A DNA stretch of 64,000 nucleotides from Alphaproteobacteria bacterium (GCA_050175015.1 JBFXJJ010000004.1:32001-96000); one strand, 5' to 3'. Shown: positions 1 through 64,000, numbered from the stretch's first letter. Program-made: numbers and translations. The notes: generated by a model not told the origin, from the sequence alone.

Positions 1-478
1 TTAAAATTAGACCACCCAAAGAATAGCCCTGATTAGCATTAGCATTTACACGCCAATCTGCCTTATCCAAATATTCATTAACAGATGAAGCAACATCAAC
101 AAGGGTTTTACAATCTTGACGCAGTTTGCTGCGTTTTTCACGATACACAATATAAGCACGTGCGGTCTCAAAAAAGTTAGATGAGATCAAAACCTGCTCG
201 ACTACATCTTGAATATTTTCAATCGTAGGAGCGTTTTTTTCAAAACGATGGCGCAAAACTTTCAAAACCTGTGCGGTTAAAAGCTTTGCTTCTTCTTCTT
301 CAAATTCTTCAGTTGCCACCCCAGCACGTTTAATCGCTGAAAAGATTTTTGTTTTATCAAAGGGAACTTCAATTCCGTCACGTTTCATAACACTAACAAT
401 AGCGTTATTTTCAACTGTGGTTGGCAAACTATCGTTTCCAAAAGAAGAAGGGGTTATATCCACTTTTAAATTCTCCAT
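1..478 (-). CDS. nrdD: Anaerobic (class III) ribonucleoside-triphosphate reductase, 5' part with ATP cone; runs off the window start
   Basis: Not in the ORF track; translated by hand. ATP cone (VMKRDGIEVPFDKTKIFSAIKRAG...IENIQDVVEQVLI...TARAYIVYREKR) followed by EYLDKADWRVNANANQGYSLGGLIL. Start is ATG at 478 or GTG at 463, which follows a GGAGA RBS. Confidence 0.9.
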   Translation of the reverse strand, partial: MENLKVDITPSSFGNDSLPTTVENNAIVSVMKRDGIEVPFDKTKIFSAIKRAGVATEEFEEEEAKLLTAQVLKVLRHRFEKNAPTIENIQDVVEQVLISSNFFETARAYIVYREKRSKLRQDCKTLVDVASSVNEYLDKADWRVNANANQGYSLGGLIL

Positions 479-506
479 ACTAAATAATGATTTATTATTA
501 AAAACA

Positions 507-592
507 GAACTACATCTAGAACTGCTCAGAACTACTTATTGTGTCTCCAATCAATTTTTAGCCACAATATATTGTGATTTTATGATATGCAA
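507..592 (-). promoter_or_regulatory. nrdD promoter with three NrdR boxes
   Basis: CCACAATATATTGTGA (562-577) is close to the NrdR consensus acaCwAtATaTwGtg; weaker copies at 529-544 and 507-522. A minus-strand TTGCAT-N17-TATTGT (592-564) overlaps the best box. Confidence 0.75.
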
Positions 593-766
593 CCCTAAAA
601 AAACACTTGACAGTCCTTATTTAAACTAAGCTTTTGTTTTTTATAATAAATATTTTTTTTTACGAATTAACCATTTTTATCTTGCAGGTGGAATCAAGTC
701 CTATTCAGCATCTTAAAATATAAATTTTTGATAACGACAACACGAATAAAACCTTTAGAAACCAAC

Positions 767-803
767 AAAAAAAGAGACTAAAACGAATCTTTTAGTCTCT
801 TTT
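767..803. terminator. Intrinsic terminator downstream of the glycosyltransferase
   Basis: Hairpin AAAAGAGACTAAAA-N6-TTTTAGTCTCTTTT. Confidence 0.7.
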
Positions 804-881
804 AAAATGCGGCATAAAAAACTTTATACTAAATATGCTATTTTAATCTTACCAATTGAATTATGGGGATTATAAGCATAA

Positions 882-2111
882 TTACTTCTTATCTTTGATA
901 ATTGAGTCATATAAATCAAAGGTTTTTCTAGCGATTCCTGACCAGCTAAAAATTTCTTCAACCCTTTTCCTACCATTCTCACCTAGAGTTTTTGCTAAGT
1001 TCTTATCCGAAGCTACTTTATTAATAGCTTCAGCCATTTGCATAGCAAATTTTTCAGGATTTCTAGGATCGTGCGGCGGCTCATCAGAAAGCTCAGGATC
1101 AACCAGATAGCCAGTCTGACCGTCAACAACAACCTCCTTAATGCCGCCAACAGCGCTTCCGACAACGGGAGTCCCGCAGGACATAGCTTCAAGATTGATA
1201 ATCCCGAATGGCTCGTATATTGAAGGACAGCAGAATACTGTTGCTCCTGAATAAAAACGAATAGCGGTCTGTCTTGAAACCATTTCAGGAATCCATATAA
1301 CGCCTTCTCTTTCTTTTTTTAAATCGGCAACCATAGCTTCTAGTTCTTTCTGCATTTCAGGTGTGTCAGCATCACCTGCACATAGAACTAACTGCAAATC
1401 TTTATTAAGATGGCGAGCCGCTTTCAAAAGATAATAAAAGCCTTTCTGCCTAGTCATTCTTCCGACAAAAAGAACATAGGGTTTATCTGGATTTATTCCA
1501 TATTTAATAAGCGTTTCATTATCATAAGTTGGTTTGTATTCATTAATGTCAATACCATTATAAATAATAGCTATTTTTGATTCATCTATATCAGGAAAAC
1601 ATTTTATAATGTCAGCTTTAGTGCTTTGAGAAACCGCAATGATAGCATCTGCATTTTCTAAAGCCATTTTTTCAATCCAGCTAGACAAGTCATATCCTCT
1701 GCCTAGCTGCTCCCTCTTCCAAGGACGCAGTGGCTCCAAAGAATGAACCGTAACAACCAAGGGCGTACCATATAAAATTTTTGATATTACGCCGCCAAAA
1801 TCGGCATACCAAGTATGACAATGGACAACATCGGCATCGATTCCCTGCCCATTAAAAACCAATCCTGTAAAAAATGCCTTAAGTGGTGAGACAAATTCTT
1901 TTGGACAACCCGAAAAAATTGAAGCATCAACTTTTGTACCTTTTACAATCAGTTTCCCGTTTTCCAACAGATCATTTTGGTTATGAAAAGACCTAACTTC
2001 TACATTGGCCTCTTTTATTTTTGCCATTTCCTTAGAAAGATATTCGACATGCACGCCTGCTCCACCATAAATGTTAGGTGGAAATTCATTCGTCATATAT
2101 AATACGCGCAT
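882..2111 (-). CDS. glgA: GT4 glycosyltransferase, Corynebacterium-type GlgA / GlgM (maltose-1-phosphate synthase-like)
   Basis: Motifs TNEFPPNIYGGAGVHV, HCHTWYA, HSLEPLRPWKREQLGRGY and CPSIYEPFGIINLEAM. Confidence 0.85.
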   Translation of the reverse strand: MRVLYMTNEFPPNIYGGAGVHVEYLSKEMAKIKEANVEVRSFHNQNDLLENGKLIVKGTKVDASIFSGCPKEFVSPLKAFFTGLVFNGQGIDADVVHCHTWYADFGGVISKILYGTPLVVTVHSLEPLRPWKREQLGRGYDLSSWIEKMALENADAIIAVSQSTKADIIKCFPDIDESKIAIIYNGIDINEYKPTYDNETLIKYGINPDKPYVLFVGRMTRQKGFYYLLKAARHLNKDLQLVLCAGDADTPEMQKELEAMVADLKKEREGVIWIPEMVSRQTAIRFYSGATVFCCPSIYEPFGIINLEAMSCGTPVVGSAVGGIKEVVVDGQTGYLVDPELSDEPPHDPRNPEKFAMQMAEAINKVASDKNLAKTLGENGRKRVEEIFSWSGIARKTFDLYDSIIKDKK

Positions 2112-2231
2112 AAAAAAACTCCTTAATTATTAATTTTATTTACAAATGATGCTCATAGATTTTATAACAAATAGAAAAGTCTTGATAGGTTATTATCATA
2201 TTACCTCTTATTAAATTTTAATGGAAATAAA

Positions 2232-3611
2232 ATGAATTATCAAACATCATCAGACTATCAATTTCTCATAAGAATGGCTGATGGAACCTTAAAACAAATC
2301 AATCCATTCAGTGGAACTCAAGTTTGGACCGTTCCTGGAAGAGGGAATCGTCCAATTTCATCTGATAGAACTGCGAATCTATTAGCCCATGAAACGCCAG
2401 AAAGTTACTGTGCTTTTTGCGAAAGTCGTTATTTTGAAACACCGCCAGAAAAAGAACGCCTTGTTTTAGAAAACGGCGAATATAATAAGATTTCAAACAT
2501 CAGTGGTTCTGAACTTTTAAAAACTAAAGCTGAGTTTCGCAGAGTATCAAACCTTTTTGAAATCATATCTTTTGATTATTGGCAGCAGAACTATGGTTTT
2601 AATGTCAGTGATAGCGCAGAAAGAGCAAGAAAAAATTATATGTCAACACCAGAAGGTAAAAAGCATGTAATGGATATTATAGATTTCAAGTTAAGAAGCT
2701 CTGGTCTTACAGAACAACAAATAGATGCCATTGACGATGATGATAAAATGCAGATATCAAATGGCTTCTTTGCAGGGTGTCACGAATTAATTATAGGCCG
2801 CAAACACTTCTTTGAAGGTGCCACCCACGATAATGACAACTGTTCGTCTGGTTGCCTAACCCCCGAGGAACATTATCAATATATTAATTTTACGGTTGAT
2901 GCTCTTAAAGATATTTATTTAAAAAACCGCTATGCTAGATTCGTAACCGTCTTCCAAAACTGGCTGAAACCAGCGGGAGCTTCATTTGATCACCTCCACA
3001 AACAATTAGTCGCAATAGACGGGAGAAGCGCTGCCAATGATTATGAATTCCAATTAGCAAGGAGCAACCCTAACCTTTACAACGACTATGCCGCCAATTA
3101 TGCTGGATATAATAATCTTGTTGTAGCAGAAAATGACTATGCGATTGCTTTTGCCGACTTCGGTCATAGATATCCAACCCTTGCCGTCTACTCTAAAGCA
3201 AAACGCAATCAACCTTGGAATCAAAATCCAGAGGAAATCAGAGGAATGTCTGATTTAGTTCACGCCTGCCATGCGGCTATGGGCAATCAAATTCCCTGCA
3301 ATGAAGAATGGTATTATCGCCCACCTGATGTTGACATTGCTATGCCTTGGCACATTCTTATTAAATGGCGTATTAGCAACCCTGCGGGCTTTGAAGCCGT
3401 AACCAAAATATTTGTTAATACTATTGAGCCTTGGACACTTAGAGATAAAGTTGTTCCTAAACTTTTCAGTTTGAGAAAAGCTGGCAAAATTGCTCGAATG
3501 AAAATCGCGATGGAATGCGACTGTGTCCCTAACTGTTTAATGTATAACCCATACTTAAACATTAACAATACCTACAGCCACCCTGGCCGTGAAAAAAATA
3601 TGAATTTATAA
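2232..3611 (+). CDS. DUF4921-like protein, GalT/HIT nucleotidyltransferase superfamily
   Basis: N-terminal MADGTLKQINPFSGTQVWTVPGRGNRP, CAFC zinc motif and FQNWLKPAGASFDHLHKQ (GalT-type HxHxQ). Confidence 0.75.
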   Translation: MNYQTSSDYQFLIRMADGTLKQINPFSGTQVWTVPGRGNRPISSDRTANLLAHETPESYCAFCESRYFETPPEKERLVLENGEYNKISNISGSELLKTKAEFRRVSNLFEIISFDYWQQNYGFNVSDSAERARKNYMSTPEGKKHVMDIIDFKLRSSGLTEQQIDAIDDDDKMQISNGFFAGCHELIIGRKHFFEGATHDNDNCSSGCLTPEEHYQYINFTVDALKDIYLKNRYARFVTVFQNWLKPAGASFDHLHKQLVAIDGRSAANDYEFQLARSNPNLYNDYAANYAGYNNLVVAENDYAIAFADFGHRYPTLAVYSKAKRNQPWNQNPEEIRGMSDLVHACHAAMGNQIPCNEEWYYRPPDVDIAMPWHILIKWRISNPAGFEAVTKIFVNTIEPWTLRDKVVPKLFSLRKAGKIARMKIAMECDCVPNCLMYNPYLNINNTYSHPGREKNMNL

Positions 3612-3617
3612 AACAAA

Positions 3618-3662
3618 TGCAGAAGAAACTAAAAATTGCTCAAAAATCAAGTTTCTTCTGCA
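3618..3662. terminator. Hairpin / probable terminator
   Basis: 13-bp inverted repeat TGCAGAAGAAACT...AGTTTCTTCTGCA just after the stop codon; the 19-nt loop is long. Confidence 0.55.
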
Positions 3663-3811
3663 ATTTTCTTGTTAATAAATGACAACAACCGTTGCAAAAA
3701 AGACACATTATATTATATAAATATAAAAATATTGTATAAAGAAACTTGGCGAAACACTCTTTTTTATGTTATCAATTTTAATTGATAAATAATTAGAATT
3801 AGGCTCACTAT

Positions 3812-4657
3812 ATGAACATAGATTTTAAATTAAAGCACTTGCTATCAACCAAAACCAACAGCTTTTTGGTCGTTCTATTAATGGCTTGCACCCTAACTTC
3901 AGGTTGTGCCATCAAAAATCAAGAACATCTATCTGATAGTATGTCTATGGAAGTTGCTAAACCTTTTGATGTTAATGATCCTATTGAGCCTTTTAATCGG
4001 TTTATGTTTGGCTTTAATATGTTTGTTGACCGAATTGCAATCGAACCGATAGCAAGGGGCTACCGCTTTGCTGTACCTAAACCTGCAAGAAATTCTATCG
4101 GAAACGCTTTAGACAATTTAAAATCTCCAGTATATTTTGCTAATACTCTTCTTGAAGGTGACGTCAAGGGATCAGGCAAAACGCTTGCAAGATTCACAAT
4201 CAATTCAACTATCGGTATTGTTGGTTTATTTGACGTTGCAAGCAAATTAGGTCTTCCTCTTATAAAACGTGACTTTGGTGAAACTTTGGCCTCTTGGGGA
4301 TCTAATGAAGGTTATTATGTTGTTCTTCCTCTTCTTGGACCATCTAATGTCAGGGATACAGCTGGTTTAGTAGCTGATAATCTTATGGATCCGTTTATGT
4401 GGATTGCGGCTAACAGCAGTGATGCAAACGCTAAAGCCTATGGCTACGTAAGAACTGGTCTTAAAGCTATAGATTCTAGAGAAAAGATGCTTGATACTAT
4501 GGACGATATAAAACGTAATTCTTTAGACTTATATACCGCTACCAAAACAATGTATCGCCAAAACAGAAAGAAACAAGTTAATCAAACTTTGAAAGATTTA
4601 GGCAGAGAAGAAGCTTCTCAAAAAGCACTTTATGATTTTGATTACAACGTTGAATAA
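3812..4657 (+). CDS. mlaA: MlaA/VacJ lipid asymmetry lipoprotein
   Basis: Lipobox LTSGC; motifs DPIEPFNR, RFTINSTIGIVGLFDVA, DFGETLASWG and VLPLLGPSNVRD. Confidence 0.92.
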   Translation: MNIDFKLKHLLSTKTNSFLVVLLMACTLTSGCAIKNQEHLSDSMSMEVAKPFDVNDPIEPFNRFMFGFNMFVDRIAIEPIARGYRFAVPKPARNSIGNALDNLKSPVYFANTLLEGDVKGSGKTLARFTINSTIGIVGLFDVASKLGLPLIKRDFGETLASWGSNEGYYVVLPLLGPSNVRDTAGLVADNLMDPFMWIAANSSDANAKAYGYVRTGLKAIDSREKMLDTMDDIKRNSLDLYTATKTMYRQNRKKQVNQTLKDLGREEASQKALYDFDYNVE

Positions 4658-4666
4658 AAATTAAAA

Positions 4667-5296
4667 TTGGAGCCATCAAATATGAATAAACTAACCGCAA
4701 AATTAGTTTTACCGTTGTTATTCTTGTCTTTCGCTTTTATGTTCTGCAATACAGAAGCAAAAGCTGCTGATATGCCTAAAGAATACATTGAAAAATTAGC
4801 CGATGTAATGATAACTAATATCACCTCTAAAAATGGTGACAAAGTAGAAAACTTTAGAAAACTTTTTATCAATAATGTCGATGTTGAGTCTATCGCCAGA
4901 TTTGTCTTAGGAGCCCAGTGGCGCTCTCTTGATAAAGCTAAGCAAAAAGATTTTATGAAAGCCTTTACGGAAGTAAATGTTCTAACTTGGTCAAAAAGAT
5001 TTGATGAATATAAAGGGGAAAAAATCACTTTCCAAGACAGTACTCCTGCTCAATCCCCTAAACAATTTTTTGTTAGGAGCTCTGTTGACTTAGGAGAAGG
5101 TCAAAAAGCTGAAGTTGTTTGGAGATTAAAACAAATAGATAAAAGCTTCAAAATCATAGATATCGTAGTTGAAGGTGTGAGTATGTCTATTACCTATCGT
5201 AATGATTACAATTCAGTTATCCAGAACTCTCCTGATGGTATTGACGGATTAATTCATACTCTTAATGTAAAAATTGAAGAATTAAGCGCCAAGTAA
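4667..5296 (+). CDS. mlaC: MlaC/Ttg2D phospholipid-binding periplasmic protein
   Basis: Signal peptide; motifs IARFVLGAQWR and KIIDIVVEGVSMSITYRNDY; directly follows mlaA. Confidence 0.9.
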   Translation: MEPSNMNKLTAKLVLPLLFLSFAFMFCNTEAKAADMPKEYIEKLADVMITNITSKNGDKVENFRKLFINNVDVESIARFVLGAQWRSLDKAKQKDFMKAFTEVNVLTWSKRFDEYKGEKITFQDSTPAQSPKQFFVRSSVDLGEGQKAEVVWRLKQIDKSFKIIDIVVEGVSMSITYRNDYNSVIQNSPDGIDGLIHTLNVKIEELSAK

Positions 5297-5327
5297 TTTT
5301 TTATAGTTTTAACACATAATAACACTT

Positions 5328-5368
5328 AGCTTTTTCTATACTTTACCGTCTAGAAAAAGCTTTTTTTT
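5328..5368 (+). terminator. Intrinsic terminator of mlaA-mlaC
   Basis: Stem AGCTTTTTCTA...TAGAAAAAGCT followed by a T run. Confidence 0.65.
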
Positions 5369-5496
5369 GATTATAGAACGTTGCAAACTGGTGAAATATT
5401 ATTTCCTTACATATAGAAACACTGAATATGAATATAAGATTTTGCTTTTAATATAACCTCAATGTTTGCCGTAAGACGGTTAAAAAACACGCAAAG

Positions 5497-5527
5497 AAAA
5501 GAGCATCTCGTAAGAAGATGCTCTTTT
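5497..5527 (-). terminator. Intrinsic terminator of the ABC pair
   Basis: AAAAGAGCATCT-N7-AGATGCTCTTTT. Confidence 0.7.
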
Positions 5528-5552
5528 GCTCAAAAATACGCTCTTAAATTTT

Positions 5553-6962
5553 TTAAGCCTTACTTTTTATGCCCCAATCCTGTTTTTTGATAACCCACTC
5601 GTGAACAACCTGTCCAATTACAATAAAGGCTTGTATAAACGGCAAAAGAACCGTTACCCAAATCATATCTTGAGGCCAAGGGAAAAATAGACCCGCCATA
5701 AAATCAAAATCATTTTTAACAAAGAAAACAGGCAATAGGGTATAGGAAGCCAAAATAAACAATATCGGCGACAGCGTATCACTATTTTTGCCCTTATTTT
5801 TTATCGCAAAAAGATAAATGATACCGACATCTCTTATCATAAAAAAGACTGCTGCAAAAATGCAGTAAGGCACTACAATCATCAGCTCTTCAGCCCTTCC
5901 CGATGGCAACCTAACATTATATACCGCTAAAGCAGCGACAAAAATAACCACAGGCAAAGTAACAATCGTTCTTGGAAGAATTGCCAAAAATCTACCCCAC
6001 TGCTTTGAAGCTATAAAATATTTTAAAAGGTGCAGCCTTAATGCATCTTTAGATTCACCGCAAGCAATAATATACATTATGGTCAAAACGACATTAAAAG
6101 CTATCGCATATCCTATGGGCATCGGAAATCTATCGTTATAACTACTAAATATTGACATAGGCTTATCAAATCCTGATATTACCAACACAAGAGATAAGAC
6201 GAATAAAAACCAAACAATCGGATTGTTATCAATTAAAAACTCAGATTTCATTGAAAAATATATTCCAATTAAGACCCAAAAGATTGCAAATAACGTTAGA
6301 GTTAAAACGAACGGTGCAACAAGATACAAATTACCATACCATAACAATCTGCCATCTTGAAAAAATTCATTGCCTACCCTGTCAAATCCAAACAATCCTC
6401 CCCAAAGGTCTTCGCTTAACATAGGAATAGCAGAGGCAATTCCGACAACTTGGAAAAACATTATTTCAAATTTTTCAAAGCTATTACGATAGCGCATAGA
6501 ATAAAGGCTAATTAACATTGAAACGGATTGCGCAAGAACACCAAAGGTTATCAGCAGCCCTAAATAATACCAGAAGAACTTAGCTGGTACTTTATCTCTT
6601 AACGTATACCCCAAAAACAAGAAACAAAAGATATTGCCATACCAAACAAAAGCCGTAGAACCAACAAGTTTCCCCCATACCATTTGCCAGGGATTGATAT
6701 TTGACATCTTTTGTTGCGCCCAAGTTCCGAGGTTGACTTCTCTGATTATGGTTTCTGATGATTGCCTTGTCCCCCATAAAAACGTAAGAATGCCATACAT
6801 AACCAGTCCAACCCAAGATATTTTATAATCTATATCGTTATTGTTTTGAAGATATGCCACTAAAAACACCGCCAGTAAGCCAAGAGGCATAGCTATGACT
6901 CTTCTTTTGTTAAATTCTAGCCATAAATTACGACGCAACTCTGGATTATTAAAAAGTTTCAT
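5553..6962 (-). CDS. Polytopic membrane protein, probable ABC-2 type permease
   Basis: About 12 hydrophobic segments; NPELRRNLWLE start and IIREVNLGTW...GKLVG motif; directly follows the ABC ATPase. Confidence 0.7.
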   Translation of the reverse strand: MKLFNNPELRRNLWLEFNKRRVIAMPLGLLAVFLVAYLQNNNDIDYKISWVGLVMYGILTFLWGTRQSSETIIREVNLGTWAQQKMSNINPWQMVWGKLVGSTAFVWYGNIFCFLFLGYTLRDKVPAKFFWYYLGLLITFGVLAQSVSMLISLYSMRYRNSFEKFEIMFFQVVGIASAIPMLSEDLWGGLFGFDRVGNEFFQDGRLLWYGNLYLVAPFVLTLTLFAIFWVLIGIYFSMKSEFLIDNNPIVWFLFVLSLVLVISGFDKPMSIFSSYNDRFPMPIGYAIAFNVVLTIMYIIACGESKDALRLHLLKYFIASKQWGRFLAILPRTIVTLPVVIFVAALAVYNVRLPSGRAEELMIVVPYCIFAAVFFMIRDVGIIYLFAIKNKGKNSDTLSPILFILASYTLLPVFFVKNDFDFMAGLFFPWPQDMIWVTVLLPFIQAFIVIGQVVHEWVIKKQDWGIKSKA

Positions 6963-6974
6963 AAGAACATCTCC

Positions 6975-7886
6975 CTAGCTGTTAATTGAAGCAATGTAGG
7001 CATCGTGAAGCTTGAAATTGCTCTCCTTAAATTCTGTAACGACCAAATCATTTTTGACTAACTTTGCTAAAACATCTGATTGCTCATTAATATCGCCTAA
7101 AAAAGAAAAAGATATGCCATCTTCATCTTTTATAATATCTGAAACATTGCTGATATTTTGAAGAATCCCGCAAGCTTTATCGAAATCAGAAACAAGCTTT
7201 AGCATTAATCTTTTAGAAGAAATCGAAGCTTGATTAGTTACATCTTTTTTAACAACAATTTCACCATTTTTAATAACAATCATATCTGTTGCATAATCGT
7301 CTAGTTCCGCAAGAATATGTGAGGATACGACCAAGGTCATACCTTCAGACTTTAATTGCTTAAACAATTTAGAAAGCTCTAGTCTAGCATCAGGATCAAG
7401 CCCCGATGCGGGTTCATCAAGCACTAAGAAATCAGGCTTATGAATAATCGCCTGACCTATGGCTAGTTTCTGCCTTAATCCTCGAGATAAATCACCAGCA
7501 AGATCTTTAATTCTATCAGTTAAACCCAGTCTTTCTGCGGTTATGGCAACGGCTTCATTAATTTTTTCTTCAGGAACATTTTGTGAAAGAGCGGCATAAT
7601 ATAAGCACTTTTCTACAGAAAGAGCGTCATAAAGACCAAAAAAATCTGGTAAATATCCCATATTCTTATGAACTTTTACAGGATTGAGATGAACATCATC
7701 ACCATTAAACCAAACGTTGCCCGCAAAAGGCAGAGTTAGTCCCGTGATACATCTTATTAAAGTTGTTTTCCCTGCTCCATTAGGACCAATTAAAACTGTA
7801 ATACTTCCTTTTTCAATCACAAAATTTAAGCCGTGAAGAACACGTTTATTTGGATATTCATAAATAAGATTTTCAACTTTTAACAT
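6975..7886 (-). CDS. ABC transporter ATP-binding protein
   Basis: Walker A GPNGAGKTT, signature LSRGLRQ, Walker B LVLDEP and SSHIL. Confidence 0.93.
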   Translation of the reverse strand: MLKVENLIYEYPNKRVLHGLNFVIEKGSITVLIGPNGAGKTTLIRCITGLTLPFAGNVWFNGDDVHLNPVKVHKNMGYLPDFFGLYDALSVEKCLYYAALSQNVPEEKINEAVAITAERLGLTDRIKDLAGDLSRGLRQKLAIGQAIIHKPDFLVLDEPASGLDPDARLELSKLFKQLKSEGMTLVVSSHILAELDDYATDMIVIKNGEIVVKKDVTNQASISSKRLMLKLVSDFDKACGILQNISNVSDIIKDEDGISFSFLGDINEQSDVLAKLVKNDLVVTEFKESNFKLHDAYIASINS

Positions 7887-7968
7887 TTATTTACTCCCAA
7901 TATTGCAGAATATCTCTTATAATATTTTTAAATCATTATCTTGTTTTTCTAGAAAGATTATAAACTAT

Positions 7969-9288
7969 ATGACAGCTTCGCCAATAATATTGTGGTTTAA
8001 AGATGATTTTAGATTTGTCGACAATGCGGCTTTAAATGCCGCAGCTAAAACAAAACGGACTATAATTCCCATTATTATAAGCGACAAAAAATTAAACCCC
8101 AAGGCTAAAGAATGGCGTCTATCATCAGTAAGCAGTTTAGCAAAAAAAATTAATACCTTGCAAGGAAACTTATATTACTTTGATGATGAGAACAAAAGCT
8201 TACAAGAAACAATAATTCTAATCTGCCGCCTTACCAGCGCATCAGAAATATATACTTCAGAAAGTGCTTCTTTTAACAAGTCGGAAAAAGAATTTGAACT
8301 GCAAAAAGAACTTAGCAAAAACAATCTTTTGCTGCATATCAGTCCACCTAATCTTTTAGTAGCTAGAGATGCTGTACGCAATAAAACAGGCAATCCATAT
8401 CAAAAATTTGCAGGCTTTTATAATCGATTACTAGAATTAGACATAGAAACGCCTGTTTCAGCACCAAAGGATATTAACTTTTATAACTCCTCTGATTTAG
8501 AAAAATATATTTTCAAGCAATATACCAAGCCAAATAATTTTTATGCTCAGCCTGGGGAAGAAGGCGCTTTTTCTGTTTTAGAATATTTTATAAAAAATAG
8601 GCTTAAAGATTATAGTGTTAATCGGGAATTTCCAGCCATCACGGGAACCTCTATGCTCTCGCCATACATCGCTTTAGGTGAGATTTCAGTAAAAACTATC
8701 TGGCATACTGTAAAACAAAGCTTTTTAGAACAAGATAAAATTTCATTTTTGCGGCAAGTCGTATGGAGAGAATTCTGTTATGATTTACTCAAGAGATATC
8801 CCAATATGGCAGAAAAACCAATTCGAGACAATTTTGCAAGTTTTCCTTGGACTTTTGATAAAGAGCTTTTTGAAAAATGGCAAAATGGAATTACAGGATA
8901 CCCTCTAGTCGATGCAGGTATAAGAGAGTTAAATCAAACAGGATATATGCATAACAGAGTGCGAATGATAACCGCATCATTTTTAACAAAGCACTTATTA
9001 ATACCGTGGCAATTCGGTGAAAAATATTTTAAAGAGAAACTATTAGATTATGATGAAGCCAACAACGCTGGCAACTGGCAGTGGGTAGCTGGCTGTGGAA
9101 TGGATTCTGCACCTTTTTTCCGTATATTTAACCCCGAATTACAAGCACAGAAATTTGATTCCAAACAAGAATATATTTTAAAATATATCCCTGAATTTTT
9201 TACCAGCTATCCTAAGCCAATTGTTAATCACCAAAAAGCTAGAGAAGCTGCTCTTACAGCTTATCATACCAATCTGGGTCGAATTTAA
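7969..9288 (+). CDS. phrB: Deoxyribodipyrimidine (CPD) photolyase
   Basis: Motifs WFKDDFRFVDNAAL, TSMLSPYIALGEIS, TGYPLVDAGIREL, GYMHNRVRM and WQWVAGCG. ATG at 7969 preferred over TTG at 7903. Confidence 0.9.
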   Translation: MTASPIILWFKDDFRFVDNAALNAAAKTKRTIIPIIISDKKLNPKAKEWRLSSVSSLAKKINTLQGNLYYFDDENKSLQETIILICRLTSASEIYTSESASFNKSEKEFELQKELSKNNLLLHISPPNLLVARDAVRNKTGNPYQKFAGFYNRLLELDIETPVSAPKDINFYNSSDLEKYIFKQYTKPNNFYAQPGEEGAFSVLEYFIKNRLKDYSVNREFPAITGTSMLSPYIALGEISVKTIWHTVKQSFLEQDKISFLRQVVWREFCYDLLKRYPNMAEKPIRDNFASFPWTFDKELFEKWQNGITGYPLVDAGIRELNQTGYMHNRVRMITASFLTKHLLIPWQFGEKYFKEKLLDYDEANNAGNWQWVAGCGMDSAPFFRIFNPELQAQKFDSKQEYILKYIPEFFTSYPKPIVNHQKAREAALTAYHTNLGRI

Positions 9289-10324
9289 CCTTAGAACGAA
9301 TTTCTTTTAGACTTTCAAGCCATTCTTTATTAGCTCTAGTTCCGCCAACGACTTCCTGACGAGCATTATAAATATCTGGCGACATAAATCTCTTAAGTTT
9401 TGCTCTCTGATCGTCGTCCATCAAACCAAAAGCAAAGTCAATGATATGGCACATAGCACATTCTTTAGCAAAAGTAAGACCATCTTCAAGTTTAATAGCA
9501 ACGCCAAGACCAAGAGCTGGAACCATCGCTATTTCGGTTCCTCTATTTCCTTGTTTGCAAACAACGCCTTTTAAAACCGCCGTAGAGGTAGAGTCAAAGC
9601 ATTTATTACCGCCATAATAATCAGGATATTTCATCATAGCTTTTATAATTTTGCGGCAGGCAGCAGCTTTTTTATCATCTAAGACTTCAGGTTTAGCAAA
9701 TTTGGCATAAGCTCTAGCAACTTCTCTTCTAGTAAAAGCAAAGGCAGGAACACCGCAGCCTTCAGTTGCTACTTCAGCTTTGTCCATATCGGCTTCAGTC
9801 ATTTCACCTAAAGTTTTTTTGACGAGCTGTTGAATTGGGTGATCTAACTCAATATAATTTTTTAAAGGAAATCCTAAAAATTTAGATACCGTTAAAAAGT
9901 TGGTATGTTTTCCTGAACAATTATTGTGAATTGGACGATATTCGGTTATCCCTCTTCTGATTAAAACATCAAAATTAGTATCATAGTTAGGAGGACCACA
10001 TTCTAACAAGTCCTCTGACAAACCAACGCGAGTAAGCCAATTAGCAATCGTTTCTTCTTGAAAATCTTCCCCGTAATGTGAAGAACAGCCAACCGCCAAC
10101 TCTTTTTCTGTTATATTAAAAAAATCGGCAGCACCTGATACAATTAATGGAATCTCCTGCATAGGTTTTGCGGCTGACCTAATAAATACAGCTTCATCAA
10201 TATCACCATAAGAAGCAAGGACTTCTCCTTCTGAACTAATTATAGCAACACTTCCTCTGTGCCTCGTTTCAACAACATTCCCCCTTACAACTTCAACTAA
10301 GACAGGGTTTGCTTTTTTTTCCAT
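9254..10324 (-). CDS. Rhizobium-type (class 3) L-asparaginase family protein
   Basis: Motifs RGNVVETRHRG, RSAAKP and HNNCSGKH. The 3' end overlaps the photolyase gene by 35 bp. Confidence 0.85.
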   Translation of the reverse strand: MEKKANPVLVEVVRGNVVETRHRGSVAIISSEGEVLASYGDIDEAVFIRSAAKPMQEIPLIVSGAADFFNITEKELAVGCSSHYGEDFQEETIANWLTRVGLSEDLLECGPPNYDTNFDVLIRRGITEYRPIHNNCSGKHTNFLTVSKFLGFPLKNYIELDHPIQQLVKKTLGEMTEADMDKAEVATEGCGVPAFAFTRREVARAYAKFAKPEVLDDKKAAACRKIIKAMMKYPDYYGGNKCFDSTSTAVLKGVVCKQGNRGTEIAMVPALGLGVAIKLEDGLTFAKECAMCHIIDFAFGLMDDDQRAKLKRFMSPDIYNARQEVVGGTRANKEWLESLKEIRSKVKFDPDWYDKL

Positions 10325-10428
10325 TATAAAAACTCCTAAGTTTTAAAAAATACTTACTTATAAAAAAGAAACGGCTTTGCTTCTTTTTATTTAATATGAT
10401 TATTAAGAATCAATATCAGGGCTAAATA

Positions 10429-11397
10429 TTAGGTTACTTCGGTAACAGCCCTTAGGTTACCTTCGCGGTTAATCTGCACAACTCTGAGTTTTTCTCTCAT
10501 TTCAGCAATAGTTTTTACTCTATCAATCGTAGGGTACGTGTGCAAAATACGATCACAAAAAGCCTTATAGGCCTGCTCTGAACTTTCGGCGTGGATAGTT
10601 GCAAAACAGTTATCGTGACCAGAACCCATAAGTTCCCATAGCGCTCCGGCGTTAGCCGTTGAAATTTCACCGCCGATAATAGCATCAGGAGTAAAACGCA
10701 CTATAAGGTCAATAACTTTAGCATAGTTTAAGTTGTTTGTCTGCTCTGTTCTGGAAAGAACAACGTGAACTCTATTTGGATGGGGAACAATAAGTTCCCT
10801 TGTATCTTCAACTGTTATAACCCGTTTATGAATATCAAGTATCTTCAAAAGATTGTTTAAGAATGTGGTTTTACCTGTTGCCGTAGCACCACTGACTAAA
10901 ATGTGATCGCCACGCTTAATAGATAAGAGCAGTCTTTCATAAGGATCGTCTGGCATTTCTATTTCTTTAAGAGCATTAATACGGTGAAGTCTTTCGCCTT
11001 GTCTTAAACCATAATCCTGCAAACCAAATGCAACATCGTCGGCGTGAACACGAATAGCTAAAGAAACACCGCCTGTTAAATCCTTATTATCATACATTAC
11101 GTTACGGCCGCATATCGCAGAAAAACGGTGATCTCCAGGCAATGTCGCATACAGCACAGGAGTTCCTCTTTCTGGATCAAAATCAAGCTCATATGTATTA
11201 GCAATAATATGGAGTAAATCATTTAAATAGGTACGAGATAGTTTGGGGTCTTTCTGACAAGCCCAAGGATGCGCTCTTTTACCTCTAAGTCTAAGCCAAA
11301 TCTCTCCAGGACAATTAATTGCGACTTCTTCAACATTATCTTGGTTATACCAATATGAAAGATTACGTAGAACAGATTCTAAAACAAAAAAAGACAT
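10429..11397 (-). CDS. virB11: VirB11-family secretion ATPase
   Basis: Walker A GATATGKTT, Asp box VEDTREL, Walker B region RFTPDAIIGGE and His box SGHDNCFATIHA; directly follows virB10. Confidence 0.85.
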   Translation of the reverse strand: MSFFVLESVLRNLSYWYNQDNVEEVAINCPGEIWLRLRGKRAHPWACQKDPKLSRTYLNDLLHIIANTYELDFDPERGTPVLYATLPGDHRFSAICGRNVMYDNKDLTGGVSLAIRVHADDVAFGLQDYGLRQGERLHRINALKEIEMPDDPYERLLLSIKRGDHILVSGATATGKTTFLNNLLKILDIHKRVITVEDTRELIVPHPNRVHVVLSRTEQTNNLNYAKVIDLIVRFTPDAIIGGEISTANAGALWELMGSGHDNCFATIHAESSEQAYKAFCDRILHTYPTIDRVKTIAEMREKLRVVQINREGNLRAVTEVT

Positions 11398-11416
11398 TTT
11401 TAACCTCCATTAAACG

Positions 11417-14400
11417 CTAAAATAATTCAACGCTTTGACTTGCTGACGGAGCTGGCGCTGTTGTTTTGCTACCAGCTGTAGTTCCCTGTTGCCCTGTGGC
11501 CTGAGGAGTTGTCGTGGTTGTCGACGACGAAGGCCCTGGAGGCGGAATATAAGGCGTTACAACTTGCTGCTGAGTACCATCTTGGGCTCGTGGCTGAACG
11601 TCCATATCAAGCGTTCTTCTATCAAGTCTTTCTTCTTCTTCCTGCTTATCTCCAAAGAGACGGCTCTTACCATCATCAGTAACTCTAGATTCATTATATT
11701 TTGTAATAAGTTCTGTTGCAGCTGTTGCCGCATCCTTAAGCCATAAATCTGTTCCTGGGAATACCGTAAGTCTTGTACCTGCTGGGATAAACATAACAAT
11801 ATCCAAATTGCCAACATCTTCCAGAATATCGGTAAAAATTTCGTTGAATTTTTCTTTAAAGTCATCACGAGCATCATTCGCGGCTTCAGCTTTAGCCGAT
11901 AACGTTGTTACACCATCTGAAGTTGACGTTTCATCATCTGTAGTTAACAAATAAAGAACAGCACCACTGCCAATAGATGATAACAAAGGCAAACCATAGC
12001 GTCTAACAATCTGTAAATCCACATATCCTACAACACCACCGCGTCCTTGAGCATCACCCGATACCGAACCTTCTAAATCAAACGCAGCCCCATCTGGCCT
12101 TATAAGTCTTGACCACGTAATTTGGACTTTAGGTGAAGCCTTAGAGTTAGTGTCAGCACCAGAGACCTGCCCCATTAAACGGCTTCCAGATGGTATGACA
12201 ATATTGCGGCCATCATCACCATAGATATTTCTCTCAACTACAGCGGTTACAGGCACAGGATTTCGAGAATCATACGCTCTTACAAGAACGGCTGGAATAG
12301 GTTTATCGGCAGCAATCATATTGCTTCGGTCAACAGGAAGTGTAGACATAGCCTTGCTCCACTGCAAATCAGACCAATCTATACCTTTTCCCTGTTTTAT
12401 TGCTTCTAAGCGTTTTATAAGTTCTTCATTCCCTCTGTCAAAGCTTGACGGAATATTTGCAGGAATAGCCTTTGCCATTCTTGCTTGCTGCATTCTTCTA
12501 AGAAGCGCTAAATTGTCATTACTATATCTTTCTCCTGGTCCAAAACCGCCGCCTGGACCAAGATAGCCTCCAGGTCCCTCGCCTGTACCGTAAAGTCCCC
12601 CATTGCCAGTTGTTCCTTTAGGAACAAAGAAACCATCTGTTTTTTCTTCCTCGTCTTCAACAACTATGGCTTCTTTATCTTTAAATTTTTTACGGTCTTC
12701 TTCCAAAGCTTCTTCGACATCAATTTTTTCTTTATAGCCATACATCAGTTCTTCAGGAATAACTTCTGGAAGAGGAAGATTGCGCCAGTCTCTTCTGATA
12801 TAGCCCATAAGATTATTATCCTTATCGAAAGCCTTACCTTCCTGATTGACACTACCTATAATCATATTGTTAACATCAAAAACTGCATTCTTAGCATTCA
12901 TAATACCAACATAACGATTTTGTAAGTCTCTAACAAAATTATCGGGATCGGCGAAACCTTGAACCACATTATCATTATCGCCAAAAAGACCATTAGGATA
13001 AACCCTGCCAATTACGCCACCATTATAACCTATAACTTGGCTATCAGATCTCATAATACCTGCAATTCTTCCTGATTTATCAAATATAAATAGACCTTTA
13101 TCCAAAGAACCTGCGATTTTTTGGTCTTTATCTAGAATTAAATCATCTTGAGGTTCACCCAAAACATCACCTGCTTGATTTTCTGGCTTATTATCAAAAG
13201 AATAACGTCCAACTATAGTACCAGCAGCGTTTCTTATAACTCTATCGTTATAAACTGCGCCGATGGTTTTGCCAGACACATCTATTACTAAACCGTCAGG
13301 AAGAGCTGTTCCAACAAACTCATCTTTATCATTAACCGTTCTTCTATCAGGCAAAGCCTTTGCTACCCAATCGCCTCGAGCATCAAGAACCCTCCAGTAG
13401 TTACCCTCTTTTACTGGCGGTTTTGTGCCTGAGAAATAACCAATAATACTTCCTTCAAGATCGATAGCAACACCATCATAATTCAACTTGCCGATAATCT
13501 TGCCAAAGTCATCTCTAACCCACCGGTCTCCACCAGCTAAAACTTCACCAACAACCTCTTGTTTGCTGTTAATGACAACTTTATCTGCCCTTGCCTGTCC
13601 TATAATAATATTAGTTTTAGGTTCAATAACAGTACCATCAAGCAAATGCACACCGATTACTTTTCCCGTTGGGTCTAAAACAAAGTTAGTATCTGCAAGC
13701 TTTTGTTCATCAACAAACAAGTTTGATTTATAAATAACGTTTTCTACTTTATTATAAGCAATATTATCTTTCTTGCTTATAAGATGTCCTATTATGTTCT
13801 GCTCAAAATCTAGAACAGTACCGTCATTTTTAATCCGTCCTATTTCTTTATTATTCAAATTAACCACAGTGCCATCAACATTGGCTATTCCAATAATTTT
13901 CTTATCTTGATTAATGATATACCCATTAAAAGCAGTTGTTCCGATAATCTTTTTATTATGATCTACAATATCGCCACTGAGCCTTACATGACCCATATTT
14001 TTGCCATGTTCATCAAAAACATAGCCATCTTTCTTGATTTCACCTATAGTTTGGCCTAATTTATCAATAGCAAGACCACTTGGAAGAAGCTGACCAACAA
14101 TATTATTCTCGGCATTTCTAATGTTCTTCTTATCATAAACAGCGCCAATAATACGACCGTCAGAATCTAATACTGTACCATCATATTGAACCTGTCCTAT
14201 CTGCTTCTTGTCAAGATCATAGGCTTTCCCATCAGCGGTTATTCTTCCAAGAATTTCATCATCTCGGTCTCTAATTAAGTCATCAGATATAATCTCGCCC
14301 AACAGAAAATTATCATTATCAACAACACGATTATCGGGCATAATTTTACCAATATCTCTTAGATTATTATCTAGAACTAAGCCGTTAGAAAGCATTCGTC

Positions 14401-16699
14401 CAATCAAGTGCCCTTCAAATCCTAAGGCTAAAGCGCTTTGAATAACCCTGCCAATTACTTTTTTTTGCCCATCTATAACCGTTTTATTGGGAAGCGTTCT
14501 TCCTATAATGCGGCTTTTATCATCAACGACATCACCATTATAAAGAACCCGTCCTAAATATTCCGTATCAAGACCGATAACATCACCTAATGGCACAATA
14601 GAACCGACAGGTTCAGTCCTAGAATCAAGAACAACACCGTTTTTAACAACACAGCCAACCACTTCGTTTTTAGCTATGTTAATAACTTTGCCCGAAGGAT
14701 TAGCTACACCAATAACTTCACCATTATCATCAATAGCTATGCCCTTTTCTAAATAAGAGCCTATTACCAACCCCTTATTATTAACGACTTCCTTATTCTG
14801 CAAAACCCGTCCAATGTTGATTCCTCTACGGTTTTTTACACCGCCATCAGTCTCAATAACACCAAGTAAATCGCATTGATCACTTACCGCTTGTCCAAAG
14901 GGAATGACACTTGCAATTAATTCACCATTGTTATCAATAACATTGTTATCGTCGATTACACGCCCAATAGAATATCCTGAGGGATCTACTACAGAGCCAT
15001 CTAACCTTAGACGACCGATAACTTTTCCACCTTGGACAACAATTCCATCTTGGATAACTCGCCCAAGTACAGGCATAAAATAATCTGATTTTCCTTCTTT
15101 GTATGCCACGACCGAATTATCTGCCAATATTTTAGCGCTTATTTCGCGCTGATTATTTAAAATATTGCCGTCAGGCATAACAGAACCAATTGTGTAGCCT
15201 TTGTTATCAACCGCGAGCCCGTTTTCTACCACCTTGCCAATAAATTGTCCCTTGGAATCAAAAACGTTGCCATACCATAACGCTTTTCCTAATTCTTTAT
15301 TGTCATTGGTAACAACCCTGCCGTTTTCTAAGACTCTACCTATTAAAGCTCCATTAACGCCTATAACATTGTTTTCGTGGATAATACTGCCCTTAACCGC
15401 TCCCGTATCATCAAAAACTATCCCAAAAAAGCTTGTTTTACCCAATTTAGCGTTTTTCTCTATGTAACTGCCATCAGGAGCAACCTTATCAACAACACTG
15501 CCATCTAACCCAACAATAAGACCTTCATCAAGAACCCCGCCAAGCATCTTACCTGTGCTATCAACTGCCATTTTATTAGGATTAGCAACACCTATATTTT
15601 TTCCTAAATAATCAGAAACACTACTATTGGCCATAACATGGCCTTTAATATTCCCGACAGAATCAAAAACAATACCTTTCGGCGCAACACCACCTTTAAT
15701 TGCTCCTTGGGTATCCATCATCAAACCATTAGGCAAAACACTTCCTACAATTTTTTTATTGGAATCAGCCACATTGCCATCAGGCATAACTTGCCCTATG
15801 AATTCACCGTCAATATTAACAACTACAGCTCCTTCTCTAACCAAAGTTCCTAAATAGTTGCCTCTTTCATTAATAACGTGCCCCCTAGGAAGCACACGTC
15901 CAATGCTTATTTCTTCATTACTTATTACTTGGCCATCTATCCTAGCTCTGCCTAGGTATTCTCCTCTGCTTGACAGAGCAAAACCTAACGGCATAAGCTC
16001 ACCAAAGACCTTGTCTTCAATCGATTTAGCAGTGTTAGCAAAAACCATTTTACCAACGATCTTGTTATCTGATGATGTAATAGAACCGTCAGGCATAATC
16101 GAACCTATAACATCTCCGTTATAAGATGCGACAGTTCCTTGATAAAGAATGCTTCCTATGGGCAAATCAGCTTCAACCTCAACAGGTGACTTACGATAGA
16201 CAGTACCATCAGGCATAACATAACCAGTTTTAATACCTCGATTGTCAACGAAATCACCCTCAGAAATAACTCTGCCAATAACTTCACCAAAACTATCAAT
16301 TACTGGAGCTGGTTTTATAACCCTTCCTATAATATTGTTAGCCTTGTTAAAGACCGTACCATCAGGAGCAGCTTTTCCAATATTTTTGCTGGTTTTAGAA
16401 CTAACCGTGCCATCAGGCATAACTCTTCCTAAAACTTTTCTATCATTAGCAATAACAACACCTTGAGAAAGCAGCCCGCCTATAATTTTTTTGCTTTTAT
16501 CGATAACATATCCATCAGAAAGGAGCATACCTATAACGTCTTCATTATTATCAATGACAACACCATCAGGCATAACATAACCAAGAAAACTACCATCTAA
16601 AGCAACAACGGAATCTTGATTAGCGCAGGCAATATTAGAGCGCAAGGTTAGCATCAAGCCAACCATCAAAAGCACCAATTTTGCCCTTAGTATCCTCAA
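11417..16699 (-). CDS. virB10: Giant VirB10/TrbI protein: signal peptide, ~1250 aa of beta-hairpin repeats, C-terminal VirB10 core
   Basis: C-terminal IPAVLVRAYDS...VTAVVERNIY...VIPSGSRLMG...ITWSRLIRPDG...GDAQGRGGVVGYVD...IPAGTRLTVF. N-terminal region consists of DGxVxDxxGxxIGxV repeats. Confidence 0.88.
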   Translation of the reverse strand: MRILRAKLVLLMVGLMLTLRSNIACANQDSVVALDGSFLGYVMPDGVVIDNNEDVIGMLLSDGYVIDKSKKIIGGLLSQGVVIANDRKVLGRVMPDGTVSSKTSKNIGKAAPDGTVFNKANNIIGRVIKPAPVIDSFGEVIGRVISEGDFVDNRGIKTGYVMPDGTVYRKSPVEVEADLPIGSILYQGTVASYNGDVIGSIMPDGSITSSDNKIVGKMVFANTAKSIEDKVFGELMPLGFALSSRGEYLGRARIDGQVISNEEISIGRVLPRGHVINERGNYLGTLVREGAVVVNIDGEFIGQVMPDGNVADSNKKIVGSVLPNGLMMDTQGAIKGGVAPKGIVFDSVGNIKGHVMANSSVSDYLGKNIGVANPNKMAVDSTGKMLGGVLDEGLIVGLDGSVVDKVAPDGSYIEKNAKLGKTSFFGIVFDDTGAVKGSIIHENNVIGVNGALIGRVLENGRVVTNDNKELGKALWYGNVFDSKGQFIGKVVENGLAVDNKGYTIGSVMPDGNILNNQREISAKILADNSVVAYKEGKSDYFMPVLGRVIQDGIVVQGGKVIGRLRLDGSVVDPSGYSIGRVIDDNNVIDNNGELIASVIPFGQAVSDQCDLLGVIETDGGVKNRRGINIGRVLQNKEVVNNKGLVIGSYLEKGIAIDDNGEVIGVANPSGKVINIAKNEVVGCVVKNGVVLDSRTEPVGSIVPLGDVIGLDTEYLGRVLYNGDVVDDKSRIIGRTLPNKTVIDGQKKVIGRVIQSALALGFEGHLIGRMLSNGLVLDNNLRDIGKIMPDNRVVDNDNFLLGEIISDDLIRDRDDEILGRITADGKAYDLDKKQIGQVQYDGTVLDSDGRIIGAVYDKKNIRNAENNIVGQLLPSGLAIDKLGQTIGEIKKDGYVFDEHGKNMGHVRLSGDIVDHNKKIIGTTAFNGYIINQDKKIIGIANVDGTVVNLNNKEIGRIKNDGTVLDFEQNIIGHLISKKDNIAYNKVENVIYKSNLFVDEQKLADTNFVLDPTGKVIGVHLLDGTVIEPKTNIIIGQARADKVVINSKQEVVGEVLAGGDRWVRDDFGKIIGKLNYDGVAIDLEGSIIGYFSGTKPPVKEGNYWRVLDARGDWVAKALPDRRTVNDKDEFVGTALPDGLVIDVSGKTIGAVYNDRVIRNAAGTIVGRYSFDNKPENQAGDVLGEPQDDLILDKDQKIAGSLDKGLFIFDKSGRIAGIMRSDSQVIGYNGGVIGRVYPNGLFGDNDNVVQGFADPDNFVRDLQNRYVGIMNAKNAVFDVNNMIIGSVNQEGKAFDKDNNLMGYIRRDWRNLPLPEVIPEELMYGYKEKIDVEEALEEDRKKFKDKEAIVVEDEEEKTDGFFVPKGTTGNGGLYGTGEGPGGYLGPGGGFGPGERYSNDNLALLRRMQQARMAKAIPANIPSSFDRGNEELIKRLEAIKQGKGIDWSDLQWSKAMSTLPVDRSNMIAADKPIPAVLVRAYDSRNPVPVTAVVERNIYGDDGRNIVIPSGSRLMGQVSGADTNSKASPKVQITWSRLIRPDGAAFDLEGSVSGDAQGRGGVVGYVDLQIVRRYGLPLLSSIGSGAVLYLLTTDDETSTSDGVTTLSAKAEAANDARDDFKEKFNEIFTDILEDVGNLDIVMFIPAGTRLTVFPGTDLWLKDAATAATELITKYNESRVTDDGKSRLFGDKQEEEERLDRRTLDMDVQPRAQDGTQQQVVTPYIPPPGPSSSTTTTTPQATGQQGTTAGSKTTAPAPSASQSVELF

Positions 16700-16702
16700 A
16701 TA

Positions 16703-19700
16703 CTATCTCCTCAATATACTTGAAAGCTGCGTAACAATTCGTCCTTCAACTTTGCCTTCTAAGTTAACAAAAGTACCATCACCTCTAATTAGTCCCACAT
16801 TCTTGCCGTCACTTCTTGCAACAGAACCATCGAGCATTACTCTTCCTATAATCTTGCCGTCTTGTCCCATAACAACGGAACCAATAGGGAGAACTCCACC
16901 AATGACGTTTCCAATAAGATTAACCACGGTATTATCAGGTAGTGCTCGACCAATTATATTATTATTAGTATCTATGATTTGTCCATTTATTCTAACAATT
17001 CCAATAACTTTTCCCTCAGCATCAATTGCCATACCTCTGTTTATAACTTTACCAATAACCATATTAGTTTCAGTCATAACCATACCATCAGATAAAACCT
17101 TTCCTATCTCTAGCCCCTTTTTATCAAGGACTGAGCCTGATGGCGTTGCAATACCTATAATCTCTCCGCCGTGGTCAACAACAACACCTCTTGGCATTTT
17201 AAAACCAAGATTATCCATAACAACCCCGTTAGGAAGCATTGTGCCTAATTTGTTGCCTATTTTGCTAACAGCATTACCATCAGACAAAATACGGCCGACA
17301 ACTTCACCATCAGTATCTATCGCTATTCCTTCTTCAACAACTTTTCCAATAATCTGCCCCCTGTTGCTTAGAACTATACCGTCAGGAGCAACAGAACCAA
17401 CAATCATACCATTAGGATTTACAACCATACCATCAGACAACGCATTACCTAAATATATGCCATCGGCTCCAATTACAACTCCCTTGCTGACGACACCGCC
17501 GATTATACTGCCATCATTTTGCAAAACCAAACCATCGGGCAGAACTCTCCCCAAGACCTCACCTTTGCGATTAACAACCTTGGCATTATAATTTGTAACA
17601 CCATATAAAGATGTATCCATTTTAATCGCTGTACCATACAACGTTGGTTTGCCTATTATACCTCTATAAAAACCCAAACCGTCGCCATAAATACTGCCTA
17701 TTTTTATTCCCTTTTTATCATAAACCGTTCCATCAGCTAAAAACTGACCCAAAACTTCGCCATTAAAGTCAGTGATATAACGGCGGCTTTCGATAAAACC
17801 TCCTAAAGCCTCACCTTTTTCATTAATAATGGTACCATCAGGCATAGTTCTCATAACACCATTGCCAGTAGCTTCACCTATCTGACCATCATCTTTAAGC
17901 CCGCCAAGCGCTCTGCCGTCAGACGTAAAACCAAAGCCATCTTTTAAAACTCGGCCTACATACGCACCATTTTTAGCAAAGACATCACCTTCAAAGTTAG
18001 CACAACCTAATTGTTCTTGTTTCTTATTTTCGACAATCCCATCTTCCCTTACTTTGCCAAGAACAACGCCATCAAGTCCTACCGCAACGGCACCTTTGTC
18101 AACGACACCACCGATTATATCATTATTATGATCAGTTACGGATCCATTAGAATTTACACAACCTATAACATCGCCTTTTTCATTGTATACCTTGCCATTA
18201 ACCCTAACATCTCCAATAACACGGCAGCCAACTGCAACAACTTTGCCCATAGGCATTAAGGAGCCAAAATAATTGCCAGACAAGTCTTCTGCTGTGCCAT
18301 CAAATAAGATGCGCCCTACAATTTTAGCTTTTTCTCCTATAATTTCGCCATTATCGTTAACAACACCTCGCATATCACAGCCCATATCAACAACAGGCCC
18401 ACCAGAAACAGCTTGTCCCACAACTTGTTCATTAGAATCTAAAATAGCGCCATCATAACGAACACGTCCGATGGTTGCATTTTCACGATCATTAACTCTT
18501 CCATCAGGCAAAATGCGGCCAACAAATTTTCCTCCTGGACCTATAGCTATACCTGTTGGAGCTAAACCTCCTATAATTTGCTTATCAAGTCCAACTATTC
18601 TGCCGTCTGGAAGCATATTGCCTATTATATTGCCTTTGCCATCAACGACATCGCCATTTTCTAGAACCTTGCCAATAATTTTACCATTATCGTCTCTTAC
18701 TATCTGTTCGTCTTTTTGAGTATGACCTATAACACTTCCATCTAAATCGACTATAAGACCATCTTTATCACGCTTGCCAATAACATTGCCATTTAAATCA
18801 ACCACATCGCCATTTGGCATAACCCTTCCTATAAGTTTGCCATTTTCATCATAAACAGGAGTTCCAAGACAAATGCCGCCAATAACTCGACCACGAGTAT
18901 CTACAATCTTGTCATCTTTTCTAACCGCTCCAATAACATTACCCTCGAAATCGACAACAGAAGAATCTGCTTTAGCTGTTCCTATAACTTGGTCGTTTAA
19001 GTCACACGCAAGCCTATCTTTCATATCGAGATATCCGATAGCATTGCCATCTAAATCAACAATGCTTCCATCAGGCAACATTTTACCTATGACATTACCA
19101 TCTAAATCGACAACAGTTCCGTCAGGAAGAACTCTGCCAATAATATTGCCATTTACATCTCTTACAAATTGGTCATCAGCACCAAGCAACCCGATTTCTT
19201 CGCCATTTAAACCGACGACTTTTCCATTAGGCAGAACTCTACCTATAATATTGCCATCAGGGTCAAAAACAAACTTCTCGTTACCATCAACTTGCCCAAT
19301 AACATTGCCATCTAAATCAACAACCGTACCATTAGGTTTCATATTGCCTATAATATTGCCATTCATATCAAGCACTTTATTATCAGGCCCCAATCTGCCA
19401 ATAATATTGCCATTTAAATCTCTGGCATAATCTTGACTTCCTATTCTGCCAATAATGTTGCCATTCGCATCAACTACCGTACCGTCAGGAAGCAATCTCC
19501 CAATAACATTGCCGTTAGCATCAACCACTGTACCATCAGGCAGCGCCCAACCTATAATGTTACCGTTCTCATCATATATTGGAATTCCTAATCGGCCAAT
19601 TTCTTTGCCATTTAAATCAACGACAGAACCATCATCATTAGCTTTTCCTATAACCTTGCCGTTTAAATCCAAGGCTGTTCCATCAGTTAAAACCCTGCCT

Positions 19701-21394
19701 ATTATGTCTCCATCAGGATTACGAATAAAATCTTCATAACCTTCGATTTGGCCAATTACATTACCATCAGGATCCAACACCCTGCCATTAGGTGCCATTT
19801 TACCAATAGACTTGCCGTTTAAATCAACGACATTGCCACCAGGTAACAATCTTCCAATAATGTTGCCCTTTAAATTTCTTGCTAATTTTTCTTTATTGCC
19901 AACTCTTGCTATGACATTACCATTAGCATCTACCACCGTACCGTCAGGCAGCAATCTTCCTATAACATTGCCATTAGCATCTACCACCGTCCCATCAGGC
20001 ATAGCCCAACCGATAAGATTGCCATTTTCATCATATATTGGAATACCGACACCACCAAGCTCCTGCCCATCAAGACCATATGCTTTGTTAGAACCTGAAC
20101 CAGTTATTCTCCCAAGCTCTGCCCCATCAATCCCAACAATGGAACCATCATCTTGCATATATCCTATAACCGAGCCATCTGGATTGATAATCGTGCCGTC
20201 AGGCATCAAAATGCCTATAGGCTTACCATCTGCTCCATAAATAACCTTACCTGCTTCACGAACACGGCCAATAACCTTACCTGCAAGGTCAACAACGGTA
20301 CCATCACAAAGCATTTTGCCCACGATTTCGCCTTGGCTGTTAATTACAGAACCGTCATCTAATACTTTACCAATAATATTGTTATTATTATCGTATGCTT
20401 GTCCTGCTTCGACAGCCTTTCCGACAATAACGCCATCATCATTAATAACAGTTCCATCAAGCTGAGCAGTTCCTAATTTTTTACCTTCGGCATCAACAGC
20501 ATCGCCATTTTCTAATATTTTACCCGCTATTTGATCATTAACATCACAAAACAACCTTCTATTTTGGGCGACACTTATTAAGTTTCCTAGTAAATCATAT
20601 ACCAGTCCGTCTTCCCCAACTTTACCTATCAAATTGCCATCTAAATCATAAACTTTGCCGTCATCGCCAATAGTTCCCATAATCTGGCCGGTTGGACTCA
20701 TTGCATATCTTGGAACTCTTGAAGAACCTCCCTTATAAGATGCTCCGACATTGAAGGTTCTATCTTTTGCATCTTTGCAAATTAATTTATCAACCGCTCT
20801 TGCCCTTATTAAAACTTTTTCAGCACGATTTTGATTGGAGCCTCCGCCCATTCCCATATCTCTTGCACGTTCACGCCAAACTATTATTATGTTGTTCTGC
20901 ATGGTTTCTGCAACAAGAGGTTCCCAAGTAAAGTCAATATTACAAGTTACCTCATCAGATAAAACTAAACCTGGCTGGCATTTATTGTCATATTTAAAAC
21001 CTTCAGCAGGAGGCTTCGCAAGCTCAATAGAAACGATTTCAACGTTAAGATTGCCATATGTACCAACAGTAAGAACGCTGTCAGCTTTTGTGCCGACAGT
21101 AACATCTCCTAAGTCGACCACCTTCGGAGTATAATTAATTGGAGATCTACGGTCAGTTAAAAGACCGAATTCAAGAGCAGGATCATTTTGTTCAACTTCT
21201 GGAACCAACGGCAAAACATCATCTGTCCCCACAATTTTAATATCTTCATATTGTTCAACCTCTTCACCCCCACCCATAATAAAGGCAAGACCAATGAGGA
21301 AAAAAATCATAGAAATAATGCCTACTATTAAAATAATAGTATTGGTCTTTTTTAAATATATATCCGATGTACTGAGATTATTATCACTACTCAT
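16703..21394 (-). CDS. Membrane-anchored giant beta-repeat protein embedded in the virB operon
   Basis: N-terminal TM helix (TIILIVGIISMIFFLIGLAFIM), an Ig-like segment with a Cys pair (KCQPGLVLSDEVTCNIDFTWEP), then ~1300 aa of 17-aa repeats (DGTVVDANGNVIGRLLP). Its ATG overlaps the virB9 stop. Confidence 0.8.
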   Translation of the reverse strand: MSSDNNLSTSDIYLKKTNTIILIVGIISMIFFLIGLAFIMGGGEEVEQYEDIKIVGTDDVLPLVPEVEQNDPALEFGLLTDRRSPINYTPKVVDLGDVTVGTKADSVLTVGTYGNLNVEIVSIELAKPPAEGFKYDNKCQPGLVLSDEVTCNIDFTWEPLVAETMQNNIIIVWRERARDMGMGGGSNQNRAEKVLIRARAVDKLICKDAKDRTFNVGASYKGGSSRVPRYAMSPTGQIMGTIGDDGKVYDLDGNLIGKVGEDGLVYDLLGNLISVAQNRRLFCDVNDQIAGKILENGDAVDAEGKKLGTAQLDGTVINDDGVIVGKAVEAGQAYDNNNNIIGKVLDDGSVINSQGEIVGKMLCDGTVVDLAGKVIGRVREAGKVIYGADGKPIGILMPDGTIINPDGSVIGYMQDDGSIVGIDGAELGRITGSGSNKAYGLDGQELGGVGIPIYDENGNLIGWAMPDGTVVDANGNVIGRLLPDGTVVDANGNVIARVGNKEKLARNLKGNIIGRLLPGGNVVDLNGKSIGKMAPNGRVLDPDGNVIGQIEGYEDFIRNPDGDIIGRVLTDGTALDLNGKVIGKANDDGSVVDLNGKEIGRLGIPIYDENGNIIGWALPDGTVVDANGNVIGRLLPDGTVVDANGNIIGRIGSQDYARDLNGNIIGRLGPDNKVLDMNGNIIGNMKPNGTVVDLDGNVIGQVDGNEKFVFDPDGNIIGRVLPNGKVVGLNGEEIGLLGADDQFVRDVNGNIIGRVLPDGTVVDLDGNVIGKMLPDGSIVDLDGNAIGYLDMKDRLACDLNDQVIGTAKADSSVVDFEGNVIGAVRKDDKIVDTRGRVIGGICLGTPVYDENGKLIGRVMPNGDVVDLNGNVIGKRDKDGLIVDLDGSVIGHTQKDEQIVRDDNGKIIGKVLENGDVVDGKGNIIGNMLPDGRIVGLDKQIIGGLAPTGIAIGPGGKFVGRILPDGRVNDRENATIGRVRYDGAILDSNEQVVGQAVSGGPVVDMGCDMRGVVNDNGEIIGEKAKIVGRILFDGTAEDLSGNYFGSLMPMGKVVAVGCRVIGDVRVNGKVYNEKGDVIGCVNSNGSVTDHNNDIIGGVVDKGAVAVGLDGVVLGKVREDGIVENKKQEQLGCANFEGDVFAKNGAYVGRVLKDGFGFTSDGRALGGLKDDGQIGEATGNGVMRTMPDGTIINEKGEALGGFIESRRYITDFNGEVLGQFLADGTVYDKKGIKIGSIYGDGLGFYRGIIGKPTLYGTAIKMDTSLYGVTNYNAKVVNRKGEVLGRVLPDGLVLQNDGSIIGGVVSKGVVIGADGIYLGNALSDGMVVNPNGMIVGSVAPDGIVLSNRGQIIGKVVEEGIAIDTDGEVVGRILSDGNAVSKIGNKLGTMLPNGVVMDNLGFKMPRGVVVDHGGEIIGIATPSGSVLDKKGLEIGKVLSDGMVMTETNMVIGKVINRGMAIDAEGKVIGIVRINGQIIDTNNNIIGRALPDNTVVNLIGNVIGGVLPIGSVVMGQDGKIIGRVMLDGSVARSDGKNVGLIRGDGTFVNLEGKVEGRIVTQLSSILRR
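19440..20045 (-). repeat. Intragenic 51-bp tandem units and a 459-bp higher-order duplication
   Basis: CCATTAGCATCTACCACCGT occurs at 19920 and 19971; ATCATATATTGGAAT occurs at 19571 and 20030. Confidence 0.8.
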
Positions 21395-22845
21395 CGCGTT
21401 CTTACGACATTACATGAGATCCCTCTGCGAGCAAGATTTTCACAAAGAATGTCGCCTTCATTAAGGGTTTTTATCGGTCCTATTCTTAAATAAAAAGTTT
21501 CTTTTCCTGAGCCATCGGCTGGAGTATCTACAGAATAAAATGGTTCATAACCTTGAAGTAAATCCTTGTTCTGAGCTTCAATACTAGTCCACATTTTTTC
21601 TAAGTTAGCAACATTAGTATCCGATGATATTTCAATCGAAATATTGTTTCTTATCGCCATACTTTCGGTTTTTTCTCTGCTTACAAAAAATGCTGGTCCA
21701 ACATTTGAATCTCTAACTAAATCCATTCCGTTTTGAACATATTGAGCATTTGCCATATCTTGGGCAGCCGCAACCTTATGCAGCGATGACAATTCTGGTT
21801 CAGGAACGTCCCAAGCCGAAATAGCACTATTGTCATATTCAACCATATCAAGCCCAAAAGCAGGGTCTTTTCTAAGTTTTAGACATACTATTTTAGCCCC
21901 ATTCCTTAGAACCATATCGCCAACGGCTTCAACAACAATTAATCGACCGTATTTTCCTCTCGTTCTAAAGCCGACAGGAACCTCGCTTTTCTGCACAATT
22001 AAATTAACCACAGGCCTTTGCAGCATATTAAGAGCTTTAGGACCTAAATCAATGTAGGTAAAAATATCATCTCTCCATACTCTCTCTGGAGCAATATCAA
22101 CATCTGTAGGGTTGATAACGTAAACCTCTATATCAAATTTTATTTTTTCAGGGTCTACAGGAACATCACTCCACCAATTGCCTTTTTTATTATCACTCTG
22201 AGAATTTTTGCCGCCTTTAGCGCCACCAGCTCCTCCGAATGAAACTGAATTTGGAGTAGAGCCTGCAACCTGAACGCTGCCTTGCAATGGATTGTCTTCA
22301 TCCGATACTTCAATATCAACAACTAAATGTGTCAGCCTTTCCGTGTTGATACCTTCGCTTCGTACATAAAAAACATACTTATTACCTGAACGACCTATCA
22401 AAACGATATTAGAGTCAACGCCAGCTGGCATTCCTGTTGCTGGCATAACTAAAATCTGATTGTGAGAAATCTGCTGTGCTGAGAAACTGCCAGAATCACC
22501 GACCCAAGCATCTTGAATATATTCCCAATCTGGAAAATTGATTAAGGTTATCATAGACTGCCGGATTCTTATCGGCATAATCGTTCCATTGGTCCAAACA
22601 TATCTAGAATATGCAGGCTTAGTCTGACCTTCGCCCATATTGCGAAGCGGATCAAGCCAAGCTTTCTGTGTCATACCTAAGCTATAGCCCATATAGTCAA
22701 GATTCATAGGCTGATAAACCCCCTGAGATTCATTTATCTGAGTATCAACTTGATCTAAACTTTGAGAAATAGATAACGATGGTTTGATTACAAAACCAAC
22801 CAAAACTATCAAAAATAAAATTTTTAACCTTATCTTAGCCATCAT
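21391..22845 (-). CDS. virB9: VirB9/TrbG/CagX-family protein with C-terminal SPOR domain
   Basis: Signal peptide; ITLINFP..EYIQDAWVGDS, SNIVLIGRSGNKYVF, IAPERVWRDDIFTYID and MVLRNGAKIVCL; C-terminal FYLRIGPI...LCENLARRGISC. Confidence 0.82.
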   Translation of the reverse strand: MMAKIRLKILFLIVLVGFVIKPSLSISQSLDQVDTQINESQGVYQPMNLDYMGYSLGMTQKAWLDPLRNMGEGQTKPAYSRYVWTNGTIMPIRIRQSMITLINFPDWEYIQDAWVGDSGSFSAQQISHNQILVMPATGMPAGVDSNIVLIGRSGNKYVFYVRSEGINTERLTHLVVDIEVSDEDNPLQGSVQVAGSTPNSVSFGGAGGAKGGKNSQSDNKKGNWWSDVPVDPEKIKFDIEVYVINPTDVDIAPERVWRDDIFTYIDLGPKALNMLQRPVVNLIVQKSEVPVGFRTRGKYGRLIVVEAVGDMVLRNGAKIVCLKLRKDPAFGLDMVEYDNSAISAWDVPEPELSSLHKVAAAQDMANAQYVQNGMDLVRDSNVGPAFFVSREKTESMAIRNNISIEISSDTNVANLEKMWTSIEAQNKDLLQGYEPFYSVDTPADGSGKETFYLRIGPIKTLNEGDILCENLARRGISCNVVRTR

Positions 22846-22852
22846 TATTTAC

Positions 22853-23563
22853 CTATTTAATGCTGCCGCCCATTGATGTTCCATCATTACGTCTAAAAGA
22901 AAACTCTACAACCGTAAAGCCTAAAGGATTTTTTAAACGCTCCTCAAAGGGAACTCGTTTTCTTCTAAAAATTATTCTCAACTGCGCTGTCCAATTTGTT
23001 ATTGTTGGGACTTCGGTTGTCGGCGTAATATCTGTCGTTTCATATTCCACCTGCCAAATTCCTTTGGACAGTTCATTTGAACTTAGTATTTTTACATCTC
23101 TTGTGAGTTTTTGACTACTTATTATTGCTAAAACCTTTTTCGCATTTTCTAAAAAGGATTGATAAACTGCTGGTGCTGACATTTCTTGCATTGGACCGTT
23201 ATCAAGCCATCTTGCTTTCATTTCTTCCATATCATCAACAAAAGTATTGCTGATGAGAATATACTGGCGAACAAACGCCTCAGAAACAGTTCTGTTTCCT
23301 GTCAAATCAACTGCGTGTCTAATATTTACAATCTGTCTTTCTTTGTTGCTAAACGTCACCAAAAAAGGCTCTATTCTTACAAGAGGTACTATTTGGAAAA
23401 TTGTAATAATTAAAACTATATTGCACAAAAAACTGACAACAGAAACAAGAGCGAAGGCTCTTGCTGTCCACAAATAACGTCTTTCAGCTAAACTTTCCGC
23501 AGAATAGCTGCTCAAGTATTCACTATCTTGAGAACCGTTTTCTTGTTCAATTTCTTGCATCAA
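22853..23563 (-). CDS. virB8: VirB8-family protein
   Basis: Single TM, PLVRIEPFLV, EAFVRQYI and C-terminal KNPLGFTVVEF (NPxG motif). Confidence 0.85.
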   Translation of the reverse strand: MMQEIEQENGSQDSEYLSSYSAESLAERRYLWTARAFALVSVVSFLCNIVLIITIFQIVPLVRIEPFLVTFSNKERQIVNIRHAVDLTGNRTVSEAFVRQYILISNTFVDDMEEMKARWLDNGPMQEMSAPAVYQSFLENAKKVLAIISSQKLTRDVKILSSNELSKGIWQVEYETTDITPTTEVPTITNWTAQLRIIFRRKRVPFEERLKNPLGFTVVEFSFRRNDGTSMGGSIK

Positions 23564-23570
23564 TAAAACC

Positions 23571-23771
23571 TTAAACTGCGGCTTCAGTTAACCATTCAGG
23601 AAGTCCTGGAAGCATCTCAACTGGCATACAAGCACAAGGAGAAACTTTTAATTCCGCAGGATCTTTACCAAAACTTACTGGCTCAGGTTCATAGATTGAA
23701 CCTGGGATACAAGAGGTACATAAAAAAACCGAAATAAGTAACAAAAATTTTTTCAACATAATTCTCACCAA
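23571..23771 (-). CDS. virB7: Small lipoprotein, VirB7-like
   Basis: Lipobox-like LCTSC and LKVSPCAC motif; about 60 aa; immediately upstream of virB8-virB9. Confidence 0.6.
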   Translation of the reverse strand: MVRIMLKKFLLLISVFLCTSCIPGSIYEPEPVSFGKDPAELKVSPCACMPVEMLPGLPEWLTEAAV

Positions 23772-23993
23772 AATGTTATATAACTCCCTAATAATAATTA
23801 ACTTATTTCAGAGATATTTGTCTACAAGCAGCAACGTAGCCTTTAAGCTAAACTTTATATTTTTTCTTTTTTTAGTATAGCTGCAAGGATTTAGAGGTAT
23901 TGCAGCTTTAAAAAACAAAACTTTAAACCTGTGGATAAACTTTGATTTTTAAAGAATTTTTAAGCTTTTAGCTTCGAATCTTTTCGAATCTGA

Positions 23994-24710
23994 TTAATTG
24001 TTAGTTACAACTTCAGACTGAGCATATCTTGTAACAGTAAAACCTAGCGGATTTAAAAGCAAATTAGTATAAAGCCTGCGATCTTTCCTAAAAATACATT
24101 CAACAGAAGCTGTCCAATTTCTTATAATGGGTTTCATTAAGGCTTCTTGCATATCATATGTTTTAAAATCAACCTGCCAAACAGCACTTCGACCTATCCT
24201 TTTTACTCCTACAATTTTTACTTCTCTGTTACTATGCTGCTCTAGAAATTTAATAATTCCTTTTTTATCCATTCGGTATTTTCTATAAATTTGAGGCGTA
24301 GATAAGAAGAAAACTATTCCTCCTGGAGAAAGCAGGCGAACCATTTCTCCTGGATCTTCAACAATAGTATTCAGAGATTCAACAAAAAGTCTTATAAAAT
24401 TCTCGCGGACAATTTCTTTAGATGGAATGTTAGGATTTGCATGTTCAATACGAGCAATATCCTTAGATTCTTTAAAATCAAGTAAAAACAATGGATCAAC
24501 ATCTATCTGCGGGACAATTTGAAGCAATGATAATGAAAACAAAACATTTCCAACTAACATAACCATTGCTAAAAGGGTAAATAAACGCGCCAGCCACATG
24601 TAATACATGCGGCGTGGCGGTATATTTTCTTCTCTTCCCATACCAAGAAAACTTAAAGGAAGATTTGGTTTAACGTTATTGTCAGTAACAAGTACTGAAT
24701 TTTCGGCCAT
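23994..24710 (-). CDS. virB8: Second VirB8-family protein
   Basis: Single TM, ENFIRLFV, VWQVDFKTYD and LNPLGFTVTRY. Confidence 0.82.
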   Translation of the reverse strand: MAENSVLVTDNNVKPNLPLSFLGMGREENIPPRRMYYMWLARLFTLLAMVMLVGNVLFSLSLLQIVPQIDVDPLFLLDFKESKDIARIEHANPNIPSKEIVRENFIRLFVESLNTIVEDPGEMVRLLSPGGIVFFLSTPQIYRKYRMDKKGIIKFLEQHSNREVKIVGVKRIGRSAVWQVDFKTYDMQEALMKPIIRNWTASVECIFRKDRRLYTNLLLNPLGFTVTRYAQSEVVTNN

Positions 24711-24736
24711 TACTTAACTCTTTCTAAAATATTCCT

Positions 24737-26320
24737 TTAGAATGATGAACAACCTGTATCAATACCCATTCCTTCTAAAAGAGCAATTACTTGAGCGTCT
24801 AATTGAGCATCAAATTCTAAACTTTCTAAACGTTCTTGTAAATTAGTTAAAATAGCCTCTTTTATTTCGTCAGCAGAATCATCAGCAATGTTATCTGTAA
24901 TGCTGAGCATAGCTTCAGTATCAGCACCAAGTGCACTAAAGATTGATTCCACAACATTTGCCCTGCTCTCAACAACATCATCTATAGTGCTGTCAAGAAC
25001 GCCTGTAGCATTAGATGCAATTTCATCGTCAATATTTGTAAGCATATCTTCAACTGAAGCCAAGCTAGCTTCTTTATATGCCTTCAAAGCAGCAACAGCT
25101 TCTTCAAATTTAGTTGCATCAATAACTTCTAAACCACTAGAAATGTTATTATAGCCAAATTTTGAAAGTTCAGCCTTAAGTGTAACATCTAGTTCAGCAA
25201 GTGCTTTTTCGGCATTATCTCTAACTTCATGAAGCATCATTTCCTGTTTTCTAAGCTTCATCCATTTACTAATGCGATTTTCATCTAAGCAGTTATTAGA
25301 ATTATTTTCACAAACCTTATAATCATTCCTATTAGAACTTACGCTGAGTTTAACATCTTGATCAACAAGAATATCACTTGAATCATAATTCTTGCTTAAA
25401 TCATAAATTTGACCAAACTCACCCTTGTCCTCAAGCTTAGTGTACTCACCATAAAGTTTTTCACCTGTGGCAAGATTAAAATAAAGCGTCCAAGTATCAG
25501 GCATACCAGAATAAGGTGTTAAACTAGCATTGTTTTCATAAGGTTCAAAATAAACAAACTCCTTATATGGAGGCAACGGTGTTGTCAGAACTTTTTCTTG
25601 GTTAATCCCCGTAGTAGCTCCGCAACTAGCTGTCTTAGTTGGGTGACCAAACTCATCATAATCATAATAAGGGTCTTTTTTACACTTACTATATTGATCA
25701 TAAAGTTCTTGTTGATCTTCCCATAATGGGAATTTATTTTTTACATCTCCCCACTTGCTTTGATCGGCATACAAATCTACTAATAAATCTTTGCCAACAT
25801 TCCAAAACAAACGATCATGTTCTTTCATTTCTGCATCGGTAGCAGTACCTGCATCATAATCCATTTTGGCAAGTTCTTGATTGTATTTTTTTATCGCCTG
25901 CCCTGTAAGTCCGCCTCTTAATGCATATTCATTAGCTTCTGCACCGTCCATATTTTTACCATACCAAACTTCATCAGGATTAGAATAATATGTAGAAAGG
26001 CGAGCAATAGAACAAGCATCATTTAGCCTTAAGGCTTCTAGTGCAGCATTGTGTTCCTCAATGTTCTGTTGGTATCTTTCGATAAGAGCAACATCATCAT
26101 ACAATGTATTAAGCGTATTGTGAGCTTCCATTGCATCTTGAATTGTTTCTCTTGCCTCTGTGATATAATCTAAAACATTGGCTTTCTCTGGATTAGTAGC
26201 AACCTCTTTGGCTGTAACAAAAGAGAACCCGCTACTTGAGGCAGCTTCAATATTTTTAGCTGGAATAGAAATAGCTGTTATCAATGCTACTGTTAAAAAT
26301 AATCGATTTTTATACCACAT
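24737..26320 (-). CDS. Exported hypothetical protein, acidic and helical, in the virB operon
   Basis: Signal peptide ending IEA; several Cys pairs; I recognise no family. Confidence 0.6.
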   Translation of the reverse strand: MWYKNRLFLTVALITAISIPAKNIEAASSSGFSFVTAKEVATNPEKANVLDYITEARETIQDAMEAHNTLNTLYDDVALIERYQQNIEEHNAALEALRLNDACSIARLSTYYSNPDEVWYGKNMDGAEANEYALRGGLTGQAIKKYNQELAKMDYDAGTATDAEMKEHDRLFWNVGKDLLVDLYADQSKWGDVKNKFPLWEDQQELYDQYSKCKKDPYYDYDEFGHPTKTASCGATTGINQEKVLTTPLPPYKEFVYFEPYENNASLTPYSGMPDTWTLYFNLATGEKLYGEYTKLEDKGEFGQIYDLSKNYDSSDILVDQDVKLSVSSNRNDYKVCENNSNNCLDENRISKWMKLRKQEMMLHEVRDNAEKALAELDVTLKAELSKFGYNNISSGLEVIDATKFEEAVAALKAYKEASLASVEDMLTNIDDEIASNATGVLDSTIDDVVESRANVVESIFSALGADTEAMLSITDNIADDSADEIKEAILTNLQERLESLEFDAQLDAQVIALLEGMGIDTGCSSF

Positions 26321-26349
26321 TTCCTTAGCTCCTTAAAAGTAATCCATAA

Positions 26350-27195
26350 TTATTGAAGCGACTGCAAAACTGGCGCATCTGACGGATTAGAATTCAACAA
26401 CATTTTCTTAAATGACTCACGACGTTGTTTTATAGCTTCCAACTCATTTTTCTGTGTTAAAACCTTGTTTAAAAGAGCTTTTGCTAAAACATTGGTTTTA
26501 GTAATCGTATTTAAATCGGCAGCTTCATCTATCTGTTCAACAAGAGCATCTATCTGATCTCTAGTATTATCCAAGTCTTTTTGAATAATAGCCAACCTAG
26601 AAAAGATACTAATAGCATCAACTTGGCTCGTTTGCTGTCTCATTAGCATTTGATGAGAAACTTCATCAAGAGTGCCAGAAATTTTTGTTGTGAAACTACC
26701 TTCAACAGCAGAACCGACACTAAGAGGATCCTCTAAATCAATGCTTGAACCACTTGATTTCAAACCGCTAATAGTAGCACTAAAAGCACTATCAGAAGAA
26801 ACACTACTCTTCAAAAGAGAAAGTTCTGGTACGCCTGTGATTTCCTCATTGTCGCCCATAACACCTTTTCTTAAATAAGTATTATAATCTGAAACTTTCT
26901 TTTCTAAATCGTTGTCTCTCTCATCAGCAAGATCTGTTCTCTTTTTGGCTGTATTTATAGCTTTTGTTTCTTTAAAGTCTAAAGGCTTATTGGCCTCCAG
27001 AGCCATACAAAACTGACAACAAATACAAGCGCATGATGTACAGGGGTATGGGCAACAGCACCATATTACTATACACAAATTACAAGCGAACGAACTTTTC
27101 AATGGTATTGATACCATCATTAAAAGTGCTGCTAAAAAACTTAACATTTTGCGACGCATGGCTTTGCTCCAATAAACTTTGTTTAACTTTTTCAA
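26350..27195 (-). CDS. Exported VirB5-like protein with a Cys-rich N-terminal module
   Basis: Signal peptide, CNLCIVIWCCCPYPCTSCACICCQFC, and C-terminal TRDQIDALVEQIDEAADLNTITKTN resembling VirB5 helices. Confidence 0.55.
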   Translation of the reverse strand: MKKLNKVYWSKAMRRKMLSFLAALLMMVSIPLKSSFACNLCIVIWCCCPYPCTSCACICCQFCMALEANKPLDFKETKAINTAKKRTDLADERDNDLEKKVSDYNTYLRKGVMGDNEEITGVPELSLLKSSVSSDSAFSATISGLKSSGSSIDLEDPLSVGSAVEGSFTTKISGTLDEVSHQMLMRQQTSQVDAISIFSRLAIIQKDLDNTRDQIDALVEQIDEAADLNTITKTNVLAKALLNKVLTQKNELEAIKQRRESFKKMLLNSNPSDAPVLQSLQ

Positions 27196-27210
27196 AATAA
27201 ACTTTTACTA

Positions 27211-28695
27211 CTATTTCCAGAAATTAAACGTATCTTTCTTAATCAACTTATCAGCATAACTGTCAACATCAGTATCTTTTAACGCATTTCCAGTTACATC
27301 AGAATCTTTTACACTCTGAACTTTTTCACCCAAAGCGTCACCTAATCTAAGCGGCATTTCAGATATATCCCTGAGCATTGCTGTTCTAATTTCCTGCGTT
27401 TCTAATTCAACAAGACTTAAAAGAATTTCTGTTTGAATTATAACGGCAACAGAGTTAGCTCTCCAAGCTTCGGCTAAACTTATCACAGGACCGTCGCCGC
27501 TACTTGAAGAAGATGAACCTCCTGAACTACCAGAACCTGAACTGCTATTGTTTCTATCTTCAATTTCGCTAGCATCAATCTCACCCAATGGATCAATCTT
27601 TTTACCATTTTCATGGAGTTCCAAGTGAAGGTGGGCACCAGTTGACATACCTGTATGTCCAACCTGACCGATAACCTGTCCTTTGGAGACCTTTTGACCA
27701 GGACTTACACCAACACTATTCATATGAGCGTAAAGTGTTGAATAACCATTGGCGTGCTTGATTTCAACGCGGTTACCATAACCACCACCACAACTACGAT
27801 TACCTTCAACACACCCAGTAACAACAGTTCCAACGGTTCCATCACCCGCAGCGTGAAGATCAGTACCTTTTGCTGCTGCAATATCAATACCACCATGGTT
27901 ACTTTGTTTTCCTGTTACAGGGTGAACACGAGGACCAAATTTAGATGAAATACGACCACTACAAACACCAAGAATATCTAAATCTAAATCTTTTTTCTCT
28001 TCATCAGCCTCTTCTTCTGGTTCTTCCTCTTTCTCTTCTTGTGTTTCTTGCTTAGATGCTGTCGTTACCGTAGCATCAGATGGAATTTTCAAGTATTCAT
28101 CAAGAACTTTATTAATTTTATCTGTAAAAACGCCATCAGCCACAGCCTTTTTGGCTCTAAGGGCTTCAGCATAAAGAATTGATAAATTAGTTTTATATAA
28201 ATCTTGCCTTTTTGAGAAAAGTCCCTGAACCAATTCTCCAGACATAGCACCGCTTGAGTTAATAAAGATATCACTATTACCAGTTACAAACCCCGCAACA
28301 CTATCAATCGAACCAGAACCTTCTTCTGAAAGCATACTGTTAAGTTCTTCGGTCTTAGCATCTGATAAAAATGGTTTACCGCCTATTTTACCTAAACCTT
28401 TGCCGAGTTTTTCATGATCACCCAACAAATTACGATCAGATGTCTTATCTAGGATTTCCTGCCAATTATCTCCTATTTTAGCTTTTAATAAAGCATCTAG
28501 GGATTCTATCTCGCTAGAAATCTGCTTATTTAATTCTTTATCGGCCTCAAGGTTTTCTTGTCTAGCGCTATCTCTTGCACAATCAGGACCGCTCCAAGCC
28601 TTTGCTTCTTCTGAATAGGCAAAAGCAAAAGTCAAAAGAACTAAATATATAGTTTTAATAATATACTTTGTCATAAAATTCATGTCCTTTTCCAA
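27211..28695 (-). CDS. Exported M23 metallopeptidase inserted in a VirB5-like helical scaffold
   Basis: ISSKFGPRVHPVTG, HGGID (HxxxD), YAHM and GAHLHLE (HxH), flanked by acidic and Ser/Gly linkers. M23 call is firm; the scaffold is inferred. Confidence 0.8.
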   Translation of the reverse strand: MEKDMNFMTKYIIKTIYLVLLTFAFAYSEEAKAWSGPDCARDSARQENLEADKELNKQISSEIESLDALLKAKIGDNWQEILDKTSDRNLLGDHEKLGKGLGKIGGKPFLSDAKTEELNSMLSEEGSGSIDSVAGFVTGNSDIFINSSGAMSGELVQGLFSKRQDLYKTNLSILYAEALRAKKAVADGVFTDKINKVLDEYLKIPSDATVTTASKQETQEEKEEEPEEEADEEKKDLDLDILGVCSGRISSKFGPRVHPVTGKQSNHGGIDIAAAKGTDLHAAGDGTVGTVVTGCVEGNRSCGGGYGNRVEIKHANGYSTLYAHMNSVGVSPGQKVSKGQVIGQVGHTGMSTGAHLHLELHENGKKIDPLGEIDASEIEDRNNSSSGSGSSGGSSSSSSGDGPVISLAEAWRANSVAVIIQTEILLSLVELETQEIRTAMLRDISEMPLRLGDALGEKVQSVKDSDVTGNALKDTDVDSYADKLIKKDTFNFWK

Positions 28696-28710
28696 TTGTT
28701 ACCTTGAAGT

Positions 28711-29406
28711 CTATTCACTCTTTGTTGCCAAACTTTCAGGATCACTTGTAGCAACCAAAGATGAGAAGCCTGAACGTTCAGAATTGCCTGCCATCAAAAA
28801 GAGCTGAGCAACAAGCAGATTGTTATACATAAGATCTAATTTATTAGCGTGCTTTATTGTGCAATCGATTGTCTTACACTGATTAACTGCCTCGATAACC
28901 TTATCGATAGTTTCTTTCATTTTGTTATTATATTCAATAACAGAAACAACCTGACCATAAGACATCGAACTCATCAAATTTGACATTTGATTTTTCTTTT
29001 TAGAGGCTTCATTGTAATTAACTGAATTGCCTGAGTTAAAAATAACTTTAATATCGCTTATAAATTTTTCAGCTGCGGCATCTGGATCATCTGCCATCGA
29101 TGCAGCCGTGTCAGAAGTATCGCTAGGAACAATAGGTCTAAACAATTCTAACTTAAGTGTTGAAACATCATCAAAAAGACCATCTGAAGAAAATGTACCA
29201 TAAGTTTTCTCAATAAGCTTCATTTCATCAAGAGAGTTTTGTATCAAATCAGTCCTATCATATTCATACTTCTTTTCTTCATTAAGAGTATCTTGATCAT
29301 CTTGGTCGCTTATAAAGCCAAGAATTGCGGAGTGAGCCCTTGCTTCATTCGAGGCAATAGTTACCAAAGCCAAGATTGATAAAAATGAAAACAATCGTTT
29401 TAACAT
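28711..29406 (-). CDS. Exported helical protein, VirB5-like
   Basis: Signal peptide ending ARA; 231 aa; C-terminal KETIDKVIEAVNQCKTIDCTIKHAN parallels its neighbours. Confidence 0.5.
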   Translation of the reverse strand: MLKRLFSFLSILALVTIASNEARAHSAILGFISDQDDQDTLNEEKKYEYDRTDLIQNSLDEMKLIEKTYGTFSSDGLFDDVSTLKLELFRPIVPSDTSDTAASMADDPDAAAEKFISDIKVIFNSGNSVNYNEASKKKNQMSNLMSSMSYGQVVSVIEYNNKMKETIDKVIEAVNQCKTIDCTIKHANKLDLMYNNLLVAQLFLMAGNSERSGFSSLVATSDPESLATKSE

Positions 29407-29442
29407 AATCGAAATCCCTTTCTTAGTAAAATTTTGCCTCTA

Positions 29443-31281
29443 TTACTTCTTATTAACTTCCCACTCTAACGCACCTTCTCTAATGATAACAGCGGTTGAA
29501 ACTTCTAAATAATTAGTATAAATTTCAAGCATCTGTTTAGCATAAAGAGTATTACTTAGCGCCAAGAGGTTACCATTAGCTAAATCATCTCTAATTGTAG
29601 ACGAAGTAGAAATTGTCTTTTTTAAGTCCTCTGATGTTTTGAGAACCTGTTTAGCCGTAGATCTAACAGCAATAGCTCCACTAAAGGCCTCACTAGTTGC
29701 ACCTTCGAGTAAAACTCTAGCATCTTCCACGTTTTCTTTATATTGTTTTGCAGTGAGATCTTCACTTCTCTTTAAGAAACTTTCCACTTTTGATTTAACG
29801 GTATCAGCATTTTCATAACTATCTTTGCTTATACCCCATTTCTTGAGCGTATCATTGTCCTTAATTGTCTTAGCTACACCTTTGAAATTGCCTTCCATTG
29901 AGTTTTTCAAATAATCAAAAGTTGACTTTCCTGGAGTGCCTATTTTGTTATAGGTGCTTTCTAACATATCATTAATTTCGACATATTTTTTAATCTGCTG
30001 CACACCATTTTTGACGATATCGGTAGTTGTCGAAACAGCTTTGGTATCGGTAACAGGATAGTTACAAGGAGCACAACCGCCACCACCGCCGCCAGCAGAA
30101 GAAAGTCCGCTGCTAACACTAGATGTAACACCAGAAGCTAAAGAACTAACATCCGCTACACTACTCAAACTATCTGTTAAGTTGCTGACATCGGCTAAAC
30201 TGCTTAAATCGGCACTTCCCATTAAATCTGACAATGAACCAAGATCAGCTATACTGCTTAAAGCTCCAGTATCAACCAAATCTTTTAAAGCTCCCATATC
30301 TGCCAAATCTTTCAACGCACCAAGATCTGCAATATCCTTAAGAGCGCTAAGATCCGTCAAATCTTTTAAAGCTCCAAGATCTGTTAAATCTTTTAAAACA
30401 CTCAAATCAGCCAAATCAGTTAGATTACCAAGATTAGCAAGATCTGTAATTGAACTTAAATCTGCCAAATCTTTTAAACTACCAATATCAACCAAATCCG
30501 TTAATGTACTTAAATCACCCAAATCTTTGAGAACACCCAAGTTGGTTAAATCAGTCAATGAACTTAAATCAACCATACTTGTTAAAGAGCTTAAATCTGT
30601 GAGTTTAGAAAGAGAATCTGTATCTAACAAACTAGTTAATGAACCAAGGGCTGCCAAATCTTTCAGACCTCCCAAGTCACCGATGTTAGCCAAAGAGCTC
30701 AAACTTGCTATTGAAGATAAATCTTTTAAAGAACTTGTTAGATTTTCAATATTAGCAATATTTTTTATTGAATCTAATCCACTAGTAAGGGCTCCAATAT
30801 CTGCCAATTTGGTTAAAGAGTCCAAACCTGCGATATCGCTCAAGGAACTTATATTTGTTAAGTCCGATAAAGAACCGACATCAACCAATTTTGTTATTGA
30901 ACTCAAATCTGACAAGTTTGATAAAGAGCTTATGCTTTCCAAGACACCGGTGTTAGTTAAGTCAGTGATGTCTTTTATAACCCCTAAATCAGCCAATTTA
31001 GATAAATCATCTAAAGAGCCTGCATCGGCAATCTTCTGCAAAGCTTCAAGATCAACGTTTGACAAAGACTTGCTATCAAGCCCCATACTTGATAATGTGC
31101 TTTCTAATTCACTGCTGACTGCTGTTTGAGCGGTGCTTTTAGCTGAACTAGCTACATTTGATAAAACACTATCTACGTTAGCTTTTGGTGATACAAAAAC
31201 TAAAAATGTAAAAAGCATTAATGTAGGAACAAAAAATTTTACTTTCATGGAAAAGCCCTTATAAAAAATTTTATACTTCAA
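29443..31281 (-). CDS. Exported protein with 9-aa Leu/Asp/Ser repeats and a VirB5-like C-terminal domain
   Basis: Signal peptide (likely start ATG at 31248); LKDLTDLGA-type repeats; GGGGGGCAPC linker; YPVTD...QQIKK...YNKIG resembling the VirB5 N-terminal motif. Confidence 0.6.
   Translation of the reverse strand: MKYKIFYKGFSMKVKFFVPTLMLFTFLVFVSPKANVDSVLSNVASSAKSTAQTAVSSELESTLSSMGLDSKSLSNVDLEALQKIADAGSLDDLSKLADLGVIKDITDLTNTGVLESISSLSNLSDLSSITKLVDVGSLSDLTNISSLSDIAGLDSLTKLADIGALTSGLDSIKNIANIENLTSSLKDLSSIASLSSLANIGDLGGLKDLAALGSLTSLLDTDSLSKLTDLSSLTSMVDLSSLTDLTNLGVLKDLGDLSTLTDLVDIGSLKDLADLSSITDLANLGNLTDLADLSVLKDLTDLGALKDLTDLSALKDIADLGALKDLADMGALKDLVDTGALSSIADLGSLSDLMGSADLSSLADVSNLTDSLSSVADVSSLASGVTSSVSSGLSSAGGGGGGCAPCNYPVTDTKAVSTTTDIVKNGVQQIKKYVEINDMLESTYNKIGTPGKSTFDYLKNSMEGNFKGVAKTIKDNDTLKKWGISKDSYENADTVKSKVESFLKRSEDLTAKQYKENVEDARVLLEGATSEAFSGAIAVRSTAKQVLKTSEDLKKTISTSSTIRDDLANGNLLALSNTLYAKQMLEIYTNYLEVSTAVIIREGALEWEVNKK
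30190..31040 (-). repeat. Degenerate 27-bp coding tandem repeat
   Basis: Recurring AAATCTTTTAAAGCTCC / AGATC units encoding LKDLxDLGA. Confidence 0.75.
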
Positions 31282-31299
31282 TTTAATACTTTACTTCTT

Positions 31300-31365
31300 A
31301 TTATATTATCAAAAAAACATATATAATGCGAATTAATTTATATTAAACTTATATTAATTTTTTAA
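31300..31365 (-). promoter_or_regulatory. Upstream motif of the virB5-like operon with TTAA-N7-TTAA (CtrA-like box)
   Basis: TTAA at 31333, 31343 and 31354; a near-copy of the block lies at 33038-33102. Confidence 0.5.
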
Positions 31366-31564
31366 CTAAAATTTTATCTTATTATATTTAATTTTTAAAA
31401 AAATCTTTGTTAAACAGATGGTTATGGCCATAAAAAACAACAATAATACGGCTTATTTCTTTAATATAATTCACATAAAAAAACCCATTTGGAGTTCTTT
31501 AATTAAGAATCCTAATAGGCTTTTCTATGTTTTTGATTATTTTAAAAGTAAAAAATTGCTTTAA

Positions 31565-31858
31565 TTAAGCTTCTTTACGATTCGCCACTTTTTCAATTCT
31601 ACGTCTAATGCGTCTTGCTTCTTCAGTTAATTTGCTTTTTGATGTAGAAAGCAAGAAAGCATCAATTCCACCCTTGTGTTCAATGGTGCGTAAAGTGCTT
31701 GAACAAATACGCATAGAAATCGTTGTTTGCAGAGTTTCACTTAAAAGTGAAACATTTTGAAGATTTGGTAAAAATCTACGACGAGTTTTATTGTTAGCGT
31801 GGCTAACATTATTTCCTGTCATAACTCCCTTACCTGTTAATGTACAGCGCTTTGCCAT
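31565..31858 (-). CDS. rpmB: 50S ribosomal protein L28
   Basis: MAKRCTLTGKGVMTGNNVSHANNKTRRRFLPNLQ. Confidence 0.97.
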   Translation of the reverse strand: MAKRCTLTGKGVMTGNNVSHANNKTRRRFLPNLQNVSLLSETLQTTISMRICSSTLRTIEHKGGIDAFLLSTSKSKLTEEARRIRRRIEKVANRKEA

Positions 31859-32035
31859 ATCCTTGTCCTTTCGTTAATGCCTCATATTTTATTGCCGCAT
31901 AAATAATATGCCGAGAAAATCTCTCAATAAAGCGATATATTTAAGTCTTTTTGCCATATTCCGTCAAGCAAAAAAAATCTTAAATACTAACTTTATACGT
32001 TAATATTTAAGATTTTTTAGTTTATTTAAGTAATT

Positions 32036-33004
32036 TTAGTAGATGCCAACTGGTCTGTCTGGGTGTTTTTGATGAGCTTCAAAAGCTGAGGCTTTAAGAG
32101 CCCACTCACTTAAATATTTAACTGAAACTGAATCATCATAAGAATCTAAGTCGGATAAACCTTTTAAATCGTCAAAAACTTTTAAATCGACAAGAATCTT
32201 TAAATCACCATTATCAGCCAACTGCTTAAGGTATGGCAAATCATCGATGTTTTTTAAAGAACCTAAACCTGTCATCTGTTTTAAAGCTCCAATGTTTGTC
32301 GCATAAGAGATTGACTTTAACTCTGTAATATCTTTAATTTTGCCCGAAGCCGCAAAATCCTTTATTGAGTTAATATTTCCAAGGTCTTTAAAACCATCAA
32401 CCTTAGCAAGTTCATCTAAAGAACCATCATCTTTAAGTTCTTTAATAACAGCCAAATCAGCAATGCTTTTCAAAGCTCCAGTGTCCGCAATTTCTTTGAT
32501 TGCAGCTAAATCCTTATCGCTTTTTAAAACACCTGAAGTTGACAATTCTTTCAAGGTTGATAAATCAGAAACGTTTTTCAACACACCAGAATCACTAAGA
32601 CTTTTTAAACTGCCGTTTTGGGCAAAACGTTCCAAAGAACCGAGATTATCGAAACCTTCGAGATTATCGCCAAGTCCGCCTTCTTTTAATTTAGCGATGA
32701 TATCTTTTGCTTTTGTACCAGAAGCAACTTCTTTAACAAAAAGATTAGCAATAGCTTCGTCCATAGAATTTGCACCAAACTCCATTTCTTTTTTAAAAAG
32801 AATTGTAGCCGCGCCCTCATCGGTTTTAGCTCCAGCTTTTAATTCTGCTTTAAAAAGATTAGGAAAGGCTTCTTTTAACATCTTAGGCTCAAGCTTAACA
32901 TCTCCAACCGACGTTGTAGCTTCTTCTGCACAAATAGCATTAATAGGAAGTAACACTGATATTAACAATAGCGCCAATACCGAAATTAAAGATACCTTTT
33001 TCAT
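32036..33004 (-). CDS. Exported protein with the same Leu-rich repeat as 29443..31281
   Basis: Signal peptide; IKEIADTGALKSIADL here versus LKDLVDTGALSSIADL in the operon gene. Confidence 0.6.
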   Translation of the reverse strand: MKKVSLISVLALLLISVLLPINAICAEEATTSVGDVKLEPKMLKEAFPNLFKAELKAGAKTDEGAATILFKKEMEFGANSMDEAIANLFVKEVASGTKAKDIIAKLKEGGLGDNLEGFDNLGSLERFAQNGSLKSLSDSGVLKNVSDLSTLKELSTSGVLKSDKDLAAIKEIADTGALKSIADLAVIKELKDDGSLDELAKVDGFKDLGNINSIKDFAASGKIKDITELKSISYATNIGALKQMTGLGSLKNIDDLPYLKQLADNGDLKILVDLKVFDDLKGLSDLDSYDDSVSVKYLSEWALKASAFEAHQKHPDRPVGIY

Positions 33005-33037
33005 TGAAAAAACCTCTTTATTTGAGTTGACATTACC

Positions 33038-33102
33038 TTATATAATAACAAAGAAACGCAAATAAAGCGAATTAATTTTATATTAAATTGTATTAATTTT
33101 TA
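33038..33102 (-). promoter_or_regulatory. Upstream motif with TTAA-N7-TTAA, paralogous to 31300-31365
   Basis: GCGAATTAATTTTATATTAAATTGTATTAATTTTT; TTAA at 33072, 33083 and 33093. Confidence 0.5.
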
Positions 33103-33157
33103 TAAAAAATATTTTTCATCGAATACAAACTGCTGAAAACAAAAATATTGTATGCAA

Positions 33158-33850
33158 TTAATCAAACAACGCATCAATATCATTTTGATTAATTGTTACG
33201 CCACTTGGCTTTTCTTCCGTTTGAGGAGCCGCAACATCTTTTTTCACATTTTTTTTACCAACAGAATCGCTAGAACCAGGTGTCTTCTTTGCCACCTCTT
33301 CTCCTCCAAGCATAGCGTCAATTTGATCTTGCGTTACGCCTTGACCTTTTAAAGCGGGACCATTCAAATATTTTTTATATTCATCGGTTTCAACTTCTTT
33401 TTCAACTTTGATACTTTGAATTGCTTTTTCGCCCCACATTGAAATCAGAGAATTAACTCTTTTTTCTACATATTGCATTGCTCTGATAACTTTAGTTACT
33501 CTTTGACCTGTAATATCTTGAAAAGAGCAAGAAACAATAATATTAGATGTACTGTCACAAATTTTATCAAGAGCGTTTATGATATCTGGATCAGAGACCT
33601 TCTCTTTTATTTCGCACACAAGATCATCTATATTCTCGGAGTTTTCCATTATGTCTGATGTTGCCTGTTCTGTGGCTTCAATAACAGCATCAAGTTCATC
33701 ACTAATTTCGGTAAAATGATCGTCAGGATTTTTAATAAGAGCTATTTCTTTCTTAATTTTTTGAATATGCATCATTAAGTCAGTCAGACCCTTCTTCAAG
33801 GTTAAAACTTCTTTGGGTCCTACAATTTGTTCTTTTGCAGCTTCGTTCAC
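33158..33850 (-). CDS. cheZ: Alphaproteobacterial CheZ-family protein phosphatase
   Basis: ELDAVIEATEQATSDIM, SCSFQDITGQR (DxxxQ), LNGP and C-terminal QNDIDALFD. Confidence 0.85.
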   Translation of the reverse strand: MNEAAKEQIVGPKEVLTLKKGLTDLMMHIQKIKKEIALIKNPDDHFTEISDELDAVIEATEQATSDIMENSENIDDLVCEIKEKVSDPDIINALDKICDSTSNIIVSCSFQDITGQRVTKVIRAMQYVEKRVNSLISMWGEKAIQSIKVEKEVETDEYKKYLNGPALKGQGVTQDQIDAMLGGEEVAKKTPGSSDSVGKKNVKKDVAAPQTEEKPSGVTINQNDIDALFD

Positions 33851-33998
33851 GTTACTATAATCCCCCGATTTTAATAAATTAAAAACTCTTCACTTCGTTG
33901 ATAACAACCAACAATAGTCTACCAAAAGACTTTTTCTTAAAAAAATTAAAGATAGTTATTTTTTTGCAAAAAAGAAATATATTATTAAAATAAAGCTA

Positions 33999-35246
33999 TT
34001 ACTCTGTTAATAACTTAAGAATTGCGTGCTTCTTTTTACCTGAAGACAGTTTTATTTTATCATCTTTTAGAAGCTCTTTAGTAATAACAAAATTTTCATC
34101 TGTAATAACATCATCGTTAACTCTAGCCCCGCCCTGCTTAATCAAACGACGGACTTCGCCATTAGACTCGCAAAGACCAATATCTCTAAAAGCTTTAACA
34201 ATAGGAAGCCCTTCTGATAATTCTTTAATGCTGACATCTATGCTCGGCAGATTGCCGCCAACCAAACCTTCTTCAAACGTCTTACGAGCAGTTTCCGCAG
34301 CTTCATTAGCTAAATCCTCCCCGTGACAGAGTTTTGTTGCTTCAAAAGCTAAAACTTTTTTAGCTTCATTTATTTCGGCATCTTTTAACTGCTCAAGCTT
34401 TTCAATTTCTGAAATTGGCAGCTCAGTGAAAAATCTTAAAAAACGTCCAACATCTTTATCTTCCGTATTACGCCAAAACTGCCAGTAATCATAAGCAGAT
34501 AGCTTCTCTTGATTAAGCCAGACAGCTCCGCCTACTGATTTACCCATCTTCGCGCCAGAAGATGTTGTAATTAGAGGAACTGTTAATCCAAAGACTTCTT
34601 TAGCATCGATTCTTCTGGTTAACTCAACACCATTGATGATGTTACCCCACTGGTCAGATCCCCCCATTTGCAAGGTCACTTTGTGCTTACGTGATAGTTC
34701 CAAAAAGTCATATGCTTGAAGAATCATATAATTGAACTCTAGAAACGTTAAAGGCTGTTCTCTATCTAGGCGCAGTTTTACTGACTCGAATGAAAGCATA
34801 CGATTAATAGTAAAATGAACACCATAATCTCTTAAAAAGGATATATAAGACAGGTTATCAAGCCAATCAGCATTATTTACCATAACGGCACTATTATCAC
34901 CGTTGTCAAAATTAAGATATTTCTCAAAAACCTTTTTTATGCCGCTCATATTTTTGTTAATAGCGGCATCATCGAGCAACGGCCTGCTGTCATCACGAAA
35001 GGAAGGATCTCCAATTTTAGATGTTCCGCCTCCCATAAGCACTATCGGCTTATGTCCCATTTTTTGGAACCATCTTAAAAACATTATTGTTAACAAACTG
35101 CCGACGTGCAGACTATCTGCGGTACAGTCATAACCAAGGTAACCAACAACCATTTCTTTCGAGAGTTTCTCGTCTAATTCTTCAAGATTTGTACATTGAT
35201 TTAAAAAACCACGTTCTTTTATTACTTTTAAAAATTCTGATTTCAT
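33999..35246 (-). CDS. tyrS: Tyrosine--tRNA ligase
   Basis: SLHVGS (HIGH-like), [16 protein letters not shown] and a C-terminal S4 domain. Confidence 0.97.
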
Positions 35247-35335
35247 ATTAAATACCTTCAGTTATTTGTTAACCAATATGATGATATACTTTATATGTTT
35301 ATTTAAAAAAATAATAAAGAGGATTTAAACGACTT

Positions 35336-36460
35336 ATGGAAGTTATTAGACCAATGACAGCTCTAGGAATGATGAGCGGAACTTCGATTGATGGTGTTGA
35401 CGCCGCACTCATTATTACAGACGGAATTGATATTTATGAGACTGGCCCTGCAATAACCCGTCATTATGATGAAGAATTAAAGAATAAAATAAGATCTATT
35501 TTATGGTTAGAAGGCCCTGAAAACGCAGAAAAAATTGCTGAAGTTGAAAAAGACGTTACTCTTTTCCACGCCGAGGTTGCTAAAAATCTTTTAGAAAACA
35601 GCTGCCTCGAACCAGTTGATATTGATGTCGTAGGTTTTCATGGTCATACTATTCTTCACAACCCATCAGAAAGAAAAACGCATCAAATTGGTAATGGAAA
35701 ATTACTCGCCGATGAACTCGGAATTGAAGTTATTAACCGTTTCCGTAATGTTGATGTTACCTGCGGTGGTCAAGGCGCTCCTCTTGTACCTGTTTTCCAC
35801 GAAGCTATGACTAGAAATATTGAGCGTCCCGTTGCGGTTCTTAATATCGGCGGCGTTGCAAATTTTACTTGGATTGGAGAAAATGGTGAACTCTTAGCTT
35901 TTGATACTGGCCCTGGCAATGCAATGATTGATGACTGGGTCAATAAAACCACCGATTCTGCGATGGATTACGACGGTAATTTTGCGGTCAAAGGAAACGT
36001 TGAGCAAAAAATCTTAAACAAAATGATGTCTAATGAATATTTCATAAAAATTCCGCCAAAATCTTTAGACCGTAATGAGTTTATGAAATATATGCAGGAC
36101 CTTGAAGGAATGTCTCCCGAAGATGGAGCCGCAACTCTTACAGCTTTCACAGCTGAAGCGGTTGCATATGCCGTTCAAAAGCATTTTCCAAAGCCTGTTA
36201 AACAAATAATCGTTAGCGGCGGCGGCGCAAGAAACCCAACATTGATGCGTATGATTCGCCAAAGAGTCCCGATTGATGTTGTAAAAGCTTCTTCTTTAGG
36301 TTGGAACGGTGATGCTTTTGAAGCTCAAGCTTTTGCCTTTTTAGCTGTGCGCAGTGTTTTTGGCTTGCCAATAAGCTTTGCCTCAACAACTGGGGTGCCT
36401 CACGCAACCTCTGGAGGAACCAGACATTTCCCTAAAAATCCATCAATGGCTATAAAATAA
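35336..36460 (+). CDS. anmK: Anhydro-N-acetylmuramic acid kinase
   Basis: GMMSGTSIDGVD, GGQGAPLVP, LNIGGVAN, FDTGPGN and EAQAFAFLA. Confidence 0.95.
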   Translation: MEVIRPMTALGMMSGTSIDGVDAALIITDGIDIYETGPAITRHYDEELKNKIRSILWLEGPENAEKIAEVEKDVTLFHAEVAKNLLENSCLEPVDIDVVGFHGHTILHNPSERKTHQIGNGKLLADELGIEVINRFRNVDVTCGGQGAPLVPVFHEAMTRNIERPVAVLNIGGVANFTWIGENGELLAFDTGPGNAMIDDWVNKTTDSAMDYDGNFAVKGNVEQKILNKMMSNEYFIKIPPKSLDRNEFMKYMQDLEGMSPEDGAATLTAFTAEAVAYAVQKHFPKPVKQIIVSGGGARNPTLMRMIRQRVPIDVVKASSLGWNGDAFEAQAFAFLAVRSVFGLPISFASTTGVPHATSGGTRHFPKNPSMAIK

Positions 36461-36601
36461 GCTAATGAAAAAATACTTTGATTGCAGACTTTGATAAAAC
36501 CGGTAATGAAATCTCAATTTTTGAATAATCATTAGGTTGCTTTAATCTTTAGCTTATAGTTATTTATGCTTAAATATTGGCTTATTATAACATATGAAAG
36601 C

Positions 36602-36640
36602 AATAAAAAAGCTTCAGTAAAATACTGAAGCTTTTTTATT
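36602..36640. terminator. Bidirectional terminator
   Basis: AATAAAAAAGCTTCAGTA-N3-TACTGAAGCTTTTTTATT between convergent genes. Confidence 0.8.
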
Positions 36641-36643
36641 ATT

Positions 36644-37309
36644 TTATCTTCTTTTTAGTGGCTTTTTTACTCTTTTAAGCTCTCTAAGAACATAAGAAGA
36701 AACGACTTGATGTAAATCCAACAACTGATCGCCAAGGTAGTGGTCAGCCTCAGGAAGTTGGTGATATTGAACCTTTATATTTTTTTGAGCATTTAGCTTT
36801 CTTGCAAGGTTAGCAACAGCAGGCTCAGAAACAACTTCATCTTTTGCCCCCTGAACAATAAGTCCAGAAGATGGACAAGGAGCTAAAAATGAAAAATCTT
36901 TAGTCCCTGCGGGAGGAGAAACAGAGATAAAACCTTCTATTTCTGGACGGCGCATCAAAAGCTGCATACCAATCCATGCTCCAAAAGAATATCCTGCGAC
37001 CCAGCACTCAGAAGACTCCGGATTCATTGATTGAAGCCAATCAAGAGCTGATGCGGCATCGCTAAGCTCACCAGGACCACCCTCAAAAACCCTTTGAGAA
37101 CGTCCGACACTTCTAAAATTAAACCGCAAAACGGAAAAACCTAAACGTGTAAAACATTTAAATAAGGTATAAACGACCTTATTATTCATATTCCCACCTA
37201 ATCTTGGGTGGGGATGCAGAATAATAGCAAGAGGAGCCCTTGATTTTTCGCTATGATGATAACGCCCTTCCAGTCTTCCTTCCGAGCCGTTAAAAGTTAC
37301 TTCTGGCAT
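36644..37309 (-). CDS. Conserved alphaproteobacterial alpha/beta hydrolase
   Basis: LHPHPRLGGNMNN, RFNFR, GYSFG nucleophile elbow, LLMRRPEI and FLAPCPSSG. Confidence 0.88.
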   Translation of the reverse strand: MPEVTFNGSEGRLEGRYHHSEKSRAPLAIILHPHPRLGGNMNNKVVYTLFKCFTRLGFSVLRFNFRSVGRSQRVFEGGPGELSDAASALDWLQSMNPESSECWVAGYSFGAWIGMQLLMRRPEIEGFISVSPPAGTKDFSFLAPCPSSGLIVQGAKDEVVSEPAVANLARKLNAQKNIKVQYHQLPEADHYLGDQLLDLHQVVSSYVLRELKRVKKPLKRR

Positions 37310-37410
37310 TTTTACCTATCAACCTATTATGATTGTTATTGTGCAAAACTTTACGAATATAAATGTATAATATAAAAATTATTATTATATAAAGTTAATT
37401 TTTTATAAAA

Positions 37411-38079
37411 ATGAGTGTTTATATGTTTAAGTTTTTAAAAGATGAAATTGATTCTATCATTTCCAGAGACCCTGCCGCCCAATCACGTCTTGAGGTTTTA
37501 CTTTGCTATCAGGGTTTTCACGCAATTATTTTCTACCGTATTTCTAACTTTTTATGGCACCATAAATTAAAATTATGCGCTAAGATAGTAGCAACAATAG
37601 CAAGATGGCTTACAGGTATAGAAATCCACCCAGCAGCTCGACTCGGCAAAAGAATCTTTATTGATCACGGTTTTGGTCTAGTAATCGGTGAAACAGCAGA
37701 AGTTGGAGATGATGTAACCTTGTATCACGATGTCACATTAGGTGGAACGTCAACTATAAAGAGCGACGGCTCTTTGGACAAAGGAAAACGTCACCCAACA
37801 TTAAAATCTGGTGTCATTATTGGTGCTGGAGCTCAAATTCTTGGACCAATAACAGTCGGCAAAGATGCTAGGGTTGGCTCTAACGCCGTCGTTTTAAAAG
37901 ATGTTCCTGAAAATGTAACCGTTGTTGGAATACCTGCAAAAATATCAGGCTCTGGAGATCATAAATTCGCAGCATATGCAACTCCAATAGACTGCAATAT
38001 GCCCGACCCCATAACTAAGACCCTTGAAAAAATGCAGAAAGAGATAGAGGAGTTAAAAAAACAAATTGCCTCAAAATAA
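37411..38079 (+). CDS. cysE: Serine O-acetyltransferase
   Basis: RDPAA, TGIEIHPAA, FIDHG, VTLGGT and KRHPT. Confidence 0.95.
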   Translation: MSVYMFKFLKDEIDSIISRDPAAQSRLEVLLCYQGFHAIIFYRISNFLWHHKLKLCAKIVATIARWLTGIEIHPAARLGKRIFIDHGFGLVIGETAEVGDDVTLYHDVTLGGTSTIKSDGSLDKGKRHPTLKSGVIIGAGAQILGPITVGKDARVGSNAVVLKDVPENVTVVGIPAKISGSGDHKFAAYATPIDCNMPDPITKTLEKMQKEIEELKKQIASK

Positions 38080-38193
38080 TTAAATTTATTTTAGTTTTTT
38101 CAAAAACATATATATCATTACTTTAATACAACCATATTATTTTAAAATTTTTGGTTTAAAGATTTTTAATCAAACTTTAAATTAGGTACATCA

Positions 38194-38877
38194 ATGAGTG
38201 ATATTGATAATATTTCCCTATTCGATTCCATAAAGGAACCTTTAAGAAGTGAAATTAACAAAGCCATCTCGTGCCGCAGCTTTGTTGCAAACGAACAAAT
38301 AATTGATTTAAACAGCAATGGTGAAGATGTTATTTTTGTATGTGAAGGGCGTGTTAGAGTTATAATTTATTCTTTATCAGGGAGAGAAATTGCCCTAGAT
38401 GAAATTGGTGAAGGAAGCTTTTTTGGAGAGCTTGCAGCAATTGATGGTTTTCCACGATCTGCAAATGTTATGGCTGTTACAGATACAACTCTGGCTTTTC
38501 TTTCTGCTGATAATTTCTTGAAAGTATTAAAAGAAGATGCTTCGATTAGCCTAAAAGTTATGCGGAAACTCACCAGAATTATGCGGCAGGCAACAACTCG
38601 CATTATTGATTTAAGCACCCTAGGCTCCAACAACCGCGTTCACGGTGAACTTTTAAGATTAGGCAAAAGCGCCGCTGTTATTAATAACAAACCAACATTA
38701 AGCCCAATACCAACTCATAGCGAAATAGCAAGCAGAGTGAGTACCTCAAGAGAAACTGTTGCTAGAGTTATGAACGATTTAGCCCGCAAAAATATAATTA
38801 AACGAACAAGCAGCTCAATTATATTTCTGGATATGAATAAATTAGAAAATATGGTTGAAGAAGTTAAAGGGGAATAA
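38194..38877 (+). CDS. Crp/Fnr-family transcriptional regulator
   Basis: cNMP-binding motif FFGELAAIDGFPRSA and HTH THSEIASRVSTSRETVAR. Confidence 0.9.
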   Translation: MSDIDNISLFDSIKEPLRSEINKAISCRSFVANEQIIDLNSNGEDVIFVCEGRVRVIIYSLSGREIALDEIGEGSFFGELAAIDGFPRSANVMAVTDTTLAFLSADNFLKVLKEDASISLKVMRKLTRIMRQATTRIIDLSTLGSNNRVHGELLRLGKSAAVINNKPTLSPIPTHSEIASRVSTSRETVARVMNDLARKNIIKRTSSSIIFLDMNKLENMVEEVKGE

Positions 38878-39641
38878 TTTATGGTTATATCTTTTGACTT
38901 TTCTAATAAGAATTTCCTCAAACAACAAGATTTACAATCATAAATATTATTTATAAATGCGAAATTAAGGGAAAGCATTATTTATGAATTTAGATTTATA
39001 AAAAACTCGAAAATCAAAAAGCACTTTACAGTTTCATTAAATCTTAAAGCTTTTTATTAGCTTGATTTTGTGGCATCTTTCTTAACGATTTAAACCCTAT
39101 AGGTTATAAATACTGAAAATTTGTTACAAAACGTATCTCCAAAATTGAGCATAATCAATCTCATAAACAACAAAATGTTAATGCCATTTTGATTTTTAAC
39201 ATTCACAAAATGGTTTGTTTGATATAATATGCTGTAAGAGCTTTATGATACTGAGGATTTCTGCCTTATTAGCCATAAAACTTGCTAATAATAACTACCA
39301 GGTAAAAGGAACGACATAGACCATCTTTTAGCAGCGTTAATTTTTGTAATTAAACAAAATTTATCCAATACAAGCATAATGTTTTTCTATGTTTTTAACC
39401 TTTTAAGTGCATAAACAATCAGTGTCTTTAAGCCCTGCTTAAAAACTGGCTCTAAAAATGGGATTTTTATTTTTTAAACCAATTTTAAAACAACTATAAC
39501 TCCGTTTTTCGAGCTGGTCAATACGTTTTTTTATTTTTTATTATAACTTAGAATAAGGATGCATCTTCCCCATGTATCAAAACAAAAGAGTAACTTTAAC
39601 AATAAATAAAAACAACCACAAAAACTGTTAAGGAACCCCAT

Positions 39642-40535
39642 ATGATTTCCGAAATACGAAATAAAGAGTTCCGTAACCGACTTGCTCAAATAATAAATGG
39701 TGAAAGTCCTTTTGTTTGGGCAAAAAAAGTGGGCATACCAAGCGGAACGTTTGCTAGAATCTGGAACGAAGGTACAGTTCCAAAATACGAACATCTTTGT
39801 AAAATATCTGATTGCTGCAACATTAACCTTAATTGGCTGTTAAAAGGCGAAGGCTTAATGAAGCAGGATAATTTGACTAATAAATCTGCGGAACATACTA
39901 TTCCTGTTATAGGTTTTGCTAGCTGCGGTCTATCTATGGGCTGGCTAAACGAAGAAAAACTTGATTATCAAATTTTAGTTCCACAAAACATTATGGATAA
40001 AAAAGCTTTCGCTATAGTTGCCAAAGGAAAATCGATGATTCCTGAAGGGATAGCTGAGAATTCAACCTGTATTGTTGCTCCATCATTGTTACCTATAAAA
40101 GGATATCCTGTTTATATCAAATCTATCGTTTTTAATAATGGGCAAAAAACTTTTGTGTCTAGTATCAAAAGATTTGAGGGCAATAAAGACAATCACCTTT
40201 TGCTAAAAGGGTGGCTAGATCCAGATGAAAAAGGAATACAAGAGCCTTTTGTAGAACAACGAGAATCATCAAGTGTTGATATGTTTGCCCCTATTGTTTG
40301 TGTTTTTAGCCCTCAATATCCTCCATATGCGGTGAAAGATAACAATGTTCATAATTTCTCTGAAAATATCGATGTAACAAAACTTGCTCAATGCTTAGAA
40401 GCGATTGAAAAAACCAAGTCATCTTTAGATATAGTTAAACAGTCAAAAATAGCAGCTCTGCTTTATCAACATACTGTAAACAATGAAAATATTGATGAAA
40501 ATTATCTGTCTGAACTAATAGATTTAGCCAAATAA
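39642..40535 (+). CDS. Phage CI/XRE-like repressor with S24 peptidase domain
   Basis: N-terminal HTH ending NLNWLLKGEG; IPVIGFASCG cleavage region; catalytic motifs GKSMIP and IKRF. Confidence 0.8.
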   Translation: MISEIRNKEFRNRLAQIINGESPFVWAKKVGIPSGTFARIWNEGTVPKYEHLCKISDCCNINLNWLLKGEGLMKQDNLTNKSAEHTIPVIGFASCGLSMGWLNEEKLDYQILVPQNIMDKKAFAIVAKGKSMIPEGIAENSTCIVAPSLLPIKGYPVYIKSIVFNNGQKTFVSSIKRFEGNKDNHLLLKGWLDPDEKGIQEPFVEQRESSSVDMFAPIVCVFSPQYPPYAVKDNNVHNFSENIDVTKLAQCLEAIEKTKSSLDIVKQSKIAALLYQHTVNNENIDENYLSELIDLAK

Positions 40536-40602
40536 AAAGGATTAGCAGCAAAATTTTGATAAACACTAACTTTATGACGTTTGCTGCATAATGTTTTAAT
40601 AC

Positions 40603-40636
40603 AAAAAAGCCTAGAAAATTAATTCTAGGCTTCTTT
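40603..40636. terminator. Bidirectional terminator
   Basis: AAAAAAGCCTAGAA-N6-TTCTAGGCTTCTTT. Confidence 0.7.
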
Positions 40637-40745
40637 ATTAATAAAAATTAACTTACCTAACGATTTATCTTATAAAACAAAAGCAAATTTTATGTTTTCT
40701 TACGCTGCTCCAACCTATCAGCCTTAAAACCTGCCTTAAGCGTTC

Positions 40746-42164
40746 TTAGAAGCGGAAGTCTCTTTTGCCCTCTTTTATGTCATAAATATGCTCAGTTGCT
40801 ATTCTTCTAACCTTTTCGTTTGGAATTTTTAAAAGCTCTTTTTCTATCATTTCCTCGCCAAGTTTTTTCGTCTCTTCGCTGGCATAATCTTCTAAATATT
40901 CTTTTAATGTCATTAAAGCATTAGGGTGGCAGCAATTCAAAATCTGGCCATTTTTGCAAAGGCTCATAAAACGATCACCGGTTCTCCCTTCACGATAACA
41001 AGCCGTACAAAAACTAGGAATGTGACCCATTTTCATAAGCCAATTAACTATCTCATCTAAGGTTCTGGTATCACTGACATCAAACTGTTCAGATTTTTTA
41101 TCATCTTCTTCAGCTTCATAATATCCGCCGACACTCGTTCTTGAAGCACCGCTTATTTGCGATATTCCCAAAGGAAGAACCTTCTCTCTGACCGCTTGAC
41201 TTTCTCTTGTAGATATAATCATACCAGTATAAGGCACTGATATTCTGATAAGCGCGCATAGTTTAGCAAAAATATCATCACTAATACTGTTATCAAAAGC
41301 ATTAGGGTCAATATCATCCGCATGCTTAATACGAGGAACACTAATTGTATGAGGTCCAACACCAAAGGCTGCTTCTAAATGTTCTGCGTGCATTAAAAGC
41401 GCAGCAAATTCATAGCGGTAAAGTTCTAAACCAAACAAAACACCAAGCCCAACGTCATCTATTCCGCCCTGCATAGCTCTATCCATCGCTTCGGTATGAT
41501 ATGAATAATTATGTTTGGGACCTGTTGGGTGAAGCTTTTCATAACTTTCTCGGTGGTATGTTTCTTGAAAAAGAATGTATGTTCCAATTCCAGCATCTTT
41601 TAACTTTTTATAGTCTTCAACCTTTGTTGCCGCAATATTGACATTAACTCTGCGAATAGCACCGTTTTTATGCTTGATGCTGTAGATTGTCTTGATGCAC
41701 TCAAGAATATACTCGATTGGGTTATTAACAGGGTCTTCACCAGCCTCTAATGCTAATCTTTTATGCCCCATATCCTGAAGCGCGGTAACTTCTTTAACGA
41801 TTTCTTCCTGCGTTAATTTTTTGCGTGCGATTTTTTTGTTTTTAACGTGATATGGGCAATAAACACAGCCGTTAACGCAATAATTGGAAAGATAAAGCGG
41901 TGCAAACAAAACAATTCTGTTTCCATAAAAATCTCTTTTGATTTGTTCTGCTAAAGCGTACATTTCTTGAACTTTTTCAGGAATATCACAATCGAGAAGC
42001 ACCGAAGCTTCTCTATGTGTTAAGCCTTTTTTTAATCTAGCTTTGTTGAGCAGTTCATCGATTAAAGCAACATTGTTTTTATTTGCAGCAGCATAAGCAA
42101 GCGTGGCCTCAACCTCATCGTGGTTGATAAATTCATCGGCTTGCAGTGATTTTGGATTATACAT
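40746..42164 (-). CDS. hydG: [FeFe]-hydrogenase H-cluster radical SAM maturase HydG
   Basis: FAPLYLSNYCVNGCVYC (CxxxCxxC), GVGPHTISVPR, C-terminal auxiliary cluster motif SFCTACYR...CCHPNA and GKRDFRF end; 472 aa. Confidence 0.93.
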   Translation of the reverse strand: MYNPKSLQADEFINHDEVEATLAYAAANKNNVALIDELLNKARLKKGLTHREASVLLDCDIPEKVQEMYALAEQIKRDFYGNRIVLFAPLYLSNYCVNGCVYCPYHVKNKKIARKKLTQEEIVKEVTALQDMGHKRLALEAGEDPVNNPIEYILECIKTIYSIKHKNGAIRRVNVNIAATKVEDYKKLKDAGIGTYILFQETYHRESYEKLHPTGPKHNYSYHTEAMDRAMQGGIDDVGLGVLFGLELYRYEFAALLMHAEHLEAAFGVGPHTISVPRIKHADDIDPNAFDNSISDDIFAKLCALIRISVPYTGMIISTRESQAVREKVLPLGISQISGASRTSVGGYYEAEEDDKKSEQFDVSDTRTLDEIVNWLMKMGHIPSFCTACYREGRTGDRFMSLCKNGQILNCCHPNALMTLKEYLEDYASEETKKLGEEMIEKELLKIPNEKVRRIATEHIYDIKEGKRDFRF

Positions 42165-42209
42165 TTATTTTTTTCCTTAAAAGTCTTCCGAGTCAGATTT
42201 TCTTCCTCG

Positions 42210-42470
42210 TTAGTTATTTGAACTTACATGATTAGAATATGCGGTCTTAGCGCTGACCCCATCAAGCCTTCCTATTTTGCCTGACATTGCGCTTATGATG
42301 TCTTGAGGAGCATCAACAGCAAGGCTAATAATATTAATATTTTTTTCGCGGTAAGGGATTCCCATTCGCCCGATAATATACTGGCGGTATTCGTGCAAGA
42401 CCGAATTAAGCCTGGCAACCGAATCTTCTTCTTCAATAATAATACCGATTACAGCAACCCGTGTTTCTAT
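42210..42470 (-). CDS. TM1266-family putative iron-only hydrogenase system regulator, ATA start
   Basis: The frame extends 24 codons upstream of the track's TTG: (I/M)ETRVAVIGIIIEEEDSVARLNSVLHEYRQYIIGRMGIPY. An AAGGAG RBS lies 7 nt before the ATA. Confidence 0.8.
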   Translation of the reverse strand: METRVAVIGIIIEEEDSVARLNSVLHEYRQYIIGRMGIPYREKNINIISLAVDAPQDIISAMSGKIGRLDGVSAKTAYSNHVSSNN

Positions 42471-42678
42471 GGCACATCTCCTTTTACAAACCTGTTTTGC
42501 AAAAGACGTTTCTTAACCCATATTTTGAGTTGTTATTTTAAGAGTTTTGTCTTTTGCCTTAAAATGATTTCGGCATCAGAAATCTGATTTTTTAAATCTT
42601 TGCCGCAAGAAAAAAATCTCACAACGCAGATATCTTTTTTATACCACAAGACTTTTATACATTCAATAGCGTTTAAGG

Positions 42679-45600
42679 CTAGTTCTCAGCTATCTCTGCT
42701 AATTTTTTCATAATTTTCTTTACAGCTAAAAGTCGTTCTTTAGCCGTTGGAAGTTCTCTCATATAAACAATCTTATGGTCTGGTTTTATTTTTAGAACTG
42801 AACCATATTTAGAAATAAAGTTGATTAAACCTTGTGGATTAGGAAAACGATTTTCAAATAATGTTACAACGGCTCCCTTATGCCCTACTTCTATACGCTC
42901 AACATTGGCGATAAGACAAAGCCTTTTTAAATCCATCACTTCAAACAGATTTAAGACCTCGTCAGGCAGTTTTCCAAAACGGTCTATCATTTCCACCATC
43001 AAACCTTCACTCTCCTGCTCGTCTTTTAAATCGGCGATACGGCGGTACAATCCCATTCTTATACCCAAGTCTTTAATATACTCTTCTGGAATTAAAACAG
43101 GCATACCAGTATTAATCTGAGGAGAGAAGCTTTTTTGCTCAATTTCCTCTTGAGCCTTCCCATAGTTAGCAATCGCCTCCTCTAGCATATGCTGGTAAAG
43201 AGCCACACCAACCTCCTTGATATGTCCCGACTGTTCATCTCCTAGAAGATTTCCTGCCCCCCTGATGTCCATATCATAGCTTGCTAGAGAAAAGCCTGAA
43301 CCAAGCGTATCTAACGTCTGCATTACTGAAAGCCTTTTTTCGGCGGTCTTGGTTATTTTCTTGTTCTCAGGAATGGTTAAATAAGCATATGCTCTTAACT
43401 TACTGCGCCCTACTCTTCCTCTTAACTGGTAAAGCTGCGACAAGCCAAACATATCTGACCTATGAACAATCATCGTATTAACAGACGGCATATCCAGACC
43501 TGATTCGATAATTGTTGTAGAAACCAAAACATCAGCTTCACCATCGGCAAAAGATGTCATAATGTCTTCAATATTTTTAGGTGTCATCTGCCCGTGAGCT
43601 ACCGCTATTTTTAATTCGGGAACAATATCGTTTAAAGTTTCAACCAAACCGTCAATATCAGCAACCCTTGGACACACACAAAAACTCTGTCCGCCGCGAT
43701 AACGCTCTCGCATCAACGCCTCTCTAATGATAACTCTGTCAAAAGGTGTTACAAAGGTTCTAACCGCCAGCCTGTCAACGGGAGGCGTACCGATAACCGA
43801 AAGCTCTCTAACTCCAGCCAAAGCCATTTGCAGTGTTCTTGGAATTGGCGTAGCGGTAAGGGTTAAAACGTGAATATCTGATTTAAGCTGTTTTAATCTC
43901 TCTTTATGCGCCACACCAAAATGTTGTTCTTCATCAACAATCAAAAGCCCAAGATTTTTAAAACCAACGGACTTTGCTAAAACAGCGTGAGTTCCAATAA
44001 CAATATCTACCGTTCCATCGGCAAGCTCTCTCCTGATAACTTCTGCTTGTTTTGATGTTACAAGTCTTGAAAGCTGGGATATTCTAATCGGAAAGCCATT
44101 AAACCGCTCAACAAAATTCTTATAATGCTGCCTCGCTAAAAGGGTTGTAGGAACCACAACGGCAACCTGTGTTCCAGACATTGCACCGACGAAAGCCGCC
44201 CTTAGTGCCACTTCGGTTTTACCGAAACCAACATCACCACAAACGAGCCTGTCCATAGGTCTTCCCGTCCCTAAATCACCAATAACATCATTAATAGCCG
44301 ACATTTGGTCATCAGTTTCCATATAAGGAAAACGGGCAACAAATTCATCATAAATACTTTCAGGCGGCAACATCGGATAAGCTTTTTTTAGCTGCCTTTC
44401 TGCGGCAATTCTAATCAATTCTGCCGCCATTTCCATAAGCTTCTTTTTAACTTTGGCTTTTCTAGACTGCCAAGCGACCCCGCCAAGCTTATCAAGTTGA
44501 ACAAAATCACCTTCTGAGCCATAGCGAGTTACAACATTGATATTTTCGATTGGAACAAAAAGTTTGTCCCCGCCAAGATACGAAATAGCCAAACAATCGT
44601 GCCTAGCTCCTCCGGCTTCAATCGCCACCAAACCTTCATAACGTCCAATACCGTGTTCCTCGTGGACAACATAATCGCCTTCATTTAGCGTTGAAATATC
44701 GTTAATAAAATCTTTGCCTCTCTTTTTCCTTTTAGCAGGACGAGCAAGCCTTTCACCTAAAATATCCTGTTCTGCAATTACCAGAACATCATCAAACTTA
44801 AAACCGTGTTCTAGCGGCAGTGTTGTAATAAACAGCCCCGATTTATGGTTTGTTTCGTTGAAATTATCGATATGCTCTATTTTAGAAAAGCCCTTTTCCT
44901 CTAATAGATTTGCCAATCTATCCTCAGAACCTTCACTAAAAGCACCCAAAATAACCTTGCCGCCAGCATCTATTTCCGCAAAAACATCAAGCCTTAATTT
45001 TTTATAAACATTAGCAGGATCGCCTTTTTCACTAGCATAATGATATGCTATCCTTCCGCCGGCATTAATAATCTCGCCTTCTTTTTCAGGAGTGTTAAAA
45101 GGCGAAAAACAAACCGCCGATTTTTTCTCTAAAATATTTTCCAACTCATCTTTTGTCAGCCACATCGTTTCGGGATTAACAGGCTTGTAAACAAAGCCTT
45201 TGCCTTTAATTTTGACCGCTTCAGAACGAGCTTGAAAATATTCCAAAATTTGGGAATACCTTTCTTCAACCGCGCTGTCTGTTAAATTATCAACCGTAAC
45301 TCTGGCGTTCGGCAAATAAGAAAATATCGTTTCTAAATTATCATAAAACAACGGCAGCCAATGTTCCATTCCTGCAAAATAACGACCAGATGAAATAGAG
45401 GTATAAAGCTCATCATTATCGGTAGCAACACCAAAGGTTTTGCGGTAGTTCATACGAAATCTTGAAATTGAAGCATTACTTAAAAAAACCTCTCTAACAG
45501 GTTTTAAAATAATGCTTTTTATTTTTGAAATTGTCCTCTGTGTAACGACATCAAACGTTTTTATTTCTTCAACCTCATCACCAAATAAATCAATGCGAAA

Positions 45601-46152
45601 CGGCTCTTCGGCTCCTGTTGGGAAAACGTCGATAATACCGCCGCGCTTTGCATAATCGCCATACTCCATAACCTGTTCAACAAGATTATAGCCATTTTCA
45701 GCCAAATAACCTGAAAGCTTTGAAACATCTAATGTCTTTCCTCTAGTAATATTAAAAACTGATGCTGCAAAAAAATTAGACGGCGGGACTTTCTGCAAAA
45801 CAGCATTAACTGTTGTGATGAGTAAAACAGGCTCATCTCCATTATTTTTAGCCAGCGCCGACAGGGCTTCAAGCCTTTTGGCTGTAATGTCAGATTTAGG
45901 AGAAACTCTGTCATAAGGAACGGTATCCCAAGCAGGAAACTCTAAAACCTTAACTTCAGGATAAAAAAAGGAAATAGCGTTAGCAATATATGCCATTCTA
46001 ACGTCATCAGAAGCGATATGAATCACAGACTGTTTTTTCTTAAGCATTTCGGCAATAAAGTAAGCATCTAAGCCTATTGGAGCTCCAGCCAGGATTATTT
46101 TCCTAGAACTTAAAGCCGCATCATTAAGTTGTTTAAGTATATTATTTAACAT
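42679..46152 (-). CDS. mfd: Transcription-repair coupling factor
   Basis: [42 protein letters not shown] and QLRGRVGRS. Confidence 0.97.
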   Translation of the reverse strand: MLNNILKQLNDAALSSRKIILAGAPIGLDAYFIAEMLKKKQSVIHIASDDVRMAYIANAISFFYPEVKVLEFPAWDTVPYDRVSPKSDITAKRLEALSALAKNNGDEPVLLITTVNAVLQKVPPSNFFAASVFNITRGKTLDVSKLSGYLAENGYNLVEQVMEYGDYAKRGGIIDVFPTGAEEPFRIDLFGDEVEEIKTFDVVTQRTISKIKSIILKPVREVFLSNASISRFRMNYRKTFGVATDNDELYTSISSGRYFAGMEHWLPLFYDNLETIFSYLPNARVTVDNLTDSAVEERYSQILEYFQARSEAVKIKGKGFVYKPVNPETMWLTKDELENILEKKSAVCFSPFNTPEKEGEIINAGGRIAYHYASEKGDPANVYKKLRLDVFAEIDAGGKVILGAFSEGSEDRLANLLEEKGFSKIEHIDNFNETNHKSGLFITTLPLEHGFKFDDVLVIAEQDILGERLARPAKRKKRGKDFINDISTLNEGDYVVHEEHGIGRYEGLVAIEAGGARHDCLAISYLGGDKLFVPIENINVVTRYGSEGDFVQLDKLGGVAWQSRKAKVKKKLMEMAAELIRIAAERQLKKAYPMLPPESIYDEFVARFPYMETDDQMSAINDVIGDLGTGRPMDRLVCGDVGFGKTEVALRAAFVGAMSGTQVAVVVPTTLLARQHYKNFVERFNGFPIRISQLSRLVTSKQAEVIRRELADGTVDIVIGTHAVLAKSVGFKNLGLLIVDEEQHFGVAHKERLKQLKSDIHVLTLTATPIPRTLQMALAGVRELSVIGTPPVDRLAVRTFVTPFDRVIIREALMRERYRGGQSFCVCPRVADIDGLVETLNDIVPELKIAVAHGQMTPKNIEDIMTSFADGEADVLVSTTIIESGLDMPSVNTMIVHRSDMFGLSQLYQLRGRVGRSKLRAYAYLTIPENKKITKTAEKRLSVMQTLDTLGSGFSLASYDMDIRGAGNLLGDEQSGHIKEVGVALYQHMLEEAIANYGKAQEEIEQKSFSPQINTGMPVLIPEEYIKDLGIRMGLYRRIADLKDEQESEGLMVEMIDRFGKLPDEVLNLFEVMDLKRLCLIANVERIEVGHKGAVVTLFENRFPNPQGLINFISKYGSVLKIKPDHKIVYMRELPTAKERLLAVKKIMKKLAEIAEN

Positions 46153-46274
46153 ATTGAATTATTTCGCTTTTTATATTAAAAATGACTTGGGGTGATTTTG
46201 ATAGTTAATTTTCCTGTTATTATGGTTATAATATTTTTTTCAATAAGGCAAATTATAATCTTTTAGAGCATTGT

Positions 46275-64000: not shown

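Follow-up and report, generated by a model that had tools for sequence, protein, structure and literature searches.

A probable two-gene form of giant VirB10 in a type IV secretion locus of an uncultured alphaproteobacterium

Canonical VirB10 is a single chain of about 400 aa, and CagY and DotG are likewise single chains, with repeats of types other than the one described here. Passages of the review literature describe VirB10 as the subunit that links the inner and outer membranes, and the C-terminus of DotG as forming the outer-membrane dome (PMC12857230). The rvh system, in the passages of one account, has a duplicated VirB8 and a virB8-virB9-virB10-virB11 islet located apart from VirB4 and the tandem VirB6-like genes (PMC2653234); these passages make no mention of a split or giant RvhB10. 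The published account of the beta-flower deals with small predicted domains of about 96 residues, and its available passages give neither a function nor a tie to secretion systems (Durairaj et al. 2023, PMC10584680). Our literature searches found no description of single-chain giant beta-flower VirB10s or of a split giant VirB10.

Gene order and the two giant ORFs

The window, i.e., the whole stretch of 64,000 nucleotides that was analysed, belongs to one MAG from one sample of a landfill metagenome and represents an uncultured alphaproteobacterium. On its minus strand, two giant ORFs lie between virB9 and virB11 in the order virB9, ORF-A, ORF-B, virB11:

23994..24710, minus strand: virB8 paralogue, 238 aa (Pfam VirB8, 44.6 bits, cut-off 23.2)
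23571..23771, minus strand: 66-aa ORF, candidate VirB7-like lipoprotein (hydrophobic N-terminus and Cys residues in the translation)
22853..23563, minus strand: virB8, 236 aa (Pfam VirB8, 88.6 bits)
21391..22845, minus strand: virB9, 484 aa (Pfam CagX, 60 bits, cut-off 34.2)
16703..21394, minus strand: ORF-A, putative anchor half of giant VirB10, 1563 aa plus TAG (ORF call, Pfam, N-terminal homology)
11417..16699, minus strand: ORF-B, putative VirB10-core half, 1760 aa, TTG start (ORF call, Pfam)
10429..11397, minus strand: virB11 ATPase, 322 aa (Pfam T2SSE, 75.8 bits)

The window coordinates agree with the first-pass annotation that two huge genes are packed tightly here, ORF-A overlapping virB9 by 4 nt and being separated from ORF-B by 3 nt. 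The 66-aa ORF is a candidate VirB7-like lipoprotein judging from its position between two virB8 genes. The virB9 product has a weak SPOR-like match at its C-terminus (Pfam, 17.7 bits, under the cut-off), and the virB11 product scored 143.6 bits against NCBIfam VirB11 (TIGR02788), below the cut-off of 249.95. An upstream ORF of 527 aa was tested for likeness to VirB9 and was not VirB9-like.

ORF-A is composed of the following parts:

21272..21394, minus strand: residues 1-41, short cytoplasmic tail, then membrane helix (AF2, Kyte-Doolittle, conservation)
20792..21139, minus strand: residues 86-201, ASH/PapD-like beta-sandwich of the HYDIN/VesB-type Ig-like kind (AF2, Foldseek)
16742..20710, minus strand: residues 229-1551, 17-residue beta-hairpin repeats of the beta-flower family (Pfam, periodicity, AF2)
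16706..16741, minus strand: residues 1552-1563, non-repeat C-terminal tail RIVTQLSSILRR (sequence; AF2 pLDDT 46)

This gene had been described as a short N-terminus and a TM helix with no VirB10 core, and Pfam, Kyte-Doolittle analysis and AF2 all bear this out. The sole strong hydrophobic segment is residues 14-44 (Kyte-Doolittle 3.03), a helix spanning residues 9-41 is modelled with pLDDT up to 96, and the Pfam scan detected TrbI/VirB10 in ORF-B only, not in ORF-A. The tail carries a conserved S..Y.KKTN motif, in which S10, Y13, and N18 are nearly invariant among 67 sequences. The beta-sandwich, modelled with pLDDT of about 95, matched 2e6j (TMt 0.69), 1msp (0.65), and 6fvi (0.61) in Foldseek with E of 1e-6 to 1e-4, and its Pfam ASH match (17.3 bits, E 0.0055) is below the cut-off of 27. 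Atlas matches of this domain, all with scores <0.9, are taken as leads only.

ORF-B is composed as follows:

16622..16699, minus strand: residues 1-26, predicted Sec-type signal peptide (sequence features)
12794..16621, minus strand: residues 27-1302, 17-residue hairpin repeats (Pfam Bflower_2, periodicity)
12317..12793, minus strand: residues about 1303-1461, acidic and then Gly/Pro-rich linker (sequence; aligned with relatives)
11738..12316, minus strand: residues 1462-1654, VirB10/TrbI core (Pfam TrbI, 109.8 bits, cut-off 35)
11420..11737, minus strand: residues 1655-1760, Pro/Thr/Gln-rich tail with a conserved ...LF end (alignment)

The only hydrophobic segment of ORF-B is its N-terminal stretch (Kyte-Doolittle 1.88), which has R2, R5, and K7, a 12-residue hydrophobic core, and an ending ...NIACA before NQD with A at both -3 and -1; the predicted mature N-terminus begins at a repeat unit. 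The features reported earlier for the second gene, a VirB10 core and a cleavable-looking signal peptide (...NIACA|NQD), are thus present, judging from the sequence. Scores against NCBIfam were 88.7 bits for VirB10 (NF038091, cut-off 220) and 99.9 bits for ComB10 (NF038092, cut-off 300), and ORF-B is a divergent member of VirB10/TrbI (PF03743). In the aligned C-termini, L380 and F381 are invariant (5/5 sequences). The core chain itself lacks the inner-membrane anchor expected of VirB10, the anchor helix being on ORF-A.

Both arrays belong to one repeat type. G..hG turn motifs are most often 17 residues apart (30 spacings in ORF-A and 10 in ORF-B), and Bflower_2 was matched in both ORFs, over 19 stretches of ORF-A with 320.6 bits and over 10 stretches of ORF-B with 243.5 bits (Pfam, cut-off 38). 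The arrays measure ~1,320 aa (about 78 hairpin repeats) in ORF-A and ~1,280 aa in ORF-B, giving roughly 2,600 aa and about 150 units in tandem, close to the ~2,500 aa of a shared 17-aa repeat claimed before. The Pfam families listed for the repeats are Bflower, Bflower_2, DUF3659, and RHS_repeat only. As modelled by AF2, the tail of ORF-A has 18 strands with hairpins grouped as three 6-strand modules, compared with the closed five-fold barrel of ten strands expected of a beta-flower; a search for a solved structural analogue of the modelled repeats found none (best Z 4.4).

The junction consists of two elements:

16700..16705, minus strand: TAG stop of ORF-A and an in-frame TAT codon (sequence; same in a second assembly)
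16706..16711, minus strand: AGGAGA Shine-Dalgarno sequence for ORF-B, within the last two Arg codons of ORF-A

The TTG start of ORF-B is located 3 nt past the ORF-A stop and 6 nt after AGGAGA. The two ORFs share one frame, with TAG and TAT alone between them, a point overlooked in the first-pass annotation.

Split and fused relatives

Among the 80 best related genome loci (L017-L096), 36 share this two-gene junction and 37 have one fused chain of 1280-2684 aa, while six are cut by contig ends and one is otherwise broken. Each fused locus is one open frame that contains neither an internal stop nor a Shine-Dalgarno sequence or signal peptide; single ORFs of 1273-2831 aa are also found between virB9 and virB11 in genomes G002, G018, G023, and G038. 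The earlier annotation was unaware of these fused giant forms and of the fact that the split is a common arrangement, not one peculiar to the window. ORF-A of the split loci ends ...NGSFVDLDKKVAGYALQEVAQNRRN, with CGGAGGAA within its last codons (...RRN) in 35 of the 36, and ORF-B starts 0-7 nt past the stop with GTG (15), TTG (16), or ATG (5). The upstream gene, whose lack of conservation beside virB10 would have spoken against a split VirB10, is conserved beside the signal-peptide form of the gene in 36/36 split loci.

The ORF-A N-terminus (tail motif, helix, and beta-sandwich) aligns with the N-termini of single-chain giant VirB10s, and in an alignment of 67 fused and split N-termini P90, F133, C139, C151, W157, P159, and W173 are invariant. 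The ORF-B C-terminus aligns with the cores of the same single-chain proteins.

The -3/-1 rule and the n/h/c form of the signal peptide are kept in all 37 split forms, with A (28) or V (9) at -3 and A (33), S (3), or C (1) at -1, in a region of 23-35 residues with at least two K/R in the n-region. Pairwise identity in these 37 is 0.18 over the signal-peptide region vs 0.67 over the first 25 mature residues. Along ORF-B, identity is 0.43 in alignment columns 1-60 (signal peptide) and 0.56-0.60 in columns 61-240, which is near that of the VirB10 core (0.53-0.72) and above that of the interior repeats (0.33-0.50). The last ~130 residues of ORF-A show 0.52-0.79, vs 0.39-0.56 in the preceding repeat blocks. 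These sequence comparisons, in which the best-conserved repeats adjoin the junction, suggest a specific ORF-A/ORF-B interface.

Our core tree placed the 36 split loci, together with L019 and L095 (both cut by contig ends), in one clade (SH-aLRT 100), so the design has persisted through many species-level genomes. The window lies on a long branch (1.3) outside this clade, in a polytomy with the fused locus L017, and the AU test gives p 0.423 for a shared origin of the window and the split clade, which neither rejects nor establishes it. The junction flanks of the window have 26-36% identity to those of the split clade, and repeats at any position of the fused proteins match them equally well; orthology of the junction site is therefore not established. 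The split of the window may have arisen independently. Given that canonical VirB10s consist of one chain each, fission of a fused giant ancestor is the simplest reading of the split.

Readings of the two-gene arrangement

The homology and synteny of the relatives support the earlier proposal of a giant VirB10 whose anchor half and outer-membrane-core half are on separate chains. We think it likely that the two genes are a genuine, evolved two-gene form of giant VirB10, whose chains re-associate to link the membranes. ORF-A would insert into the inner membrane via its N-terminal helix, with its Ig-like domain and its array of about 78 repeats extending into the periplasm. ORF-B would be translated by coupling, from the Shine-Dalgarno sequence in the last codons of ORF-A and the start just past the stop, and both chains may be made in about equal amounts; ORF-B would be exported by Sec, presumably with cleavage of the signal peptide, and its C-terminal core would join VirB9 in the outer-membrane complex. 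The chains would then re-associate non-covalently in the periplasm, probably via the conserved segments at the end of ORF-A and at the start of ORF-B, and so restore the membrane link.

It is less probable, but deserves some weight, that both chains are real and do not rejoin, which would leave the ORF-B core untied to the inner membrane and ORF-A as a separate periplasmic scaffold or accessory protein anchored in the inner membrane. DotF, which sits beside DotG, would be a parallel for such an accessory. The gene structure would be the same as in the favoured reading, and the wide range of ORF-A lengths (1039-2257 aa in 27 complete copies; ORF-B is less variable, at 1384-1747 aa) would fit a looser role. 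The homology of ORF-A to the N-terminal part of single-chain forms, the tight translational coupling kept in 36/36 loci, and the conservation of the repeats adjoining the junction argue instead for chains that rejoin.

We consider it quite improbable that a single giant virB10 was recently broken by a nonsense mutation, as a decaying pseudogene whose likeness to the split clade is coincidental. The shared frame with TAG-TAT alone between the ORFs and the position of the window outside the split clade would fit such an event, and giant genes in MAGs do break: L086 has its anchor and core out of frame with each other and lacks the split design, and ORF-A of L040 has a further interruption. The stop, however, is surrounded by ~40 non-repeat residues that make up the tail, AGGAGA, and an n/h/c signal peptide, none of which a point mutation in a repeat array would create. 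Moreover, apart from this stop the reading frames run uninterrupted for 1563 and 1760 codons, and the vir genes next to them are intact. We therefore do not read the TAG-TAT junction as a simple nonsense mutation.

Programmed read-through of the TAG, giving a full chain of ~3,325 aa besides the two separate chains, is suggested by the shared frame and the single TAG but seems very improbable. TAG is an ordinary stop in the host genome: it terminates 220 of 1092 long ORFs, and no suppressor tRNA with a CUA anticodon was found among the 45 tRNAs of the genome. The split family is independent of read-through because the ORF-A and ORF-B frames differ in 31 of 36 split loci, and read-through would place a hydrophobic segment in the middle of a periplasmic repeat array.

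Least credible of all is an error of sequencing or assembly that broke one gene into two ORFs, conceivable for repetitive genes from a single metagenome sample: a 43,780-nt Logan contig from an independent assembler (same sequencing run and reads, depth 15.7) has 0 differences across 12 kb (11000-23000), collapse is unlikely because the DNA repeat copies are only 60-77% alike, and independent assemblies show the junction design in 36 genome records and in metagenome contigs (38 by strict rule and a further 13 by eye).

Comparison with known secretion systems

By gene content, the host system appears to be a scattered, rvh-like VirB/D4-type system. Like rvh, it has scattered islets, a duplicated VirB8 (two genes in the window), and multiple, here weak, VirB6 matches: three tandem VirB6/TrbL matches on contig C3, all below the cut-off. 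With VirB4 (contig C9) and three VirD4-like genes, likewise outside the contig of the window, a full secretion machine in this genome is plausible. It differs from rvh in that an asparaginase II gene (Pfam, in the window), not virD4, follows virB11, and in that VirB4, duplicated in rvh as is VirB9, has a single match in the genome.

CagY of H. pylori and DotG of the Legionella Dot/Icm system also have a VirB10-like C-terminal core after a long repeat region. The beta-flower families PF21784 and PF21785 share with both ORFs a hairpin unit with a [DN]xxG turn, and match strongly in Pfam; the passages describing them deal with small domains of ~96 residues (PMC10584680), whereas about 150 units stand in tandem here.

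Canonical VirB10/TrbI proteins (A. tumefaciens VirB10, pKM101 TraF, and R388 TrwE) resemble this locus in the TrbI core, the placement between virB9 and virB11, and the short N-terminal tail with one membrane helix. Here, in contrast, anchor and core are divided between two chains (of 1563 and 1760 aa), a predicted signal peptide takes the place of the anchor on the core chain, and the inserted sequence amounts to ~2,600 aa of hairpin repeats plus an Ig-like domain. The single-chain giant beta-flower VirB10s of uncultured gut and rumen Alphaproteobacteria (also P0003-P0006) have the same N-terminal motif, helix, and beta-sandwich, the same repeat type, core, and ...LF end, and the same virB8-virB9-virB10-virB11 order, and the two-gene design itself is also present in dozens of uncultured gut bacteria.

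Two genes in the place of virB10

Seven genes lie consecutively on the minus strand of the window, from a virB8 paralogue to virB11, in the ORF listing.

Genes of the vir row in the window, with the Pfam match or other source of each
23994-24710, minus strand: virB8 paralogue (Pfam VirB8)
23571-23771, minus strand: 66-aa lipoprotein-like ORF (ORF list)
22853-23563, minus strand: virB8 (Pfam VirB8)
21391-22845, minus strand: virB9 (Pfam CagX/VirB9)
16703-21394, minus strand: ORF-A, 1563 aa, the anchor half of the giant VirB10 (Pfam Bflower_2)
11417-16699, minus strand: ORF-B, 1760 aa, the VirB10-core half (Pfam Bflower_2 and TrbI/VirB10)
10429-11397, minus strand: virB11 (Pfam T2SSE/VirB11)

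The coordinates agree with the first-pass annotation, which had ORF-A overlapping virB9 by 4 nt and separated from ORF-B by 3 nt. It had also assigned the VirB10 core to the second giant ORF and a common 17-aa repeat to both; the TrbI/VirB10 match is indeed confined to ORF-B (residues 1462-1654; 109.8 bits vs. a Pfam cut-off of 35), and the hairpin repeats have a period of 17 residues in both proteins, with Bflower_2 scores (320.6 bits in ORF-A, 243.5 in ORF-B) far above the cut-off of 38. The DNA copies of these repeats are only 60-77% alike. ORF-A contains an internal 181-nt duplication (19431-19611 and 19890-20070, 77% identity, 459 nt apart) corresponding to near-identical protein segments (...GIPIYDENGN.IGWA.PDGTVVDANGNVIGRLLPDGTVVDANGN...), and we therefore consider that the repeat blocks grow by tandem duplication.

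The 66-aa ORF between both virB8 genes, with its basic and hydrophobic N-terminus and ...FLCTSC... segment, is a candidate VirB7-like lipoprotein with a non-canonical lipobox. Upstream of the vir genes are five co-directional ORFs of 527, 281, 494, 231, and 612 aa (24737-31281, minus strand), four of which gave no above-cut-off match in Pfam or NCBIfam. The 494-aa ORF carries a Peptidase_M23 domain and might be the peptidoglycan-remodelling partner of the system; the 527-aa ORF was rejected as a second VirB9 for lack of similarity.

The junction reads ...TTG AGG AGA TAG TAT TTG AGG..., with both ORFs in one frame, a point missed by the first-pass annotation, so that a nonsense mutation, an assembly error, and read-through all needed weighing. 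A simple nonsense change in one giant gene is argued against by the ~40 residues flanking the stop, which are not repeat-like and comprise a 12-residue tail, AGGAGA 6 nt before TTG, and a signal peptide of n/h/c form (R2, R5, and K7, a hydrophobic core of 12 residues, and IACA followed by NQD); the mature ORF-B starts precisely at a repeat unit. One gene broken by an assembly error, as the first-pass annotation had considered, does not fit the contig of another assembler (43,780 nt, depth 15.7), which shows 0 differences over 11000-23000, although this second assembly was built on the same reads of the same run and not on an independent sample. An alternative genetic code or TAG suppression was rejected, because TAG closes 220 of the 1092 long ORFs of the 2.53-Mb genome and none of its 45 tRNAs has a CUA anticodon in the ARAGORN scan.

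The split design persists across a diversified clade

Each of the 40 further genomes put forward as relatives was related at the "same class" level only, and a VirB10-core match was found in 11 of the 41 genomes searched, that of the window counted. Four relatives carry a single ORF between virB9 and virB11 (G002, 1273 aa; G018, 2222 aa; G038, 2446 aa; G023, 2831 aa), with an ORF-A-like N-terminus (S..Y.KKTN motif, then a helix), repeats as in the window pair, an ORF-B-like core, and a ...LF end. ORF-A and ORF-B jointly correspond to one giant VirB10. The C-terminal tail of all five giant VirB10s (window 11420-11737, minus strand, and the single-chain proteins P0003-P0006) is rich in Pro, Gln, and Thr and closes with an invariant ...LF. 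Its last residue recalls the sorting signals of outer-membrane proteins, in which a C-terminal Phe is known.

Among species-representative genomes, a VirB10-core profile picked up 155 relatives, of which the 80 best, nearly all from uncultured Alphaproteobacteria of animal or human gut and rumen, were classified. Thirty-seven loci are fused (a single frame of 1280-2684 aa with anchor and core), 36 are split, 6 are cut by a contig end, and 1 (L086), otherwise a fused-type gene, lacks the split design and has its anchor and core out of frame with each other. In the split locus L040, ORF-A is broken once more upstream; the extra breaks in L040 and L086 could be assembly errors or decay. Of the 36 split loci, 28 show the anchor N-terminus; in the remaining 8 it falls outside the fetched stretch.

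All 36 split loci share the junction, so the upstream gene is kept beside the signal-peptide-bearing virB10 in the synteny check that the first-pass annotation had proposed. Every one of them has the ORF-A C-terminal tail ...NGSF(V/I)DLDKKVAGYALQEVAQNRRN, an ORF-B start 0-7 nt past the ORF-A stop, and a signal peptide followed by mature (Q/E/A)(E/D)I(T/S)A(I/L)(D/N)F.G..IGKVIPDG, while CGGAGGAA lies within the last codons of ORF-A in 35. When the first in-frame start was chosen, the ORF-B start codons were 15 GTG, 16 TTG, and 5 ATG. The two ORFs are in different frames in 31 of the 36, which makes the shared frame in the window incidental.

The signal-peptide-like start of ORF-B, claimed for the window from its n/h/c form, is borne out across the family by small residues at -3 (A 28, V 9) and -1 (A 33, S 3, C 1, the lone C stemming from the motif-set boundary in L034) in the 36 split loci and the window. 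In the same set, pairwise identity is 18% in the signal region vs. 67% in the first 25 mature residues, a diverged signal beside a conserved mature start, which, judging from sequence, is the usual mark of a working signal peptide. The analysis establishes two open genes and their domain content, the coupling signals, and a signal peptide that evolves as such.

A second scan, of metagenome contigs, many of which represent the same species in different samples, gave 80 further loci, namely 38 split, 6 fused, 18 cut, and 18 "other" by a strict rule; 13 of the 18 "other" loci are split by eye and were missed by the motif because their mature N-terminus begins with I. Far from being unique to the window, the design is widespread (36/80 genome loci and 38 metagenome loci by the strict rule).

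In a maximum-likelihood core tree of 85 rows, with 4 short VirB10s as the root, one clade (SH-aLRT 100) unites the 36 split loci and two truncated loci, and the split design has persisted across it. The window lies outside this clade at the end of a long branch (1.3), in an unresolved polytomy with the fused locus L017; constraining it into the clade cost 3.3 log-likelihood units (AU p 0.423), so that this placement is neither rejected nor shown. Its junction flanks align nearly gap-free with those of the clade at 26-36% identity, which does not exceed what they reach against repeats at any position of fused proteins, and the junction-equivalent site was not locatable in P0003-P0006, whose repeats are matched throughout by tails and heads. 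With flank identity no better than arbitrary repeat matches, the split of the window may have one origin with that of the clade or a separate one. No closer relatives of the window's lineage were found in the metagenome scan with a single core protein, and a profile scan gave nothing above 52% identity. Either origin is notable, as an ancient shared fission or as one solution reached twice.

Predicted structure and proposed joining of the halves

The AlphaFold2 model of ORF-A residues 1-300, made from 67 sequences, predicts a helix (9-41), a disordered linker (43-80), a beta-sandwich (86-201, pLDDT about 95), and hairpins that start at residue 229. In a structure search the sandwich resembles ASH/PapD-like/MSP domains (2e6j, TMt 0.69; 1msp, 0.65; 6fvi, 0.61), consistent with weak Pfam ASH and NCBIfam choice-of-anchor-D matches and with Atlas leads. 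In an alignment of 67 giant-VirB10 N-termini, fused and split, C139 and C151 do not vary and the C..C pair around columns 206-209 hardly does, which suggests periplasmic disulfides; of this second pair, the window sequence has the first Cys only.

In the model of the C-terminal 190 residues of ORF-A (mean pLDDT 76.8), three modules of six strands each, 18 strands in all, precede a tail of low confidence. A structure search with the repeat model found no solved analogue (best Z 4.4), which does not imply a novel fold, and a PDB sequence search with ORF-A gave 0 matches. The beta-flower fold is described from predictions only, without an assigned function (PMC10584680). Complex prediction for the C-terminal 190 residues of ORF-A with the N-terminal 190 of mature ORF-B, each given a 37-row alignment, returned a score of 0.00 twice, a "no answer" that speaks neither way.

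Pairwise identity along the two halves in the split clade
ORF-A repeat blocks preceding the tail: 0.39-0.56
ORF-A last ~130 residues: 0.52-0.79
ORF-B alignment columns 1-60, which take in the signal peptide: 0.43
ORF-B alignment columns 61-240 (mature head): 0.56-0.60
ORF-B interior repeats: 0.33-0.50
VirB10 core: 0.53-0.72

This pattern, in which the conservation of the ORF-A tail is owed in part to the embedded ribosome-binding site, is the best clue to a specific joint between the halves, and hints at one. The ORF-A helix would insert in the membrane with the bulk of the protein in the periplasm, and ORF-B would be exported by Sec, cleaved, and built into the outer-membrane complex with VirB9 and probably also with the small lipoprotein. 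Coupled translation would hold ORF-A and ORF-B near 1:1, and the halves would re-associate. Some 150 hairpin units per protomer pair are too many for a straight rod across the periplasm, and they may therefore be expected, speculatively, to fold into a cage or ring that surrounds the channel.

Taken together, we tentatively propose, as a reading that is possible rather than probable, that VirB10 is divided in two across an Alphaproteobacteria clade, and perhaps independently in the window lineage, into an inner-membrane-anchored half and a Sec-exported half with the outer-membrane core, which re-dock in the periplasm via conserved hairpin-repeat modules. If so, each protomer pair would contribute ~3,300 residues to the periplasmic scaffold, and signals would pass from one membrane to the other across a non-covalent joint.

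The rest of the machine and known systems

Elsewhere in the genome of the window are VirB4 (contig C9), three VirD4-like genes (contigs C3, C16, and C33), and three weak tandem TrbL/VirB6 matches (contig C3). Two tmRNA genes were also found by ARAGORN on other contigs, one permuted (tag ANDNCAPVAVAA) and, close to the start of a contig, one of standard form (tag GENNYALAA); the latter may come from a mobile element or from contaminating DNA in the metagenome-assembled genome.

The observation of the first-pass annotation, a split giant VirB10 with hairpin repeats, is confirmed, and its interpretation largely supported. Searches of the main text of open-access papers turned up no account of a VirB10 that is giant, split, or of beta-flower type. 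VirB10 is regarded as the single subunit through which the inner-membrane ATPases are linked, physically and energetically, to the pore in the outer membrane, as set out in part in a 2025 review of type IV secretion systems, which in its passages on DotG and TrwE treats them as single VirB10 homologues only (PMC12857230). A conserved natural fission offers a ready-made experiment on whether VirB10 coupling can cross a non-covalent interface, and on which VirB10 parts are needed on which side. The finding also places the beta-flower fold, known from predictions, for the first time in a clear cellular setting, as the body of a secretion machine in the periplasm. It further shows an unusually large type IV system in many uncultured gut and rumen Alphaproteobacteria.

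Judging from gene layout alone, the window genome resembles the rvh system, as far as the latter's arrangement is described by Gillespie et al. (2009; PMC2653234), in its scattered layout and duplicated VirB8. In rvh-type clusters virD4 follows virB11, whereas in the window an L-asparaginase II gene (9254-10324, minus strand; Pfam 300.9 bits) stands immediately after virB11 instead.
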